A DNA stretch of 64,000 nucleotides from Elusimicrobiota bacterium (lineage in GTDB: Bacteria > Elusimicrobiota > Elusimicrobia > FEN-1173), in assembly GCA_041917295.1 (NCBI GenBank), contig JAYRXX010000006.1, positions 16,876 through 80,875 on the forward strand. Reading direction: 5' to 3'. Shown one piece after another: positions 1-64,000 of the stretch. The notes beneath the pieces were generated by a model. That model saw only the letters and a program-made list of their open reading frames with translations, did no database searches and was not told the DNA's origin. A program made the position numbers and the translations under genes. The number at the start of each line of letters is the position of its first letter. Within the stretch, counting starts at the first letter, position 1.

Positions 1-76
1 CGACCAACGCGGCCGCGGTAAACGCCGCGCCCACCACCGCGTCCCACCCCAACCGCTTGCGAAGGGAAGCGTCCAT
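1..76 (-). CDS. 5' part of a probable membrane protein running off the window (MDASLRKRLGWDAVVGAAFTAAALV...)
   Basis: ATG at 76-74, 4 nt after the stop of the cNMP-binding gene; basic N-terminus then a hydrophobic stretch; frame open to the window edge. Confidence 0.4.
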   Translation of the reverse strand, partial: MDASLRKRLGWDAVVGAAFTAAALV

Positions 77-80
77 TTCG

Positions 81-533
81 TTAGGCCGGGCGGGGTCCCG
101 CTCCGAACGCCTGGGCCTTCAGCCGTTTGCGTTCAGCAATTTTTTCCCGCAGGGACAGTTCCAGCCCCGGGTTTTCCCGCAAAAACCGTTTGAAGGTGTC
201 GTGGGGAAGCATCAACACTTCCGTGTCGTCGGCCGACGAGCGGATGGTCACATCGCAGGTGGTTGAATCCAACAGCGAAATTTCACCGAAGAAATCCCCC
301 GCCTTGAGATCCCCCAAACAGGCCTTACCCACGCCGGATTTGGCGAACACCTGGGCGCTCCCGCTTTTTAGAATGAAGAAGTTGTGGTTTATTTCCCCTT
401 GAAAAACGACCGTTTGGTCTTTTTTAAAGGTTTGGTGGGTCAGCTCCGACGTGATTTGGCGTATTTTGTCGTCGCTGAAATACGATAAGATATTAACGTT
501 TCTTTTGATGAACAGCGTGTCGTCGAACGGCAT
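81..533 (-). CDS. Stand-alone cyclic nucleotide-binding domain protein
   Basis: 150 aa with cNMP-binding pattern: VVFQGE...FFILKSGSAQV...LKAGDFFGEISLL...TIRS. Confidence 0.85.
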   Translation of the reverse strand: MPFDDTLFIKRNVNILSYFSDDKIRQITSELTHQTFKKDQTVVFQGEINHNFFILKSGSAQVFAKSGVGKACLGDLKAGDFFGEISLLDSTTCDVTIRSSADDTEVLMLPHDTFKRFLRENPGLELSLREKIAERKRLKAQAFGAGPRPA

Positions 534-567
534 ACCGCCCTCCCCTGTGGGGTCAGGCGGGGGGCGA

Positions 568-2268
568 TTATCCCCTTTTTTTCAAGAGGATCCCGGCCGC
601 CTGATCCAGTGCCACGTCCATGGATTCTTTGGCGTGGCGCGCTTTGATTTCAACCTGACCCAACGCCAATTTTTTTTCTCCAACAGTGATCCGCCAGGGA
701 ATCCCCAGCAAATCCGCGTCTTTAAATTTCACGCCGGCCCGCTGGTCCCGGTCGTCCATTAAGACGTCCAGCCCGGCGGCAACCAACTCTTTTTCCAACC
801 GCTCGGCCGCGGCCATAACCCCGGGCTCGGCGGTGTTCAAGGGCAAAATCAAGGCGTCAAACGGCGCCAGAGACGGCGGCCACACGATGCCCTCGGCATC
901 GCTCGACTGCTCAATCGCGGCCGCCACCACGCGGCTAACCCCGATGCCGTAACACCCCATGATGAAGGGAGACTTCGTCCCCTTTTCGTTCAAGAACCCC
1001 GCGTTCATGGATGTAGAATATTTGGTCCCCAACTTAAACGCGTGGCCCACTTCGATGCCCTTGAAGAAGCATAATGCAGATTTGCATTTTGGGCAAGGGT
1101 CTTTTTCAATGACCTGCCGCAAGTCTGCAATTTGGGCGGGAGTGAAGTCCCGGCCGGGATTGACGTTGCGCAAATGAAAATCCGTTTTGTTGGCGCCGGT
1201 CACGCCGTTTACGACGGACATAACGCTGTGATCGGCCAACACCGGGACGCTGAGCCCCACCGGTCCGGCAAACCCCGGCTCGCACGACGCGGTTTGACGG
1301 TACACGTCGTCGCCCGCTTTAAAGAGGAGTTTGGCTCCCAGCACCCGCTTCAGTTTGTGTTCGTTGAGTTCGTGATCGCCGCGCACCAGGGCCACCACCG
1401 GTTTTCCGTCAGCCACATAAAAAACGGTCTTGATAATTTTCGACGCGGACACGTTTAATAATCGCGACACGGCCTCCACCGCCCCAACCCCGGGCGTGGC
1501 CACGTCGTCCATCGGCAGGAGAGCAACGGTCGAAGGACCGTCGGTCGAATGTCCACATTCAGCCCGTTCGACGTTGGCGGCGTATCCGCAGGAAGAACAG
1601 GCCGCAATGGTTTCTTCTCCCGTGTCGGCCAGAACCATAAACTCGTGGGAAAAATTGCCGCCGATGGTGCCGGTGTCGGCCTCGACAGGACGGAATTTCA
1701 GTCCGCAACGCTGAAAAATCCGCGTGTAGGCGTCCAAGGCGTCACGGTAGGTGGCCTCGGCGCTGGCGTCATCGGCGTGAAAGGAATAGGCGTCTTTCAT
1801 ATAAAATTCACGAGCCCGCATCACCCCGAACCGAGGTCGAATTTCGTCTCGAAACTTGGTTCCGAACTGGTAGAGCAACAACGGCAATTCCCGGTAAGAC
1901 CGCACTTCCCGGCGAACCAAATCGGTGATCACTTCTTCCGCCGTGGGGGCCAAACAAAATTCGGTGTCCTTGCGGTCCCGCAGGCGAAGCATCTCTTTTC
2001 CATACTGCTGCCAACGGCCGGTTTCCTCCCACAGGTTTTTGGGTTGAACCACCGGCAACCACACTTCCTGGCCGCCGATGCGATCCATTTCTTCCCGCAC
2101 GATCCGTTCCACCCGACGCAGAACCCGCAACCCCACAGGCAACCATTCGTAGAGCCCGCTGGCCACTTTGCGGATCATTCCGGCCCTCAACATCAGGCGC
2201 GCCGAAACGGTATCGGCGTCGGAGGGCAAATCTTTCAGGGTGGGCAACAAAAATCGGGACAATCGCAT
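568..2268 (-). CDS. proS: Proline--tRNA ligase (bacterial type with editing insertion)
   Basis: MRLSRFLLPTLK start (ATG 2268; the ORF-track extension overlaps rseP); FCLAPTAEE, RDEIRPRFGVMRAREF, IEVGHAFKLGTKYS, MGCYGIGVSR motifs. Confidence 0.97.
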   Translation of the reverse strand: MRLSRFLLPTLKDLPSDADTVSARLMLRAGMIRKVASGLYEWLPVGLRVLRRVERIVREEMDRIGGQEVWLPVVQPKNLWEETGRWQQYGKEMLRLRDRKDTEFCLAPTAEEVITDLVRREVRSYRELPLLLYQFGTKFRDEIRPRFGVMRAREFYMKDAYSFHADDASAEATYRDALDAYTRIFQRCGLKFRPVEADTGTIGGNFSHEFMVLADTGEETIAACSSCGYAANVERAECGHSTDGPSTVALLPMDDVATPGVGAVEAVSRLLNVSASKIIKTVFYVADGKPVVALVRGDHELNEHKLKRVLGAKLLFKAGDDVYRQTASCEPGFAGPVGLSVPVLADHSVMSVVNGVTGANKTDFHLRNVNPGRDFTPAQIADLRQVIEKDPCPKCKSALCFFKGIEVGHAFKLGTKYSTSMNAGFLNEKGTKSPFIMGCYGIGVSRVVAAAIEQSSDAEGIVWPPSLAPFDALILPLNTAEPGVMAAAERLEKELVAAGLDVLMDDRDQRAGVKFKDADLLGIPWRITVGEKKLALGQVEIKARHAKESMDVALDQAAGILLKKRG

Positions 2269-2269
2269 T

Positions 2270-3349
2270 TTACTTGTCCTCCCCGACGGATTCGGCCGCC
2301 GGCTTGGTTCGCAACCGCTGAACATCGGATACCGTGGCGAACAACAAGATGCCCAGCAACACCGACAGTCCCGCCACATTGGCCACCTGGGCCGCCCGGC
2401 GGCTCACCGGACGACGGGTGATCCCCTCCCACAGGAAAAACATAAAATGCCCTCCGTCCAACATGGGAATCGGAAACAGATTAAACAACCCGATCCCCAA
2501 CGAAATAAGTGCAATAAGAAACAGGTAATCCTGAATGCCGCTACGGGTGGACTTGCTGATCACACTGGCGATCCCGATGGGACCGGCCAAATCGGGTTTT
2601 TCTCGATTAACCACCTTGTCTTTCAAATACGACAGCGTGTGGACCGTCCAGTAAACGGTCTGTTGGCCCCCCGCCTGGAGAGCCGCCCCCAACGGCAGGG
2701 GGGTTAAGAGGACGGACGGTGAAATGCCAATCAACCCTTGGTTTCCGGAACCCCGAACCGGCACCACCTCAAACGACCGTTCCTCTCCGCCGCGACGTAC
2801 AACCAAGGCAACAGGAGATTCGGGACTTTTGTGAATCCGTTCCGCCACATCGGTCCAAGCGGCCACTGGCTCGCCGTTGACGCTGAGAATCCGATCGCCG
2901 GAAAGGAGCCCCGCCGTTTTGGCTGGGTAAGAGTCCACCAGGTCCCCCACCACGGGCTCTGTGGACGGTTTCGGTTGCCCCCACAACAAGAAAACAAAAC
3001 TGAAAACAACGTAGGCCAAAACGTAGTTCATCGCGGGCCCCGCCAGCACGATGGGGATCCGTCGATACCAGGGTTTGGCGTAAAAATCCCGGGAATCTCG
3101 AACAGCCCCGGGGTCCGCACCGGGTTCCATTTCCCCGGCCATACGAACTTCGCCACCCAACGGGATCCAGGCGATGCAATAGCGTGTTTCCCCCCACTGA
3201 AACCCCCACAGTTCGGGCCCCAGCCCAAACGAAAACCGGTCCACGCGCACGCCGGTTTTTTTGGCCACAATAAAATGCCCAAACTCATGAACAAAAATCA
3301 CAATCCCAAACGCCACCACAACACCCAACGCCCCGAGCAAGAAACTCAT
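2270..3349 (-). CDS. rseP: RIP metalloprotease RseP (site-2 protease with PDZ domain)
   Basis: HEFGH zinc motif, NLFPIPMLDGGH motif, PDZ segment; usual dxr-rseP-proS synteny. Confidence 0.95.
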   Translation of the reverse strand: MSFLLGALGVVVAFGIVIFVHEFGHFIVAKKTGVRVDRFSFGLGPELWGFQWGETRYCIAWIPLGGEVRMAGEMEPGADPGAVRDSRDFYAKPWYRRIPIVLAGPAMNYVLAYVVFSFVFLLWGQPKPSTEPVVGDLVDSYPAKTAGLLSGDRILSVNGEPVAAWTDVAERIHKSPESPVALVVRRGGEERSFEVVPVRGSGNQGLIGISPSVLLTPLPLGAALQAGGQQTVYWTVHTLSYLKDKVVNREKPDLAGPIGIASVISKSTRSGIQDYLFLIALISLGIGLFNLFPIPMLDGGHFMFFLWEGITRRPVSRRAAQVANVAGLSVLLGILLFATVSDVQRLRTKPAAESVGEDK

Positions 3350-3433
3350 ATCAATTCCCCTTTAGTCCTTGAATCGACAAATAAATAAAACCGCTCCACC
3401 ATCGGGCTCGCCGTCCGATCCCATTCTATAATT

Positions 3434-6142
3434 TTAGCCTCTTTTAGTCCGGACCAAATACCGCTTGACCCCTTTTTCCACTTCCACCGCAAAGAACACA
3501 ACCGACGACAGCGCAAGGGTGAACGCCAACTCGTGAGCCGTCAACGCCTCGGTCCTAAAAATCGGTTGCACGAATGGCACGTAAATTGTCGCCATCTGCA
3601 ACGCAAAGGTCAAAAGAAACGCTCCCACGAGAGGCATGTTGGAGAAGACCCCTTGGGTGAAGATCGACTGTGTGTTGGACCGTATGGCCAAGACATGTCC
3701 CATCTGGCTCAAACAAAGGACCGTAAACGCCATGGTTTGCCAGTGGGCATGGCCCGTGTGTATGGACCAGGCCTGCGTGAAGATGGTCGAAAATCCCATG
3801 AGCAACCCAACCCACAGGGTGTGAGCGCCGAGACCCTGGGCGAAAATGCTTTCCTGGGGATGTCGGGGCGGCCTGTCCATGAGGCCTTTCTCGGCGGGTT
3901 CGGCCGATAGTGCCAGACCGGGAAGACCGTCCGTTACCAAATTGATCCACAAAATATGGATCGGCAGGAGTGGAATCGGCAGGCCCAGCAATGGCGCCAG
4001 AAATATCGCCCAAATTTCACCGGAATTTCCGGTCATCGCATACTTGATGAACTTACGGATGTTGTCAAAGATTCGCCGCCCTTCTTTGACGGATTTGACG
4101 ATGGTCGCAAAATTATCGTCCAGGAGGATCATGTGACCGGCCTCTTTTGAAACGTCCGTGCCGGTAATGCCCATCGCCACGCCGATGTCGGCCCGTCGCA
4201 AGGCCGGCGCATCGTTCACCCCGTCGCCGGTCATGGCCACGAAATGCCCCTTATCTTGGAGGGCTTTCACAATATCGAGTTTCTGGTCGGGGTCAACGCG
4301 CGCGTAGACCCGGATGTGTTCCACGCGATCCTCGAACTCCTCTGGGGTTAACTTTGCGAGTTCTCGACCCGTCATAACAGTCCCAGGATGGTTATCAATA
4401 ATACCCAACCGTTGGGCGATGGCCCCCGCGGTGATGGGGTGGTCGCCGGTGATCATGACCGGGGCAATGCCGGCGCTTTTGCAAAGGCGGATAGCCTCTT
4501 TCGCCTCTTCCCGGGGCGGGTCCATCATGCCAACCAACCCCACAAAGGTCAGGCCGGATTCCATAATTTCAGGCGAAAAATCCGTCGGTCGACCAGGCCA
4601 TCGACGCATGGCAACGGCCAAAACCCGCAACCCCCGCGACGCCATGGCCCCGTTGGCGTTAATAATTTCTTCGGTGTCCAAACCAACAACTCCATGGGAC
4701 CGCAGACAATCCTTGGATTTCGCCAAAAGCACATCCGGAGCGCCTTTGGTAAACGAGACATAACCGTCGCCGCCATCGGCGTTTTTGACCGGATGGAGGG
4801 TCGTCATGCATTTTCGATCGGAGTCGAAAGGGATTTCGCCCACCCGGGGGAAATCTTTCTCGAGCCGCGCCTTATCGAAACCGGCGTTCTTGGCCGCCAC
4901 ATAGGGGGCTGTCTCCGAGGGGTCCCCCAAGGGTTTGCCGGATGCATCCTCGCGCACATCATTGTTTAAGGCCAACGCCGTCATCAACAAGGCCGACGGG
5001 TGGCCCAACGATTCCAGAGGAGGCGGGGGCGTCATTTTTATCGACCACAGGGAGGGGCTCTGTGCGTCCACAAACAACTCTTCCACGGTCATTTTATTGA
5101 GGGTCAGGGTACCGGTTTTGTCGGAACAGATGTACGTGATCGATCCCAGGGTTTCCACCGCCGGCAACTTCCGAATAAGGGCATTTTGCCTGACCATTTT
5201 ACGCGCCCCCAACGCCAGAGAAATCGTCACCACCGCGGGAAGAGCCTCCGGTATCGCCGCCACGGCCAGGGAAATGGCCGTGAGAAGCATCGTTAAGGGG
5301 GGCTCTCCTTGGACCAAACCAACGGTAAAAACGACCGCGCAAATGGCCAACACCACCAGGGCCAGTTTGGTTCCAAACCGGGCCAGTCTTTTTTGGAGGG
5401 GTGTTTTTTCCTCTTCGCCTTCTTGCAACAGGGTGGCGATCCGACCCAATTCCGTTTCCATACCGGTGGAGACAACCACCCCGGCCCCGCGCCCGTAGGT
5501 AACGAACGTCCCCTTGAAAGCCATATTTTTCCTGTCGCCCAAGGAAGCCGTGGCGTCCGGGATCGGCGCGGTGTCTTTTTCAACGGGCACGGATTCCCCT
5601 GTCAAAGCGGATTCGTCGATCTTCAATCTCGCCGACTGGATAAGCCGCATATCGGCGGCGATAACATTTCCGGCATCCAGGAGAACGACATCGCCCGGCA
5701 CGATCGCGTGGGCAGAAATGGTCGAGGCGGTTCCGTTTCGGACAGCGATGGTGGAAGGCGCCGCCATTTTTTTGAGGGCGGCCATGGCCTTTTCCGCTCG
5801 ATATTCCTGGACAAACCCGATCAAGGCGTTGAGCACGACGATCACGGCGATGGCAATGGTGTCGGCCATTTCTCCGATAACACCCGCCACGATGGCCGAC
5901 GCGATGAGAACGAGGATCATGAAATCCTTAAATTGTTCAAGAAACATGACCAGGGGGATTTTTTTCTTCTTTTCTTGAAGGGCGTTGGGACCAAACTCCG
6001 CCAATCGGCTGGACGCCTGCTCGGCGGTAAGACCAACCGCCGTGTCGGTTCCCAACCGGCGGACGACCCCACCCATGTCGTCCACGTGCCAGGGACCGCC
6101 GGCGTGTTTCATCGAATAACCCTCATAGGATGAATCGGCCAT
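3434..6142 (-). CDS. Cation-transporting P-type ATPase, Ca2+-type (IIA-like)
   Basis: DKTGTLT phosphorylation site, TGES, IPEALP, MITGDH, GDGVNDAPAL, WINLVTDGLP; start set at MADSS (6142) because the longer ORF overlaps dxr. Confidence 0.93.
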   Translation of the reverse strand: MADSSYEGYSMKHAGGPWHVDDMGGVVRRLGTDTAVGLTAEQASSRLAEFGPNALQEKKKKIPLVMFLEQFKDFMILVLIASAIVAGVIGEMADTIAIAVIVVLNALIGFVQEYRAEKAMAALKKMAAPSTIAVRNGTASTISAHAIVPGDVVLLDAGNVIAADMRLIQSARLKIDESALTGESVPVEKDTAPIPDATASLGDRKNMAFKGTFVTYGRGAGVVVSTGMETELGRIATLLQEGEEEKTPLQKRLARFGTKLALVVLAICAVVFTVGLVQGEPPLTMLLTAISLAVAAIPEALPAVVTISLALGARKMVRQNALIRKLPAVETLGSITYICSDKTGTLTLNKMTVEELFVDAQSPSLWSIKMTPPPPLESLGHPSALLMTALALNNDVREDASGKPLGDPSETAPYVAAKNAGFDKARLEKDFPRVGEIPFDSDRKCMTTLHPVKNADGGDGYVSFTKGAPDVLLAKSKDCLRSHGVVGLDTEEIINANGAMASRGLRVLAVAMRRWPGRPTDFSPEIMESGLTFVGLVGMMDPPREEAKEAIRLCKSAGIAPVMITGDHPITAGAIAQRLGIIDNHPGTVMTGRELAKLTPEEFEDRVEHIRVYARVDPDQKLDIVKALQDKGHFVAMTGDGVNDAPALRRADIGVAMGITGTDVSKEAGHMILLDDNFATIVKSVKEGRRIFDNIRKFIKYAMTGNSGEIWAIFLAPLLGLPIPLLPIHILWINLVTDGLPGLALSAEPAEKGLMDRPPRHPQESIFAQGLGAHTLWVGLLMGFSTIFTQAWSIHTGHAHWQTMAFTVLCLSQMGHVLAIRSNTQSIFTQGVFSNMPLVGAFLLTFALQMATIYVPFVQPIFRTEALTAHELAFTLALSSVVFFAVEVEKGVKRYLVRTKRG

Positions 6143-6168
6143 GGGGACTCTCTTGAGAAAAAATAGGC

Positions 6169-7350
6169 CTACTTGAGGTGGGTCAACGCGTCGTGGGCGG
6201 CTCGACGCGCCCATTGGTCAGCGGCCAAAACATCGTCCAGGGACAACGGGTTCCCCTGGGCGCGATAACCGTCCATCACCCGCCGACAAATTTTGGGTAT
6301 GTCCATAAAACCCGCCTGGCCATGAATAAACGCTTTCACCGCCACTTCGTTGCCCGCGTTGAAAACCGCCGGCCACAAACCGCCCCGACGGCCCGCGTCC
6401 AACGCGATGGACAACGATGGAAACCGTTGAAACTGGGGTCGAAAAAATTCCAACGTTCGAATTTCCTCCAGTTCCAACGGCCGCACCGGCGTGGGCCGAC
6501 GATCGGGAAACGTGAGGGCGTATTGAATGGGCAATCGCATGTCCGGGTGGGACAGTTGGGCCAGCATGGACCCGTCGTCAAACTCCACCAACGAATGAAC
6601 GATGGATTGGGGATGAATCACAATATCGATGCGGTCCATGGGCACGCCAAACAAATGGTGGGCTTCAATGGCTTCCAAGCCTTTGTTGGTTAAGGTGGCG
6701 CAATCAACGGTTATTTTTTTGCCCATTTTCCAGGTGGGGTGGTTGAGGGCCTGCGCCACACCCACGCGCGCCAGGGACCCTTTATGCCGATAAAAGGCCC
6801 CGCCCGACGCCGTCAAAATGAGACGTCGAACCCCTGGCCCCGGCCCCGTGCGCCCGCCCAAGCATTGGAAGAGGGCAGAATGTTCACTGTCCACAGGGAT
6901 CACCCGGGCTCCGGACCGACGGGCGGTTTCCATCACCAGATCGCCGGCGACAATCAACGCTTCTTTGTTGGCCAACGCCACATTTTTTCCGGCCCGCAAC
7001 GCGGCCAACAAGGGCCGCAGACCCACCGCGCCGACGACAGCCGAAAGCACCAAATCAACCCGGGGAACAACGGCGGATTCCAACAATCCGTCCACCCCCG
7101 ACCCGACGCGGAGTCGAAGCTTATTCCCCCGCGCCCAACGGCTTAACGGGGCCACCGCCGCCGGATCGCCCACCACGGCCCGGGACGGTCGAAATTCGAC
7201 GATTTGTTTTTTAAGAAGGTCCACGTTGGAATGGGCCGACAACCCTTCCACACGAACAGCCCCCCCTGCCCGGTTCAACCGCCGAACCACGTCCAACGCG
7301 TTGACCCCAATGGAACCGGTGGACCCCCACACAGCCAAAACCCGTTTCAT
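6169..7350 (-). CDS. dxr: 1-deoxy-D-xylulose 5-phosphate reductoisomerase
   Basis: WGSTGSIG, LANKE, PVDSEHSA, HPTWKMGKKIT, HPQSIVHS motifs; ATG at 7350 overlaps the cdsA stop. Confidence 0.97.
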   Translation of the reverse strand: MKRVLAVWGSTGSIGVNALDVVRRLNRAGGAVRVEGLSAHSNVDLLKKQIVEFRPSRAVVGDPAAVAPLSRWARGNKLRLRVGSGVDGLLESAVVPRVDLVLSAVVGAVGLRPLLAALRAGKNVALANKEALIVAGDLVMETARRSGARVIPVDSEHSALFQCLGGRTGPGPGVRRLILTASGGAFYRHKGSLARVGVAQALNHPTWKMGKKITVDCATLTNKGLEAIEAHHLFGVPMDRIDIVIHPQSIVHSLVEFDDGSMLAQLSHPDMRLPIQYALTFPDRRPTPVRPLELEEIRTLEFFRPQFQRFPSLSIALDAGRRGGLWPAVFNAGNEVAVKAFIHGQAGFMDIPKICRRVMDGYRAQGNPLSLDDVLAADQWARRAAHDALTHLK

Positions 7351-8198
7351 CCCACTTTCCCTACAGAAATCATGTAAAAATACAAAAACGGAGCCGTAAG
7401 CAAAAAAGAGTCGAACCGGTCTAAAACGCCCCCGTGCCCGGGCAACAGGGCCGACGAATCTTTCACCCCGAAACACCGTTTCAATAACGATTCCATTAAA
7501 TCCGACATTTGGGCAAGAATCCCCAACACGGCCGCCAAAACCATTATTTCCCACCGCCCAAAAAGATCTTTCATGAACAGTTCACGCAACGCAAGGGAAA
7601 TCAAGATTCCCGCCACCCATCCGCCCGCCGCGCCTTCCCACGATTTTTTTGGGCTGATGGCGGGGGCCATTCGATGTTTGCCCAGGGCCAACCCCACCCC
7701 GTAGGCAGCCGAATCCTGGGTCCAGATCAACACCACCAAAAACAACGCCGCCCAGGCGCCACCGTTCATTAAAGCCGCGTTGGGCCCGCGCAAATCGCGC
7801 AGAAGGGCAAAATAGCCCAGGGGCCAAACGATGAGCAAAATGCCGGTCAGAGACATGGCCAGCCGAACAACCGCAAGACCTTTGTCTCTGCGAACCATTT
7901 CCCGTGCCACCAACACCGCCATCGCGCTCATGACAGTAAACGCGGGCGCTTGGGCCGCAAAGGGCACACCGGGCCGAACGCCCGGAATGACCATTGACAC
8001 GGCCACCGCCGCACCCGCGGCAATGCCCCACGCGCCTTGAGTGGCGTGGCCGCCTTCTTCCGCAATTTGGTGGAATTCCCAGAGAGCCAACAAAATCAGC
8101 AGGAACATAAATACAAAAAAAGGAAGGGACCCCAGATAGAGCACCCACAAAAACACGGGCGCCATCACCAACGCGGTCAAAACGCGAGGCAACAACAT
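7347..8198 (-). CDS. cdsA: Phosphatidate cytidylyltransferase
   Basis: Multi-TM; DSAAY.VG, ISPKKSWEG, DLMESLLKR..GVKDS..LLPGHGGVLDRFDS signature. Confidence 0.95.
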   Translation of the reverse strand: MLLPRVLTALVMAPVFLWVLYLGSLPFFVFMFLLILLALWEFHQIAEEGGHATQGAWGIAAGAAVAVSMVIPGVRPGVPFAAQAPAFTVMSAMAVLVAREMVRRDKGLAVVRLAMSLTGILLIVWPLGYFALLRDLRGPNAALMNGGAWAALFLVVLIWTQDSAAYGVGLALGKHRMAPAISPKKSWEGAAGGWVAGILISLALRELFMKDLFGRWEIMVLAAVLGILAQMSDLMESLLKRCFGVKDSSALLPGHGGVLDRFDSFLLTAPFLYFYMISVGKVG

Positions 8199-8199
8199 G

Positions 8200-8913
8200 T
8201 CACGCCTTTCCGAAGCGGCGTTGTCGCCGCTGGTAATCCTGCAAGGCGGCCAAGTAGGCCTCCCTCCGAAAGTCGGGCCAGTAGGTGGGGGTCACGTGAA
8301 TCTCCGTGTAGGCACACTGCCACAGCAGAAAGTTGGACAAACGATATTCTCCCGATGTTCGAATCAATAAATCCGGGTCGGGAAGCGGAGCGGTTTGCAT
8401 GTGCCCCGACAGGCTTTCTTCCGTTAATTCCTTGCCGGCTGAAACCACCGCTTTCGCGGCGTCCACAATTTCTTGGCGGCCCCCGTAATTCAGCGCCAGG
8501 GTTAACACCACGCCCCGATTGTCTTTAAGCCGATCCATGGTTTGGTGGAGTGATTTTTGAACCGAGGCGGGCAAAGCCTCAATACGCCCGATGGTGCGCA
8601 ACCGAACGCCGTTTTTGTCCAGTTCGTCCGCCTCCCGCCGCAACGTGCGCGCCAAAAGGGCCATCAGGCCGCGCACTTCATCAGTGGACCGGGCCCAATT
8701 TTCGGTTGAAAACGCAAACAACGTTAAGGCCTTTATCCCCCATTCACCTGACAACCGCACCGTTTCCCTCACGCTTTCCGCCCCGGCCCGATGGCCTAAT
8801 AATCGAGGCAACCCCCGCTGTTTCGCCCATCGACCGTTACCGTCCATAATGACGGCCACATGGTGGGGAATTTTGGACGGGTCCAGGCCCGCGGGAACAG
8901 ACGGGGACGTCAA
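8200..8913 (-). CDS. uppS: Undecaprenyl diphosphate synthase
   Basis: HVAVIMDGNGRWA, FSTENW, PDLLIRTSGEYRLSNFLLWQ; TTG start overlapping the frr stop. Confidence 0.96.
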   Translation of the reverse strand: MTSPSVPAGLDPSKIPHHVAVIMDGNGRWAKQRGLPRLLGHRAGAESVRETVRLSGEWGIKALTLFAFSTENWARSTDEVRGLMALLARTLRREADELDKNGVRLRTIGRIEALPASVQKSLHQTMDRLKDNRGVVLTLALNYGGRQEIVDAAKAVVSAGKELTEESLSGHMQTAPLPDPDLLIRTSGEYRLSNFLLWQCAYTEIHVTPTYWPDFRREAYLAALQDYQRRQRRFGKA

Positions 8914-9485
8914 ACCGTCAAAATCTCCTTTTCCTTGGCGGCCAAGGTGTCGTCCACCTTTTTGATGTAAAGATCGGTTACTCCCTGCAACGCGCCCTCG
9001 GCCGACTTGCGCTGGTCTTCGGTTAACACTTTGTCTTTTTCTGCTTTTTTGATTTTTTCCATGGCGTCCCGCCGATCGTTGCGGATGGCTACGCGGAAAT
9101 CCTCGGCCAATTTACGAACCACTTTGACCATCTCTTTGCGCCGCTCTTCCGTGAGCATGGGAATCACCAAACGAATCAGTTTGCCGTCGTTGTTGGGGGT
9201 TAATTTCAAGTCGGACAATTGAATGGCCTTTTCAATGGCTTGCAGAGCGCCGGCGTCCCAGGGCTTGATCTCGATGGTCCGGCCGTCGGGAACGCTCACG
9301 GCGGCCACTTGTTTCATGGGGGTCATCGTGCCGTAATATTCAACTTTGATGTGGTCCAGCAGGTTCCCCGTGGCCCGGCCCGATCGAATCGAGCTGAGTT
9401 CCTGGCCTAATTTTTCAAGGGATTTAACCATTTTGTCTTCGGCCTCTTTGAAAGCCGGTTGAAGAGCGGGAGGAATGTTTGACAT
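8910..9485 (-). CDS. frr: Ribosome recycling factor
   Basis: IRSGRA, VEYYG, PNNDGKLIRL.IP.LTEERRKE motifs. Confidence 0.97.
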   Translation of the reverse strand: MSNIPPALQPAFKEAEDKMVKSLEKLGQELSSIRSGRATGNLLDHIKVEYYGTMTPMKQVAAVSVPDGRTIEIKPWDAGALQAIEKAIQLSDLKLTPNNDGKLIRLVIPMLTEERRKEMVKVVRKLAEDFRVAIRNDRRDAMEKIKKAEKDKVLTEDQRKSAEGALQGVTDLYIKKVDDTLAAKEKEILTV

Positions 9486-9497
9486 GGGAGGAGTCCT

Positions 9498-10217
9498 TTA
9501 CGGAGTGACCAGCGTTCCGACGTTTTCGCCCGCAATGGCCCGACGAATGTTGCCGGGCCCTTTCAAGCTGAAAACGCGCACGGGAATTTTATTTTCCAAA
9601 CAAAGGGACAAGGCTGTCGCGTCCATGACACCCAACTGGTCGCGCAAGGCCTGCAACAACGTCAGCGTTGCGTATTTTTTGGCCGAGGGGTCCCGGTGCG
9701 GATCCGCGGTGTAAACGCCGTCGACCTGGGTGGCTTTCAACACCGCCGAGGCCTCGATTTCCGACGCCCGCAGGGCCGCGGCGGTATCCGTTGAGAAAAA
9801 CGGATTTCCGGTCCCCGCGGCGAACACCACGATCCGGCCCTTTTCCAAATGGCGAATGGCGCGACGACGGATGTAGGGTTCGGCCACTTTCGCCACTTCC
9901 ATAGCCGACATGACCCGCGTGGGTGCTCCCATTTTTTCCAGCGCATCCTGAAGCGCCAGGGCGTTGACCAACGTGGCCAACATGCCCATCTGGTCGGAAA
10001 TGACCCGGTCCAGTTCTTTGCCCTGGCCGCGGCCGCCCCGCCAAATGTTGCCGCCCCCCACCACCACGGCGATCTGATGTTGGGCTTTTCGGGCCGAACT
10101 CAGTTCCCGAGCAATCTCAAACAGGGCGTCCACATCAATGCCGCCCTGCCCCCGACCCAACAGGGCCTCCCCGGACAACTTTAAAACAACCCGTCTTACC
10201 CGCGGGGTTCGGGGCAC
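9498..10217 (-). CDS. pyrH: UMP kinase
   Basis: LKLSGEAL, VVGGGNIWRG, AGTGNPFFSTDTAAALRA motifs. Confidence 0.97.
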   Translation of the reverse strand: MPRTPRVRRVVLKLSGEALLGRGQGGIDVDALFEIARELSSARKAQHQIAVVVGGGNIWRGGRGQGKELDRVISDQMGMLATLVNALALQDALEKMGAPTRVMSAMEVAKVAEPYIRRRAIRHLEKGRIVVFAAGTGNPFFSTDTAAALRASEIEASAVLKATQVDGVYTADPHRDPSAKKYATLTLLQALRDQLGVMDATALSLCLENKIPVRVFSLKGPGNIRRAIAGENVGTLVTP

Positions 10218-10220
10218 GAT

Positions 10221-11111
10221 TTATTCCTCTTCTCCCACCTTCAACCTAATGAACCGACGGGGAATCAAGGTTGCACCCACTTTTTTGGACACCGACTCCA
10301 CCACCTGGGCAACCGTTGCCGTTTTACCGCCGTCCACGGGCTTAATAAACGGCTGTTCCATGAGACAAAATTGGCCGTAATACTGCTGAACCTTTCCGTT
10401 GACAATTTTGTCCCAGATTTTCTCGGGCTTGTTTTCCCGCCGGGCTTGTTCGCGAGCGATGTTGGACTCCTGCTCGATCACGTCCGGAGACACGTCTTCT
10501 TTGCGGACAAACTTCGGGCTGGCCGCCGCGATCTGCATGGCCAGGTCCCGGGCCAAGGTTTTGGACTCTTCTTTTTCGAGGGCGGCCGCGCCGTCACCGG
10601 CCACACCCAGTTCAACCAAAACGCCCACTTTGCCGATGTTGCCCGACGGATGGATATACACCGAGAAGATGCCCGGCGAAACCCGGTCAAACCGGGCGAA
10701 CCGGCCCTTGCGCAATTGAACGTTTTCTTTGAGCTTCGCGGCCATCTCTTGAATCCGGTCGGCCGGCGCGTCCGCAGCGGATTTCCAAGGCGGATTGGCG
10801 GTGGCCGCCAACCGCGTCAGTTCACCCAAGAAGCCCTGAAAATCGTCCGTGCGGGCCACGAAATCCGTTTCGCAGTTCAATTCGAGCAAAACAGCCGTTT
10901 TCCCCGACGGATCCACATACGACGTCACCAGCCCGTCTCCGGTCACGCGATCGGCCCGTTTGGCCGCCGACGCCGCTCCCTGCTCGCGCAACACCACCAC
11001 GGCTTTATCAAAATCCCCGCCGGTTTGAGTCAACGCGCGTTTGCAATCCATTAATCCGGCGCCTGTTTTGGCCCGGAGTTTTGCCACACTTTCGCTGGAA
11101 ATGTCCGCCAT
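10221..11111 (-). CDS. tsf: Elongation factor Ts
   Basis: LRAKTGAGLMDCKRAL, ELNCETDFVA motifs; follows rpsB. Confidence 0.97.
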   Translation of the reverse strand: MADISSESVAKLRAKTGAGLMDCKRALTQTGGDFDKAVVVLREQGAASAAKRADRVTGDGLVTSYVDPSGKTAVLLELNCETDFVARTDDFQGFLGELTRLAATANPPWKSAADAPADRIQEMAAKLKENVQLRKGRFARFDRVSPGIFSVYIHPSGNIGKVGVLVELGVAGDGAAALEKEESKTLARDLAMQIAAASPKFVRKEDVSPDVIEQESNIAREQARRENKPEKIWDKIVNGKVQQYYGQFCLMEQPFIKPVDGGKTATVAQVVESVSKKVGATLIPRRFIRLKVGEEE

Positions 11112-11130
11112 GGAAAAGGATCCTCCTCAA

Positions 11131-11919
11131 TTAGCGAGCGGCCGGGGCCGTTTGAGCCACCGATTCCGCTTCGTCCGTCAAATTGATTTCTTGGTCCGCC
11201 TGAACATCGGCCTCGGCCGGTTGAACAGCCGCCTTGGAGGCCGCGCGCCCCTCAATAATCGTGTCGGCAATGAGCTTGCAAAACAGCCGCACAGACCGAA
11301 TCGCGTCGTCGTTGCCGGGCATGGGGTAATCGATCAAGTCGGGATCGCAGTTGGTGTCGCAAATGGACACGATGGGAATTTCCATCCGCCGGGCTTCCGT
11401 CACGGCCGTCAGCTCCTGAACCGGATCCACCACGAAAAGGGCGTCGGGCAACCGGGTCATATTTTTAATGCCGTCCAAGGACTTCGCCAACCGCTTGATG
11501 TCTTTTTCCCGATACAGGGCTTCCTTCTTAGACAAAGAGCTGAACACACCACTCTGTTTCATGCGTTCTTGTTCCTGAAGCCGCTGAGCCGATTTACGAA
11601 CGGTCTCAAAGTTGGTCAACGTTCCGCCCAGCCAGCGATCGCGGACGAAGGGCATTTCACAGCGGGCCGCTTCTTGGGCAATGGCCTCCCGGGCTTGTTT
11701 TTTGGTGCCAACGAACATAAACACTTTCCCCTCGGAGGCGGCGTCCTTGACGTAGGTCAGGGCTTTTTTGAGTTCTTTCACGGTTTTTTGCAGGTCGATG
11801 ATGTGAATGTTATTGCGGCTCCCAAAAATGTATTTGGACATTTTCGGGTTCCAACGCCGGGTTTGGTGTCCGAAATGGACGCCGGCTTCCAACAGGGCCT
11901 TCATTGAGACAGTTGCCAT
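11131..11919 (-). CDS. rpsB: 30S ribosomal protein S2
   Basis: LLEAGVHFGHQTRRWNPKM, RWLGGTLTN, DTNCDPD.IDYPMPGNDDAIRS. Confidence 0.98.
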   Translation of the reverse strand: MATVSMKALLEAGVHFGHQTRRWNPKMSKYIFGSRNNIHIIDLQKTVKELKKALTYVKDAASEGKVFMFVGTKKQAREAIAQEAARCEMPFVRDRWLGGTLTNFETVRKSAQRLQEQERMKQSGVFSSLSKKEALYREKDIKRLAKSLDGIKNMTRLPDALFVVDPVQELTAVTEARRMEIPIVSICDTNCDPDLIDYPMPGNDDAIRSVRLFCKLIADTIIEGRAASKAAVQPAEADVQADQEINLTDEAESVAQTAPAAR

Positions 11920-11948
11920 GACTCCTCCTGAATGTCGCGCTTGTGCCG

Positions 11949-11978
11949 AAAAAAAAAGCGGTCCTTGTGAGGACCGCT
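11949..11978 (-). terminator. Intrinsic terminator-like hairpin inside the rpsB 5' leader
   Basis: Minus strand AGCGGTCCT-CACA-AGGACCGCT (9-bp stem) then a T run (A9 at 11949-11957 on plus), about 30 nt upstream of the rpsB ATG. Confidence 0.7.
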
Positions 11979-12029
11979 CTCTCGTTTAAGGCAAACAAGG
12001 GATTGAAACATTCCCGTTTCAATCAGCGC

Positions 12030-12126
12030 GCGGTTTTATCCGTCGATATCGACGGCCTCCATCCTCTTCGCTTCGCCCGCGGCCCTTTTTCAGGGACCCC
12101 GTCGGGCGATCCAAGGATGTGTGAAC
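12030..12126 (-). ncRNA. S2 ribosomal protein leader (t44/rpsB leader-like)
   Basis: Minus strand CACACATCC...GGATGGAGGC...ATAAAACC resembles the recalled t44 core (CACAC...GGAGGC ATAACC); lies upstream of rpsB-tsf. Confidence 0.65.
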
Positions 12127-12165
12127 GAGCGGCGCGGTGATCGGCGCCGCCCGCGTTAAACAAAT

Positions 12166-12562
<397 letters not shown>

Positions 12563-12598
12563 GGCGTTCGCGCCCGTCAGAAACAACGGGAAGGGGCT

Positions 12599-12775
12599 TT
12601 ACGCCTTCTTGTCTGTCGAGGAGCCGCCCGGCTCGTCGCCGTCTTTGAGCCCTTTCTTAAACCCGGTAATCGCCTTGCCCAAACTTTTGCCCAACTCCGG
12701 CAACTTGTGGGGCCCAAAAAACAACAACCCGATCAACAACACCAGAAACAGTTCCTGCCATCCCATTCCAAACAT
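12599..12775 (-). CDS. tatA: Twin-arginine translocase subunit TatA/E
   Basis: Absent from the ORF track; MFGMGWQELFLVLLIGLLFFGPHKLPELGKSLGKAITGFKKGLKDGDEPGGSSTDKKA* (58 aa) with the FG.xKLP signature. Confidence 0.93.
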   Translation of the reverse strand: MFGMGWQELFLVLLIGLLFFGPHKLPELGKSLGKAITGFKKGLKDGDEPGGSSTDKKA

Positions 12776-12777
12776 GG

Positions 12778-13776
12778 TTACACCTTCCTGTCCGACAACC
12801 GTCGGGACACTTCCGCCAGCAAACCACGGGCGGGCACATCGGGAAGCGTGGCCAAGGCGGCTTCCGCTTCCCTCAACAGGGTTCGAACCATCTCTTTTGA
12901 TTTATCGAGAACACCCGAACGGCGGAGGTCGGCGATAAAGGCGTCCACCCGGCCGTTGGGACTGCGAAGCAAATCCTGAAAAGCGGTCCGTTCTTTGTCC
13001 GACGACAATCCCGCCGCGTAATCGATCAGGGGCAACGTCATCTTGCCGTGAATCAGGTCGGTGTGCAGGGTTTTCCCGACAACAGCCTCGTCGCCTTCGA
13101 TATCCAAAATATCATCGACGATTTGAAATGCCACCCCCAACCGATCGCCGAACGTCTCCAACGCGCGAAGGGGGGCCGGCTCAAGCCCGCCCAAAAGCCC
13201 GCCCGCCCGGCACGCGGCCGCCATCAACGACGCGGTCTTTTTTTGGAGAAACGACACATAATCGGCCACGGATAAATCAAAGCGGTAACGACTTTCGTAC
13301 TGGCCTATTTCGCCCTCGCACATGGTCATGGTGCATCCGGCAAACATTGACATCAAGTCCGCCCGACCCAACGCGCTCAAGCGACGAAACGCCTCGGCGT
13401 ACACATAGTCGCCCAACAAAACGGCCGCACCCTCGCCAAATTTCACGCCCACCGTGGGCCGCTGGCGGCGGATGACCGCTTCGTCCACCAAATCGTCGTG
13501 GGCCAAGGTGGCGATGTGAATCATTTCCACGGCGAGGGCGGTTTGGGCTACCTCCGCCTTGTCGGCTTTCCCAAACTGAGACCCCAAAAACACCAAAGCG
13601 GGCCGAACCCGTTTCCCGGATCCCGTTAAAACATAATCGGCCAACCGCCCCAAAAATCCGGTTTTTTCACCGGCCGCTTGGGCCAAGGCTTTTTCGGTTT
13701 CCAACAGGAAATCCGTAAGAGGTTTGGACTCCCCCGCCCGAAGAACCGGTTCCAGTAAACGAAGAGCTAGGGCCAT
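12778..13776 (-). CDS. Polyprenyl diphosphate synthase (quinone side chain)
   Basis: GKRVRP, EMIHIATLAHDDLVD, FQIVDDILD, GKMTLP; start at MALAL (13776). Confidence 0.92.
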   Translation of the reverse strand: MALALRLLEPVLRAGESKPLTDFLLETEKALAQAAGEKTGFLGRLADYVLTGSGKRVRPALVFLGSQFGKADKAEVAQTALAVEMIHIATLAHDDLVDEAVIRRQRPTVGVKFGEGAAVLLGDYVYAEAFRRLSALGRADLMSMFAGCTMTMCEGEIGQYESRYRFDLSVADYVSFLQKKTASLMAAACRAGGLLGGLEPAPLRALETFGDRLGVAFQIVDDILDIEGDEAVVGKTLHTDLIHGKMTLPLIDYAAGLSSDKERTAFQDLLRSPNGRVDAFIADLRRSGVLDKSKEMVRTLLREAEAALATLPDVPARGLLAEVSRRLSDRKV

Positions 13777-15185
13777 ACCGAACGAACCGCCGTGACCAAC
13801 AGATTTGGAAACACCCCCACAATTAAAGTGAACGCGCCGGCCCCCGCCACCACGGTCCAAATCGGCGCCGTAAGGCGCGGTTTTCCGTCACGCGGGGGCG
13901 TTCCGAAAAACATGTTGCGCATGATGGAAAAATAATAAAACAGCGACACCACGCTGTTTAAAGCGCCCGCCACAGCCAGCCACAGAAGGCCCGGCGTTTG
14001 CAAAACAGCGGCAAACAAAGAAAATTTTCCGATAAAACCGGCCATTGGGGGCAATCCCGTTAAAGACAGGAGAAACACCGCCGTCACCAAAGCCAAGGGC
14101 AGAGACCGCGCCGCCGCCCCCGCAAAAGCCTCCACGTTTTCCGATTCGGCATCTTCTGTGAAAGCGATCACGCTGGCGAACGCGCCCAGATTCATTACCA
14201 TATAGACCACCAAATAAATTAATACCGCTTGGATTCCCGCGGCCTGCCCGGCCACCAGCCCCATCAACACGTATCCCATCTGAGCGATGGAAGAGTAGGC
14301 CAACAGCCGTTTCACATTGGTTTGGCGCAGGGCGCCCAAATTCCCGATGGTCATTGTGACCGCCGACAACAAAGCCACGATGGTTATGATCGTCGACCCT
14401 TCGGCCCCTTGAAAAAAGCGGATCATCATGCCGAAAGCGGCGGTTTTCGGCGCCACAGATAAAAAGGCCGTGATGGGAGTGGGAGCGCCTTCGTAAACGT
14501 CCGGGGCCCACAAATGAAACGGGGCCAGGGCCAGTTTAAATCCAAACCCAGCTAAAACAAAGAGGAGAGCCCCGGCCAACGGCATTGCCGGAAGAGCCGC
14601 TCCAGCGGGGCCGGCAAAAGAGCTCAACTGGGTGGACCCCGTCACTCCATACAAGAGAGACATTCCAAACACCATCAACCCTGTTGAGAAACCGCCCACC
14701 AAGAAATACTTAATGGCCGCCTCGCTGGCCCGCTTATCTTGGCGGCAATAACCGGTGAGGACGAACGAGGTCAAGCTGATCAATTCGATGGAAATAAGGA
14801 TGGTCAAAAAGTCGGATGCGGAGACGAGCAAAAAGAGCCCCACCGTGGACAACAAGAGCAGGCCCAAAAACGTTCCCCACGAAAACGGTTTTCCCCCCTC
14901 TCCCGATTGAAACACGCTAAACCCCGAGCAAAACCCCATCACAACCAAGACAGACAACACCGACAACGCTTTCAAGAACCGAGAGAGAGGATCCAACGTG
15001 AGAACGCCAAAAGCGGACGTGTCGGGAGAAGCCAACGTCAAGCCGAAAGCCGCGACCAACGAAACCAACGCGATGGCGAAGGCGGATTTTTTGTGTTCGC
15101 ACCGACCGGTGTCAACCAAAAACAACACAAGGGCCCCAACCGTCAGGGCCAGTTCGGGCAACAGAGAGAGTACAGACGACGTCAT
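13767..15185 (-). CDS. nuoN: NADH-quinone oxidoreductase subunit N
   Basis: Antiporter-like; EAAIKYF, FHLWAPDVYEGAP, KRLLAYSSI. Confidence 0.95.
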   Translation of the reverse strand: MTSSVLSLLPELALTVGALVLFLVDTGRCEHKKSAFAIALVSLVAAFGLTLASPDTSAFGVLTLDPLSRFLKALSVLSVLVVMGFCSGFSVFQSGEGGKPFSWGTFLGLLLLSTVGLFLLVSASDFLTILISIELISLTSFVLTGYCRQDKRASEAAIKYFLVGGFSTGLMVFGMSLLYGVTGSTQLSSFAGPAGAALPAMPLAGALLFVLAGFGFKLALAPFHLWAPDVYEGAPTPITAFLSVAPKTAAFGMMIRFFQGAEGSTIITIVALLSAVTMTIGNLGALRQTNVKRLLAYSSIAQMGYVLMGLVAGQAAGIQAVLIYLVVYMVMNLGAFASVIAFTEDAESENVEAFAGAAARSLPLALVTAVFLLSLTGLPPMAGFIGKFSLFAAVLQTPGLLWLAVAGALNSVVSLFYYFSIMRNMFFGTPPRDGKPRLTAPIWTVVAGAGAFTLIVGVFPNLLVTAVRSVWP

Positions 15186-16672
15186 TTTCCGACCACGTGT
15201 TCGATCAATTTTTCAATGGACGGGGTCATTTTGTTTAAGAGATAAGTGGGGTAAACCCCGATCCAAATCGTCAACACAACCAGGGGAACAACGGTAATCA
15301 ATTCCCGGCCGTTCATTTCCGACAATTTCCCGTCCCACTTCGTGTTAAAAGTTCCCAAAAAGACATCTTTGATTAGTTTTAAGAAAAAGGCCGCCGTAAC
15401 CACAATACCGATGACGGAAAGCCCAACCCACAGCAACATGCCTTTTTGGCCGAACCCGCCCAGGAAACAAAGGAACTCGCCCACAAAACCGGCCAATCCC
15501 GGCAAGCCCAGGGACGCCATGGCCTGAACCGTCATGATCCCGGCAAAAATGGGCAACCGCGCCCCCAACCCGCCGAATTCGTCGATGTTACGGGTATGAG
15601 CTTGGTCGTAGATAACACCCACCAACAAAAACAAGCTCCCCGTAATAATACCGTGGGTGACCATTTGCACCATCGCTCCGGAAAGTCCCGCGGCGGCGTT
15701 CGTGCCGGTGATGGCGGCCATGCCCAGCAAACAGTAACCCATGTGGTTAACAGACGAATAAGCCACCATCCGTTTCATGTCGCGCTGGTTCATGGCGCAA
15801 AAGGCGCCGTAAACAATGTTAACGAACGCGATAAACAACAAATAAGGGGCAAACCAGCGGGTGGCCTCGGGCAAGATGGAATACGAAACCCGCAATAAGC
15901 CGTAAGTGCCCATTTTCAGAAGAACGCCCGCCAGAATCACTGACACCGCGGTGGGCGCTTCCACGTGGGCCAGGGGCAACCAGGTGTGGAACGGAAACGC
16001 CGGAACCTTAACCGCAAATCCGACGAACAAGGCCAGAAACACCCAAATAAACCGCGTGCCCACAAAGGCGCTGGACTGTTTCGCCAACTCCACCATATCA
16101 AAGGTCCGCGGTTCGCTGGAAAAATAGAGCGCCAAAATACCCAACAGCATTAACACGCTTCCCGCCAAGGTGTAAAGGAAAAATTTAACCGCAGCGTATT
16201 CTCGTTTGGGGCCGCCCCACACGCCGATCAGGAAATACATCGGGACCAATGTGATTTCCCAAAACACGTAAAACAAAAACATATCCAAGGAAACGAACAC
16301 GCCCAACATCCCTGTTTCCAAAAGCAAGAACCAGAAAAAATATTCTTTCAAACGGTTTTCAATGCCAAACGAAGCGATCAAGGCGATCACGGTCAAAGCC
16401 GTGGTGAGCAAAATCAGAGGCATCGACAACCCATCCACGCCCACGAGGTATTGAACGTTAAAGGTCGGTATCCACGCCACCCGTTCCACCAACTGCATGG
16501 TGTCCCACCCGCCGGCGGCCCCGTCAAAACGGGCCCAAGCGATCAAAGACACAGCCAGCGAAGCAACAGCCGCGCCCACGGCGGTGGTCCGCAAAAGAAA
16601 TTTACTTTCTTTAGGAAGGGCCAAAATCAACAGGGCCCCCATCAACGGTAAAAAGGTTATTAAGCTCAACAT
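15182..16672 (-). CDS. nuoM: NADH-quinone oxidoreductase subunit M
   Basis: FYVFWE, FPFHTWLPLAHVEAPT, GLPGLAGFVGEF. Confidence 0.95.
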   Translation of the reverse strand: MLSLITFLPLMGALLILALPKESKFLLRTTAVGAAVASLAVSLIAWARFDGAAGGWDTMQLVERVAWIPTFNVQYLVGVDGLSMPLILLTTALTVIALIASFGIENRLKEYFFWFLLLETGMLGVFVSLDMFLFYVFWEITLVPMYFLIGVWGGPKREYAAVKFFLYTLAGSVLMLLGILALYFSSEPRTFDMVELAKQSSAFVGTRFIWVFLALFVGFAVKVPAFPFHTWLPLAHVEAPTAVSVILAGVLLKMGTYGLLRVSYSILPEATRWFAPYLLFIAFVNIVYGAFCAMNQRDMKRMVAYSSVNHMGYCLLGMAAITGTNAAAGLSGAMVQMVTHGIITGSLFLLVGVIYDQAHTRNIDEFGGLGARLPIFAGIMTVQAMASLGLPGLAGFVGEFLCFLGGFGQKGMLLWVGLSVIGIVVTAAFFLKLIKDVFLGTFNTKWDGKLSEMNGRELITVVPLVVLTIWIGVYPTYLLNKMTPSIEKLIEHVVGK

Positions 16673-16709
16673 GAACGATCACTCCTCGTTAATAATTTCG
16701 AAAAGAAAC

Positions 16710-18674
16710 TTATCCCAACACCCCGGCGATCCAAAGAAGCAACACCCCAACCCCCACAGCCGCGGCCAACAAATAATTCTGAACAAATCCAGACTGCACC
16801 GCCCGCACGCCCGCGCCCAACCGGCCGGCCAACCATCCCCAGCCGTTCACAAAAATCCCATCAACGATCACGTCGTCCACCCATTTGTGGATACGGCCCA
16901 AACCCCGCCCGACAGCGCCCACTCCGTCCACGCCCCCCTGGTCCAGGACGTTGTAATCAAAATCCGCCAAATAGCGCGCGGGCTTAAAACACAGGACGTC
17001 GGACAAATACAAATAGACCCGATCAAAGTAGCGCACCGTCACCAGCTGATACAAAACGGGAAACCGTCCGGCAACCCAAACCGGATCGGGCGTTTTGAAA
17101 ACGTACATGGCCACAGCCAATGCCAGCCCCGCCCCCAGCGCCAACAATGAGACCCCCAGTACGACCCCGTGAACATCGTGGGCCCCGTGATGAAGCGCAT
17201 GTATTTCCACCCACTTTTCAAACGGGAACACATAGTGTAAGAGGAACCCGGCCCCGATGGAAAAAACCGCCAAAATGGCCAAGGGGATGGCCATGGTCGG
17301 ACCGCTTTCATGGGCGTGGCCGAATCGGTCCCCATCCCGGGGCGTTCCCCAAAAGGTGAGAATCATCAAACGGGTCATGTAAAAAGTGGTTAAAAAAGCG
17401 GCGAAAGCCGCCACGGCAAATAGAGCCGGATGGTCAGCGCCCAAAACCGCCGCCAAGATGGCTTCTTTGCTGTAGAACCCGGATCCCACATAGGGGAACC
17501 CGATAATGGCCAGCCAGGCGCAAAACATGGCGATGGCGGTAATGGGAAGCTTTTTAGCCAGCCCGCCCATGAGCGGCATTTCGTTGGTGTGAACAGCATG
17601 GATCACGCTTCCGGCTCCCAAAAACAACAGCGCTTTGAAAAAGGCGTGGGTGGTCAAATGAAACATACCGGACTGGGGATCTCCCACTCCCATGGACATC
17701 ACCATGAAGCCCAACTGGCTGATGGTGGAATAGGCCAACACTTTTTTGATGTCCGTGGCGGTCAAGGCGCTTAGGGCGGCACCCAACGCGGTAATCCCGC
17801 CGGTCCAGGCAACGAGCGTTTGGGCGAACGGGGAAAGAGCGAACAAGAAATGAAACCGAGCCAGCAAAAACACACCCGCGGCCACCATGGTCGCCGCGTG
17901 AATCAACGCCGAAACAGGAGTGGGCCCTTCCATGGCGTCGGGCAACCACACATGCAGGGGAACCTGGGCCGATTTCCCCACCGCACCGGCAAACAACAAC
18001 AACGAAATCACCGTGGCCACGGCGGGGGTCAAATTTTTGTATTCGTTACCGATCAAACCAAAATTGAGCGTCCCCACAGACGTGAACAACAAAAGAAGGC
18101 CCAAATAAAACCCCACATCGCCGATACGCGTCGTAATAAAGGCTTTGCGGCTGGCGTAGGCCGCGGCAGGCCGTTCAAACTCAAAACCGATGAGCAGATA
18201 GGACGACAACCCCATTAATTCCCATCCCATAAAAAACTGAAGGAGATTGTTAGCCACAACCAACAGGAGCATGGCCGACGTGAAAAAAGAGAGATAAGCG
18301 TAATAGCGGGAAAAGCGAGGCTTGCCGTGTTGATACCCCAACGAATAAACCTGGACCAAAAGGGAAACCACGGTAACCACCACAAGCATCATGGCGGCCA
18401 TACCGTCGATCATAACGCCGGTTTCTACCCGAATTGGCCCGACAGTAAACCAATCCCACGTTCGCTCAAAAAACCGCCCCGACACCCCCTCCAACGGCAA
18501 CAGATCGGGGTTCAGATAAACCGAGGCCAAAATGCCGAACGATTGAACCACCCCCCACCCCGCGGCCAAAATCCCCAAAAAGGCGCCGCCCAAAGGCAAC
18601 TTTTTGCCAAAAAACAAAATCAGAACCGACGCGGCCAGGGGCAACAAGGGAATGAGGTAAGCGTGTTCGAGCAT
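16710..18674 (-). CDS. nuoL: NADH-quinone oxidoreductase subunit L
   Basis: GKSAQVPLHVWLPDAMEGPTPVSALIHAATMV, HLTTHAFFKALLFL. Confidence 0.96.
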   Translation of the reverse strand: MLEHAYLIPLLPLAASVLILFFGKKLPLGGAFLGILAAGWGVVQSFGILASVYLNPDLLPLEGVSGRFFERTWDWFTVGPIRVETGVMIDGMAAMMLVVVTVVSLLVQVYSLGYQHGKPRFSRYYAYLSFFTSAMLLLVVANNLLQFFMGWELMGLSSYLLIGFEFERPAAAYASRKAFITTRIGDVGFYLGLLLLFTSVGTLNFGLIGNEYKNLTPAVATVISLLLFAGAVGKSAQVPLHVWLPDAMEGPTPVSALIHAATMVAAGVFLLARFHFLFALSPFAQTLVAWTGGITALGAALSALTATDIKKVLAYSTISQLGFMVMSMGVGDPQSGMFHLTTHAFFKALLFLGAGSVIHAVHTNEMPLMGGLAKKLPITAIAMFCAWLAIIGFPYVGSGFYSKEAILAAVLGADHPALFAVAAFAAFLTTFYMTRLMILTFWGTPRDGDRFGHAHESGPTMAIPLAILAVFSIGAGFLLHYVFPFEKWVEIHALHHGAHDVHGVVLGVSLLALGAGLALAVAMYVFKTPDPVWVAGRFPVLYQLVTVRYFDRVYLYLSDVLCFKPARYLADFDYNVLDQGGVDGVGAVGRGLGRIHKWVDDVIVDGIFVNGWGWLAGRLGAGVRAVQSGFVQNYLLAAAVGVGVLLLWIAGVLG

Positions 18675-18675
18675 G

Positions 18676-18984
18676 TCAACCTTTTAACATCGTCAGATTT
18701 TCTGACAGAACGGTTTTGAAGTTGCGGTGGATGGCCAGCACCAGGGCCAATCCGACCACGGCCTCCGCGGCCGCGAGGGCGATAATGAAAAGGGCGAAAC
18801 CCTGTCCCCACGGTTGGCCCGGATGGAGATAGCGGTTAAACGCCACGAAATTAATGTTGGCGGCGTTAAACATGAGCTCAATACCAATCAAAATTCCGAG
18901 CACGTTTCGCCGGGCCAAAACCCCGAACATGCCGATCGAAAACAAGATCGACGAAACCAACAAATACCCGCCCAGCCCCATCAT
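18676..18984 (-). CDS. nuoK: NADH-quinone oxidoreductase subunit K
   Basis: IELMFNAANINFVAF, AAAEAVVGLAL. Confidence 0.95.
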   Translation of the reverse strand: MMGLGGYLLVSSILFSIGMFGVLARRNVLGILIGIELMFNAANINFVAFNRYLHPGQPWGQGFALFIIALAAAEAVVGLALVLAIHRNFKTVLSENLTMLKG

Positions 18985-19484
18985 ACCGATTTATCCTTTT
19001 TCGAAAAGTGAACCGCCCCGACCAAAGCCGCCAACAACACCAGAGAAATCGCTTCGAAAGGGAACACCCAATCGCGGATCAAAAGAAGCCCCAAAGATGC
19101 CGTGGTGGGCGCGGAAGGTCCGGTCTCGGCCGCCACCGGCAACTGATGAAAAAGAATAGACAACCCACCGACGAAAACGCCCACCAACGCCAAGCCCCAT
19201 CCCCACTGGGCGTTCACTTGTTTCACCATCCAATTTTTCGGACTACCCGACAAAAGAACAACGAACAACAGCAACACCGTGATCCCCCCCGCATACACCA
19301 AAATTTGGGCCACAAACAAAAAGTCGGCCCCCAACAGGGCAAACATCCCCCCCACGCCTGTTAAAGACACAACGAGCCACAGGGCACAATGGAAAATATT
19401 TTTCAAACCCACCGCCAAAATGGCGGGAACCAAAATAAGGACAGACAACAGCCCGAACACGGTTGATTCAATCACGCCATTCAT
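18981..19484 (-). CDS. nuoJ: NADH-quinone oxidoreductase subunit J
   Basis: AQILVYAGGITVLLLF, PFEAISLVLLAALVGA. Confidence 0.95.
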   Translation of the reverse strand: MNGVIESTVFGLLSVLILVPAILAVGLKNIFHCALWLVVSLTGVGGMFALLGADFLFVAQILVYAGGITVLLLFVVLLSGSPKNWMVKQVNAQWGWGLALVGVFVGGLSILFHQLPVAAETGPSAPTTASLGLLLIRDWVFPFEAISLVLLAALVGAVHFSKKDKSV

Positions 19485-20020
19485 TAGAACGCCACCGGAT
19501 CGGACGGGGTTGAAGACCCGTTGGATTTAATGTTAACTCCGGTTTTTTGCCCCTGCGCCATAAACCGCGCCCAAATTTGGCCGAAATCCGAACCCGCTGG
19601 TTGGGCCACATCCGGCCGCCAGTCCATGACAAAATCGTTACGGTTGGTAAAGGAAAGCTCGTATTCTTTTGTGTGGTGGACGGATTTGGGTTTCGTGGGG
19701 CAAACCTCTTCGCACAACCGGCAGTAATTGCATTTCCCGAAGTCGATTTTGTACCACGCCAAATCTTTTTTCTTTGTTTCTTCGTTGCGTTTGGATTCAA
19801 GGGAAATGCACGCCGACGGGCAGGCCCGAACGCACATTTCGCACGAAATACAAATTTCCGGATGAAACGCCAACGCGCCCCGGAACCGGTCTGACAAGGT
19901 CAGTTTTTCGTGGGGATATTGAACCGTGATGGACGGCATAAACAAATGGCGAAGAGTGACACCCAGGCCTGTGACTAATCCCTTGGCCCCGTTATAAACA
20001 GATTTGAAGTAGGCGAACAT
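19484..20020 (-). CDS. nuoI: NADH-quinone oxidoreductase subunit I
   Basis: TVQYPHE, CISCEMCVRACP and CNYCRLCEEVCP; start at MFAYF (20020) overlapping the nuoH stop. Confidence 0.95.
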   Translation of the reverse strand: MFAYFKSVYNGAKGLVTGLGVTLRHLFMPSITVQYPHEKLTLSDRFRGALAFHPEICISCEMCVRACPSACISLESKRNEETKKKDLAWYKIDFGKCNYCRLCEEVCPTKPKSVHHTKEYELSFTNRNDFVMDWRPDVAQPAGSDFGQIWARFMAQGQKTGVNIKSNGSSTPSDPVAF

Positions 20021-21243
20021 TAACGCATCCTCATCAAGAACAGAAATCCAGCCACAGCCACGTTGGCCAAGGACCATGGTAGAAGAAATTTCCAGCAAAA
20101 CTCCATCAGCCGGTCCACTCTCAGCCGAGGGTAGGTCCACCGAATCAAAATAAAGAGGAACGCCAAAAAGAACGTTTTGCCAAAGAACCACACGTAAGAG
20201 GGAACAAAATTCAAGGAAGGATAAAGAGGGTTTCCCCCTCCCAAAAACAACACCGCGCCCAGGGCGCAGGCCAAGAACATGTAAGCGTACTCAGCCATAA
20301 AGAACATGGCCCATTTCATTCCGGAATATTCCGTGTGGAATCCCGAGGTGAGTTCGGACTCCGCTTCAGCAATATCAAACGGTGTCCGGTTGGTTTCGGC
20401 GATAGACGAAATCAGATAAATGAGAAAGGAAATCTGACCCACAATGGGATAGAAAATAAACCATTTGGGCAGCACCCCAGCCCATGTGCCGGACTGTTTC
20501 ATCATGATTTCACCCAATTGCATCGATCCGGCCCACATTACAACAGGGAGTAAAGAGATGACCCGGGGAATTTCATACGACACCACCTGAGCCGCCGCCC
20601 GTAACCCGCCAAGCATGGAATATTTGTTGTTGGACCCCCACCCGGCCATAAGCAGTCCGATCACCGACAGGCCCGAAACACCCAGGACAAACAACAACCC
20701 CACATCCAACCCCACCGGCGCCAGCCCGGCGTGACCAAGCGGAATGGGCGCAAAACACACCAACGCCGGAGCCACCGCCACGACCGGCGCAACAAAATGA
20801 ACCCATCGGTCCGCTCCGGCGGGAACCAAATCCTCTTTCAAGAGCAACTTTATTCCGTCAGCAATGGTTTGAAGAACGCCGTGAAACCGCCCCACTCGCA
20901 TAGGTCCCAGACGCACTTGAATGTGGGCGGCGATTTTCATTTCCCACCACACTAAGAAAATGGGCAAAACTTGAATTAGGGTCAAAACCACCATGCAGGG
21001 CACCGCGATCAAGATTGCGGAACCGATCCAGGCCGGACCACCCCGTTCAGCGATCCATTGGGTCACGAACCCGTGAACCTGATGGAAGTATTTGTCCGGT
21101 TCCCCAACCAAAATGGTTAGGGCAAACAATGGCAAAAGAAACGCCGCCAAAACCAAAGCGGACACGATGTAGCGTCGCCGAATGGATTCGGCCGACTGAG
21201 CGGCCGTCCAGGGGCCAGTTACGGTCCAGGGACCACGAGCCAT
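20020..21243 (-). CDS. nuoH: NADH-quinone oxidoreductase subunit H (with N-terminal extension)
   Basis: RLGPMRVG, ADGIKLLLKE, AETNRTPFDIAEAESEL..GFHTEYSG. Confidence 0.95.
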   Translation of the reverse strand: MARGPWTVTGPWTAAQSAESIRRRYIVSALVLAAFLLPLFALTILVGEPDKYFHQVHGFVTQWIAERGGPAWIGSAILIAVPCMVVLTLIQVLPIFLVWWEMKIAAHIQVRLGPMRVGRFHGVLQTIADGIKLLLKEDLVPAGADRWVHFVAPVVAVAPALVCFAPIPLGHAGLAPVGLDVGLLFVLGVSGLSVIGLLMAGWGSNNKYSMLGGLRAAAQVVSYEIPRVISLLPVVMWAGSMQLGEIMMKQSGTWAGVLPKWFIFYPIVGQISFLIYLISSIAETNRTPFDIAEAESELTSGFHTEYSGMKWAMFFMAEYAYMFLACALGAVLFLGGGNPLYPSLNFVPSYVWFFGKTFFLAFLFILIRWTYPRLRVDRLMEFCWKFLLPWSLANVAVAGFLFLMRMR

Positions 21244-22430
21244 TAGCGGTCAACCTCGCCCAACACAATATCGATGGATCCCAAAATCGCGACCACGTCG
21301 GCCACTTTCCACCCTTTCAACATATCCTGAAGAACAGCCAGATTGATAAAAGATGGCGCGCGCAAATGCAACCGATAGGGGCTTAACCCCCCGTCCGACA
21401 CAATATAAACGCCCAGCAAACCCCGCGCCCCTTCCAACTGAGCGTATGATTCCCCCGCTGGCGGACGCAAATTGGCTTTCGGGACCTTGCCCATTATTTC
21501 GCCGGGCGCTAAACCATCCAAGGCCTGTTCAATAATGGAGCAGGACTCGGCGATTTCGTCGCGCCGAACCATATACCGGTCCCAGCAGTCCCCGTTTTCC
21601 CGAACAGCCACATTAAATTGAAACTTGGAGTAGATCCCATAAGGAGCGTCCTTGCGGAGGTCCATCGGAACACCGCTGGCGCGCAGGTTGGGCCCCGACA
21701 CGCCATAAGAGAGCGCCAACTCTTTTTTCAAAAGGCCAACCCCTTTGGTCCGATCCATAAAGATCGGGTTGTAACTCAACAAGTCATCGTATTCTTTTAA
21801 ACAATTTTTCATGTGGGCCACAAACTTCTTGGCTTTCTCCACCCATCCCTCTGGGACATCGTTGGAGACCCCGCCGATACGCACATAATTGTAAGTGATT
21901 CGGGCGCCGCACAATTGTTCAAACAGGTCCAAAATCATTTCCCGTTCCCGACCAAAAGCGTACAGGAACGGCGTAAACGCGCCGATGTCAATGCCGAAGG
22001 TTCCGATGAACAACAGGTGCGAGGCAATGCGGTTCAGTTCGCCAGTAATCACGCGCAAATATTCGGCCCGCTGGGGAATTTCCACCTTCAACAACTTTTC
22101 CACGGCCAACGCGTAGGACCAGTTATTGAGCATGGCGCACAAATAGTCGTCGCGATCGGTGAGGATGGTGAATTGGCCGTAGGTGCGGTTTTCCGCCAGC
22201 TTTTCCACGCCGCGGTGAAGGTAACCCAAATCCATGGCCGCGCCGGTCACCACTTCGCCGTCCAATTTGAGAACCACCCGCAACACCCCGTGGGTTGACG
22301 GATGTTGGGGACCCATGTTGAGCAACATTTCCGTTTCCGACACCCGCTCCATTTTCGTTTCAAAGGAAGGGCTCGCCAGCAACGAATCCGCCCGCTCGTT
22401 CACAGTGCCGACAGGAAGCGTATCGTTCAT
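21243..22430 (-). CDS. nuoD: NADH-quinone oxidoreductase subunit D
   Basis: NMGPQHPSTHGVLR, GYLHRGVEK, GSIDIVLGEVDR C-terminus. Confidence 0.96.
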   Translation of the reverse strand: MNDTLPVGTVNERADSLLASPSFETKMERVSETEMLLNMGPQHPSTHGVLRVVLKLDGEVVTGAAMDLGYLHRGVEKLAENRTYGQFTILTDRDDYLCAMLNNWSYALAVEKLLKVEIPQRAEYLRVITGELNRIASHLLFIGTFGIDIGAFTPFLYAFGREREMILDLFEQLCGARITYNYVRIGGVSNDVPEGWVEKAKKFVAHMKNCLKEYDDLLSYNPIFMDRTKGVGLLKKELALSYGVSGPNLRASGVPMDLRKDAPYGIYSKFQFNVAVRENGDCWDRYMVRRDEIAESCSIIEQALDGLAPGEIMGKVPKANLRPPAGESYAQLEGARGLLGVYIVSDGGLSPYRLHLRAPSFINLAVLQDMLKGWKVADVVAILGSIDIVLGEVDR

Positions 22431-22951
22431 TTTGTCACCCCGGCCTTGGGTGTCCCGACCTCACTGCCGTTATCGTATTTGTCGGCAGTGTGAACATAAT
22501 CTTTCCGCAACGGCCAACCAGGATACCCGTCCCACAACAAAATACGTTTGGGGTTCGGATGCCCGTCAAAACCAATGCCAAACAGGTCAAAGGTCTCCCG
22601 TTCTTGCCAATCGGCGGCGGAGTATAGCCCGGACAACGAAGGAAGCGTGGGCCCGCCGTCCCGGGGAAGATCGACTTTCAGAATCAGTTGCTGGGAAGGC
22701 TGAGCCGAGCGAAGAAAATGATAGACCACCTCGAACCGATTTTCTTTCACGTAGTCAACGGCGGTCAAAAAGTTCAAGAAATCAAACCCCAAATTCTGTC
22801 GCAAATGGTTCGCCAGCTCTTTTACCTGGGCGCCCGGGATCTTCACTTGAAGATCGTCAATGGCCCGAACAAACTTGGGATCCGCCGAAACGACCTCAGC
22901 CGCGTCGGAAAACCGTTCCTTAATTTTTTCGAAAAGGGCCGCTTTGTCCAT
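22427..22951 (-). CDS. nuoC: NADH-quinone oxidoreductase subunit C
   Basis: ADWQERETFDLFGI.FDGHP, GWPLRKDY. Confidence 0.95.
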   Translation of the reverse strand: MDKAALFEKIKERFSDAAEVVSADPKFVRAIDDLQVKIPGAQVKELANHLRQNLGFDFLNFLTAVDYVKENRFEVVYHFLRSAQPSQQLILKVDLPRDGGPTLPSLSGLYSAADWQERETFDLFGIGFDGHPNPKRILLWDGYPGWPLRKDYVHTADKYDNGSEVGTPKAGVTK

Positions 22952-23481
22952 TATCCCGCCTTCAATGCCAAAGCGCGTTTTTGGGCCGAAATTTTGTCGA
23001 TTTTATTTTGCAACGCCAAAATGGCATTCAGCAGGGCCTCGGGACGGGGCGGACAGCCGGGGATGTAAACATCCACAGGGATAATACGATCCACCCCTTT
23101 CACCACCGAATAAGAGTCGTAGTAAGGCCCCCCGCAGTTGGAACAAGCGCCCATGGAAATAACAAACCGGGGTTCGGGCATTTGATTGTAGAGTTTTTCA
23201 ATGGCGGGAGCCATTTTTTTTGTTACGGTTCCGGCAATGATCATCAAGTCGGCTTGGCGGGGAGACGGACGCGGAATCACGCCCAAGCGGTTCACATCAA
23301 AGCGAGTGGCATAGGCGGCCATCATTTCAATGGCGCAACAGGCCAATCCAAAAGTCAACGGCCAAATGCTGGACTTGCGCGCCCAATCAATGAAAAAGTC
23401 GACGGTGGTCATACTGATCTCGCCTAGGCCGCCGACCCTATACAAAGTCGAGGGAAGAACTTTGTCTTGAATCACTCCCAT
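22951..23481 (-). CDS. nuoB: NADH-quinone oxidoreductase subunit B
   Basis: [34 protein letters not shown]. Confidence 0.96.
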
Positions 23482-23825
23482 TTCAACGCTCCGTTACGCC
23501 ACGCGTAGATCAGTCCCACAAACAAGAGGCCCACGAACAACATCACGGCGATAAATCCCTCAACTCCCAAAGAATAAAACCGCACCGCCCAGGGAAAAAC
23601 GAACAACGCTTCGACGTCGAAAACAACGAACAAGAGGGCGAAAACATAAAACCGAATATTGGGTGAAACCCAAGCAACGCCAACAGGCTCCATCCCGCAT
23701 TCGTAAGCGGAGAGGTCCTTTTTAACGCCCCGTTCCCGAACCAAGGACGCGGCAATGAGCAACACGGGAAAGAAAACCGCCGCGATGCCGGCAAAGACAA
23801 GAATGTGAAAGTAGTCGAAGGCCAT
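23472..23825 (-). CDS. nuoA: NADH-quinone oxidoreductase subunit A
   Basis: [30 protein letters not shown]; start at MAFDY (23825). Confidence 0.95.
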
Positions 23826-24481
23826 TATTTGACACCTGTGAATAAAGAAACGATACCGCCCCAGAGAGGGCGACACTCAAACTTAGAAAACCCATTAGAA
23901 AGGAAGCAATTTCTTAACACTTCCGTATCCGGCAACGCGTTGATGGACCGTTGCAAATACGAACCCGGCCACTTGTTTCCAAAAAGGACACGCCCGATCA
24001 TAGGCAAAATTGTCCGCCCATAAATTTCATGTCCCCAGCGAAGGATGAAACGGGAAGGGCGGGTTAAATCCAAAAACATCAACCGCCCGCCGGGCTCCAA
24101 CACGCGGGAAAGTTCCAGAAGCCCACCGGTTAAAACACCGCCCATAACAAGATTTCTCAAAACAAAGGCCGACACAACCCAATCGAACGATCCATCTTTG
24201 AACGGAAGCCGATCCACACCGGCCTGAATCCGGGGAAAGGAAGGACCCTGACAACGCCCCGCCTCAATCAACATACCTAAACTGAGATCGACGCCAACCA
24301 CACGAACGTTGGGATAGCGAACCAGGATGTCACGGGCCAAGTCCCCCGTGCCGGTCCCCACATCCAGAACGCGCCGAACTGAAAACAGGCTCTTAACTAA
24401 CTCCGACCGCCAAGACTTGTCCAGTCCGAGACTCGATAGACAGTTAAACAGCCGATAGCGTCGTGCCAACCCCGAAAACAT
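23825..24481 (-). CDS. ubiE: UbiE/MenG-family quinone C-methyltransferase
   Basis: MFSGLARRY, VLDVGTGTGD SAM motif, LPFKDGSFD, LWGGIVSLFTG; adjoins nuoA; the start may lie a few codons upstream. Confidence 0.8.
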   Translation of the reverse strand: MFSGLARRYRLFNCLSSLGLDKSWRSELVKSLFSVRRVLDVGTGTGDLARDILVRYPNVRVVGVDLSLGMLIEAGRCQGPSFPRIQAGVDRLPFKDGSFDWVVSAFVLRNLVMGGVLTGGLLELSRVLEPGGRLMFLDLTRPSRFILRWGHEIYGRTILPMIGRVLFGNKWPGSYLQRSINALPDTEVLRNCFLSNGFSKFECRPLWGGIVSLFTGVK

Positions 24482-24509
24482 CGGCCCAATTGAATAGGCC
24501 GATTTATTT

Positions 24510-24689
24510 TTAGAGATCTTCCGCGCCCAGGGTTTTCTTTTTGCCCTCGGTGGTGACTTTCGAGATAGAGGCGTTCACCAAATCTTCGATTTTTTTTGAC
24601 AACGCGTCGATGTAATCGCCGCCGGTCCGCAGACCCTTGTCTTTCACCGCTTTTTTAATTTTGCTGACCACAACGTAGACTTCTGCCAT
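24510..24689 (-). CDS. Bacterial histone-fold protein (Bd0055-like singlet)
   Basis: MAEVYVVVSKIKKAVKDKGLRTGGDYIDALSKKIEDLVNASISKVTTEGKKKTLGAEDL (59 aa); three-helix pattern, very close to the recalled Bd0055 sequence; GAAGGGG RBS before ATG 24689. Confidence 0.85.
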   Translation of the reverse strand: MAEVYVVVSKIKKAVKDKGLRTGGDYIDALSKKIEDLVNASISKVTTEGKKKTLGAEDL

Positions 24690-24750
24690 AGTTGACCCCT
24701 TCGGTAATGTCAAGAAAGAAAGCGAATTAAACGAATTTCCGAATCCATTG

Positions 24751-25530
24751 TCAATGTGCTGACCGAATTTTTCGGATGGTCTGAGCCCGCCCATGAGGAC
24801 AGTCTTTGCGTCGACGAACGTCCCGTTCGTAGATCTTCATGTTTAAAAAGTCAAACGCCCACAACCGGCTGGCCAGGGATGTGCCTTTCCCCAACAAGAC
24901 CTTCAATCCTTCCGTGGCCATCAACGTTCCCACCGTCCCGGCCACGGACCCAAGGATTCCCGCGTTGGAACAAGATTGGGCCAAGGCCGGATCGGGAGGT
25001 TCCGGAAACAAGCACTCGTAACAGGCTGATTGGCCCGGCAAAACGGTCATAACCTGCCCCTCCCACCGAAGAACCGCGCCCCACACCAAGGGAACCCCCT
25101 GAGCTATGCACGCGGCGTTAACCGCGTAACGGGTCTCAAAATTATCGGACCCATCCAAAACCAAATCGCACCCCGCCAGCAACCGACCGGCGTTGGCCGG
25201 CGTAAAACGAGATTTCTTGGCTACAATTTTCACACCCGGATTGAGCGCCGCCAGCTTGTCGCGTGCCGACTGAACCTTCGCTTTCCCCACATCGGGCGAA
25301 AAATGAAGAATCTGGCGATGAAGGTTGGAGAGGTCCACATTGTCGTTATCCACCAAAACTAAAGTCCCAACCCCTGCCGCCGCCAAATAAAGCGCCGCCG
25401 GCGATCCCAGGCCCCCCGCTCCGACAAGAAGGACCCGCGCCTTCGCCAGTTTTTTTTGCCCCGCCCCCCCCACCTCCGGCAAAATTAACTGCCGCGCGTA
25501 TCGTTCAATGTCTTCTTTGTTTTTTCTCAA
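24751..25530 (-). CDS. moeB: MoeB/ThiF/HesA-family adenylyltransferase (no rhodanese domain)
   Basis: RYARQLILPEVG, VGAGGLGS, SNLHRQ, DGSDNF, CYECLFP, RRKDCP; TTG start. Confidence 0.88.
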   Translation of the reverse strand: MRKNKEDIERYARQLILPEVGGAGQKKLAKARVLLVGAGGLGSPAALYLAAAGVGTLVLVDNDNVDLSNLHRQILHFSPDVGKAKVQSARDKLAALNPGVKIVAKKSRFTPANAGRLLAGCDLVLDGSDNFETRYAVNAACIAQGVPLVWGAVLRWEGQVMTVLPGQSACYECLFPEPPDPALAQSCSNAGILGSVAGTVGTLMATEGLKVLLGKGTSLASRLWAFDFLNMKIYERDVRRRKDCPHGRAQTIRKIRSAH

Positions 25531-25576
25531 GAGAGTGTCATTGTTTTATGAATTTTTTAGTCAACAGTAGAATCTC

Positions 25577-25609
25577 ATTATACGAGGATTATACGAAGTC
25601 TACGTATAA
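25577..25609. repeat. Short repeats in the moeB/fic divergent intergenic region
   Basis: ATTATACGA at 25577 and 25588 (11-bp period) plus an inverted CGTATAA at 25603. Confidence 0.4.
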
Positions 25610-25713
25610 CCGCAATGGGCCCCCCCCCTCCCCGCGGGTCGTCGCGGCGACTCAGGGATCACTCACATATGCCATGTATTGAAAAAAACTTGGCGTTTGT
25701 ATAAAATAATCCC

Positions 25714-26946
25714 ATGTTTCCACACTCTCCCCCATGGCCCAAAGACCAGCTCATTGAACGGCGTTGGGCGCCCGAGAGAGGACGAAGCGATGGGCGCTCC
25801 CTCCGACCTTATCGATATCACGCTTTCCTGCCGCTCCCCATCGCAACAAAGGAATATCCGTTAACCGCGCCCTTGGCTCAGGCCGTGGTTGAAGCCGAAA
25901 GGGCTTGCCTGGAGCTGAACCAAAACCCTCCCATGGCGTCGAACTTGGAAGGGTTGGCACGACACCTCCTGAGAGCGGAATCGGTCGCTTCATCGCGAAT
26001 TGAGGGACTGATTTTGTCCCACCGACGTCTGGCCCGAGCCTTCCTTTCTGAAAAACATCGAGACTTAAACGCCCAGTCGGTGGTCGCCAATGTTTTGGCG
26101 ACAGAGAAAGCCATTGCCCTGGCCACCCAAAATGAGGATGTTTCCTTGGAAACCATTTTAACAATCCATCGGACCCTCCTTGAGGGGACCCGGGAGGAGC
26201 GATTTGCAGGGATCGTACGACAGGGACAAAACTGGATCGGTGGCCGTGCCGACGGCCCCCTGGGAGCGGACTTTGTCCCTCCGCCGGAGGACAAGCTCCC
26301 TGAAGCGCTCAAGGATTTATGCGCATTTATGAACCGCACAGACCTTCCGGCCAGTCTTCAGGCCGCTGTCGCGCACGCGCAATTCGAAACATTGCATCCT
26401 TTTATTGACGGCAATGGCCGTGTGGGCCGAGCGCTGATCCATTTGGTCCTTCGCCGCCGCAGGCTCGCCGCTCGCTATGTTCCACCGGTTTCTTTGGCGC
26501 TGGCCGGGCGGGCAGATCGTTACGTTCATGGTCTCACAGCTTATCGATTGGGCCACGAAGAATCCTGGTTTCTTCTTTTTTGCGACGCCCTCTCATCCTC
26601 CGCTGGGCGGTCACGAACTTTTGCCGACGACATTCTCCATCTCCAACAGACGTGGAGCGAAAAGGCGGGCCATCCAAGGCCCCACTCCGCCCCAAAAAAA
26701 TTGATCGACCGGCTTCCCGCTTATCCGGTCATAGATATCCAGACCGCTCAATCGGTGACAGGACTCGAACGGGAAGCATGCCGGTTGGCGGTTCTCCGCC
26801 TAGAAAAAGCGAACATCCTGCGGGAAATCACCCTTTCTCGACGAAATCGCGCGTGGGAAACCGTCGGCCTTTTTGACCTTTTGGACCGCTTTGAGCGCAC
26901 CCTGGGCCCGCACTCCCGCACGCCCCCGCCCACACGGCATGAGTGA
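25714..26946 (+). CDS. Fic family protein (class II-like, N-terminal inhibitory helix)
   Basis: Canonical HPFIDGNGRVGR; SSRIEG fits the (S/T)xxxE(G/N) inhibitory motif; C-terminal HTH-like region. Confidence 0.92.
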   Translation: MFPHSPPWPKDQLIERRWAPERGRSDGRSLRPYRYHAFLPLPIATKEYPLTAPLAQAVVEAERACLELNQNPPMASNLEGLARHLLRAESVASSRIEGLILSHRRLARAFLSEKHRDLNAQSVVANVLATEKAIALATQNEDVSLETILTIHRTLLEGTREERFAGIVRQGQNWIGGRADGPLGADFVPPPEDKLPEALKDLCAFMNRTDLPASLQAAVAHAQFETLHPFIDGNGRVGRALIHLVLRRRRLAARYVPPVSLALAGRADRYVHGLTAYRLGHEESWFLLFCDALSSSAGRSRTFADDILHLQQTWSEKAGHPRPHSAPKKLIDRLPAYPVIDIQTAQSVTGLEREACRLAVLRLEKANILREITLSRRNRAWETVGLFDLLDRFERTLGPHSRTPPPTRHE

Positions 26947-26987
26947 ACCGAACAGTTGTGCAAAAAGGGTGATTTTAAGAACCCTCT

Positions 26988-29900
26988 TTAAGCATTTGAT
27001 GCCAGATGTCTAAGAAAACGCAGGAAGGTTTCCACAACCTCCGTCAAAGTCAGCGCGTTCATTAATGCCGTTCGGAGTTTGGAATCAGGGTTGAGCGCCT
27101 CCACGGCCGTTCGGTTTATGCCCACATTCTCCCCCACCGTGGCCACAATGCCGTTGGCTTTCGCCAAGAAGGGGGCCATTTTATTGTCCAGATCCACGAG
27201 GACTTCCTTCGACCACCCATGATCCTGAATATCCACCGAGAAAACCGCCCCCCCCCGCGCCTCAAACATATCGATCATGGTTTTAAATTTGATTCTTTGA
27301 CTTTCCGAAACCACAAGAGCAACAGAGAACCCGCTCGATGTTTTCCCCTCCCGTTCGATCAAACCTTGAAGGGTTTGAAGTTCCTGTTCCTGGGAATTCC
27401 CCAAAATGTGCACATGCGCGATCGGTTGTCCCGTGGCGGCCATGACCAGCGCTGAAAGTAAATTCAAGGATGACCCGGAAACATTTTCTTGAGCGATGGC
27501 CGTTTGAACAACACCCAAAAATCCCATACGAAATTCTTTGTCCGTTTTTAATCGAGACAGGGTTTTTGTCAGCCACTCGGGCAATGAGTTCCCGTTCCCA
27601 ACAATCTCCTCCGTATGCCCATTGTGAATCCCCGGCATCACCACCTCAAAAGCGCCCTGAACATGGGACAATTGTTTGATCAATTTCCAAGCCGCTTCTT
27701 GCCCCTCCTTTCGCAGATTTTCTTTGTCAAAGGAATGGTGTAAAAGCCCCGCTAACGCCCAAACCGCGCCCCCAGCCAGAACACCAAATTCCGGAATGCC
27801 CAACAACGGAACCGCCCCCAACAAATATGGCGTCACCGAAATTAAAACCCCATAAATCACGCCCATTAACAACGCCTGCACCACCCCCACCTTCACTTTC
27901 GTCACCGGCGCCAAGGATTCAGGAATAAAGTGGGACCCGAAAAACAATATCCCATAAACCAACCCCGCCACCGGAGCCATCAACCATCCAAACGCAGTCC
28001 CCGCGAAAGCGAGGGTCCCCATAAAACCCCAGAAAGCGACCTTAGCACTAAAACTCCACTCGATCAACGCCGCAAACCGCTTGTAAGCCGCCCCAAACCG
28101 CTCGCTTCCCTGTTTAGGATCCACCTTTGACCCCATCCACTCTGCGAATTTAAGTCCCCAAAGGCTTGTTCCGCGCCCGGATTCTGGATCGAGCGGTTTT
28201 TTAATGTTGGCACCCTTTAAGAAAATTTCACGGAGGCTGTCATTAACCTCGTAAAGCGGAGAAAAAAAATCATCGCTTTTTGCGTAAACCCCTTTTAAGG
28301 TTTCAACCGCATTATACTTCAGGCCGGCCACAAATCTAAAACGGTGAAACAATGTTATTTCGAACTCGGTTGGCCGGTGACTACGCATAACAAGCCTCGG
28401 AATATCCCTTTCAACAAGAGTTTTTGTCCTTTCAACAAACAATTTTTTTACACGATCCACATCAGCTGGCGTGATACTGGGGTCACGAACAAGAACAGAT
28501 GGGCCTTGGGGCTTTCCGAGCGGTTTTTCCACGGGACTCGTTTCGTTAGCAACGCTTATTCCCATGTTCGCCAAATCCGTCGTTGGTTCCAGATAAGCTT
28601 TCGCACTACTTTGTGCCACAATAACAGATGTTCCCGGTTTCGCCGAATCTGTCACCGGTTTAGACCCATTTGTATTTCTTATCGTTGCCACAATAACAAG
28701 GGGTTGCTTATTCGCTTCTGTTGCACCGTCACGCTTTGCTCTATATTCGTAACGAAACTCAATGTTATTTACAAACTCCGAAAGATACCCTAATTGGTTC
28801 AATACGGCATCCTTTGGATTAGGCACATATGTTAAACGTTCCTGATGATTGTGTATCATCCACTGGATAACCGTTGCTATCCGCAGTTCATTAGGATCCG
28901 CAAATCCCAAGTCCCTCTGGACAGGAAGCGACTTAAAGCTTTCATAAAAAGACGCCAACCTTTCACCGGCTCGATGAACTTCGATGTCGCCATCAATATC
29001 TTTATAATTGGTTGCAAGTCTATCTATTCTGTAATCCTGTTTATAATAACGAGCCCTGTATTTTTGGCCCTCAGTAAAGACAAGAACTTGTTCAGTGTCA
29101 AAAGATAGGTCTCCGATATGCCTCACATATTGGTATTGCGGAATAGGAATTAAAATAAGCAATCCCACAATAAATGACAGAATGATGGCAATTGAGCCAT
29201 ATAATGCGAGTTTCATTATATTGTTTAATTTGATCCGCGCGTCTGGGAATGCGGGAACAAATTTCACAGATCTAAGATTGATTAGTAACTTTGCGAAAGA
29301 CTTTGAAATCACATTTCCAAAATACCGTTCAAATAAATAATTAAACCTGGAATAGAAAAACCCAAAAATAAATGGAAGCAGGGAAAAAATCAATCCTTGT
29401 TGAGGGAATAAAAAACACAAGTGTACCCAAAGTGATAAAAGGAATGAAATCCGCAACCAGTTAATTGATACTGTTTCAAAAACATCATTAAACACCGGTT
29501 TATTAAAATCTACGCCTAAATAAGAACTCAATCTTTTTTTTACGTCGGCTAATTCTTCTCGCTTATTCATTTCCTGTGGATACAACAAACAGACTCGAAT
29601 TAATTCGGCATAATGTTCCATAGAATGTGTTAACGAATATGCACTAACAAACATTCCGGATTTGTTTTGTTGAGGTGTGTGCAGATATCCTGGTATCAAT
29701 TTTGACAATATTTCGTCAATTATTGTTGGATTATCCTTAATCTCCCATGCTAAATCCTCAATATAATGTAGAGAGTCAGGATTACTATGATGAAGTGCGT
29801 GCCCAATCTCATGGGCAAAAACGTTTCTAAAACGTCCACGCCAGGGAGAAACTCGAACAATCAAATGACCATCGTAACTGAAACTACCCCCGAAACGAAA

Positions 29901-32627
29901 TGACATGAACCAGGGGAGATGGCTTAAAGTAATCACTTTCAAACTTGAAATGCGTTCAGGCGGAATTCTCTGCAAAATAGACTGAATATCTTCTAGGTAT
30001 TGGAACGGAGTAGTTTCCCAACCTTTTACTTCCAAGCCAGGGAAATGCGCTTGAATTTCATTTACCTTATCCATCTTTTTTCCCATCAGCTTTATTTTCC
30101 AATTAATAAAATGAGGAATGTTAACCAAATCAAAAACCAAGTGGACCGTTGGAACGACGAGCACAATATGGGCCAAATAAATGTCCTGCACAAGAATTGC
30201 CAGTTCGAAAATGGAGTTAAACCCAACAAACGGAAATAACAGGTACAGCATTAAAACAATTCGCCGGATTCTTAAATTGGGAGGGTTTTTGTCATCGATT
30301 TGTGACTCGAGGAAGTCGTGAAAGTAAGAAAATAACAGCAAAAACGGTGTACTCACCCAAAAGGGGGTGCTAACAGAAATCACCACCAAAATTGGGATTT
30401 CAATCACCAGCCCGACAATTCCAATCAAGTCCGCATGTTTGGTCAATGCCTGACCATATTTGTTTTTCATTCGCTGGCCAAAAAATAACGATAAACTCCT
30501 AAACACCGCGGCGGGATTAGAAACAAACATAGGTTTGTCGGGATCAATGTTCCCTGCTTGGGGGCGGGAAAATTTGGATCTTATGAATTCCAAGGCCGAG
30601 TGCCACTTTGACGACTGGATGGAACTCTGGGTCGCTTGAGCGATAACGCCCCCTTCCGTTTTAACATCAAGTTCCGTGGCACTGTTGCCATTCTGGATTC
30701 GGACGGTGGCGCGGGTTTGAGAAATTTTCAAAAGAGACAAGGTTCCCAGCCCGCCCAAAGAAGCGTAAATGACGGGAACAGTGGATTCAGAGTCGCCCAC
30801 GGCGAGCCCCAGGAGGGCGGCAACAACAGCCACGAGGGCGGGCAAAAACGTGCGCGTCAATGTCAGTGGGGCGGGATGCTGTGACAGGAATAATTTCTCC
30901 CCCTCAAACAACCGCTCCAGAGGTGTTCTCTCCTGGGTGAAGACGGAGAGGTAGGTCGAACCTTGAACGGAATCTATCTTTTCAATTTTTGGAACATACG
31001 AAATAACCGTGGCCCCCGTTTGGGTCAACAGATCGGCCATGCCTTCGGCGTGGAAACCGCCGGTGACCAACAGGCCGATAGGTGGAGAGAATGTGGCGGA
31101 TTTTGGATCTAGGTCCAGGGCCGCCAAAAGATTTTGGGCCATGGCCGTGTCTCGGGCTTCGGCTTCCCGGTAAAACGATTCGAAAGAGGCGAGCACCCCG
31201 TCGTTTGCGAGCGGAGAGAAAAAAACTTCCAGGTTTCCTTTCCCCCCTTCATATTCCTTCCATTCCGGCGGGGTTAAACTGAAATCCACCAGTTTGGATG
31301 TCAGCCAGGCTTGGCGCGACTGGGCAGCCAGGGCTTTCTCTTCCGAAGTGGGCGCCAGTGCGTCGTAGGCGGCTTTTTCCAGAGAGGACATTTCGTTCAA
31401 TAATTTTTCCGCGTCGATCCCGTCGCAGAGAAGAACATATCGAACATACTCGTCCATGGCGGGGTAATCCGACAGGCGGATCCCTTTTTTCGCGCAGGTT
31501 TCTCTGAGTTGTCCGTAGAAGTCCCCGTACCGCAGTTCGCCCGTTCGATAGGCTACGCTTTGGGCCATCAGCTCGTTGATCTCTTGTGTGCTGAGAAAGT
31601 TCGTCAGCTTTTCAATCAGCCGGGATCGTTCGGCTTCCACCTGTTTAAAGTCGAGGGATCGCTCCGTGTTTAAAGCCTGCGTCAATTTGTCGACGTTCCG
31701 TAACGAAGAAGACTGGATTCCGGCTAACCCCATGCCGGAATGACGGGAGTAGTTGTTCTCCTTCCTTGAAACGATTTCCACCAGCACGCCCACATAGTCG
31801 CCCAAGGACACGCTGTCGGCTCGATATCCCGACACGGTCTCGTCAAGGGCCAAAAGGGCAGGTGAAAAAACCGATTTCTTCTGCTCGTCAATTTTCAATT
31901 GGTGGGCTTTGATCAGTCGGCGGGTTTCGTCCAGTTTCGGGGCGGAATCTTTGTAGGCCTGGACGTTGGCGGCGTAATGGACGGGATCGTCGATGCCCAG
32001 GATGCGGGGCAGTTTGCCCGATGCCGTCAAGGCCGCGTGGATGGGGCCGGAAATCTTGTTTTCCCTCAACAGATAATCCGCTGTCAGTTCAACGGCTTTC
32101 CTGTTGGGGAAATCCACAAAGGGCTGGAGGGCAATGTCTTCGGTGGATCCCTCCAGGGCCACAAGGCCCACCTTTCCGGAATTCAACAAAGTCGCCACCG
32201 TCTCCCGGATATTTTTCTGGGCTTCGGCGTTCATGTGAACGTCTTGGATGTGGATCACCACCGGCCCACGTGCACCGGCGTTTTTCCCAAGGGAGACCTT
32301 TCGCACGCTCCCGTGGACGGGAGAGAGCGCGGTCAAAAGATCGGCGTGACTTTTTAAAAAGGATTTAGGGAGTGACCGAACAACCGATGGGGTGAGCGAC
32401 GAACGAACCATTTGCGGCGAAGGAAATTGCGCCGCCAGGTTGTCCCCCGCTCGGTGTCCAAGCGGAAGAGAAGCCAATACACTGGGAGACGTTCGCCGAG
32501 CCACCTGGCGCCGTTGGTCCCAAAAACTCTTTTCCGGCTGATACGCAAACAGGCTCTGGGTGGCCAGGAGGGCCCCAGAAATCACAAAACCCGCGACTTT
32601 CTTTGCATCGAGCGTGGGACGTTTCAC
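26988..32627 (-). CDS. Giant A: 1879-aa exported modular protein (signal peptide, TIKI/TraB-like module, TM bundles, HExxH peptidase-like domain)
   Basis: Uninterrupted ORF from GTG 32627; signal-like N-terminus ending SLFA; QDVH/EG/RD..M/GGFH motifs; HEIGH at 29799-29813; several hydrophobic bundles. Confidence 0.85.
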   Translation of the reverse strand: MKRPTLDAKKVAGFVISGALLATQSLFAYQPEKSFWDQRRQVARRTSPSVLASLPLGHRAGDNLAAQFPSPQMVRSSLTPSVVRSLPKSFLKSHADLLTALSPVHGSVRKVSLGKNAGARGPVVIHIQDVHMNAEAQKNIRETVATLLNSGKVGLVALEGSTEDIALQPFVDFPNRKAVELTADYLLRENKISGPIHAALTASGKLPRILGIDDPVHYAANVQAYKDSAPKLDETRRLIKAHQLKIDEQKKSVFSPALLALDETVSGYRADSVSLGDYVGVLVEIVSRKENNYSRHSGMGLAGIQSSSLRNVDKLTQALNTERSLDFKQVEAERSRLIEKLTNFLSTQEINELMAQSVAYRTGELRYGDFYGQLRETCAKKGIRLSDYPAMDEYVRYVLLCDGIDAEKLLNEMSSLEKAAYDALAPTSEEKALAAQSRQAWLTSKLVDFSLTPPEWKEYEGGKGNLEVFFSPLANDGVLASFESFYREAEARDTAMAQNLLAALDLDPKSATFSPPIGLLVTGGFHAEGMADLLTQTGATVISYVPKIEKIDSVQGSTYLSVFTQERTPLERLFEGEKLFLSQHPAPLTLTRTFLPALVAVVAALLGLAVGDSESTVPVIYASLGGLGTLSLLKISQTRATVRIQNGNSATELDVKTEGGVIAQATQSSIQSSKWHSALEFIRSKFSRPQAGNIDPDKPMFVSNPAAVFRSLSLFFGQRMKNKYGQALTKHADLIGIVGLVIEIPILVVISVSTPFWVSTPFLLLFSYFHDFLESQIDDKNPPNLRIRRIVLMLYLLFPFVGFNSIFELAILVQDIYLAHIVLVVPTVHLVFDLVNIPHFINWKIKLMGKKMDKVNEIQAHFPGLEVKGWETTPFQYLEDIQSILQRIPPERISSLKVITLSHLPWFMSFRFGGSFSYDGHLIVRVSPWRGRFRNVFAHEIGHALHHSNPDSLHYIEDLAWEIKDNPTIIDEILSKLIPGYLHTPQQNKSGMFVSAYSLTHSMEHYAELIRVCLLYPQEMNKREELADVKKRLSSYLGVDFNKPVFNDVFETVSINWLRISFLLSLWVHLCFLFPQQGLIFSLLPFIFGFFYSRFNYLFERYFGNVISKSFAKLLINLRSVKFVPAFPDARIKLNNIMKLALYGSIAIILSFIVGLLILIPIPQYQYVRHIGDLSFDTEQVLVFTEGQKYRARYYKQDYRIDRLATNYKDIDGDIEVHRAGERLASFYESFKSLPVQRDLGFADPNELRIATVIQWMIHNHQERLTYVPNPKDAVLNQLGYLSEFVNNIEFRYEYRAKRDGATEANKQPLVIVATIRNTNGSKPVTDSAKPGTSVIVAQSSAKAYLEPTTDLANMGISVANETSPVEKPLGKPQGPSVLVRDPSITPADVDRVKKLFVERTKTLVERDIPRLVMRSHRPTEFEITLFHRFRFVAGLKYNAVETLKGVYAKSDDFFSPLYEVNDSLREIFLKGANIKKPLDPESGRGTSLWGLKFAEWMGSKVDPKQGSERFGAAYKRFAALIEWSFSAKVAFWGFMGTLAFAGTAFGWLMAPVAGLVYGILFFGSHFIPESLAPVTKVKVGVVQALLMGVIYGVLISVTPYLLGAVPLLGIPEFGVLAGGAVWALAGLLHHSFDKENLRKEGQEAAWKLIKQLSHVQGAFEVVMPGIHNGHTEEIVGNGNSLPEWLTKTLSRLKTDKEFRMGFLGVVQTAIAQENVSGSSLNLLSALVMAATGQPIAHVHILGNSQEQELQTLQGLIEREGKTSSGFSVALVVSESQRIKFKTMIDMFEARGGAVFSVDIQDHGWSKEVLVDLDNKMAPFLAKANGIVATVGENVGINRTAVEALNPDSKLRTALMNALTLTEVVETFLRFLRHLASNA

Positions 32628-32660
32628 ACCCCGATTCTACCACGCCCGCCCAGAAGATCC

Positions 32661-32689
32661 CCTTAAGAACTTGTAACAAAACAGTAAAC
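32661..32689 (-). promoter_or_regulatory. Conserved upstream element of giant A: TTTACT-N5-GTTACA-N4-CTTAAGG
   Basis: Same three blocks and spacing as 47451-47478; ends 33 nt upstream of the start codon. Confidence 0.7.
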
Positions 32690-32792
32690 GCGGGGCCCCC
32701 GGGGAGTTCCCCATTTCACCGAGAGTAAAAGGATGCAAACGGTATAGGCCATACCGCCCGAAAAGATTGTTTCCGTTAAATCGCGGTTTTGA

Positions 32793-33071
32793 TCAACATG
32801 TCCCTTTAAAGGCGGGGATACTTGTAAATTTCGGCAAGAACAATGGGCGGTTTTTTGTTCTCCCCAACAGGAGCCCGCTTCCAAAAAAAGGAGGGATCCG
32901 CAACAAGGCCTTCTGATCTTCCCAAATATCCCAATTGAAATACCCCCCGGGGGATGAGGGCAAAAGACTCTTCGCCAACGTGATTTTCCCTACCTGCCGC
33001 GGATCGGCGATAAACGCCATTTTCTTTTCTTCCGCCAACAATCGTTTCATTTCCGAGGTCAGATAGCGCAC
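32793..33071 (-). pseudogene. Degraded AAA_14-type ATP-binding protein fragment
   Basis: KMAFIADPRQVGKIT (decayed GPRQVGKTT) and YFNWD; a Walker-B-like remnant IVLAEIYKYPRL lies in another frame after a T run and is followed by a stop. Confidence 0.7.
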
Positions 33072-33085
33072 AGCTATACTCTATA

Positions 33086-33123
33086 TAGCCCTATAAAAAA
33101 GTCTCGACTTTTTAATAGGGCTA
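33086..33123. terminator. AT-rich near-perfect palindrome just downstream of the sulfite reductase gene
   Basis: TAGCCCTATAAAAAAGTC-TC-GACTTTTTAATAGGGCTA: 18-bp arms, one mismatch, 2-nt loop. Confidence 0.5.
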
Positions 33124-33131
33124 GAGAGAGT

Positions 33132-35363
33132 TTACGCGGCGCATTCGCCCACGCCGATGTCGGGTTTGAAGTCGGTGGTTTCGCCCCAATCGAAATACAG
33201 AGTTGGATTTTCCGCATAGGGGGGCAACGTGGTGAATTCCTGAACCAAATCTTTTACCCGTGTTTTTCCCACCCGGTCGAACCAATCATTAAACGTCTCC
33301 CCGGATTTTTTTTCTACTTTAAATGCTCCGATCACTTTTTTGACCGCGTCGGGCACACGCCGGGCCGGGAGAGCCCCGATCACTTGACCAAAGCGCGCTT
33401 CTCCTTCTTTGGTGAACCCGCCGGCCAGCATCATGTAATGGGGCACGGGCCGATCGTTGATCTTTCGGTAGGTCCCATAAAAACCGAGACTGCCAATGTG
33501 GTGTTGTCCGCAACTGTTGGTGCATCCGGAAATTTTAATGTGAACGCCTTCCATGTCCACGTCGGCCGACAACCCGTCGGTAAACAACCCGCCGATGGCT
33601 TTGGCCAGTTCCCGCGATTTGGTCACGGCAATTTGGCAGGTGTCCGCGCCAGGGCAACGGGTGATGTCGGATAACCGGTTCCCCCCCGCGGTGGCCAACC
33701 CGGCTTTCACCAAGGCGTTGTAAACCGTCGGCAAATGCTCGTTTCGAATCCATCGCAACAAGAAGTTTTGTTCCACCGTCGTGCGCAACCGCCCGCCGTT
33801 CAACCGCCGCGACAGATCCGCCAACGCGCGCATTTGGCCCACCGTGATGTCGCCCAAAGGAAGAACCACCGTGGCCCAACTGTAACCCGCTTGACGTTGC
33901 GCGGCCACGTTCGTGGCCTTCCAACGGTCAAACCCCGGCGCGGGGGGTTCCACGGCGACGGATCCCGCCGCCAAAGCCGGCGCGGTTTCTTCCGTCACAG
34001 GAACCGTCCAATCGATGGATCCGGCCCGGGTGGTTAAGACGGCACGCCGTTCGGCTTGAAACTTCTTGCGAAATTCATCGGCCCCCCACTTCTTAACCAA
34101 AAACTTAATCCGGGCGTGGAGCTTGTCGGTTCGGTCGCCGAACCGATCGAACATCCGCACCACGGTTTCGATCGTCGGCATTAAAAGGTCCGCGGGGGTG
34201 AACTCTTCCAACCGAATCGCCACCTGGGGCGTCGCACCCAAACCGCCGCCCACGTAGGTGCGAAACCCGCGCACGCCGTTGCGGATTTCCGCCACAAACG
34301 CCATGTCGTGGATGGGCGTCAGGGCATAATCCGTGGGGGTGCTTTCAAACGCAATTTTGAATTTGCGGGGCAAGTTTTGGCTCAGCGGGTTGCGAAGAAA
34401 AAACTTAAACGCCGCGTCGGCGTACGGGGCCACGTCAAACACATCGTCCGGATGAACCCCCGAGTATGGGTTGGCCGTGATGTTTCGAACCGTGTTGCCG
34501 CACCCTTCCCGCGGCGTCAAACCGGACTCGGCCAAACGGCGAATGACCTTCGGCGTGTCTTCCAAAGGAACCATGTGAATCTGCAAATTCTGACGGGTGG
34601 TGAAATGACCGATCTTGGATGGGGCAAATGTTTCGGTCACGTCAGCCATGGCTTCCAGCTGATCGGGCGTGAGTTTTCCGAAAGGGACCTTGATGCGAAT
34701 CATTTGTTTGTCCACTTGGTTGCGGATGCCGTAAATGCCGTTGTTGAGGCGAAACCGCCGAAAGTCGTCCATTTCCATTTTGCCGGCTTTCAAGGCGCGG
34801 ATGTTTTCCTCGGCTTGCCGGATTTCATTTTCAACCGATTCGGGTAGGGCGTAAGGCATGGACGACTCCTTGATTAACTCAATGGGTTCCTCAATAAACG
34901 GCGCCGATTCCTCGTCGCGAAACCAGGAACGGGCCTCATCAAACCGGCCTTTTTTTACCGACACGATTACGTTGGACCAACCGGCCAACAACGGTTGGGC
35001 CGCGTCGGTGGCGCTGGGCCGCGCCGGGTGGTCGGGATGGGTGTGCAGAACCCCCACCAAATCCAACCCGTCCTTTTCGGCTTCCAAAACCGCCCGGTTA
35101 AACGCCGCCGGGTCCATCACAAATTCGAACTCACCCTCTGTATCGGCCCGCGCTCCCAACGTGTCCCGGGCCGTATCCAATACACTGGGCCGCGCGGATG
35201 TTTTTTCGCGCAAAAGGTTCGCCAGCGGGACAAACCGTTCCACACGCCGGACCCCTCCCGGCATAAACCGTCCCACCAAAACGCCGCACCCTTCGTAAGG
35301 GTAACAGGACTGGGACCACTCCCGAAGAAATTCCCGAACCGACGAACTCCACACCAAACTCAT
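33132..35363 (-). CDS. Mec/JAB (MPN+) metallopeptidase fused in frame to a ferredoxin-dependent siroheme sulfite/nitrite reductase
   Basis: N-terminal YPYEGCG and HTHPDHPARPSATD (JAMM HxHx7Sx2D); from M169: FTTRQNLQIH, GCGNTVRN, LPRKFK, CPGADTC and SGCTNSCGQH cluster/siroheme ligands. Confidence 0.88.
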   Translation of the reverse strand: MSLVWSSSVREFLREWSQSCYPYEGCGVLVGRFMPGGVRRVERFVPLANLLREKTSARPSVLDTARDTLGARADTEGEFEFVMDPAAFNRAVLEAEKDGLDLVGVLHTHPDHPARPSATDAAQPLLAGWSNVIVSVKKGRFDEARSWFRDEESAPFIEEPIELIKESSMPYALPESVENEIRQAEENIRALKAGKMEMDDFRRFRLNNGIYGIRNQVDKQMIRIKVPFGKLTPDQLEAMADVTETFAPSKIGHFTTRQNLQIHMVPLEDTPKVIRRLAESGLTPREGCGNTVRNITANPYSGVHPDDVFDVAPYADAAFKFFLRNPLSQNLPRKFKIAFESTPTDYALTPIHDMAFVAEIRNGVRGFRTYVGGGLGATPQVAIRLEEFTPADLLMPTIETVVRMFDRFGDRTDKLHARIKFLVKKWGADEFRKKFQAERRAVLTTRAGSIDWTVPVTEETAPALAAGSVAVEPPAPGFDRWKATNVAAQRQAGYSWATVVLPLGDITVGQMRALADLSRRLNGGRLRTTVEQNFLLRWIRNEHLPTVYNALVKAGLATAGGNRLSDITRCPGADTCQIAVTKSRELAKAIGGLFTDGLSADVDMEGVHIKISGCTNSCGQHHIGSLGFYGTYRKINDRPVPHYMMLAGGFTKEGEARFGQVIGALPARRVPDAVKKVIGAFKVEKKSGETFNDWFDRVGKTRVKDLVQEFTTLPPYAENPTLYFDWGETTDFKPDIGVGECAA

Positions 35364-36310
35364 AAATCGTGCCCTTTCATGTAATCCTCAAAGTTGTCCA
35401 ACAAGTCCCCCCAGTAGCGCGTGTGAAGATAGCGTTCCCCCGAGTCGGGAAGAACCGTCACGATCACGCCTTCCTTGAGCCCATGAGCCACTTCAAACAC
35501 ACCGTGGACCGCGGCGCCGCACGAATAGCCCACCAAAATGCCTTCTTCCCGGGCCATGCGACAACACATTTCGTAGGCGTCTTCCGTGAACACAGACACC
35601 TTGCGATCGTGCACCCGAGGATCGTAGATACCCGGCACAATCGACGTTTCCATGTGTTTCAAACCCTCCAACCCGTGCAACGGCGTGGCGGGCTCAACAG
35701 CGATAATCTGGATGGCCGGGTTTAATTCTTTCAACCGCCGGCCGGTTCCCATCAGTGTGCCGCTGGTGCCGATCCCCGCCACAAAATGGGTGATGCGCCC
35801 TTCGGTTTGACGCCAAATTTCTTCGGCGGTGGTTTTGTAATGGGCCCTCCAGTTATTGGGATTGTTATACTGGTCGGGCATGTAGTAACGACCGGGATGG
35901 GCCTCGTAAATTCGGTGGGATTCCAGTTGGGCGCCGTCGGTGCCTTCCATCGGGTCGGTAAAAGTCACCTTCGCGCCGAAGGCTTCGATCAACCGGCTTT
36001 TTTCCGAGGCGTTTTGGGGCATCACCAACTGAACCCGAATCCCCAACGCGGCGCCAATCATGGCGTAGGCGATTCCTGTGTTGCCCGACGTGGAATCCAA
36101 CAAAATTTTATCTTTCGTCAGCTCCCCAGAGGCGATGGCTTCCAACATCATGTTTTTGGCGGCGCGGTCTTTCACCGACCCGCCGGGGTTCATGAACTCC
36201 GCTTTCGCAAAAACCGACACGCCCTCCGGAACCCACCGGGACAACCGATCCAATCGCAGAAGAGGGGTGTTCCCAATCCGTTCCAGCAACCCCACGCCCA
36301 GGGTGGTCAT
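35360..36310 (-). CDS. cysM: PLP-dependent cysteine synthase family protein (CysM-like)
   Basis: IGNTPL, NPGGSVKDR (PLP lysine), TSGNTG, GIGTSGT, LPDSGERY. Confidence 0.88.
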   Translation of the reverse strand: MTTLGVGLLERIGNTPLLRLDRLSRWVPEGVSVFAKAEFMNPGGSVKDRAAKNMMLEAIASGELTKDKILLDSTSGNTGIAYAMIGAALGIRVQLVMPQNASEKSRLIEAFGAKVTFTDPMEGTDGAQLESHRIYEAHPGRYYMPDQYNNPNNWRAHYKTTAEEIWRQTEGRITHFVAGIGTSGTLMGTGRRLKELNPAIQIIAVEPATPLHGLEGLKHMETSIVPGIYDPRVHDRKVSVFTEDAYEMCCRMAREEGILVGYSCGAAVHGVFEVAHGLKEGVIVTVLPDSGERYLHTRYWGDLLDNFEDYMKGHDL

Positions 36311-37299
36311 GGGATCCCCAACGACTTGGAAATCTCGTCGGCCTCGCGATTTTTGGCCAACCCCCGCCGGTAAAGATGCGTCACCGCCGGTTGAGTGATC
36401 CCCAACAAGTCGGCCACATCAATTTTGCGCATGCCGCACCGCTCCGACAACAAATACGATGCCATCGATCGCGCCTCCGCCCCGATCCGGGTTGATTTTC
36501 CCCGCCTCGACAACGTCTTTTCCGGCAGGCCAAAATAAGTTTCGATCCCCCGAATAAAACGGTCGGCCAAAACCGGATCCGGGGCCTTGTTCCGAACCGC
36601 TGAGGCTGAAGGCAAAACGCTTTCAACGAACGCGCGTCCCCCCAACACCCGGGAGTCGAACGATCCCGCCGCGTTCCGGCCCACAACCACATCCATCCCC
36701 CGGGCACTGCGGACCAACCCGCCACCAGACAAATCCGGCTGGGATTTTTTCCTTTCGGCCACGTGCGCGGCGTAGTTTTTAATACCCGTCGGACCACGCC
36801 CCCCAAACGCCTCCCACACCGCGTCCACCGCCTGCCAGGAGGCCTTTTCCAGCCCCAACAGGGCCCGATGGCCGCTCCACGGATAGGATTCCAAAGCGTC
36901 CAAGGAGCCCACCGTGTTTTCTTTCAAAGGAATCAAATGAACGTAAGCCACCAAATCTTTAAAAAAGACCGAGCGGTCGCATACGGTGGACTTGTAGCGG
37001 TTTTTGAACAAGCGCCCGGAACGATTGTGTTGCCGGTTAAAATACCCCGCGTATCGTGTGGACAGACGGTTCATCAATTCCGACAATGGCCGGGACCCCG
37101 TTTCGAGCAGAACGTGAAAATGCGTGGGCAAAAGCGCCCAGGCGTAACAGGTAAACCCGCCCTCTTTAATTAACTCCGCCAACGCGTCTCGAAACACAGC
37201 GTAGTCGGACCGGTCAATAAATAATTTCTGCCGATCGTTGCCCCGGTTGATCACATGATGCAACAGCCCCGGCGCGTCCAAACGGGCTTGGCGGGGCAC
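36307..37299 (-). mobile_element. Y1/HUH transposase-like gene (RAYT/IS200-related) with C-terminal DnaA-C-like HTH
   Basis: HHVINRGNDRQKLF, LLPTHFHVL (HUH), GRLFKNRYKS, YVHL.P, YPWSG; no IS ends visible; stop overlaps the cysM ATG. Confidence 0.8.
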
Positions 37300-37307
37300 A
37301 GGAGATC

Positions 37308-38465
37308 TCAGTATTGAGGGACAGACGGGTCGATCTCTTCTGACCAGGCGCGGATCCCGCCTTTGACGTTCGAGAGTTTTTTAAACCCCATCTGTTTGAG
37401 GATGTGAATGGCTTTGGCACTGCGCACCCCCGACCGGCAATGAACGACGATATCGTCGGCGGTGTCCAGCTCGTTGGCGCGAACCGCTACGTCGGCCAGC
37501 GGAATCAAACGTGCACCGGGCAAACGAGCGATGTCGTATTCGCTGGGTTCGCGCACATCCAACAGCGTGAACTTGTCTTTGCGGTCCATGCGGGCTTTCA
37601 GTTCTTTTACGGTAATTTCGACCAAGGAATCCCCCTGCGTTGCGGACGGTTCGGAACCCCGACCGACGCCGCAAAACTGGTCGTAATCGACCAACTCGGT
37701 GATGGTCGGCCGATCCCCGCACACCGGGCAATGGGGGTTCCGTCTAATTTTAAGTTCATCAAACGACATGTCCAGCGCGTTAAACAGCAACAACCGCCCC
37801 ACCAACGGACGGCCTTTACCTATAATTAGTTTAATGGTTTCGGTGGCTTGAATCAGGCCCACCAGCCCCGGCAAAATTCCCAGCACGCCGCCTTCCGCGC
37901 ACGAGGGCACTTCGCCCGGTGGAGGGGGTTCCGGATACAAGCACCGGTAGCAGGGGCTCTCCGGGTCCCCCGGCTTAAACACCGTGGCTTGGCCGTCGAA
38001 CCGAAAAATCGACGCGTAAACATTGGGCTTCTTTAAAAACACGCAGGAATCGTTGGTGAGGTAGCGGGTTTGAAAATTGTCGGTTCCGTCGACCACGATG
38101 TCGTAGTTTTTAACAATATCCAAGGCCACATCGCGGCGAAACGGGATGTTGTATGTTTTGACGTTCACGTTGGGGTTGATGTCGCGGATGGTTTCCCGGG
38201 CGCTTTCCACTTTAAGTTTGCCCACGTCGTCGGTGCCGTGAATCACCTGCCGGTGAAGGTTGGTGTGGTCCACCACATCAAAATCCACCAGTCCCAATGT
38301 TCCCACCCCGGCCGCTGACAAATACAACGCGTTGGGGGACCCCAACCCGCCGGATCCGATCAAAAGGACTTTCGCATCCATCAATTTTTCTTGGCCTTCC
38401 ACGCCCACCTCGGGCATAATCAAATGCCGCGAGTAACGCAAAACCTGTTCCTGGTTCAATTTCAC
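37308..38465 (-). CDS. moeZ: MoeZ-type adenylyltransferase/sulfurtransferase (ThiF plus rhodanese)
   Basis: RYSRHLIMPEVG, GSGGLGSP, CYRCLYPEPP, CPVCG; C-terminal rhodanese DVREPSE...HCRSGVRS; GTG start overlapping the gph stop. Confidence 0.93.
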   Translation of the reverse strand: MKLNQEQVLRYSRHLIMPEVGVEGQEKLMDAKVLLIGSGGLGSPNALYLSAAGVGTLGLVDFDVVDHTNLHRQVIHGTDDVGKLKVESARETIRDINPNVNVKTYNIPFRRDVALDIVKNYDIVVDGTDNFQTRYLTNDSCVFLKKPNVYASIFRFDGQATVFKPGDPESPCYRCLYPEPPPPGEVPSCAEGGVLGILPGLVGLIQATETIKLIIGKGRPLVGRLLLFNALDMSFDELKIRRNPHCPVCGDRPTITELVDYDQFCGVGRGSEPSATQGDSLVEITVKELKARMDRKDKFTLLDVREPSEYDIARLPGARLIPLADVAVRANELDTADDIVVHCRSGVRSAKAIHILKQMGFKKLSNVKGGIRAWSEEIDPSVPQY

Positions 38466-39100
38466 GACAGCACCTCCCGCAGTTCGGCTAACGAACCGAT
38501 CAAATAGTCTGGTGATAACGCCGCCAAATCCGGACCGGGCCGAAACCCGTATGTCACCGCGGCCGCCCGCACGCCCGCCGACCGGGCCGCGCGAATGTCC
38601 AAGGGGCTGTCGCCCACCATCACCGATGTTTCCCGGGGCGCCCCCAACCGGCGAAGGGCTTCCCACAGGGGTTCGGGATCCGGCTTGCGGGTGGGCAGTG
38701 TATCCCCCGCGATCACCACCGTAAAAAACCCGTCCAGACCCGTGGCTCGCAAGGTTTTTTCCGTGTGCGCCATTGGTTTATTGGTGACCACCGCCATCGC
38801 ACGCCCGCTTAACGCCCTCAACGTTTCAATCACGCCGGGATACAACGCGGTTGTATCGGTGCAATGGTCCAGGTAATAGGGCAAAAACAGGTCCAATGCC
38901 CGTTTCATTGACGCGTCGTCCAGGGGCCCGGCGGCCCGAATCAACAACTGACGAACCCCATCGCCTACCATCCGAGCAACACTGTCCACGGACAACGTGG
39001 GACGTCCCAATCGTTCCAACGTAAAATTAACCCCTTCGGCGATATCCCGACGGCTGTCCACCAGGGTTCCGTCCAAATCGAACAACAACGCTCCCGACAT
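38462..39100 (-). CDS. gph: HAD-family phosphoglycolate phosphatase-like hydrolase
   Basis: FDLDGTLVDS, VVTNKP, KPDPEP, MVGDSPLD. Confidence 0.85.
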   Translation of the reverse strand: MSGALLFDLDGTLVDSRRDIAEGVNFTLERLGRPTLSVDSVARMVGDGVRQLLIRAAGPLDDASMKRALDLFLPYYLDHCTDTTALYPGVIETLRALSGRAMAVVTNKPMAHTEKTLRATGLDGFFTVVIAGDTLPTRKPDPEPLWEALRRLGAPRETSVMVGDSPLDIRAARSAGVRAAAVTYGFRPGPDLAALSPDYLIGSLAELREVLS

Positions 39101-39699
39101 TATTTAGGGTGAATCAACGCCAAAAATTCGTCCCGGGTCCGGCCATCGGTGCGAAACAGCCCCTGCATGGCGCTGGTCACGGTGGGGCTGTTTATGCTTT
39201 CGGCGCCCCGCATTTCCATGCACATGTGGCGTGCCGACATGACCACCCCGACCCCCAGGGGCGTCACTTTCCGCATAATAATGTCGGCAATCTCGTTGGT
39301 CAACCGTTCTTGCACCTGCAGACGACGGGAAAAGGCCTTGACCAGTTTGGGGATTTTGGACAACCCGATGATTTTTCCGTTGGGGACGTACGCCACATGG
39401 CACACGCCAAAAAAGGGAAGCAGGTGATGCTCGCACAATGAATAAAAGCTTATGTCGCGTACCACCACCATCTCGCTGTAAGGCTCGTCGAACAAAGCAC
39501 GATTAATAAGTTGGTCCACATCCACCCGGTAACCCGACGTGAGCTCTTCCCAGGCCTTCGCCACCCGATGGGGGGTGCGTTGCAACCCTTGGCGCTGGGG
39601 ATCTTCCCCCAACGTCACCAACAGCTCTTCGGCCAAATGGGTCAAGGCCCGGGCCGGGGGGGCCACAATGGCTTGCCGTCGTGCGAGGGATTGTTTCAT
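39100..39699 (-). CDS. folE: GTP cyclohydrolase I FolE
   Basis: [42 protein letters not shown]; start at MKQSL. Confidence 0.95.
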
Positions 39700-39706
39700 G
39701 GGATTT

Positions 39707-40117
39707 TTAGGAGTGTTTTCGAAGCGAGAAAACGGACAAATCCAAAGTCTTACGGGAGGCAAATCCTTCCGACCGCCGATGCCAAAACGACACCTTTTCT
39801 TCCCCCCACCGCCAGCAAAGGTAAACATACCCTTCGCCCGGAATCCATCCAGGAAAATCCAAAAGACCCCGATCAATGTCTTTGACCAAAACGCCCATAC
39901 CGTGAATCAAATCAATGCGGCGACGGGTTTCCAATAACAAAAACTCCACCTGGCCGCGCGCCATGGCTAAGTCCACAGGATTCTCGGTCCCTTTTTCTTT
40001 CCAGTAAACGATCTTGGCGTCGGCCCGACTTTTCAGTTCCCGCGCTTCGCCCAACAGCTCTTTCAAACGAGGAAGGGCTTTTTGGGCTTCATCCAGTGTG
40101 AAATAATCGTTCGGCAT
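39707..40117 (-). CDS. DUF2203-family protein
   Basis: [11 protein letters not shown]...[12 protein letters not shown]...YLCWRWGEE...WH...GFASRK pattern. Confidence 0.8.
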
Positions 40118-40148
40118 GGGAATATATTACTTTAATTGGAGCCTTTCG

Positions 40149-40601
40149 TCAAAGAGCCGCCAGCACGTCGGCCGGATGATTCGCGGGTTTCACTTTGGGA
40201 TAGACGGCCGCCACCTTTCCATCCGGTCCAATGACATACGTGATCCTCAAGATTCCCATGTATATTTTGCCGTAAAGTGATTTTTCGCCCCAGGCCCCGT
40301 AGGCTTTTACGATGGCGCCGGACTCATCGGCCAGAAGAGGAAAAGTCAACCCCTGTTTATCCGCAAACTTTTTGTGGGTAGCCGCGGTGTCTTTGCTGAC
40401 GCCAATCACCACGGCGCCCTTTTTTTTAAGAGACGCCAGGTTTTCTTGAAATCCGCAGGCTTCCACGGTGCATCCCGGGGTCAAATCCCGCGGATAAAAG
40501 TACAAAATGACGGTTTTTCCCTTAAAGTCCGATAGGGACACCATTTTTCCCGATTGATCCACCGCCGCAAAAGTAGGTGCTTTGTCCCCAATTTTCAACA
40601 T
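40149..40601 (-). CDS. bcp: Thioredoxin-dependent peroxiredoxin Bcp
   Basis: YFYPRDLTPGCTVEACGF signature. Confidence 0.93.
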   Translation of the reverse strand: MLKIGDKAPTFAAVDQSGKMVSLSDFKGKTVILYFYPRDLTPGCTVEACGFQENLASLKKKGAVVIGVSKDTAATHKKFADKQGLTFPLLADESGAIVKAYGAWGEKSLYGKIYMGILRITYVIGPDGKVAAVYPKVKPANHPADVLAAL

Positions 40602-40642
40602 GGACTCCTCCTTTTCTTCTGAAAGAGGATTATATCATTTCG

Positions 40643-40762
40643 GGTAACTACCCAGGTCCCTCATCCGCTCCTTCGGAGCACCTTCCCCCAAGAGGGGAAG
40701 GAAAACAAAGATTTTCCCTCTCCTCTTGGGAGAGGGCAGGGTGAGGGACCTGAGCAGTTACC
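40643..40762. repeat. 120-bp palindromic REP/MITE-like element
   Basis: 24-bp imperfect terminal inverted repeats (GGTAACTACCCAGGTCCCTCATCC vs GGTAACTGCTCAGGTCCCTCACCC, 21/24) around internal hairpins such as CCCTCTCC-TCTTG-GGAGAGGG. Confidence 0.7.
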
Positions 40763-40793
40763 ATTTTGGGTAAAAACGAAGAGGGAAACGGGG

Positions 40794-41876
40794 CTATTCA
40801 GCGGGATTTTTTTGGTTCAGGCACCGTAGAAGTGCGCGGGCCGCATCGTGGGCTTCCAAATGATTTTGAAACCCCCCGAACGCCGCCCAGGGGCGAAATC
40901 CGCCCGCCCGATCAATACGTACGCCGTAGCGGTTCGGTCCGCCGGAAAACACCACCCGAATTCCCACCACTGTTGATCGTGGGAAAGACCGGCTCCGGCG
41001 AATGGGGCCCAAACACCGACGAACCGTAACGTTAACCGGGTCCACCCACACTTCTTCACGGCCAAACCATTGGGCAACCAAGACCAGCGCGGCCGCCACA
41101 TTAAGCAAAGCCCCTCCCACCATGACCCACAGGGGCGCCTTCAGTCGGACCATCACCATAAAAAAGGCCGTTAACGTCAAAGCCCAGATCACAAGAGGGT
41201 TGGGGCCGGGAAAAACAAAAGGAGACCGCAAAGAAAACCGCCTCTGGTCCCCAACTGTATTAACGGTCAAGGGACGAGGGGGCCCGCCTTTAAGAGAGGC
41301 CGCGGCGGGAAGCGGGACAGGAAGAAGTTTTGAAGCCGGACCCATGTTGGGTGAAACCACCAGGGCCCATTCACCCTCAAAACGACCGGGCGTATTTGAT
41401 TGGGCCCGCATTCGCCAGAACACGTTACCATCCGGCGATAGGCCCGATGGCGGCGCTTCGACCGGAAGAGAAAAATGAAACGGCCACGCGCCGTCCGACG
41501 ATGGGGTGGGGGAATCGGCTTCGGCGGACCACAACAACCATTCCCCCCCGCCGCCCCGTTCAAAACAGTCCAAAAATAATTTCATCCCCCCGGCCAGGGG
41601 TTCCTGGTCCCCCGTGTGGACGACCCCCACCATCATTTCGCCCGGCCGACCCGCTGACCAGAGAGTCACTTTGGACCGTTGACTTTTTTTCCAATGGCGA
41701 AATCCCGCCGTGACCAACACCGCCAATCCGACGGATCCCACGACGACGCCCGCTAAGCCCAACAGCAACGGGCCCCCAAAATTCCAACCGGTCGCCTGTC
41801 CCAAACACGCCAACGCCGCCCCCGACCACAAAACAGTTAACGCCAGGGGCCCGCCCCACACCCATTTATTTTTCAT
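40794..41876 (-). CDS. Hypothetical membrane protein
   Basis: 360 aa with two hydrophobic hairpins and beta-rich soluble regions; in operon with flanking genes; no family recognised. Confidence 0.65.
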   Translation of the reverse strand: MKNKWVWGGPLALTVLWSGAALACLGQATGWNFGGPLLLGLAGVVVGSVGLAVLVTAGFRHWKKSQRSKVTLWSAGRPGEMMVGVVHTGDQEPLAGGMKLFLDCFERGGGGEWLLWSAEADSPTPSSDGAWPFHFSLPVEAPPSGLSPDGNVFWRMRAQSNTPGRFEGEWALVVSPNMGPASKLLPVPLPAAASLKGGPPRPLTVNTVGDQRRFSLRSPFVFPGPNPLVIWALTLTAFFMVMVRLKAPLWVMVGGALLNVAAALVLVAQWFGREEVWVDPVNVTVRRCLGPIRRSRSFPRSTVVGIRVVFSGGPNRYGVRIDRAGGFRPWAAFGGFQNHLEAHDAARALLRCLNQKNPAE

Positions 41877-42285
41877 GGGAAGAGACCATCCCGGACAAAC
41901 CCATCAAAATTTTTTCTTGGGAGCCCGTCAAAGGGGCCACGGACAAGCGGGGAATCCGAACAAAGTCCATGGCAGACAAAACGGGGTGAGTGCGCAATTC
42001 GGATAAAGGCACGGGGGTTTTGAGCCACCGGTCAAACGCCACGTCCACCGCCAACCAGCGTTCATCGGCTGGGTCGGGGTAGGCGGTCCCCGCCGCCCGG
42101 GCCCAACAAACCAACGCTTTTTCAGGGCTCGAATGGTATCCCCACACGCGGTCCCCGGCAGAGAGAAGCCGAAGGTTTTTGCGTGCCAGGGGACCCCGAA
42201 CGCCGTCCCACCGGGCATGGCCATCCCGTTCGACCTGGGTCCAAGGAAACACGTCAGGCTCGGTGGAAAAAATCCAGGCGGTCAC
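41866..42285 (-). CDS. EVE domain protein
   Basis: WIFSTEPDVFPW, WDGVR...ARKNLR...GDRVWGYHS, FVRIPRLSV; GTG start overlapping the moaE stop. Confidence 0.88.
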   Translation of the reverse strand: MTAWIFSTEPDVFPWTQVERDGHARWDGVRGPLARKNLRLLSAGDRVWGYHSSPEKALVCWARAAGTAYPDPADERWLAVDVAFDRWLKTPVPLSELRTHPVLSAMDFVRIPRLSVAPLTGSQEKILMGLSGMVSSHEK

Positions 42286-42752
42286 GAGGGCGGATAGGTT
42301 AAAACGCTGTCGGAGATCAGCATCGTTTCCCGGTGATGGTCCGACCACCGGGACGTTCCATCCGAAAAAATATCTTTTTTACGCAGGGGAACGCGGCATT
42401 TCATTTGTTCCAAGGCGTAATGGCAGGCCAAAAACGCCGCGGCCCGCTGGGGCGAACTGACCACCAAAAACATGCTGGTTTCCCCCACGGGGATTCGCCC
42501 CACACGGGTTTGCCACAAAACCTGGGTCCCGGGCCACTTTTCCGCCACTTCCGTTGTGATCTTTGACACTTCGGCCTCGGCGGCCGCGTCGGCGCTTTCG
42601 AACTCCAAAGCCACCACATTGCCTATATCCGTTCGGTCTGGTCGAACCACGCCTTGAAACGACACCACCGCGCCGGTTTCCGATTCCCGAGCCCGTTCCT
42701 CCAACCCATCAAACGCAATGGGCCCGTCCGTAAAAAAAGGGACCGACTCCAT
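42282..42752 (-). CDS. moaE: Molybdopterin synthase catalytic subunit MoaE-like
   Basis: GAVVSFQGVVR, RVGRIPVGE, VSSPQRAAAF.AC.YALEQMK.RVP..KK. Confidence 0.8.
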   Translation of the reverse strand: MESVPFFTDGPIAFDGLEERARESETGAVVSFQGVVRPDRTDIGNVVALEFESADAAAEAEVSKITTEVAEKWPGTQVLWQTRVGRIPVGETSMFLVVSSPQRAAAFLACHYALEQMKCRVPLRKKDIFSDGTSRWSDHHRETMLISDSVLTYPPS

Positions 42753-43675
42753 TACAGCGCCACCATACGATCAATGGCCCTACGGGCTTTGGCGGCCACG
42801 TCGGGGGGCACGGTGATGCGGTGCTTGAGGTTTTGCAAGGACCACAAAACATTTTCCACGGTGATTTTTTTCATGAACTCGCATTGGGCCGCCCGAGCCA
42901 CGGGCAAAAAGGTTTTGGCGGGATTCTGTTTTTGCAGGGTGTGCAAAATGCCGGTTTCCGTGGCCACCAAAAATTCGGTCCGGGGCGATTCTTTGGCGTG
43001 GCGCACCATCCCGCTGGTGGAAGCGATATAATCGGCGTGTTTCAATGCCGACGACAAACAACCGCATTCCGGGTGGACCATCAATTCGGCGTTGGGGTGG
43101 GCTTTTTTTTGTGTTTCGATGTCCACGTCAGTAATGGCGTAATGCACGTGGCACGATCCGGGCCACAAATGGATTTTTCGTCCGGTTTTTTCCCTCACGT
43201 ATTGGCCCAAATACATGTCGGGCAAAAACAAAATTTCCTGTTCTTTGGGAAACGATTCAACCACCTTGACGGCGTTCGAGGAGGTGCAACAGGCATCGGC
43301 CTCGGCTTTCACCTCGGCCGTGGTGTTGACATAGGCCACGACGGCCGCCTGGGGATGGCGGGCTTTCCACGCCCGAACTTGAACCGCGTCGGCCGTGGCC
43401 GCCAACGAACACCCCGCTTCCAGGTCCGGCAATAAAACCATTTTGTGGGGAGCCAACACAGCGGCGGTTTCGGCCATAAAATGGACCCCGCAAAAAACGA
43501 TCACGTCCGCCGAAGATTTGGCCGCCGCCTGAGACAACGCCAACGAGTCGCCCACCACGTCGGCGAGATCTTGCACCTCGCCCCGCTGGTAATTGTGGGC
43601 CAAAATCACCGCGTTGCGTTGTTTGGCCAAACGCTTTATTTCAGCGACGATGTCGGTGGGCGGGGCCGTGGCCAT
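42752..43675 (-). CDS. nadA: Quinolinate synthase
   Basis: ILAHNYQ, FCGVHFMAETA, AGCSLA, CHVH, HPEC, CEFMK. Confidence 0.96.
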   Translation of the reverse strand: MATAPPTDIVAEIKRLAKQRNAVILAHNYQRGEVQDLADVVGDSLALSQAAAKSSADVIVFCGVHFMAETAAVLAPHKMVLLPDLEAGCSLAATADAVQVRAWKARHPQAAVVAYVNTTAEVKAEADACCTSSNAVKVVESFPKEQEILFLPDMYLGQYVREKTGRKIHLWPGSCHVHYAITDVDIETQKKAHPNAELMVHPECGCLSSALKHADYIASTSGMVRHAKESPRTEFLVATETGILHTLQKQNPAKTFLPVARAAQCEFMKKITVENVLWSLQNLKHRITVPPDVAAKARRAIDRMVAL

Positions 43676-43676
43676 A

Positions 43677-44054
43677 TCAAAAAGTGAGGATGGGCCCTCC
43701 TTGGGCCTGGGACAAAAAGGCGTTTAATCCGACCACAGCGTCCAACCGTTGCGCCAACAGACGCGGGGACAAATTCAACATCCGCGCCCAGGCGGAACAC
43801 GCATACACCCGCACGCCGCCGGCTTGCCGCAGATCGTCCAAAAACGCGGCGGGAGACCGATGTTGAAAATGGAGGTGTTGAGCCGTGGCCGCGTTGGCGA
43901 CGGGCCAGTGATTTTCCACAAATGCTTTTAACGCGGGTCCGCGAAAAAAGAGGATCACGGTTTCTCCCCGAGCCCGGGCGGCGGCGCCGAACGATACGGC
44001 TTCGTACAACCGATCCATTTCCGCTCCATAGACCACAACCGAAAAAACAGCCAC
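43677..44054 (-). CDS. DsrE/DsrF-like protein
   Basis: LYEAVSFGAAARARGETVILFF..PAL...GVRVYACSAWARM pattern; GTG start at 44054 inferred. Confidence 0.65.
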   Translation of the reverse strand: MAVFSVVVYGAEMDRLYEAVSFGAAARARGETVILFFRGPALKAFVENHWPVANAATAQHLHFQHRSPAAFLDDLRQAGGVRVYACSAWARMLNLSPRLLAQRLDAVVGLNAFLSQAQGGPILTF

Positions 44055-44077
44055 AGAGGAAGAGGGATAAGGTGTCC

Positions 44078-44392
44078 CTATCGCGCTTTCGTCCGGGCGG
44101 GAGCGGGCTTTGCGGCGGGTTTGGTGTCGGGCTTGACCTCGACGGCCGGGGCCGGTTTTTCGGCCAAGCGGGCTTTCAACGCTTCCAAACTCTCGCGGTT
44201 TTGGGCTTGGATTTTGGCAATCCGCCGGGCCGCCAGCCACTGGCGCAAACTGGTATCAACCACATAAAAAACGCCCAGGGCCATTAAAAAACCCGAAAGA
44301 CTTATCCCGATTAAGAACCTCTTCTTGGAGGGGATCAGCAAAGAAACAATGACCCCGATGATGCCCAAACTTAAGATTGCCAACCCAAACAT
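44078..44392 (-). CDS. Small membrane protein with Pro/Ala/Lys-rich tail
   Basis: Two TM segments, a short coiled coil and a low-complexity tail; start at MFGLA. Confidence 0.6.
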   Translation of the reverse strand: MFGLAILSLGIIGVIVSLLIPSKKRFLIGISLSGFLMALGVFYVVDTSLRQWLAARRIAKIQAQNRESLEALKARLAEKPAPAVEVKPDTKPAAKPAPARTKAR

Positions 44393-44519
44393 GTTGCTCG
44401 TTAATATGAACACAAGTCCCCCCTGGTTAAGCCCCAGACCCCGGAGCCGATGTGGCACCCATTTATATTAACAGACAAACCGCTCCGCGACAAGGCAAAT
44501 TTTGTTACACTGAAACACC

Positions 44520-45962
44520 GTGAAACAGATCAGTCTGCGGACAAAATTGGTGGCGCACTCGACCCTGCTGGTGTTGGCGGCGGGGACCGGGGTGGGCGTG
44601 TCCCTTTATTTCGCCGAGCGGCAGTATCTGGTCCGCCGGTTCGACCAAACCCAGGAAGACAATGTCACCAGCCTCGTCCAAATCCGCCGCGAGTCGGTGA
44701 CCTCCAACAACGAACAACTGTTGCTCAGCTACCTGTCGTTGCTTCGTCGATCGCGGGCCCTCAGTTACGCCATGATCCAAGACACGACGGGCCGCGTGCT
44801 GTCGCACACAAACCCGGCGTTCGTGGGGCAACGCCTTTCCGACCCGCTGACGCTGGGGGCGCTGGAAACCGCCTCGTTGTTGCGCCAACGGGGCGGCTCC
44901 ACCGATGACGTGATCGACTTGGCGTTGCCCATCGTCCACGGCACCAAACGTTTGGGCGTTGCCCGGGTGGGATATTCCCGCGCCACCATGGCCCAGTTGG
45001 TGGACCAAACGTTGCAGGCGGCCCGACATCGAATTTTGATTGCCACCTTTTTGGCCATGGGGTTCGGCGTGGCGCTGGCGGTGGGATTGTCGTTGTTGTT
45101 TACGAAACCCATCGAGCTCTTGCGCGCGGGGGCCCGAATCATCGGGGAGGGCAACCTCACCCACCGCATTCAGATCACCACCCGCGACGAGTTGGGCGAC
45201 CTGGCCAAAGAGTTCAACGTGATGGCCGCCAAACTTCAAGAACTGGACCAACTGAAACAGGATTTCGTCTCCAACGTCACCCACGAACTGCGGTCGCCGT
45301 TGACGTCTCTGCGCGGGTATGTGGAACTGCTGTTGCGCGAAGGCGCCGGACCGATCAATGAAGAACAACGGGAATTTTTAATCGTCATTAAAAACAATTC
45401 CGTCCGATTGGCGCGGTTCATCGACAACCTGCTGGACGTGGCCAAAATCGAAGCGGGGAAAATCGAATTGCATCCCGAATTCATTCGACTTCAAGATTTG
45501 GCCTTGGAAATGTCGGTGGTTTTTCGGCCCATGGCCCAGGAAAAACGCATCGATTACCGGGTGGAAATGGACCCGCGCCTACGCCCGGTGCGGGCCGACG
45601 CCGACAAAATGCTGGAAGTGCTGACCAACTTGTTAAGCAACGCCTTCAAATTCACTCCCCCAGACGGAAAAGTCACGCTTTCGGCTGTTCCCGAAAACGC
45701 CCACGTTCACATAACGGTATCCGACACGGGCATTGGCATCCCAGCGGAATCCCAGTCCAGCGTGTTCAACAAATTCGAACAGGTGAAACCCACCCAAGGC
45801 CTGGCGCGGAAAACAAAAGGGTCCGGTTTGGGATTGACCATCGTCAAAGGCATTGTGGAAGCCCACGGCGGCCAGGTTTGGATCGAAAGCCAACCGGAAA
45901 AGGGAACCACCGTGCATGTGGTTTTGCCCCATTCCAGTGAGGAGGAGCCGGAGGAGGGATGA
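44520..45962 (+). CDS. Sensor histidine kinase (two TM, HAMP, HisKA, HATPase_c)
   Basis: DELGDLAKEFN (HAMP), THELRSPLT (H-box), NLLSNAFKF, DTGIGIP, GSGLGL. Confidence 0.95.
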   Translation: MKQISLRTKLVAHSTLLVLAAGTGVGVSLYFAERQYLVRRFDQTQEDNVTSLVQIRRESVTSNNEQLLLSYLSLLRRSRALSYAMIQDTTGRVLSHTNPAFVGQRLSDPLTLGALETASLLRQRGGSTDDVIDLALPIVHGTKRLGVARVGYSRATMAQLVDQTLQAARHRILIATFLAMGFGVALAVGLSLLFTKPIELLRAGARIIGEGNLTHRIQITTRDELGDLAKEFNVMAAKLQELDQLKQDFVSNVTHELRSPLTSLRGYVELLLREGAGPINEEQREFLIVIKNNSVRLARFIDNLLDVAKIEAGKIELHPEFIRLQDLALEMSVVFRPMAQEKRIDYRVEMDPRLRPVRADADKMLEVLTNLLSNAFKFTPPDGKVTLSAVPENAHVHITVSDTGIGIPAESQSSVFNKFEQVKPTQGLARKTKGSGLGLTIVKGIVEAHGGQVWIESQPEKGTTVHVVLPHSSEEEPEEG

Positions 45963-46065
45963 ATCATTGCGTCTCCCCATTTTTTTATTCTACGATTGTT
46001 TTGATTTTTTGCGGACTTCGGCAGGGCCACAGAGCGGAATTGGGAATCCATCGCGGAGGACACGT

Positions 46066-46746
46066 ATGCTAAAAAAACGGATCATGGTGGTCGACGACGA
46101 TCGAGACATTCGCCGTCTGGTGGAAAGCATTTTGGCCAAAGAAGGCTTTGTGACCATCGGCGCCGACAGCGGGGCGGACGCGCTCAAAAAAGTGGAAAAC
46201 TCCAAACCCGACTTGATCATATTGGACTTGCAACTGCCGGACAAAGACGGTTTTGAAGTCTGCAAAATTTTACGGTCCGACCCGACCACAAAAACGATTC
46301 CCGTGGTGTTTTTGACGGTGCAAAATTTGGATTCGTATAAAATCGCGGGGTTGGAAATGGGCGCCGACGATTACATCACCAAACCGTTCAACCAAACCGA
46401 ACTGGTGGCGCGGGTGAAAGCGGTTCTGCGCCGAGCCGAATGGCGCGACACCAAAGATTCGCCGGTCAAGGAAGGCCCCTTGAGCGTGGACATGGAAAAA
46501 CACACCGTGATCATGGACGGAAAATCCCTTAACCTGGCGCCCAAAGAGTTTGATTTGTTGCTGACGTTGATGCGCAACCAAGGCAAAGTGTTGACTCGGC
46601 CGGAACTTTCCGAATCGGTGTGGGGCCAAGAGTATTCCAACACCACCCGAACCGTGGATGTCCACGTGGGCCGACTGCGGCGCAAACTGGGAAAACACGG
46701 AGACCGGGTCCGAACCGTCGAACGGATCGGTTACCGCTTCGAGTAA
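46066..46746 (+). CDS. OmpR/PhoB-family response regulator
   Basis: MVVDDD, IILDLQLP, GADDYITKPF; winged helix with RTVDVHVGRLRRKL and TVERIGYRF; GGAGGA RBS before ATG 46066. Confidence 0.95.
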   Translation: MLKKRIMVVDDDRDIRRLVESILAKEGFVTIGADSGADALKKVENSKPDLIILDLQLPDKDGFEVCKILRSDPTTKTIPVVFLTVQNLDSYKIAGLEMGADDYITKPFNQTELVARVKAVLRRAEWRDTKDSPVKEGPLSVDMEKHTVIMDGKSLNLAPKEFDLLLTLMRNQGKVLTRPELSESVWGQEYSNTTRTVDVHVGRLRRKLGKHGDRVRTVERIGYRFE

Positions 46747-46847
46747 CCCCCGCTTTCCCCCCATCGTTTAACGCTCTTTGGCCGTCCTTGTGGCGCGTTT
46801 TAGGCCGAAATCCTCCCGTATTTTTTACCCCAAAGCAAAACCCGACA

Positions 46848-46879
46848 CGTCACTATTTGCGTTGACGCAAATAGTGACG
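46848..46879. repeat. Perfect 15-bp inverted repeat with 2-nt loop between convergent genes
   Basis: CGTCACTATTTGCGT-TG-ACGCAAATAGTGACG. Confidence 0.75.
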
Positions 46880-46914
46880 CCGCCATGTGGAACGTGTTCC
46901 CCCACGGACACGAA

Positions 46915-47295
46915 TCAAATCGGCCGTGTGTGGATGATGTTGTGAATGCTCTGCGCGAATGAAGAATAGCGGACGGGTTTGGCCATGGCGGCTTGGACAT
47001 CGATGGTTTGGAGTTTGCGTTCGTCGGCCCAGCCGGTGACGATCACCACGGGCGTGCCGTTGGTGGCCGGATGGCCGCGAAGTTGTTTTAAAACGTCATA
47101 CCCGTTGACAAAGGGCATTTCCAAATCCAAGGTGATCAAGTGGGGACGAAAATCGATGGCCGCGCGCAAGGCGTCCCGGGGGTCGGTGACACACCGCACT
47201 TCATATCCCATGGACTCGCAAAAGTCCCCCAACAAGTCGGCCATTCCGATATCGTCTTCAATCACCAAAATCCGGCGTGGATCGAGCATGATCAT
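46915..47295 (-). CDS. Single-domain response regulator (CheY-like receiver)
   Basis: ILVIEDD, LITLDLEMP, VVIVTG, MAKPV. Confidence 0.9.
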   Translation of the reverse strand: MIMLDPRRILVIEDDIGMADLLGDFCESMGYEVRCVTDPRDALRAAIDFRPHLITLDLEMPFVNGYDVLKQLRGHPATNGTPVVIVTGWADERKLQTIDVQAAMAKPVRYSSFAQSIHNIIHTRPI

Positions 47296-47352
47296 CCCCC
47301 CTCACGCTAAAATTACCACTTGCCCAATCCTACACCCGATTTGATTTTCTCG

Positions 47353-47370
47353 CCTTAAGAAGTTGTAACA
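47353..47370 (-). promoter_or_regulatory. Inverted partial copy of the giant-gene element (GTTACA-N4-CTTAAGG) upstream of the receiver gene
   Basis: Plus strand CCTTAAGAAGTTGTAACA, differing at 1 of 18 positions from CCTTAAGAACTTGTAACA at 32661. Confidence 0.6.
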
Positions 47371-47450
47371 GCGTCTTTCGCCCCTTGCGAACCAATGAAG
47401 CACGATTCCCCCCCCCCCACATTAATTTAATTAACTATGTCCCATGCGAT

Positions 47451-47478
47451 TTTACAATTCCGTTACAAACTCTTAAGG
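47451..47478 (+). promoter_or_regulatory. Conserved upstream element of giant B: TTTACA-N5-GTTACA-N4-CTTAAGG
   Basis: Matches the giant A element; ends 36 nt upstream of ATG 47515. Confidence 0.7.
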
Positions 47479-47514
47479 GAATCTTTAGATTGGTTTGATA
47501 AAATTCCCGTCATT

Positions 47515-50500
47515 ATGAAGCTTTTCTTGCGGATGGTACGGCCTGGCCTTGGGGGGATGATATCGTTTTCTCTTCTGCTTACAGGCCCCCTCGCCCCCCT
47601 GGCCCAGGCCCGAACAGAAGAAAACAAAGCCAATTATTGGACAGCAAGGAAAAGCGTTGCCCGACAACGTTCTCTCCCCACCCAGCCAGTGAAGGCGCCC
47701 TTTCCAAATTCCCCGCACTTAAGAGGTTCCGAGCCGGTAAAGGAAACAAGCAAAAATTGGTTTGAAGTGGCCAGTTACACGCCCGTGTTCGGTCCAAGAT
47801 CCTGGAAGCGGGGCAACGTGCTGGTCCCGTTCGTGACGATCATCCAAGACGCCCACGATAATTACGAAGCCCAACTGGCTCTTAGCCGCACCCTGGCCGA
47901 ACTGGCCGACAAGGAAAAAGACGGCCCCCTCCTGGTGTGCGTCGAAGGCGCCTGGGGGCCCCTTTCCACCGAAATTTTCAAACCACTGGATCCAGAATTA
48001 CGCAAACAGAAAGCCGACCAATTACTTAAGCGTCACATTATCACCGGGGAAGAATTTTTATCAATAGTTCATCCAGGTTTAATTCAACTGGTGGGGGTAG
48101 ACGATCCCGATCTTCATAAAAAGAACACCGTGGCGCGGGAACTGGTGGAAACGCATCGATGGTCCACGACCGAACGAATGAAGATCCTCCAAATCAATAT
48201 GGAGCGATTAAAAAAGGCCGTTTACCCCCCCCGTATGCGATCGATTGATGAAATCAGACTGAAATACCAAACGGGGATATTGAACTCCCAAGAGTTTGCT
48301 AAAAAAATAGTCCCTTATGCCTCAAAAGAGTGGTGGCTAAAAAATTTCCCCCTTTTGTATCAACTCTCATCCCTCGACGCAGATGGTCTGGAAAAATCAC
48401 CAACCCGGGCGGAAATTGAAGAATGGGTGACAACCCTTTCAAACACCGATCTACAAAACAAGATTGATTGGTTGCTTCATCAAAAAAAAATAGACCTACC
48501 CGTCTTGGCCAATGAAATGGAAAAAGCACCGGACCAACTTTTACGGATGGACAAACGGTTTCAACTGTTGGTTGAACTTGATCAATGGATTTCCCTGGCT
48601 GACCGTCTTATTTCCCTCAAAATGACTCCGGAGGATTTGAACCAATTCGATCGGATCGAACCCAGTCAATCCATTGAAGACGTCGCAAACAAAATAAACA
48701 TTATCTCCCGAAAAAACAATGTTCGTGTTTTACCCCTCCCTCAAGCCCGTCGGCCCAATGAAGAAACGACGTGGCAAGCGGCCAAATCATTTTATCGGAT
48801 CGCCAAAAAGCGCGACAACGCCATGGCCACCAACACTCTGCGTCAAGCCAGAAAACATGACAAAAGGAAAGTCGTCCTTATTGCGGGAGGATTCCACACT
48901 CCTGGGATCTCGAGACTCTTTCGTCTCCAACAAAATTTCAACCATTCTCTGTGTCCGAAATTTTCATCGAGCGTAACAAAAGCCCCGCGGCCAACGCTCC
49001 GAAAAAAAAGTCTTTTTCAAAAGAGCATCCCTGAAAACAAACGCAAATTCCGTTTATCCCCAACCCTCACCCCGTTTTTCCGATTTATAGTCTTCATGTC
49101 GATCAGCTCCTTGGCCCTCGCGGCGGGCGGTGGGACCGGATCAGATTGGATTGAATATCTCGTTTTGGCATCCACCATCAGCGACCCCTTTTTAAGGCGT
49201 TTAATATCCCGAAAACCCATAGCCACACCTCCGGAAGAAATATTAATAAACAGTGACGCCGCTGTCGGCAAACTCAAAAATGACTTTTTGGCAATATACC
49301 GCTCTCAAAAGATCCCCGAAGCGATTAAGTTGCTGGACGAAGTTTCTTCTTACAGCGATTTAAGAGCCTATTTTTTATTATCTCTGTTAGAAAAAACTGA
49401 ACAACAAGCACTATTGGAATCAATGCCCCCAGCCTTGAAAAGAAGGGTTTTGAACGGTCTCCCGGACTACGAATATCACGCTTACATCAGAGGGATTGAA
49501 AAAACAATTCAGTGTATTTCTTCCCTTAAAGAAATGGATGATTTGTGGAAAAAGATAATCAGTGACGTGCGAGAGGGTAGTCCAAACAATAAAACTGTTT
49601 TAAGCTACTTAAATGCAATTACAGAAGCAAAAGAACGGGTGAGTATTATTCTTAACAAACTCGAATCACAAGTGGCCTCTCTTAAATCCATTGCAAGTGA
49701 CCCCGGTTCAATTCCCAAATTAATCCCTCCACAAGAAACAACCGATTTTATTTTAACCAGAGTAAATCCAGCGCTTAATACGAGAACCATTGCCCATGGG
49801 CATCTTTATTCAATCTTTTCTCATTTGGAGTACGCAGAAAAATGGTTGGGAACCAAATTGAGTCCGTTCGGAGGGATGGCCGCCTTTGGATTGGGTAGTT
49901 CGGGATATATTAACCGAACGCCACCCGCTCCAACGGCGCTGGAGTCTTCCGTTGCATCTTTACACCTTGCCAACGGAGCGAAAGAACGGTTAAGAGACGA
50001 ACTCTACTTTCTGAGGCACCCCGAAGCCACCTACCGGACTGTCCATCAAGACTGGGTGGAAACGATATCCAACGCAACCCGTCAAACAAAAATTAAGGAT
50101 TTAAAGGCACTTTCTCCCCGATCCAGAGATGATGATGAGATGGAAAGCGAGCGCTTAAAAAAAATTGAGTCCTTTTCCCACCGGATGGGAAATGGAGTCG
50201 AGGATCTTTCATTAAAGGCTCAAGCCTTTCTCGAAACGATTGAGGGGCCGCCTTGGAGTTTAACGCAATCCCATTATTTGGCTGAACTGGAGAGAGTCAG
50301 CGGCTATTTTGAGGGACCGGTTCTCGACCGACGAGCAACGGTTGTCCTTCCCAACCCATCCGACATTCAACTTTTTGCTTCGGATTTGGCGGTCCTCTAT
50401 CGTCATCAAGGCAAGGCAAAAAAACTCGTGATATTGGACATTGGTCGCATCCAAACAAGCCATCACGACCAATCCTCGATTGAAAATTTTTTGACCGCCT

Positions 50501-53500
50501 TACTGGCTGAAGCTAAGGAACGCGGGAATGTCATGATCCTTGTGGATATGGAGGGGGTCCAGGGGGAAGGGAATCGAACCTATTTGCACCTGATGGAACG
50601 ATGGAGGGTGGAAAATGATCAATCCCTGGCTCCGGACTTGATAATTTTGTCAAGCGAGCGAACATTCACATTTCACCTACAACAAGATGCACTCAAAAAG
50701 GCGGCTCCCACCTTCACCGTAACGATGAAGGATCCCGCCCGCTTAACCACGCGACGTTTGGACGCTTTTCAGGAACGGATTTCGGCTCAACTTGGGATTG
50801 TATTGGAACACCCGCTTGTTGAAGCCTGCGTCACACGATTATCAAGCTCCGACCGATTTGGAGTTGTAGACAGATCCATTAAGCTTTTAACAGACCTCGC
50901 TTTGAGGGTACAAAATGAGCGCCAGCCTGTGACCTCCCCCTCGCTCGAGGACTTATCAGGATCAGCCGACCTCTTTTCTGAGGAAACGGGTGAACTACCA
51001 CTTGAATTAAGAGCTGTCGCCAGATTGGATGTCATGCCCCCGGATTCCCAGATAACAGTGAAAAAAAAACTCGCCGAGCTCAGCAACCTACGAATAACAG
51101 ACCCAAACAGCGAACGGATAGCCGATATTGAACGTCTGATCGATACGATAATCAGTATTCCTTGGATTGAAATGGCCCCGCCCATTGTTTCCCGCGATGC
51201 CCCGAGGGAAATTCAAGACCAGCAAATAGAAGAACTTTACAACCGATTTGAAGAAAAATTGCGTCAAAGCCACACCGGTCTCGAAGAAAATGTCGTTCAG
51301 GCTCTGAAAGATTTACTTGGCTTAGTTATTCTTAGTGACATCGGCAGGGTCCCCCCCACCACCAATATTCCGACATTGGTGGGCCCTCCCGGGGTGGGCA
51401 AAACCGCGCTCATGCAACTGCTTGGGGAAGTTACAGGCCGCCCAGTGTATCGCATCTCAATGAATACGATACAAGATCCCATGAATCTTAAAGGCAGTTC
51501 TCCCACTTTTCTTCACGCGAAAGAAGGGCGCTTGGTCGCAGAGTTAATTGGGGGAGAACCACGGGTCGGGAATCCCATTTACTTCCTCGATGAGCTGGAC
51601 AAAACACCTCCAGCGGTACAAACAGTTTTTCTTGATGTCGGCCAAAGTTACTTGCGTGACAATTACGCCGGGATGGTCTTTGTTGGGAACAGTCTCTTTG
51701 TTGCCACAGCCAATCATCTCGAAAATGTAATTGCTCCGCTTAGAAACCGCATGGACATTATCCCCATGCCCGGATATACACTGAGGGGAAAAACGAACAT
51801 TGCAACTCGAAACACCCTTCCCCGGGCCTTGGCAAAAAACTTTTTAAGCGATGACCCCGGAAACGGACATCAAGAAGTCGCGTTCAATAATCGGCCGGCC
51901 GTCCTTCAATTCCTAGCTCAAGGCTACGCCCGAGAAGAAGGGATGCGACACATGATCAGACTCATCGACAATATCCTGATCGAAGCCTACGCTCTTTACA
52001 TTAAAACGGGCAGACCCACTCTCATTGATGAAAAATTCGTCCGATCTATTCTAGGGGCGCCGATCGAATTTCTGAGAATACCCAAACAAGACCCAGTCGG
52101 GAGAGCGTATTTTCCCCATCCTTCTGGGAATCTCATTGACACACACGCAATCCCAAAATCCACTATATCGCCTTTGGCGGGACGGTCGGCTTTTCTTGAA
52201 ATGACATTACCCGTTGAACTGTTGCTCAACGAACACGGCCCCGACTGGACAAAGAATATCTGTGCTCTATTTGATGGTAAGAGAGATTCAATCGCTCCGA
52301 TTTCCAATCTTCAAATTGACGTTCCGCGCGTGGTCCAGGAAGATGCGGCGGCACAACTGGCCATGGCGATCGCAACCCTTTCCAAGGCAACGGGGATTCC
52401 TGTAAAACGGGAAATGGCGTTTATCGGGGAAATGGACAACCGAGCCCGCGTTGTTGCCGCAACGAAACTTCGCCAACGAATCTTGGTTGCCTACGACGCC
52501 GGCGCACGTTGGCTGGCCATCCCTCACGGAAATAAGAACGAACTGATGACCAGCCTGTTTCCTGCGATGGAGGCCATCCGAGGTCCTATTTTGGAACCTC
52601 CCGTCAACGATGGCGAAGAATGGACAGTTTACAGGCCTCGGCAGGGGAATATCCCTTTTGTTGCCGATAAGGGGCCTCTTGAATCTGTTTTGGCGTTGGC
52701 GGAAGGAGAAATTTCAATGGCACCCTCGGAATGTATCTATGTATTAGTTCGTACCGTTGAAGACGGTTTTTCCTTGGCGTTTGCCAAACTGGGTCGGCAG
52801 TCTTTCAAGGAGAATCCCCCTTCACCAATTGACATTATCCCACCCCAGGAAAAAACAAAACCAGCGGTAAGTGAACTTACCCGTCCCTTTGAGAAATTTC
52901 CGGAGCTTCCCACCCGGGTTTTGGAGTGGAACATCAACGTTAATGGCCAGTTGGTTGACCTTCGTAATCTTTTTAGAAATGGCCTAACAGAGGAAGCTCT
53001 CTCGCTCATCCAAAATATTACTCAAACAATCGCATCAACGGGTTCACTGGATTCAATCGCACAACTTGAAGCCTGCGCGCGTTTTTCCATTGCCCAGAAC
53101 GACGGTGCCGCCTTTGTCGATTTCTTGTTAGGTCTTGACCCCACGACACGATGCCGTATCATCTCGGTTTTTTCCCCAGAAACCCTGGGGACTCTTGTCC
53201 ACCTCAAAGGGGCGTCAGGTTACCTAACAGAAACCGCGCGATGGGAAGCGAATTTAATAAAAATTCAGTCCACCCTGGCATCGATAAAAAATAATTCCGT
53301 TCAGCGGAAAGACGTTATCGAAATTCAAGATATGTTAAGCGTGCCGGGCGCTTTCCCCCCCTTGTTTAGAGAAGGCGGCAGTTATTATACGATCGTAGGC
53401 CTAAGAGCGGCGATCGATAATTATCTTTATCGGGAAGGTGGAATAGACGATATGAAGGCCCATATGGAGGAATGCTTAGAAATAGGAATTTCTTGCCTCA

Positions 53501-56500
53501 ATAAATACAGAACAGTCCTGTCATACAATGCAAACCCGACAGGCCTTCTTGCTGTAAAAAATGCCATGGACCAAGCCTTGACCGAACTAGCTGTTTTTCG
53601 ACCACTGTTTTTAAGCCCCGATGAACTTGGGGGTCAAGATCCGGAAGGAAGTTGGCAAGTATACATGGCCAACGAACACCTGCGCCAAGAAACACTGAGA
53701 GGATCTTGCCGGTTTATCCCCTTAGAAGATCTTCCAGCCAGCGCAGGAATAGATTCCCCTGAAAGCAACGTCTGGCATGCCCTTTTCGGGGTCCCATTTG
53801 AACGATTTGTTGAAGTATCAAACCGGGATAATCATAAGGTGATGGTATTGACAGGTTGCCCCCCGCTCCTTCGAAACGCTTGGGCTTCCTATTTGAATCG
53901 GAACCTTTGGAAAGTGGGATTGCCTCAGCGAATAATAAAAATTGACGTTTCAAAATTATTGGAGAGCAATTATCGATCAGGAGAATCGACCGAATCAAAG
54001 TGGCCGCGATTGAAAAAAACTCTTGAGGCCGCGCGAGATTCGGGAAATATGGTGGTATGGATCGACTTGGACTTTCTTCCTCCCTCCGCCCCGCCGTTTC
54101 TTATTTCGCGGATTATGCGGTTATTCAATCAAGGTTCTGGGCAAGCGTCTGTCATTTTTACCGGAGAAGAATTCGTGCACCAAAACCTTGTCAATTCCTC
54201 ACCCGTGTACGCCGGGGGGGTGACCCACCTATCAATCGGTGAAGAAAACCGGGAAAACCTTCTTCGATTGGAAATAATTGAGCGGGAAAAAATAACGAAA
54301 GTCCAATACCCCGCTCCCGTCGTAGAGCATCTCTGCGAAAAAGTGCGATCCGGATCCGTTAGTCTCTCTCTTGCGCGAAGAATTCTAGACCGAGCCCACT
54401 CTCCTTCGGGCGAACCCCTAACTCCGGCTCTCATTGATTCAACACAAAAGGGGATCGATCTGGAAAATGATCAAATGCTTCAGTGGGCAACTTTGTGGGA
54501 ACAGTTTGAGTTCATATCTGGAAAGATGCCTAAATCAGCTCGCAAGCGGGCAATGACCCTCTTTGGCCAATTCCGAAAAGCGTCAGGGGACGAAGCGGCG
54601 GCCCTTGAGAATCAAATTAGAATTATTATCGAATTCCCCTGGGAAAAAAGAGCTCCCTCACCTATTCCCCGCCTGCCGCCAAATCCCCAACCTGAGGATT
54701 ATAAAAATCTTGAATCGATCATTGCGGGACAGATCAACACTGTAAGAGAGGAACTTGATCGATCCCATCATGGAATGGATCGGGTTAAAGAGCTGATCAT
54801 CAATTACGTACTGAGGGATTCGCTTGCACGCGCGCACACTGGGAAAGGAGTTGGGAAACCTCTCTTGGTCGTGTCCCACCCAGGACAGGGGAAAACCACC
54901 CTTGCTGAGTCTGTTGCCCGGGCATTAGGGCGACCATTCATATTCATTCCCCTGGGTGCGGTAAAACACACCGAAGAGCTCACAGGGTTCGCTTCCCAGT
55001 ACGTCAATTCTGACGCCGGGTTGCTGATAAAAGGAATGATAAGAGCAGGCGCATTGAACCCGGTCATGCTATTAGACGAAATTGACAAAATGGGTGGGGG
55101 CGAAACGAGTCCAATAGATTCGATTCTTTCCCTCACTGATCCCGAACAAAATGAAAAATTTCGGGACGAATATCCCCAAGTCGATTTTCCAATGGACGAA
55201 CCATTGTATTTTGCAACCGCGAACGATATTGAAAAATTACCTGGACCCGTCAGAGACCGATTTGAGATTATAGTTCTTCCCCCTTACACGCAACAGGAGA
55301 AATCAGCCATCCTGGTTGATAAAGCCCTGCCTGAACTCATGGAAAAATGGGAAACCAACGATCGCGTGACAGTGACGAATGCCTTCCCCATCGCGCAAAT
55401 CATCCTATCGATCGTCCAGGAACACGGGGTGCGACTTGCCAAGGCAAAGATGTCCACGCTGATTTTGAGATCGCTCATAGAATCCCACTTAACGCGCACC
55501 CCCATCGAAATAACGGAAGCTGTCGCTCGAAGACTATTAAGGATATCGGAACCCCCACCATCCGCCGAAATCGTCTCCGCCCGTGTTGGAGAAATTAACG
55601 GCCTTGTCTACAACGAGGCCACCGGGGAGGGCGCGGTACTGGGAATTCATGCCAACTTACACAATTTGGGGGGAGACGAACCCTTCCGATACGTGGGAAT
55701 TGGACGCCTCGGCCCATCAATGAAAGCAAGCCTTGATCGCGCGGTCGCCCTTGCCCAAGTCCGTGCTCAAACGATGATCCCTTCCCTCAACCTCAATGGA
55801 AAAGTTCTGACCGTTTTGGTCACCAAACAAGACGTTCAAAAGGACGGAGACTCAGCCGGTGTGGGCTTTTATTTCGTGGCGCTCTCCGCATTGACGGGAG
55901 TTCCGGTAAGCCAAGACATTGCCCTTACGGGAGCGATCTCCCCATCGGAAGGAGCGATGCAAGTTGGCGCCATCGAGGCAAAAGTATCTGCGGCAATTAA
56001 CGCAGGAGTGAAATACATTTTCATTCCAACCGAAAACAGGGATGTGGTTGACGGAATCGTTCGCAGCAATGGGACAAACATAACGCTCGTTGAAGACCTG
56101 ACCGAAACTAGCTTCCCCTTCACCCTGCGCATTCCCAGACTGTTGTGGAGTCCAGGCCTTGAACTCCGCGCACAGGCGAATCTTGAATCTTCGGTTGAAC
56201 AGGTGGGAATGGCCAAGAATCAGATTTCGTTTGAAAAAGGAGTGGCTGTCATCCGATGTTCCGCTAGTCAATTGAAAGATTTCTCTAAATCGAACAAACA
56301 CTATTCAGAACCACCCACATTGGTCCTCTATCCTGATGCAAATTTAATCGAAGACCGCGTGCTTACCAAAAACAGTCCCAGGGGGACTGACATCAACATG
56401 CGGGATCTTCGAAATGGGTTTATCACGCCCCAGTTCTCCATCCTTCTATTCTTCTTCACTGCCCTGGCCATCGGGCTCCCGATTGGGTTCGAAATCAGCC

Positions 56501-56991
56501 ACTTTATACATTGGGCAAGCACCCACATTTGGTACGTCATCTCGGCCGTCCCTGTTCTAATATTGTCATTTTTCACCCCCATAATCATTTCGCGAATCAT
56601 TAGTCGAAGAATCCCCCCCGCTTCAGGCCCATTAATAGAGGCAAACGGAACCATCCGATTTACGGATATTACAGCGTGGGAAGTAATGGTTGATTTAAAC
56701 AGCCTGGCGAGAAAAAAAGCAGACAATGAGATCCTACGAGTTATTGAAACAGCCATCTCCCAAATTGAGGCCACTCGTTTACTCAACACAAAGGACCCGA
56801 TTTGGAATAAATTATACCCGCATTTAAAACATGGGCCTGCGTCTTATTCCAGGCGCAACCTCATCGCCCTGCTGGAGCAAGCAAACCCCGAACTTAGTCA
56901 AATCGAGATTATTCCACCAAACACAGATCACGTTCAAAGTGTGATCTCACAATTTCTTAACACACAACACGCCAGATTGATTCAAACATAA
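47515..56991 (+). CDS. Giant B: about 3158-aa membrane-anchored protein with a TIKI/TraB-like N-module and two tandem (Clp-like pseudo-AAA + Lon AAA+ + Lon protease) units
   Basis: Signal-like MKLFLRM...LAPLAQA; Walker A GPPGVGKT (51382) and SHPGQGKT (54874); Walker B FLDELDK and LLDEIDK; KDGDSAG (Ser 55852) and GAIEAK (Lys 55981); start moved from 47437 to 47515 on signal-peptide and upstream-element evidence. Confidence 0.9.
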   Translation: MKLFLRMVRPGLGGMISFSLLLTGPLAPLAQARTEENKANYWTARKSVARQRSLPTQPVKAPFPNSPHLRGSEPVKETSKNWFEVASYTPVFGPRSWKRGNVLVPFVTIIQDAHDNYEAQLALSRTLAELADKEKDGPLLVCVEGAWGPLSTEIFKPLDPELRKQKADQLLKRHIITGEEFLSIVHPGLIQLVGVDDPDLHKKNTVARELVETHRWSTTERMKILQINMERLKKAVYPPRMRSIDEIRLKYQTGILNSQEFAKKIVPYASKEWWLKNFPLLYQLSSLDADGLEKSPTRAEIEEWVTTLSNTDLQNKIDWLLHQKKIDLPVLANEMEKAPDQLLRMDKRFQLLVELDQWISLADRLISLKMTPEDLNQFDRIEPSQSIEDVANKINIISRKNNVRVLPLPQARRPNEETTWQAAKSFYRIAKKRDNAMATNTLRQARKHDKRKVVLIAGGFHTPGISRLFRLQQNFNHSLCPKFSSSVTKAPRPTLRKKSLFQKSIPENKRKFRLSPTLTPFFRFIVFMSISSLALAAGGGTGSDWIEYLVLASTISDPFLRRLISRKPIATPPEEILINSDAAVGKLKNDFLAIYRSQKIPEAIKLLDEVSSYSDLRAYFLLSLLEKTEQQALLESMPPALKRRVLNGLPDYEYHAYIRGIEKTIQCISSLKEMDDLWKKIISDVREGSPNNKTVLSYLNAITEAKERVSIILNKLESQVASLKSIASDPGSIPKLIPPQETTDFILTRVNPALNTRTIAHGHLYSIFSHLEYAEKWLGTKLSPFGGMAAFGLGSSGYINRTPPAPTALESSVASLHLANGAKERLRDELYFLRHPEATYRTVHQDWVETISNATRQTKIKDLKALSPRSRDDDEMESERLKKIESFSHRMGNGVEDLSLKAQAFLETIEGPPWSLTQSHYLAELERVSGYFEGPVLDRRATVVLPNPSDIQLFASDLAVLYRHQGKAKKLVILDIGRIQTSHHDQSSIENFLTALLAEAKERGNVMILVDMEGVQGEGNRTYLHLMERWRVENDQSLAPDLIILSSERTFTFHLQQDALKKAAPTFTVTMKDPARLTTRRLDAFQERISAQLGIVLEHPLVEACVTRLSSSDRFGVVDRSIKLLTDLALRVQNERQPVTSPSLEDLSGSADLFSEETGELPLELRAVARLDVMPPDSQITVKKKLAELSNLRITDPNSERIADIERLIDTIISIPWIEMAPPIVSRDAPREIQDQQIEELYNRFEEKLRQSHTGLEENVVQALKDLLGLVILSDIGRVPPTTNIPTLVGPPGVGKTALMQLLGEVTGRPVYRISMNTIQDPMNLKGSSPTFLHAKEGRLVAELIGGEPRVGNPIYFLDELDKTPPAVQTVFLDVGQSYLRDNYAGMVFVGNSLFVATANHLENVIAPLRNRMDIIPMPGYTLRGKTNIATRNTLPRALAKNFLSDDPGNGHQEVAFNNRPAVLQFLAQGYAREEGMRHMIRLIDNILIEAYALYIKTGRPTLIDEKFVRSILGAPIEFLRIPKQDPVGRAYFPHPSGNLIDTHAIPKSTISPLAGRSAFLEMTLPVELLLNEHGPDWTKNICALFDGKRDSIAPISNLQIDVPRVVQEDAAAQLAMAIATLSKATGIPVKREMAFIGEMDNRARVVAATKLRQRILVAYDAGARWLAIPHGNKNELMTSLFPAMEAIRGPILEPPVNDGEEWTVYRPRQGNIPFVADKGPLESVLALAEGEISMAPSECIYVLVRTVEDGFSLAFAKLGRQSFKENPPSPIDIIPPQEKTKPAVSELTRPFEKFPELPTRVLEWNINVNGQLVDLRNLFRNGLTEEALSLIQNITQTIASTGSLDSIAQLEACARFSIAQNDGAAFVDFLLGLDPTTRCRIISVFSPETLGTLVHLKGASGYLTETARWEANLIKIQSTLASIKNNSVQRKDVIEIQDMLSVPGAFPPLFREGGSYYTIVGLRAAIDNYLYREGGIDDMKAHMEECLEIGISCLNKYRTVLSYNANPTGLLAVKNAMDQALTELAVFRPLFLSPDELGGQDPEGSWQVYMANEHLRQETLRGSCRFIPLEDLPASAGIDSPESNVWHALFGVPFERFVEVSNRDNHKVMVLTGCPPLLRNAWASYLNRNLWKVGLPQRIIKIDVSKLLESNYRSGESTESKWPRLKKTLEAARDSGNMVVWIDLDFLPPSAPPFLISRIMRLFNQGSGQASVIFTGEEFVHQNLVNSSPVYAGGVTHLSIGEENRENLLRLEIIEREKITKVQYPAPVVEHLCEKVRSGSVSLSLARRILDRAHSPSGEPLTPALIDSTQKGIDLENDQMLQWATLWEQFEFISGKMPKSARKRAMTLFGQFRKASGDEAAALENQIRIIIEFPWEKRAPSPIPRLPPNPQPEDYKNLESIIAGQINTVREELDRSHHGMDRVKELIINYVLRDSLARAHTGKGVGKPLLVVSHPGQGKTTLAESVARALGRPFIFIPLGAVKHTEELTGFASQYVNSDAGLLIKGMIRAGALNPVMLLDEIDKMGGGETSPIDSILSLTDPEQNEKFRDEYPQVDFPMDEPLYFATANDIEKLPGPVRDRFEIIVLPPYTQQEKSAILVDKALPELMEKWETNDRVTVTNAFPIAQIILSIVQEHGVRLAKAKMSTLILRSLIESHLTRTPIEITEAVARRLLRISEPPPSAEIVSARVGEINGLVYNEATGEGAVLGIHANLHNLGGDEPFRYVGIGRLGPSMKASLDRAVALAQVRAQTMIPSLNLNGKVLTVLVTKQDVQKDGDSAGVGFYFVALSALTGVPVSQDIALTGAISPSEGAMQVGAIEAKVSAAINAGVKYIFIPTENRDVVDGIVRSNGTNITLVEDLTETSFPFTLRIPRLLWSPGLELRAQANLESSVEQVGMAKNQISFEKGVAVIRCSASQLKDFSKSNKHYSEPPTLVLYPDANLIEDRVLTKNSPRGTDINMRDLRNGFITPQFSILLFFFTALAIGLPIGFEISHFIHWASTHIWYVISAVPVLILSFFTPIIISRIISRRIPPASGPLIEANGTIRFTDITAWEVMVDLNSLARKKADNEILRVIETAISQIEATRLLNTKDPIWNKLYPHLKHGPASYSRRNLIALLEQANPELSQIEIIPPNTDHVQSVISQFLNTQHARLIQT

Positions 56992-57012
56992 AGATAATCT
57001 TGGGTTCTGATC

Positions 57013-60000
57013 TTAGGCATCCGATCCGATCCGTTTCATGGCTTTCAGGTGATTGTGGATCTCTTCAATCGGCAAGCGCAGGCCCAGGGTGAGCACGTCT
57101 TTGCCCAGTTTTTCCCACGTGGCTTTGTCTTGCAACACCGTCGTGTCCGCCGGGGTCGCGCCGATCATCTCCGGGATCAACGACGTCAACACATTGAACC
57201 GAATCACCCCGCCTTTCACCGCCCCGCGGCGATCCAACAGATCTTTCTCACCGAACACAATGGACCCATTGGCCGCGCCTTTGGCCAACGCCCCGCGAAC
57301 CTTTAGCATATCGTCTACCGACAAACCGTTGTTCACCACCAGAATCTTCAATGTTGATAACTGAGCGTCGTCCAACCGGGACGCCGCAAGAGCCCTCAGT
57401 TTCTGGACCGCATCCTCGTCCACCCGACCAGTGGAGATCAGGTCCGTCGCCGCCACCAGCACCAGCGACGTCTGCGACTGTCGAATCGCTTCATTCATCA
57501 GCGCCTTTTCCATTCGGCCCTGGTAGAGCTGGCCCATCCAGTATTCGCTGTTCGTCAACCGCGCATACCGTTCCCCCATCACCGTCACAATCGAATAGCT
57601 CAACCACGCCCGCCGCGCCATCGCCGGCGTCAGTTCCTCAATTTCTCGCAACAGCCCCAACAAGCTCAGATCCGCCAATTCGTTCGGCATCGAAGAACTG
57701 ATTCGGTATTGAACCACCATCTCAGACGCACCGCCCGTCACTCCGTACCGAGCCAAAGTGGGGATATGTCCCACTTCGTGCACCAACCGGGCCATCACAT
57801 CTCCCGCTTCCCCGTTGCGCACGTGGACCACATACCCCTCTTCGTTCGCCACCACAAACGCGTTCGTGTGCGACTCCGTGTTCCTGTGCCCCTCGGCCGC
57901 CAAAATCCGCTCAAAACTTACAGAATTTTCATGCAACACCACCCTCACCGGCGGCATACCCAAGGGAGACATTTTCAATTTCTTTTCTGATTCCAGCATC
58001 TTTTTCAACATCCCTTCCGCCGCCTCTTGCGCCTGAGCCTGTGTTAACCGCGCCCCAACAGCACCGGTCACTCCCAGAAGGCGATACACCCGTTCCGGCA
58101 ACACACCCGTCTCTTTCTCCAGCTCAGCAATCCGTTTCTCCAGGCTCGCCAACAATTCTCCTTCACGCGTCGGCACACCCATCTGCTCAAGATACCGCGC
58201 CAGCCGCGCCTCCGCCAGAATCTCCATTAACATCGGGTCCATCGCCTGTAGTTCCGGCGCCAACTGATGCATAAACTCCACCGTTCGTTGACGCAGTTGC
58301 CCCTCCCAACTCAACCGGCTTGCGCGCCCACTTCGAACCGCCCGGTTTGCCGCCTCTATCATTTCGTTCATCTGCTTCACGGTCAACCCCAACGTCTTCC
58401 AGTCCGCGTCCTCCGGCAACACAGCCGACAACGCCAACGCGTTGGCCACCGACGTGTTCAAGATCGGGTTCCCTTCCGCTTCCATCCCAAGGAACCCTTC
58501 CATGTCACGTCCTTGTTCAACCGCCTCCCGCACAATTTCCCCCACCGTCCTCGTCGCGATCAGTTTCAACCCATCCCGCGTCACCTGCGCTTCTTGAACT
58601 AACCCGTTGGGCATGACTCGAAACGCCACAACCCTCTTCCCCGACGCGTCCGAAATAAGCTGGAATTCAGGATCCCCCATCGCTCCAGGAACACGCTGTT
58701 GTCTATTAATGAACTGGATAAACGCCGCCATGTCCGCAACCGAACTATTCACTCGGTTTCCATCCAATTCCAAGTTCTCATGAATGTGCAACGTCGGGCC
58801 GGTAACAGCAGGAACCTGAACACCCCCGCTGACCGTCACCTGCCCAGCCACAACCGCAGGCTGACCATTCTCTCCAAACACCGCCACCTGGTTCGATCCC
58901 AATTGGCTCGCGAATCCTGGGTTCGCCGCAATCCACGCCGCGGCCGCCACTGCCCGCGCTGCCGCACGACCGGGCACTCTTGAACCCAATGTCGTTATCC
59001 CCGATTGTTCACCGATTTCCTTATTTAATACCACAGCACGAACCAACTCTTGCCCAACCATTTTGCCTGTTTCCACAAACCATCCTTTCGGCAAACTCCC
59101 CATGTTATAAACCATGTGGGCCACAGTCGTCACGATTGTCCCCACCACAGGCCCCGCCACCACGGAGGAAGCCAAAATCAATCCAACTCCAGCCCCAAAC
59201 AACCCAAACCGCTTGCCGAACTCTTGCGCGTCTTGAACCAATGCCCCCCGATCGAAAACGGCCGACCACCCGCCTCGACCTCGATCCGGGTTCAATTGCC
59301 CGTATCGCCCATGCCATTCCGCGAAAGTATGGGCCAGAGCAAAACCCAATCCCACCAAAACCCCCACCTCCCCCAACCCGGCCAAACTCGACAGGTCACC
59401 TGCAAACACCATTTCCTTTGCTCCCCACAACCACGTTTCCAAGAACATCAGCCCTTCAACGATCGGGCTCACAACCGCAACAACCCCCAAATATCCCAAC
59501 CGTTGCCCAAGGGAACCCTCTTTCCAATCCCGCAAATAAGCTTCAAACACAGACGCGACCGATCTCGCTCCGCTCGCCGTCGCACCCGCGTTTCGCTCGC
59601 TGGCTTCGGGACCCTTGGGTTCATCTGGTGATCTAGGATTTGATACTTCTCCTGTCCCGGAGTTCGGTGGAGCCTCCCCCTTTGCCAGCCTCTGAATCAT
59701 ATTCCAAATAGAATTGGTAGCTCCTGGTCCTTCCTGACGCAACAGATTATCAATCTCTTTAGGATAACCGGCATTATCGGTCAAATCAAACATGCTCCCA
59801 GTCAGCCTATATGGCGGATCCCCAAAGACACCGCCCCTCTTCTGGTAATTAAATGGAACTTGGTCATTATTGCCAAAAGAAACATTGATCCCCGGCCTTT
59901 TTTCTCCCTGGGTCAGGCCTGCGCCGGAGAAACTCCACCCATCACCAGCTCGATCGTGCCATCCCCATCCCTCTTCCGGCCTTTCCGTTCCTCCACTCAA

Positions 60001-63000
60001 CTCCACTTCCCGAACCGGTAGATTAACCCTTTCAATCGTCGGTACGGACAAGACGGCTTCCACTCCTCCATCAGGCTCTTGCCAATTCCTTGATTCAGCT
60101 TCTCCTTGTTGGGCAATTTCTTTCGCGTTTGCTTTTTCTCTTTGCGCTGATAACGCCTCATTTCGCTCCGCGGGTATCGACTTCGCGAAAGCCAACATGG
60201 AATCCAGCTCTCGAACTTTCGCTTGAAGAGTTGCCTTTGTTTCCTTCAATTTATCGATTGCGGCTTTGGCTTCCCTTAATTCGTAAACTGGCTGTCCAGG
60301 CGTATCCAATTGAGCAGTCCCTGATGGCATCGCTCGAATCTGCTCTTCCAATTTGCTCACATAAGTTTCATTTTGATTAATCCCAACATCAATTCGGGAA
60401 ATACGTTCCCCAAGACCTTTGATGCCTACTTGTAATTTGGCCTTATAGGCCCGAAGCTCACTGGGGTTCATTTTTGACACCCGGTCTACCTGATCGAGTT
60501 TAGCCACCGCACTCAACTGGTTAAGGGCATTTCCATATTTTTGATTTAAATTGTCCACACCATTACCGGGACCATCAGCCGATTGAGCGCTGGACAGTGA
60601 AGCCAACTCTTTTTGACCCATAGCTTTTATTCTTGATCCCGCCAAAGATTCAACTTGGGCTCGATGAGCAAAGGAACCCTGAGTTTGAGCCGACTCCCCT
60701 CGCCAAAGCGTTTCGGCCAATGCATTCGCCTCGCTTTGAACATTTCCATCCATCGGAAGGGCATTCAAAATTACGGATCTGACCCCATCCGCACCGAGAA
60801 ATTCCCCATACTCCAACACGCTGGCCCCATAAAATGTCAGGAACTCTTCTAGGCTGGCACTCGCCAATGGCGTCGTTCGTTCATTCATCTCCCGGATCAA
60901 CTCAAACTGAGCTCGCACTACTTCGGGCTGTTGCAAAACCTGGGTGACGTTCATCTGCCCCTTCTCGGTCTCGGTCGAATCGTCATACAAGATCTTTGCC
61001 TCTCTCGTATCGGTCACGCCCCGCGCGGTGGCCGCAAGTTCCATAACCGTTTCCCAACTGACGCCCGTGGACGCACTTACCTCATTGAGGTCAGCGAGAG
61101 TCCAATCGCCCTTCGCCTCCAACTTAGTCCATTCGCTAGCGGCTTTCCGGTCAGAATCCCAACTCTTGCTTTGAACCATCGCACGAGCTTGACCCACAAC
61201 CGCCGTCACCACAGGAGCGACAATCATTCCCGCCACACTCCCAATCGCCATAAAACCCGACACAGCATATGTCGCAATAGCCCCAACAGCGGGTCCGCCA
61301 TAACTCATCATAAATCCTTTGTCCGAAAACACAGCCCCCCATCCTTCCGTCCTCTTTTTCTGAGCCATATTCCTAAAAATGTCCACCGGGGATTTGGCTC
61401 CTGGGGCAAACGCGTTAAAGGCGCCCGCTAAGGCCATAACCGGGATCGCCATTGCGGATCCGCTTAGTAACAACACCCCTCCTAAAACCGTTCCAGCCAT
61501 GCCCGCCCCCTGGAACCACTTGCCGTAAATGCCGTTTGTTATTTCGTCCACCTTGGCGGAAAAAGCTTTGGGATCATTCCCCTGCAAGGAAACAAGCGTT
61601 TGGAGGTCACGCATCTTGGCCCCTCCAACGAACCGCGACGATTGACTACCCAAGTTTTCCGTCAATCGGGTTACCAGATCCCGCGCAGGGGAGAATGAAC
61701 TCGCTTCCAGGACTTGACCCTGGACATTCACACGGTCGGAGGCGACAATGTTTGGTAACTCATCGCTAAGTGGTATCCCTTGATCTGTCACTATTTGGGC
61801 CGCGACGTCTGCTAATACGTGGGCCGCTTGTTGAGCGACGTTTGACAGCCCACCGGTTTTTCCGCTCGAATTAGGGACATTACTGGCGACCTGGGCAACA
61901 GACCTCACGCCTTCGACCAAGGGCGTAACCTGCCGGGCCAATGTTTCGGTCATCGTCATTGGGCCAGAATAGGCCTCCGGATGCGCGTCCAAATCCGCCG
62001 CTTCAGAGAAAGCACCTTCCAACCCTCGATTAACGACTCCCGCGTCCAAACGGTCAGCCATCCGACCCAACATCTCACCCAACCCCATTTGGTCACTGGA
62101 TCGATCTTTTTGAGCAATCCCTTGGCTAATCTGAACGAGCCACGGGCTTGCTGAAATCATCCCTCCAAACAAGGAAGAGGACAGATCCGCCCATCGGTAC
62201 CGGGCTTCCTTTGCAAATCCTTCCAGGGCATGCACGAATCCAGTCGCCCCTTGGGATTTCTGGGCCGAAGAAGGAACGGAGGTCACCGCAGAGGCGAGAT
62301 GGGTAATAACGCGCGCTTCTAAGGCCGTTTGGGCTCGAACGTCCAAATCCATATCCTTAAACCCTGTCAGCAGGTCCGCCATGTTCCCAAGGACGCCCCA
62401 GTTGGCGGCGTTGTCCGCATTAGGACTTGCGTCCCATCGGGGGGTCCAGCCGGTCAGAGCGCCAACCATCTGATGAACCTGGTCCATATTCCCTTCGGCT
62501 CCCAAAGCCGAGAACGCCTCTCGGGCGAACAGGGCCACCTCAGCTCCAAACCCGTTGGCCACCAGGTTTTCCGATTGGCGTCCAATGGATTCAACCATGG
62601 ACTCGCCCTCAAAGAAGTTCACACTCGAATCCCTCATTAATCTCGCCGCGGTCCACAACGTATCCGCCACGGCACCGATATCGCCATCCATCCCGTCGCT
62701 CAGCTGGTTGGCAAGATCAAACAAAGCGTTTTCCACCCATGGGATATTCAACATCGGTGCGTTATTTATGTTCACCTGCGCCATGACCTGATTGACAATG
62801 GCCACATTCACCATTTTCTCGGCATTGTTTCCGGCTCGCGCTTGCAACTGCGATGAGGCACCAGAATATTTTGTCACAGTTACAAATTCCCCTCGCCCAA
62901 TCGCTCCCGACACAAATCGTTCTGCCGCTTCCATGAATCCCAAATTGCTGTCTTTAGTCGTAAACCGATCCGTTCCAGATGCCGCACTTAGGCGGGACTT

Positions 63001-64000
63001 ACCCATCCGATCACCCATTTCTTGAAGCACTTCGGACGCCTCATGGGGCAGAAATGCTGCCATCAACTCAATGGGTTTTTCTTGGAACGCCTCTTCTTTT
63101 ATGAACGCTTCCCATCGGCCCACATGTCCTTTGGCCCACATTCCGCCAAGGAAATGATCGAATTGGTTGATATACTTCACAAAAGACCCAAGTATCGGCA
63201 CATTCTGGATCAGTGGAGCCACAACAGGCCGGAACAACCCAACCATTCCACCAAACAGCCACATTTGAGGATCAGCGGCCGTTTGTTTAATTGTCGCCGC
63301 GAATCCCGCGAAGGCCGATTCAAAGCCTTCCTTAAACGCCGGTATATTGACCAACCCGCCAAACAAGACAATATCCTGGGCATCCTCGCCATACACGGCG
63401 GTATTAATTGCCCCACCTAATCCATAAGCCACCGCGTTGAATTTTGTGACATCCCGCACCGTTCTCTCCATCCCAGAAATTCCCGTGACTAACCCTCGCC
63501 CGATATCTCGACCCAACTGCATCGCCACATACCCAGGCCCTTTCACAGATAGATTTGTCATCAAACGACCAATGTTACCCCCAATCTCACGAAGGCCCGT
63601 CACTTCAAGAACACCAACTCCAACCTGTTTTGCCGCCGTTATAATCCCACTTGTTTTGTAGCTTGTAGAGACGGCCGAAAATTGGGATCGAACCACACCC
63701 ACCCTATCCAATACGGTTTCTTTTGAGAATAACACCTTTCCCCCACCAGCCCCGGGGGCCATCCCCGCAGCCAAGAAAGGCGCGAATATTAATACCACAC
63801 GAACGGCATCCAACATCCCGGGATCGATGGTAACACCCATCTTCGATAACGCCCAGGGAGCCAGCCCTTCAACCTGAGCCCAATCTGGGCCAATTCCTGG
63901 ATTTCCAACAATCAATGCATTAATTATTACCTTAGGCAATGTAAACAGCCCCATTACTTTGCTGGCTCCTTCAAGCCCTGCCTTCGACGTTTGGAAAATG
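57013..64000 (-). CDS. Giant C: 5'-truncated giant membrane protein (more than 2300 aa visible) with Gly-rich hydrophobic segments, coiled coil, CPBP-like bundle and HExxH motif
   Basis: Frame stays open to the window edge (...IFQTSKAGLEGASKV-MGLF); HEVGH at 57766-57780; stop 21 nt from the convergent stop of giant B. Confidence 0.85.
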   Translation of the reverse strand, partial: IFQTSKAGLEGASKVMGLFTLPKVIINALIVGNPGIGPDWAQVEGLAPWALSKMGVTIDPGMLDAVRVVLIFAPFLAAGMAPGAGGGKVLFSKETVLDRVGVVRSQFSAVSTSYKTSGIITAAKQVGVGVLEVTGLREIGGNIGRLMTNLSVKGPGYVAMQLGRDIGRGLVTGISGMERTVRDVTKFNAVAYGLGGAINTAVYGEDAQDIVLFGGLVNIPAFKEGFESAFAGFAATIKQTAADPQMWLFGGMVGLFRPVVAPLIQNVPILGSFVKYINQFDHFLGGMWAKGHVGRWEAFIKEEAFQEKPIELMAAFLPHEASEVLQEMGDRMGKSRLSAASGTDRFTTKDSNLGFMEAAERFVSGAIGRGEFVTVTKYSGASSQLQARAGNNAEKMVNVAIVNQVMAQVNINNAPMLNIPWVENALFDLANQLSDGMDGDIGAVADTLWTAARLMRDSSVNFFEGESMVESIGRQSENLVANGFGAEVALFAREAFSALGAEGNMDQVHQMVGALTGWTPRWDASPNADNAANWGVLGNMADLLTGFKDMDLDVRAQTALEARVITHLASAVTSVPSSAQKSQGATGFVHALEGFAKEARYRWADLSSSLFGGMISASPWLVQISQGIAQKDRSSDQMGLGEMLGRMADRLDAGVVNRGLEGAFSEAADLDAHPEAYSGPMTMTETLARQVTPLVEGVRSVAQVASNVPNSSGKTGGLSNVAQQAAHVLADVAAQIVTDQGIPLSDELPNIVASDRVNVQGQVLEASSFSPARDLVTRLTENLGSQSSRFVGGAKMRDLQTLVSLQGNDPKAFSAKVDEITNGIYGKWFQGAGMAGTVLGGVLLLSGSAMAIPVMALAGAFNAFAPGAKSPVDIFRNMAQKKRTEGWGAVFSDKGFMMSYGGPAVGAIATYAVSGFMAIGSVAGMIVAPVVTAVVGQARAMVQSKSWDSDRKAASEWTKLEAKGDWTLADLNEVSASTGVSWETVMELAATARGVTDTREAKILYDDSTETEKGQMNVTQVLQQPEVVRAQFELIREMNERTTPLASASLEEFLTFYGASVLEYGEFLGADGVRSVILNALPMDGNVQSEANALAETLWRGESAQTQGSFAHRAQVESLAGSRIKAMGQKELASLSSAQSADGPGNGVDNLNQKYGNALNQLSAVAKLDQVDRVSKMNPSELRAYKAKLQVGIKGLGERISRIDVGINQNETYVSKLEEQIRAMPSGTAQLDTPGQPVYELREAKAAIDKLKETKATLQAKVRELDSMLAFAKSIPAERNEALSAQREKANAKEIAQQGEAESRNWQEPDGGVEAVLSVPTIERVNLPVREVELSGGTERPEEGWGWHDRAGDGWSFSGAGLTQGEKRPGINVSFGNNDQVPFNYQKRGGVFGDPPYRLTGSMFDLTDNAGYPKEIDNLLRQEGPGATNSIWNMIQRLAKGEAPPNSGTGEVSNPRSPDEPKGPEASERNAGATASGARSVASVFEAYLRDWKEGSLGQRLGYLGVVAVVSPIVEGLMFLETWLWGAKEMVFAGDLSSLAGLGEVGVLVGLGFALAHTFAEWHGRYGQLNPDRGRGGWSAVFDRGALVQDAQEFGKRFGLFGAGVGLILASSVVAGPVVGTIVTTVAHMVYNMGSLPKGWFVETGKMVGQELVRAVVLNKEIGEQSGITTLGSRVPGRAAARAVAAAAWIAANPGFASQLGSNQVAVFGENGQPAVVAGQVTVSGGVQVPAVTGPTLHIHENLELDGNRVNSSVADMAAFIQFINRQQRVPGAMGDPEFQLISDASGKRVVAFRVMPNGLVQEAQVTRDGLKLIATRTVGEIVREAVEQGRDMEGFLGMEAEGNPILNTSVANALALSAVLPEDADWKTLGLTVKQMNEMIEAANRAVRSGRASRLSWEGQLRQRTVEFMHQLAPELQAMDPMLMEILAEARLARYLEQMGVPTREGELLASLEKRIAELEKETGVLPERVYRLLGVTGAVGARLTQAQAQEAAEGMLKKMLESEKKLKMSPLGMPPVRVVLHENSVSFERILAAEGHRNTESHTNAFVVANEEGYVVHVRNGEAGDVMARLVHEVGHIPTLARYGVTGGASEMVVQYRISSSMPNELADLSLLGLLREIEELTPAMARRAWLSYSIVTVMGERYARLTNSEYWMGQLYQGRMEKALMNEAIRQSQTSLVLVAATDLISTGRVDEDAVQKLRALAASRLDDAQLSTLKILVVNNGLSVDDMLKVRGALAKGAANGSIVFGEKDLLDRRGAVKGGVIRFNVLTSLIPEMIGATPADTTVLQDKATWEKLGKDVLTLGLRLPIEEIHNHLKAMKRIGSDA

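What the first reader, a model, noticed from the sequence alone, without database searches (positions are those of the whole stretch)
52321..52560. First Lon protease domain is a pseudo-protease: both dyad residues replaced while the ATPase motifs are intact
Seen: the KDGPSAG motif reads QEDAAAQ (Ser to Ala1638, 52348-52350) and GGLKEK reads TKLRQR (Lys to Arg1681, 52477-52479), keeping the 43-residue spacing. Flanking sequence (LSKATGIPVKREMAFIGEM...AYDAGARWLAIPHGNK) still aligns with Lon_C. Unit 1 has the canonical Walker A GPPGVGKT; the protease-intact unit 2 has a variant SHPGQGKT. Inference: division of labour, with unit 1 as unfoldase or scaffold and unit 2 as peptidase, giving alternating active and inactive sites in a ring.
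Basis: partly seen in the sequence, partly recalled or inferred. Interest (0 to 1): 0.72.

Follow-up and report, generated by a model that had tools for sequence, protein, structure and literature searches.

The report
Tandem Lon protein with dead protease
A 3,184-residue membrane-tethered bacterial protein carries two Lon protease units, and the first has lost its cutting residues yet stays strongly conserved; every known full-length relative likewise has exactly one live and one dead protease unit.

Summary
In the ORF at 47437..56991 (+), unit 1 has Ala1638 and Arg1681 where E. coli Lon has Ser679 and Lys722, 43 residues apart. Unit 2 keeps Ser2806 and Lys2849. A third active-site residue, Thr704, is also lost in unit 1 (Ile1663).

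The region is still a Lon protease domain. It passes Pfam's Lon_C threshold, and an AlphaFold model (pLDDT 82) matches solved Lon P domains.

This is not recent decay:
- All 12 relatives that carry this unit lack the Ser, and all have Arg at the Lys position.
- The dead core is as conserved as the live one (68 vs 68%, 54 vs 54%; dN/dS about 0.155 for both).
- All 12 full-length two-unit homologues have exactly one live and one dead protease. The dead one is unit 1 in nine and unit 2 in three.
- One homologue pairs a protease-dead unit that keeps its ATP-binding motifs with an ATPase-dead, protease-live unit.

Both ATPase modules in the window protein keep every motif.

Division of labour is therefore supported. 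The proposed ring of alternating active and inactive sites is untested. The family is very rare (about 15 proteins, two named Elusimicrobia) and I found no description of it. I rate it a new variant of a known kind.

The parts
47437..56991 (+). Whole gene: a 3,184-aa membrane-tethered protein with two Lon units (stop codon included).
   Evidence: ORF list and translation. The identical protein is found on a second public contig. Full-length orthologues are 62-34% identical.
47437..47607 (+). N-terminal signal-peptide-like segment (aa 1-57, ...LAPLAQA|R).
   Evidence: Read from the sequence and a Kyte-Doolittle scan. This is an inference; no dedicated predictor was run.
47608..49065 (+). Conserved N-terminal 'head' domain (aa 58-543), probably outside the cytoplasm. 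Motifs: IQDAH, VEGAWG, RDxAM, GGFHTPG.
   Evidence: All 63 proteins share it at the same position. Invariant residues are listed. The Pfam ChaN/Tiki match is weak and below threshold (22.6 vs 27.7 bits). The AF2 model has pLDDT 80 but no PDB fold match.
49066..49131 (+). Transmembrane helix 1 (aa 544-565).
   Evidence: Kyte-Doolittle window-19 score of at least 1.6.
50314..50916 (+). Degenerate Clp-D1-like AAA domain of unit 1 (aa about 960-1160). The Walker A position reads VVLPNPSD and the Walker B position reads ILVDMEG.
   Evidence: It aligns with the equivalent region of unit 2. A profile of both regions hits the ClpC/ClpB D1 domain in PDB (E 4e-5, ClpC residues 187-279).
51055..52056 (+). 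Unit 1 LonA-type helical region plus AAA+ module (aa 1207-1540). Walker A 51382-51405, pore-loop Phe1358 within 51499-51516, Walker B 51583-51603, sensor-1 Asn within 51700-51717, Arg finger within 51739-51756, sensor-2 Arg within 51934-51951.
   Evidence: PDB phmmer alignment to E. coli Lon residues 267-560. Pfam AAA match. Motif columns; coordinates.
52057..52566 (+). Unit 1 pseudo-protease domain with a Lon P fold (aa 1541-1710). Ala1638 (52348-52350) replaces Ser679, Ile1663 (52423-52425) replaces Thr704, and Arg1681 (52477-52479) replaces Lys722. Arg1679 and Arg1681 are invariant among the eight aligned dead unit-1 domains.
   Evidence: AF2 model with pLDDT 81.9 and 92-93 around both sites. 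Foldseek top hits are Lon P domains. Conservation and dN/dS.
52567..52836 (+). Small alpha/beta extension after the unit 1 P domain (aa 1711-1800), with an invariant RGP motif (aa 1715-1717).
   Evidence: Invariant columns R178, G179 and P180. Secondary structure.
53824..54396 (+). Degenerate Clp-D1-like AAA domain of unit 2 (aa about 2130-2320). The Walker A position reads VLTGCPPL and the Walker B position reads VWIDLDF.
54574..55506 (+). Unit 2 AAA+ module (aa 2380-2690). Walker A SHPGQGKT 54874-54897, Walker B 55069-55089, with sensor-1, Arg finger and sensor-2 all intact.
   Evidence: PDB phmmer E 1e-60 to B. subtilis LonA 3m6a. Pfam AAA at 98 bits. Motif table.
55507..56076 (+). Unit 2 protease domain with an intact active site (aa 2691-2880): Ser2806 (55852-55854), Thr2831 (55927-55929), Lys2849 (55981-55983).
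   Evidence: Pfam Lon_C at 97.6 bits..
56428..56604 (+). Two C-terminal transmembrane helices (aa 2998-3021 and 3031-3056).
   Evidence: Kyte-Doolittle scan.
56605..56988 (+). C-terminal tail ending ...RLIQT. It is conserved among the closest orthologues.
   Evidence: jackhmmer search with the C-terminus. All 11 full-length head-carrying family members end in Q[TSA].
46915..47295 (-). Divergently transcribed single-domain response regulator of about 124 aa. It is a conserved neighbour.
   Evidence: Pfam Response_reg. It sits in the same position next to the orthologues in L001, L005 and L006/L007.
44520..46746 (+). Upstream two-component system: an sCache-HAMP-HisKA histidine kinase (44520-45962) and an OmpR-type response regulator (about 46084-46746).
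   Evidence: Pfam. Gene calls and synteny.
57013..64000 (-). 3' part of a convergent giant gene (8,211 aa on the public contig), cut by the window end. It is a conserved neighbour and contains a conserved HEVGH motif.
   Evidence: One search gives the 8,211-aa length. One search shows the frame stays open to the window end. It is orthologous to the neighbours of P0002 (78% identity) and P0008 (46% over the last 860 aa).

Best explanation
The gene encodes a membrane-tethered protein with two Lon-type AAA+ units. Each repeat unit has four parts: a degenerate Clp-D1-like AAA domain, a LonA-type AAA+ motor, a Lon P domain and a small extension.

In unit 1 the P domain is a folded pseudo-protease kept by selection. 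It has lost Ser679, Thr704 and Lys722 and cannot act as a Ser-Lys peptidase. Its ATPase keeps every catalytic motif.

Peptide-bond cleavage is confined to unit 2. The two units work as parts of one machine. Unit 1 supplies ATP-driven unfolding or translocation together with a non-catalytic P-domain ring. That ring acts as an assembly scaffold, a pass-through chamber or an allosteric partner, as the dyad-less Lon-like domains of RadA, ComM and BrxL do. Unit 2 degrades.

Shown: loss of the catalytic residues, retention of the fold (by prediction), purifying selection, intact ATPase motifs, and the rule of one live and one dead protease across the family.

Inferred: the scaffold or allosteric role, the physical coupling of the two units, and membrane topology with both units in the cytoplasm.

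Not determined: whether the units form stacked rings, one mixed ring or separate rings, and what the substrate is.
For: 1. Catalytic residues are lost in unit 1 and kept in unit 2.
2. The domain is still Lon-like. Pfam Lon_C scores 36.4 bits against a 21.1-bit cutoff. The AF2 model has pLDDT 81.9 and pTM 0.81. Foldseek's best matches are the E. coli Lon P domain and LonA hexamers at probability 1.00, and also the dyad-less BrxL and RadA domains.
3. The loss is ancient and fixed. The 12 dead unit-1 domains have A, V, T, D or I at the Ser position and Arg at the Lys position in 12 of 12. Arg1679 and Arg1681 are invariant in the eight aligned.
4. Selection is purifying. Identity of the dead core versus the live protease to four orthologues is 68.2/67.9, 54.1/53.5, 52.9/50.3 and 43.5/43.4%, all above the whole-protein averages. 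dN/dS is 0.155 for both.
5. All 12 full-length two-unit homologues have exactly one live and one dead P domain. The dead one is unit 1 in nine and unit 2 in three.
6. P0011 has a unit 1 with Walker A/B present and a dead protease, and a unit 2 with Walker A, Walker B, sensor-1 and sensor-2 destroyed and a live protease. If that protein is an ATP-dependent protease, its units must cooperate.
7. Walker A Lys, Walker B Asp-Glu, sensor-1 Asn, the Arg finger, sensor-2 Arg and an aromatic pore-loop residue are intact in unit 1 of 10 of the 11 family members with an alignable unit-1 ATPase module. P0011 lacks the Arg finger.
8. Published precedent: the Lon-like domains of RadA and ComM are needed for oligomerisation (PMC11612176). 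BrxL's C-terminal domain lacks the protease motif and mediates assembly (PMC10164562).
Against: - There are no biochemical data. Inactivity is inferred from residue identity alone.
- No model coordinates were available, so a substitute nucleophile in the pocket cannot be excluded structurally. P0007 has Thr at the Ser position, and P0004 has Ser on both sides of it.
- dS between the orthologues is 1.35-1.43, near saturation, so the dN/dS values are approximate.
- Coupling of the two units rests largely on one homologue, P0011. Its unit 1 also lacks the Arg finger, so its ATPase competence is uncertain.
- Unit 2 of the window protein keeps a complete ATPase of its own. It would not strictly need unit 1, so the units could act independently.
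- Topology comes from a simple hydropathy scan only.
Confidence: 0.6

Rival explanations
1. Three chains form one pseudo-hexameric Lon ring in which unit 1 and unit 2 alternate, giving three active and three inactive proteolytic sites.
For: - The dead domain can be in either unit, as long as exactly one is dead. That is what a mixed ring predicts, because position in the chain would then not matter.
- Lon active sites lie at protomer interfaces, and activation needs contacts with the neighbouring P domain (PMC7239648). A dead neighbour could therefore still be structurally required.
- Single-chain multi-AAA rings exist, for example dynein and midasin (from my own knowledge).
Against: - No oligomer information of any kind was obtained.
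- Each unit carries its own Clp-D1-like tier in front of its Lon AAA+ module. The units are separated by about 580 residues. This looks like two self-contained stacks.
- Tandem AAA+ proteins of the Clp, NSF and p97 type form stacked rings (from my own knowledge).
- The either-position pattern is explained equally well by two rings.
Confidence: 0.15
2. The two units are functionally independent. Unit 2 is a complete Lon protease. Unit 1 is an ATP-driven unfoldase, chaperone or remodeller that no longer feeds any protease, and the two merely share a membrane anchor.
For: - Unit 2 of the window protein keeps every ATPase and protease motif, so it is self-sufficient on paper.
- Unit 1 keeps all ATPase motifs.
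- Lon has reported proteolysis-independent chaperone-like activity (from my own knowledge).
Against: - The strict one-live-one-dead rule in 12 of 12 homologues is hard to explain without cooperation.
- So is the complementary inactivation of the two units of P0011.
- The tandem arrangement persists across proteins only 25-29% identical.
Confidence: 0.18
3. The unit 1 domain is still an enzyme. It uses other residues, such as a different nucleophile or the invariant Arg pair, for proteolysis or a new reaction.
For: - Arg1679 and Arg1681, Glu1659 and Asp1628 are invariant in the eight aligned dead unit-1 domains.
- P0007 has Thr at the Ser position, and P0004 has flanking Ser residues.
Against: - The residue at the nucleophile position varies freely: A, V, T, D, I.
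- Thr704 and the Gly residues flanking the Ser are lost as well.
- No Ser, Thr or Cys near the site is conserved across the family.
- Arg is a poor general base.
Confidence: 0.05
4. The substitutions reflect recent neutral decay of a redundant duplicate, or a sequencing or assembly artefact.
For: None beyond the bare substitutions. The Pfam score of unit 1 (36 bits) is much lower than that of unit 2 (98 bits).
Against: - The ORF is uninterrupted, and the identical protein is seen in a second assembly.
- The loss is shared by orthologues down to about 29% identity.
- The dead core is as conserved as the live one, with dN/dS about 0.155.
- The fold is predicted with confidence.
Confidence: 0.02

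Closest known systems
LonA (endopeptidase La, MEROPS S16; E. coli Lon, B. subtilis LonA)
   Same: Both units align to LonA across the C-terminal part of the LonA helical region, the AAA+ module and the P domain (E 1e-33 and 1e-60). Unit 2 keeps Ser, Thr and Lys and all ATPase motifs.
   Different: - There are two units in one chain.
- No LonA N-terminal substrate-binding domain was found by Pfam.
- The score is below the NCBIfam 'lon' cutoff (377 vs 608 bits).
- A degenerate Clp-D1-like domain precedes each unit.
- The protein is anchored in the membrane at both ends.
- Unit 1 lacks the dyad.
Dyad-less Lon-like domains of RadA/Sms, ComM and BrxL
   Same: These have a Lon P fold without the Ser-Lys dyad and serve as a ring-forming or assembly scaffold next to a hexameric ATPase. 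BrxL and RadA domains appear among the Foldseek hits to the unit 1 model. The PADLOC BrxL and Pfam ChlI models touch aa 1634-1705.
   Different: Those domains partner RecA-like or MCM-like DNA motors and act on DNA. Here the partner is a bona fide LonA-type AAA+ module, and a live Lon protease sits in the same chain. The match to BrxL covers only 72 of 680 profile positions.
Catalytically dead paralogues inside AAA+ or self-compartmentalised protease complexes (FtsHi, ClpR, inactive proteasome beta subunits), recalled from my own knowledge
   Same: After duplication, one copy loses its catalytic residues but is retained under selection and is thought to work together with the active copy.
   Different: Those are separate polypeptides from other protease families (M41, S14, T1). 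Here the live and dead copies are fused in one chain and belong to the Lon family. Co-assembly has not been shown here.
LonC (for example Meiothermus taiwanensis LonC / TTC1975 peptidase)
   Same: A Lon relative in which one of the two activities has degenerated. TTC1975-type chains appear among the PDB hits to unit 2.
   Different: In LonC the ATPase is degenerate and the protease is active (from my own knowledge). That is the reverse of unit 1 here, and LonC is a single unit. It resembles unit 2 of homologue P0011 more than anything in the window protein.
Type II (two-tier) AAA+ proteins ClpA/ClpB/ClpC
   Same: A D1-like AAA domain sits upstream of a second AAA+ module. A profile of the D1-like regions hits the ClpC/ClpB D1 domain (E 4e-5).
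   Different: The D1-like domain here has no P-loop Lys and no Walker B Glu. The second tier is Lon-type with a fused protease.

Membership tests
LonA protease (MEROPS S16 / TIGR00763) | Ser-Lys catalytic dyad in the C-terminal P domain (E. coli S679 and K722) | tested here: not met
   Unit 1 has Ala1638 and Arg1681 at the aligned positions. Unit 2 meets this feature with Ser2806 and Lys2849.
LonA protease (MEROPS S16 / TIGR00763) | AAA+ module with Walker A, Walker B, sensor-1, Arg finger and sensor-2 | tested here: met
   Both units have K, D-E, N, R and R at the E. coli K362, D423/E424, N473, R484 and R542 columns.
LonA protease (MEROPS S16 / TIGR00763) | N-terminal LON substrate-binding domain | tested here: not met
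   No such Pfam match anywhere in the 3,184 aa at E up to 0.1-1. The region upstream of each AAA+ module is instead a Clp-D1-like degenerate AAA domain.
LonA protease (MEROPS S16 / TIGR00763) | Score above the curated equivalog cutoff | tested here: not met
   TIGR00763 scores 377 bits against a 608-bit cutoff. NF008053 scores 315 against 891.
LonA protease (MEROPS S16 / TIGR00763) | ATP-dependent processive proteolysis | not testable with these tools
   This needs biochemistry.
Non-catalytic Lon-like scaffold domains (RadA/Sms, ComM, BrxL) | Lon P-domain fold lacking the catalytic dyad | tested here: met
   AF2 model with pLDDT 81.9. Foldseek probability 1.00 to Lon P domains, the BrxL C-terminal domain (TM 0.62-0.64 normalised by target length) and the RadA P domain. 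Dyad absent.
Non-catalytic Lon-like scaffold domains (RadA/Sms, ComM, BrxL) | Attached to a RecA-like or MCM-like DNA-translocating ATPase | tested here: not met
   The attached ATPase aligns to the LonA AAA+ module. TIGR00416 (RadA) and TIGR02653 (BrxL) match only aa 1635-1705.
Non-catalytic Lon-like scaffold domains (RadA/Sms, ComM, BrxL) | Forms the hexameric ring that holds the motor together | not testable with these tools
   No multimer prediction or experiment was available.
Pseudo-protease partner of an active paralogue (concept: FtsHi, ClpR) | Catalytic residues lost, but the domain is kept under purifying selection | tested here: met
Pseudo-protease partner of an active paralogue (concept: FtsHi, ClpR) | Physically co-assembles with the active paralogue | not testable with these tools
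   The evidence is only indirect: fusion in one chain, the one-live-one-dead rule, and the complementary inactivation in P0011.
Clp/Hsp100 type II AAA+ | D1 module with a functional P-loop | tested here: not met
   The profile hits ClpC D1 (E 4e-5), but GEPGVGKT is replaced by LPNPSD or LTGCPPLL, and Walker B DE by DM or DL.
BREX BrxL defence protein | Full-length match to the BrxL model | tested here: not met
   PADLOC BrxL scores 33.5 bits over profile positions 581-652 of 680 only.

The most novel reading that the evidence does not exclude
The tandem Lon protein is a dedicated processing or quality-control machine for the giant (8-16 thousand residue) protein encoded convergently next to it. 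That pairing is conserved among relatives down to 29% identity. On this reading the dead P-domain ring is an obligate non-cutting chamber or half-site partner. It is either a pass-through tier that lets very long substrates be threaded intact to the live ring, or the inactive half of a natural 3+3 Lon hetero-ring. The fixed Lys-to-Arg change would lock the active-site loop in an OFF-like state through the conserved acidic residues at the D676/G677 positions.
Probability: 0.12. Interest if true: 0.85.

Novelty: new variant of a known kind. Interest (0 to 1): 0.62.

Why it matters
Lon is one of the best-studied AAA+ proteases and is regarded as a homo-oligomer of identical units that each carry both activities.

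This family is a natural experiment. Two Lon units are fused in one chain, and evolution has repeatedly kept exactly one proteolytic site per chain while keeping both P-domain folds. In one member the ATPase and protease activities are split between the units.

That speaks directly to three questions:
- What a Lon P-domain ring contributes beyond catalysis, such as assembly, allostery or chamber geometry.
- How many active sites a Lon ring needs.
- How the dyad-less Lon-like scaffolds of RadA, ComM and BrxL could have arisen.

The Clp-D1-like dead domain in front of each Lon motor may also bear on the proposed LonA-ClpB relationship.

The family is tiny and confined to uncultivated bacteria with giant genes, so its practical reach is limited until a member is expressed.

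Tried and rejected
- **GTDB genome scans.** The scan with the whole protein found no relative. A tighter alignment (A4) found a single locus, the Elusimicrobia MAG that carries P0006. The window organism itself remains unnamed.
- **PDB sequence searches** with the N-terminal head and both inter-unit regions gave nothing at E up to 1. Only a profile of the two inter-unit regions reached ClpC/ClpB D1.
- **Foldseek on the N-terminal head model** gave no match (best E 0.045). The Tiki/ChaN assignment therefore stays a weak lead.
- **P0120**, a hit in the exhaustive profile search, is an unrelated leucine-rich-repeat protein. I discarded it.
- **Neighbour-joining trees of the units** have no bootstrap. 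They group the unit 1 and unit 2 copies of the core clade separately, which suggests one old duplication. The placement of P0009-P0012 is unreliable, so I do not claim whether dead unit 2 domains arose independently or by rearrangement.
- **A defence-system reading** (BrxL, IetA) was rejected because the matches cover single domains only.
- **Literature searches** for tandem or duplicated Lon and for Lon in giant Omnitrophota proteins found no description of this family.
- **Recent-decay and artefact readings** were rejected.
Full report
**Observation.** The window holds an uninterrupted 3,184-codon ORF at 47437..56991 on the + strand. Codon 52348-52350 is Ala1638, inside QEDAAAQ. Codon 52477-52479 is Arg1681, inside TKLRQR. 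They are 43 residues apart.

phmmer against all PDB chains aligns residues 1207-1703 to E. coli Lon (6u5z) across the AAA+ and protease domains (E 1e-33). It places Ala1638 on position 679 and Arg1681 on Lys722. A MAFFT alignment with 27 related units gives the same register.

The second unit (aa 2380-2900; E 1e-60 to B. subtilis LonA) reads KDGDSAG...IEAK, with Ser2806 and Lys2849 at the same spacing.

One detail is new. The Thr704 equivalent is Ile1663 in unit 1 and Thr2831 in unit 2. From my own knowledge of the E. coli Lon P-domain structure work, Thr704 helps position Lys722. The identical protein is on an independently assembled public contig.

**Is it still a Lon protease domain?** Pfam Lon_C matches aa 1634-1703 at 36.4 bits, above the 21.1-bit cutoff, but only over the C-terminal third of the model. 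An AlphaFold2 model of aa 1538-1800, built on a 22-sequence alignment, has pLDDT 81.9 and pTM 0.81, with block means of 92-93 around both former dyad positions.

Foldseek against the PDB returns the E. coli Lon proteolytic domain first (E 2.6e-7, probability 1.00, TM 0.58 normalised by target length). LonA hexamers follow, and so do the dyad-less Lon-like domains of BrxL and RadA. The whole P fold appears to be kept, not just a remnant.

**Recent decay or a fixed state?** A search of 5.8 billion protein clusters found full-length relatives at 62, 47, 39 and 34% identity, several more distant ones, and two truncated ones. An exhaustive profile search of 1.84 billion representatives with the dead domain found only 12 proteins at E up to 1e-10. 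It added P0064, P0065 and P0066. The family is very rare.

In the 12 homologous dead unit-1 domains the Ser position holds A, V, A, A, V, A, T, D, D, A, I and A, and the Lys position holds Arg every time. Arg1679 and Arg1681 are invariant in the eight aligned. Thr704 is replaced in every dead domain and kept in every live one.

I obtained the DNA of two orthologues and compared regions. The dead core (aa 1626-1710) is 68.2, 54.1, 52.9 and 43.5% identical to four orthologues. The live unit 2 protease is 67.9, 53.5, 50.3 and 43.4% identical. The whole-protein values are 62.1, 47.1, 40.7 and 35.9%. Nei-Gojobori dN/dS against the closest orthologue is 0.155 for both domains.

dS is 1.35-1.43, so those ratios are approximate. 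The picture of purifying selection is nonetheless clear.

**A family rule.** Every one of the 12 full-length homologues has two Lon units, and exactly one has the Ser, Thr and Lys set.
- The dead domain is unit 1 in nine: the window protein, P0002-5, P0008, P0011, P0065 and P0066.
- It is unit 2 in three: P0009 keeps the Ser but has lost Thr and Lys, P0010 has Ser to Arg, and P0012 has Ser to Glu.
- The three partial sequences also show a dead unit 1.

In nearly all members both ATPase modules keep the Walker A Lys, Walker B Asp-Glu, sensor-1 Asn, Arg finger, sensor-2 Arg and an aromatic pore-loop residue.

The exception is instructive. In P0011, unit 2 has lost Walker A (TDLNEDVR), Walker B (HN), sensor-1 and sensor-2 but keeps the protease site. 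Its unit 1 keeps Walker A and B but has a dead protease. It also lacks the Arg finger. If P0011 is an ATP-dependent protease at all, its units must work together. This is the best available evidence that the units form one machine.

Unbootstrapped neighbour-joining trees group the unit 1 and unit 2 copies of the core clade separately. That fits a single old duplication followed by one inactivation in that clade. Deeper relationships are not reliable.

**Anatomy of the whole protein.**
- A hydropathy scan suggests a signal-like N-terminus, one membrane helix at aa 544-565 and two at aa 2998-3056. Both Lon units would then lie in the cytoplasm, tethered at both ends. This is an inference.
- The roughly 200 residues upstream of each Lon module align with each other. 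As a profile they hit the D1 AAA+ domain of ClpC/ClpB (E 4e-5), but with the P-loop and the Walker B Glu replaced.
- The repeat is therefore a dead Clp-D1-like domain, a LonA helical region and AAA+ module, a Lon P domain, and a small extension with an invariant RGP motif.
- The LonA N-terminal domain is absent, and the protein scores below the NCBIfam Lon cutoffs. It works like a Lon but is not a canonical LonA.

**Mechanism.** The best-supported reading has three parts.
- Unit 1 is a working motor with a non-catalytic P-domain ring.
- Unit 2 does the cutting.
- Both belong to one membrane-tethered machine.

Precedents for a dyad-less Lon fold acting as a ring or assembly scaffold are RadA and ComM (PMC11612176) and BrxL (PMC10164562).

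The invariant Arg at the Lys722 position sits alongside acidic residues that recur at the D676/G677 positions in all 12 dead unit-1 domains. In real Lon, D676 hydrogen-bonds K722 in the autoinhibited OFF state (PMC7239648). A permanent Arg-acid pair locking that loop is an attractive inference, but it is untested.

The fact that the dead domain can sit in either unit fits a mixed ring but does not exclude the others. The self-contained three-tier layout of each unit leans towards stacks.

**Context.** The window is ordinary bacterial chromosome. It carries ProRS, Dxr, a P-type ATPase, a nuo operon, NadA, MoaE and sulfur-carrier genes.

The tandem-Lon gene has conserved neighbours in the window and in three other loci (L001, L005, L006/L007). 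Upstream lie a two-component system and a divergent 124-aa response regulator. Downstream, where the contig allows a view, lies a convergent giant gene (8,211 aa here, up to 16,480 aa elsewhere) that is orthologous between loci.

Two family members are named as Elusimicrobia bacterium MAG proteins, and the one GTDB locus found is such a MAG. The window organism itself was not identified.

**Comparison and novelty.** The concept is known in two forms: a catalytically dead paralogue kept beside an active one, and a dyad-less Lon fold used as a scaffold. What I found no description of is this combination:
- two LonA-type units fused in one chain;
- a strict one-live-one-dead protease rule;
- a preceding dead Clp-D1-like tier in each unit;
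- a position inside a membrane-tethered protein of more than 3,000 residues.

I rate it a new variant of a known kind, of moderate to high interest to AAA+ protease specialists.

Noticed in passing
window 50314-50916 and 53824-54396 (+): Each Lon unit is preceded by a Clp-D1-like AAA domain whose P-loop and Walker B Glu are replaced. That makes four AAA-like domains per chain, two of them dead. It may bear on the proposed evolutionary link between LonA's inserted helical domain and ClpB D1 (that link is from my own knowledge).
   Followed up: partly
window 57013-64000 (-); L001:19742-28462; L006:11683-19246: A convergent giant gene is a conserved, orthologous neighbour of the tandem-Lon gene. 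It is 8,211 aa on the public contig of this organism and 12,587 to 16,480 aa next to P0008. Identity is 78% to the P0002 neighbour and 46% over the last 860 aa to the P0008 neighbour. It contains a conserved HExGH motif (LVHEVGHIPTLAR). The gene runs off the window end.
   Followed up: partly
window 44520-47295: An sCache-HAMP histidine kinase, an OmpR-type regulator and a divergent 124-aa single-domain response regulator lie directly upstream. The small regulator keeps this position in the window and three other loci (L001, L005, L006/L007), which suggests the tandem-Lon gene is under two-component control.
   Followed up: partly
window 47608-49065 (+); also window 26988-32627 (-): The N-terminal head domain (motifs IQDAH, VEGAWG, RDxAM, GGFHTPG) is shared at the same position by all 63 large proteins. 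Most of these carry quite different enzymes, including phosphomannomutase, SecA, enolase, PGK and transaldolase, in Omnitrophota, Elusimicrobia and other bacteria. The 1,879-aa ORF at 26988-32627 in this window has the same head (E 2e-13) plus an HEIGH motif. The fold is unassigned: the Pfam ChaN/Tiki match is below threshold and there is no PDB fold match.
   Followed up: partly
P0011 (3,889 aa homologue), units at aa 1565-2076 and 2837-3331: The two units are inactivated in complementary ways. Unit 1 has Walker A/B present, a dead protease and no Arg finger. Unit 2 has Walker A, Walker B, sensor-1 and sensor-2 destroyed and a live protease.
   Followed up: yes
P0009 aa 1-175 compared with window 47437-47961: The first 175 residues or so of homologue P0009 are about 95% identical to the window protein. 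Similarity then drops abruptly to background, and the rest of P0009 is only a distant relative with its dead protease in unit 2. This is either recombination between paralogous giant genes that share the head domain, or an assembly chimera.
   Followed up: no
window 56974-56988 (+) and the C-termini of P0002-P0005, P0008-P0012 and P0066: All 11 full-length head-carrying family members end in ...[I/L/A/T]-Q-[T/S/A]-COOH. Other head-domain giants have different recurring endings, such as ...KVMWSV. This may be a C-terminal recognition or sorting signal.
   Followed up: no
window 52567-52836 (+): An insertion of about 55 residues follows the Lon P core. It begins with an invariant RGP motif and is predicted as a small beta/alpha unit. 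It is present after most P domains of the family, live or dead, and absent from canonical Lon.
   Followed up: no
window 33132-38666 (-): A Prok-JAB domain is fused to a nitrite/sulfite reductase (743 aa). Next to it lie a PALP enzyme, an IS200-like Y1 transposase ORF and a ThiF-rhodanese protein. This looks like a sulfur-carrier-protein cysteine or thiocarboxylate pathway with an unusual JAB-reductase fusion.
   Followed up: no
L001:8147-9828: In the closest orthologous locus an AbiEi/AbiEii toxin-antitoxin pair is inserted between the small response regulator and the tandem-Lon gene. It is absent from the window.
   Followed up: no

Follow-up and report, generated by a model that had tools for sequence, protein, structure and literature searches.

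A giant membrane protein of an Elusimicrobiota bacterium with a predicted two-protease cassette near its C-terminus

Giant C, a protein encoded on the minus strand of a 64,000-nt stretch of Elusimicrobiota DNA (the window), appears in the window as its C-terminal part. On balance, we lean towards reading this part as the membrane-embedded end of a single chain no shorter than 13,965 residues, with a resident cassette of two protease modules that acts on the giant itself or on envelope proteins. The long N-terminal part would be exported to the envelope or surface, and the C-terminal third would remain threaded through the producer's cytoplasmic membrane. The two protease modules would be resident equipment, cutting the giant or other envelope proteins for maturation, release or turnover, and a conserved pair of Gly/Ala-rich segments would be an ordinary resident helical pair. 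Speculatively, giant C may also cooperate with a convergent, membrane-anchored tandem-Lon giant. The motifs described in the first-pass annotation, made from the sequence alone, lie where it had placed them and are conserved in relatives.

The gene is far longer than the ~2,313 residues first assigned to it. Its frame has a stop at 57013-57015, is still open at window position 63999 and runs 24.7 kb without a stop to the contig end (G000:C6:98635), giving at least 8,248 codons on contig C6. The window holds the last sixth of a protein of ~14,000 residues. A 5,717-codon frame on contig C42 is taken as the presumed front part, because a single giant gene of a near-complete relative (G122) matches the C42 and C6 pieces collinearly. 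The ends of the two contigs share a repeat family, and a search for an exact overlap between them found none; C42 and C6 most likely carry one gene of at least 13,965 residues, a join that rests on collinearity. A separate C-module gene in G122 was considered and dismissed, because the two G122 copies have their breaks at different positions and each reads through where the other is broken. With the presumed upstream sequence on C42, the full gene has an N-terminal export signal. Features within the window are as follows (residues numbered in P0001).

57013..64000 (-): C-terminal part of giant C, 2,328 codons plus stop (open frame)
63742..63822 (-): hydrophobic segment, residues 60-86, part of membrane cluster 2 (hydropathy scan)
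61417..61509 (-): first Gly/Ala-rich hydrophobic segment, residues 831-861 (hydropathy and homologues)
61207..61299 (-): second Gly/Ala-rich hydrophobic segment, residues 901-931, hydrophobic to 938 (hydropathy and homologues)
60124..60558 (-): coiled-coil-like region, residues 1148-1292, two heptad stretches split by a Pro/Gly loop
59923..59970 (-): Trp/Gly-rich insert, residues 1344-1359, within a Pro/Gly/charge-rich stretch (sequence read)
59095..59502 (-): putative divergent CPBP/Rce1-type intramembrane protease module, residues 1500-1635 (motifs and profile links)
59455-59457 (-): invariant Glu1515 of the CPBP-type module
59329-59331 (-): invariant His1557 of the CPBP-type module
59116-59118 (-): invariant His1628 of the CPBP-type module
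59104-59106 (-): invariant Asn1632 of the CPBP-type module
58453..59022 (-): linker with predicted strands, residues 1660-1849, low model confidence
57475..58452 (-): predicted zincin-fold (gluzincin-type) domain, residues 1850-2175 (motif, model and fold matches)
57766-57780 (-): HEVGH, residues 2074-2078
57721-57732 (-): GASE, residues 2090-2093
57721-57723 (-): conserved Glu2093
57016..57474 (-): Rossmann-like alpha/beta tail domain and terminal helix ending ...GSDA, residues 2176-2328

The protein begins on C42 with a Sec-type signal (KK-h-region-ICA|G) at a conserved start, followed by ~7,800 residues free of hydrophobic segments, FG-GAP-like repeats among them. The N-terminal region looks YD-like by eye, without Pfam confirmation. 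A hydropathy scan groups the membrane segments of the last ~6,100 residues into four or five clusters. Searches of the window protein and its sub-pieces against Pfam, NCBIfam and PADLOC returned nothing except weak coiled-coil matches, a profile search of its parts against PDB sequences gave no match, and a single-protein query found no relatives in genome or metagenome contigs. The family is uncatalogued and very rare: of billions of proteins, only about a dozen can be recognised as relatives.

The predicted zincin-fold domain is marked by a single HExxH in 8,248 residues (0.03 expected from composition), which is invariant in every homologue covering the site. All 11 sequences compared (31-73% identity) retain H2074, E2075, H2078 and E2093, and Glu2093 stands only 15 residues past the second His. 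In the domain model (pLDDT 71.6), helix 216-227 carries the HExxH motif and comes after three strands, and helix 244-254 opens with the Glu. VIA aligned this model best with 3o0y_A (Z 8.7, 205 residues, rmsd 4.7) and also with the DUF885 structure 3iuk_B (Z 7.5), in the Z range of 7-9 that the tool terms 'middling'; 39 of the 50 top rows were zinc hydrolases of the zincin fold. Foldseek gave no match below E 0.001 for either of two structure models, the rows for the zincin domain being mostly M32, M3, DUF885, M48 and M2, all with E above 0.02, and ESM Atlas offered a weak M26 lead (0.86, few shared features). The domain has no Pfam, NCBIfam or PDB sequence match and falls in no catalogued peptidase family. 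The annotated LVHEVGH...GASE motif with a possible third ligand is supported as a probable gluzincin-type site: it is conserved, its Glu is invariant and the model has a zincin fold. Like DUF885-type and other clan MA gluzincins (3o0y, 3iuk; M32, M3, M1, M4, M9), the predicted domain places its HExxH helix after strands and its Glu on the next helix, the VIA similarity extending over ~200 residues. It differs from them in having no sequence similarity to a catalogued family or solved structure, in the short distance from the second His to the Glu, and in its flanks, with a helical subdomain on the N-terminal side and the Rossmann-like tail on the other.

Upstream of the linker, what was first described as a CPBP-like bundle can be narrowed to a putative, divergent CPBP/Rce1-type module. 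Alignment A3 shows no variation at the module's Glu, His, His and Asn, the four residues whose catalytic roles in CPBP proteins we take from PMC11980579. Motif 2 is FALAH (H1557) and motif 3 HMVYN (H1628, N1632), fitting FxxxH and HxxxN. Of motif 1, EExxxR, giant C retains the invariant first Glu (E1515), with Gly in place of the second Glu and Leu in place of the Arg; the relatives P0009 and P0010 keep EExxFR. A conserved insert of ~40 residues follows motif 2. PF02517 does not match the module alone even at E 10, so that it stays below the Pfam gathering threshold, and has no match anywhere in the whole genome (G000); Rce1-like Pfam matches appeared in two of five relatives, at E 0.024 only. 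Profiles do link the module to accepted members: an HMM of the module found PF02517-positive regions of 4.8-kaa giants (G043, G037, G051; E 1e-9 to 1e-8) and canonical CPBPs (E 2e-5 and 7e-5 in a small database), and hhalign against nine canonical CPBPs put motifs 1 and 2 in register (P 0.002). ESM Atlas was uninformative (0.80). Compared, by sequence alone, with CPBP/Rce1-like proteases (PF02517; MmRce1; myxosortase MrtX, PMC11980579), the module shares the order of a Glu helix, FxxxH on the next helix and HxxxN on a later one; it departs from them in lacking the second Glu and the Arg of motif 1, in its insert, in having no Pfam match and in its position inside a chain of 14,000 residues, 700 residues short of the end.

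Both modules could instead be inactive scaffolds, pseudo-enzymes for anchoring, folding or signalling in a giant that serves as an adhesin or envelope scaffold. That no catalogued peptidase family recognises either of them speaks for this, as do the incomplete CPBP motif 1 and the non-catalytic CPBP protein described in PMC13692083. The CPBP-like bundle is also dispensable for the cassette, because the G062 and G122 lineages carry the cassette without it. We nevertheless consider the idea unlikely: Glu/His/His/Asn and His-Glu-x-x-His plus Glu are among the few columns invariant at ~30% identity, a pattern typical of active enzymes.

The tail domain is common to the C-termini of related and unrelated giants, and within the genome its HMM matches giant C alone. 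HAD-type activity of this domain is improbable, the fold match being generic (Z 6-8) and the HAD nucleophile position being Asn in several members. The complete cassette of giant C runs from the CPBP/Rce1-type module through the zincin-fold domain and the Rossmann-like tail to a terminal helix ending in alanine, and it stays constant while the bodies of the giants differ. Two proposed relationships to giants A and B did not hold. Giant C lacks the Tiki-like head seen in these two; its C42 front part has no BLAST match to either at 1e-4. Common CPBP motifs, a common HExxH and a common tail domain had also been proposed for giants A and C, but this fails at the domain level (best BLAST E 0.11); giant A has no catalytic His and Asn in the stretch aligned to giant C, and the likeness is limited to the last residues (...SNA and ...SDA).

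The Gly-rich hydrophobic 'hairpins' of the first-pass annotation exist as segments; each, however, is one continuous run of 28-35 residues, and a helical pair arises only from both taken together. The pair is conserved (E 1.8e-44 in G062; 62% identity in P0017). Downstream, the annotated coiled coil of ~100 aa is present as heptad-like stretches at ~1196-1226 and ~1235-1278 but is interrupted by the Pro/Gly loop, and the region 1148-1292 gives weak SMC/Rad50-type matches only. The small Trp/Gly-rich insert is there as described.

This pair had been interpreted as toxin-like translocation segments. Giant C would then insert into or cross membranes through a Gly/Ala-rich device and deliver the C-terminal gluzincin as cargo to another cell. 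The export signal, the strong conservation of the Gly/Ala-rich pair and the peptidase domain, real as far as the model indicates, all fit such a role, and many giants of related phyla are suspected of acting on other cells (bioRxiv 10.1101/2023.11.21.568195). Large translocating and polymorphic toxins are likewise large and exported, have hydrophobic helical pairs and carry an enzyme domain close to the C-terminus. We nevertheless regard delivery of this kind as quite improbable. A constant cassette on a variable body is the opposite of the arrangement in polymorphic toxins, whose C-terminus varies. Giant C ends 21 nt from convergent giant B (stop at 56991), as annotated, and this gap leaves no room for an immunity gene. 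Pfam over all 13,965 residues (E ≤0.1) found none of the families for trafficking or translocation (TPS/FHA, PAAR/Rhs, RTX, toxin T-domains), nor were secretion-system or toxin family markers detected over that length. The hydrophobic pair is set among four or five membrane clusters, one of them an apparent integral-membrane enzyme fold: the CPBP-type module, a difference from large toxins, lies between pair and peptidase and would have to fold in the producer's membrane. Behind the peptidase come, moreover, another domain and the shared end-tag. The annotation's gluzincin and CPBP readings therefore stand at the strength given above; its delivery hypothesis is not supported, in view of the constant cassette, the missing immunity gene and the failure to detect secretion markers.

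The resident-cassette reading leaves room for a partner. The cassette-bearing giant faces a convergent tandem-Lon giant (giant B in the window) at six of the seven loci checked (G000, G062, G349, G122b and two separate G168 loci, among them one giant with a different body), all from one bacterial family and hence not independent, so that inherited gene order could account for the pairing. This conserved arrangement suggests, speculatively, that the two giants work together. Alanine-rich C-terminal tags are classic AAA+ protease signals, and in this genome alanine is the last residue of 20 of 35 complete giants, compared with 97 of 1,427 shorter frames. The cassette might accordingly be mainly a handle, its tail and alanine tag being recognised by the tandem-Lon giant, which would unfold, extract or trim the chain. 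Compatible as it is with resident proteases, we hold this role to be doubtful: besides the single-family origin of the loci, the G122a copy is not paired with a Lon giant, no Lon match was found on the giant's contig in G228, and giant B itself has no alanine end-tag. A wider version is similarly doubtful, in which the cassette and its terminal alanine would be a portable 'service end' for the giant envelope proteins of Elusimicrobia. Together with the membrane-anchored tandem-Lon giant, encoded convergently, it would make up a dedicated system of two giants: the chain would be cut or presented by the cassette, and the Lon giant would work from the C-terminus to unfold, extract or trim it.

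The closest described architecture is that of the Omnitrophota giants ('Archaeovorin'-type; West-Roberts et al. 2023, bioRxiv 10.1101/2023.11.21.568195), which are multi-pass, multi-enzyme proteins with embedded peptidases proposed to process the giant. Like them, giant C exceeds 10,000 residues and has an N-terminal signal region, many membrane segments and embedded peptidase domains, as well as domains recognisable only through structure prediction. Unlike them, it comes from Elusimicrobia, carries a C-terminal CPBP-like, zincin and Rossmann-like cassette and has a tandem-Lon giant as partner; a divergent SecA-DEAD domain, present in most of the Omnitrophota giants, was not detected in giant C by Pfam, and neither were C39 and S8. 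Its length above 7,000 residues, signal region, numerous membrane segments and embedded enzyme modules place giant C with the giant mosaic membrane proteins, as a variant not previously catalogued.

Proteins exceeding 10,000 residues occur in a few uncultured phyla, and giant C bears on how they are made, anchored, cut and recycled. Its zincin domain would, as modelled, add a predicted peptidase lineage without a sequence-detectable relative in catalogued families or solved structures. Giant C offers three handles on the wider question: a cassette with two protease-type sites whose putative catalytic residues have been identified, a shared end-tag and a conserved AAA+ protease giant as genomic partner, features accessible to testing with small expressible pieces.

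Giant C, a minus-strand giant whose C-terminal features are listed below (window positions, or residues of its 2,328-residue window part, P0001), ends 21 nt stop to stop from the convergent giant B, as the first-pass annotation had stated. Every motif quoted there was found and placed back on the DNA.

57013-64000, minus strand: C-terminal part of giant C; stop codon at 57013-57015, frame still open at the window edge
P0001 831-861 and 901-938: Gly/Ala-rich hydrophobic pair, each a single hydrophobic run (28-35 residues)
P0001 1148-1292: coiled-coil-like region, two heptad-like stretches with a Pro/Gly loop between them
P0001 1500-1635: CPBP-like module; successive hydrophobic helices bear a Glu, FxxxH and HxxxN, which aligned relatives retain
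P0001 1850-2175, minus strand: zincin domain, HExxH plus downstream Glu, predicted fold
P0001 2176-2328: modelled Rossmann-like α/β tail domain and terminal helix ending in alanine
L035 (G000:C42:17000-28078), minus strand: TPR, TolC-like and two AcrB-type RND genes, directly upstream of the giant

Within the window (G000:C6:16876-80875) the interval first described for giant C stands, and upstream retrieval revealed that the frame runs on far beyond the window edge. No stop codon interrupts it before contig C6 ends, where the assembly breaks it off at 8,248 residues. The first ~870 of these are repeats with a weak FG-GAP_3 match, and they match the final ~1,400 residues of another frame, on contig C42, that spans 5,717 codons and is cut short where this contig begins. 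The near-complete relative G122 carries one giant gene of ~40 kb with a few frame breaks, aligning collinearly with the C42 frame first, the repeats second and the C6 frame third. Because this single giant is collinear with both frames, which have the repeats in common, C42 and C6 most likely hold parts of a single gene with 13,965 codons or more; the C6 and C42 contig ends show no overlap, so we infer the join. The G122 giant copies have one frame break each, at different positions, indicating that the fused form is native, and point to a recent duplication or gene conversion combined with assembly errors or decay. On contig C1 of G122, two copies (L016 and L017) are 99.3% identical over their last 554 residues and differ in their bodies. 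The genome under study (G000) encodes ~40 frames of >1,500 residues, and on each of its contigs C79 and C47 one open frame spans the whole length, so that more giants are fragmented in this assembly. Two other G000 giants share 22-28% identity over long stretches with the front part of giant C, one on C10 (122779-155004; 10,742 residues before the contig end truncates it) and one on C62 (7415-22861; 5,149 residues). By eye, the first ~1,900 residues of giant C (L004:15674-17173) are YD/Rhs-repeat-like; Pfam returned no RHS family at E 0.1.

After its conserved start, the C42 frame runs through a basic stretch into a hydrophobic core of 11 residues and then ICA|G, and this N-terminal segment reads as a predicted Sec-type signal. 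The following ~7,800 residues contain no hydrophobic segment, and the last ~6,100 residues of the giant carry four or five clusters of them. The Gly/Ala-rich pair and its connecting loop are strongly conserved (E 1.8e-44 in the relative G062; 62% identity in the homolog P0017). The coiled coil proposed in the first pass persists as heptad-like stretches and not as one uninterrupted coil; SMC/Rad50-type matches to this region are weak. Upstream of the giant start, C42 encodes a TPR protein, a TolC-like outer-membrane protein and two AcrB-type RND pumps, and in G122 the giant is preceded by frames equal in size to both pumps.

We read P0001 1500-1635 as a divergent CPBP-type module, in keeping with the bundle suspected earlier, on the basis of four residues invariant in the alignment of relatives (E1515, H1557, H1628 and N1632) and a profile link to PF02517-positive regions. 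Rce1 and myxosortase act through equivalent residues (PMC11980579). Pfam did not recognise the giant C module itself, and 2/5 relatives gave an Rce1-like Pfam match at E 0.024. Using hhalign, motifs 1 and 2 aligned with nine canonical CPBPs of the phylum (P 0.002). The module HMM matched 4.8-kaa giants in three other genomes precisely where they are PF02517-positive (E 1e-9 to 1e-8), and canonical CPBPs at 2e-5 and 7e-5 (small database). Giants of ~4,800 residues in G043, G037 and G051 (L028, L030 and L031), from another Elusimicrobiota family, have a CPBP domain, a relative of the giant C module, whose Pfam score is barely at threshold. G000 contains no canonical PF02517 gene, and within this genome the CPBP-like module is restricted to giant C. 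The best similarity between giants A and C is non-significant (E 0.11) and falls within the insert of the bundle; giant A (window 26988-32627) lacks the catalytic His and Asn in the aligned stretch (residues about 1494-1560), and so contains a degenerate relic of the bundle at most.

The 8,248 residues contain a single HExxH (0.03 expected). Its H, E and H, together with a Glu 15 residues past the second His, are invariant in 11 sequences of 31-73% identity, in line with the third ligand tentatively assigned to the HEVGH motif. A 669-residue model reached pLDDT 61 with a confident core; modelled alone, the core (pLDDT 71.6, pTM 0.63) places three strands before the HExxH helix, followed by a helix beginning with the conserved Glu. 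Foldseek searches with the zincin models gave no match at E below 0.02, with mostly M32, M3, DUF885, M48, MATCAP and ACE in the top rows. Across 48,161 chains, VIA-align matched 3o0y_A (Z 8.7; 205 residues, rmsd 4.7) and the DUF885 protein 3iuk_B (Z 7.5), and 39 of its best 50 rows were zincin-fold metallohydrolases. In the larger model, the residues up to the conserved Glu aligned with those of ACE up to 411 (Z 4-5). No sequence match linked the domain to a catalogued family or solved structure. Given the invariant motif, the model and the fold matches, the predicted zincin fold and site are well supported; assignment to a catalogued peptidase family is not.

The tail domain model resembles HAD-like folds in a generic way (Z 6-8). 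Searching with an HMM built on the final 130 residues placed this domain C-terminally in all relatives and in giants of G168, G228 and G349. Alanine is the last residue in 20/35 complete giants of G000 (complete frames, ≥1,500 residues) vs 97/1,427 shorter frames (Fisher p 3e-14). In eighteen of these 20 giants, an amphipathic helix precedes a final [A/S/N]A; giant A (...SNA) is among the alanine-ended giants. Six other G000 giants have ends resembling type-IX secretion C-terminal domains (...K-I-x-V-x-R/K). The last residues of giant B are ...LIQT, and those of its G168 relatives ...LIQTNA.

Together, CPBP-like module, zincin and tail domain form a cassette that, judged by sequence, is modular and constant across otherwise different giants. 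BLAST detects no similarity between giant C and a 5,763-residue giant of G168, but the latter closes with the same CPBP-like module, one HExxH only and the tail domain. The CPBP-like bundle was not matched in G062, and in the G122 lineage a different membrane-proximal HExxH module (VMRHELAH) replaces it, which may represent an exchange between membrane protease types. This motif adjoins hydrophobic segments in the G122 giants and in the relatives P0013, P0014 and P0016. Exhaustive HMMER searching of 1.84 billion representative proteins with the last 1,200 residues of giant C gave 10 matches, for the most part fragments; word-indexed searches added five proteins. Two relatives carry the database source 'Elusimicrobia bacterium', and the C-terminal profile matched 6/401 genomes of the phylum, including G000.

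Giant B (window 47437-56991, plus strand) is a tandem-Lon giant. Such giants are convergent with a cassette-bearing giant in G000, G062, G122b, G349 and at two G168 loci, and none was found at G122a. Tail-domain giants are paired at 6/7 loci, in G000 and four other genomes (L014, L016, L036-L040); all come from one family, which limits the independence of the pairings. The two G168 pairs are separate, one with a differently built giant, and the sole Lon match in G228 is an ordinary-length Lon on a different contig.

The hydrophobic hairpins had suggested toxin-like translocation of a peptidase cargo. That reading is disfavoured because the cassette includes a predicted integral-membrane enzyme module and is constant, the 21 nt leave no room for an immunity gene, and Pfam detected no trafficking family at E 0.1 or below over the 13,965 residues. 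The data fit better with giant C as an exported envelope protein whose C-terminal end stays resident, serving as membrane anchor and for processing; it would then resemble the Omnitrophota giants that bear peptidases.
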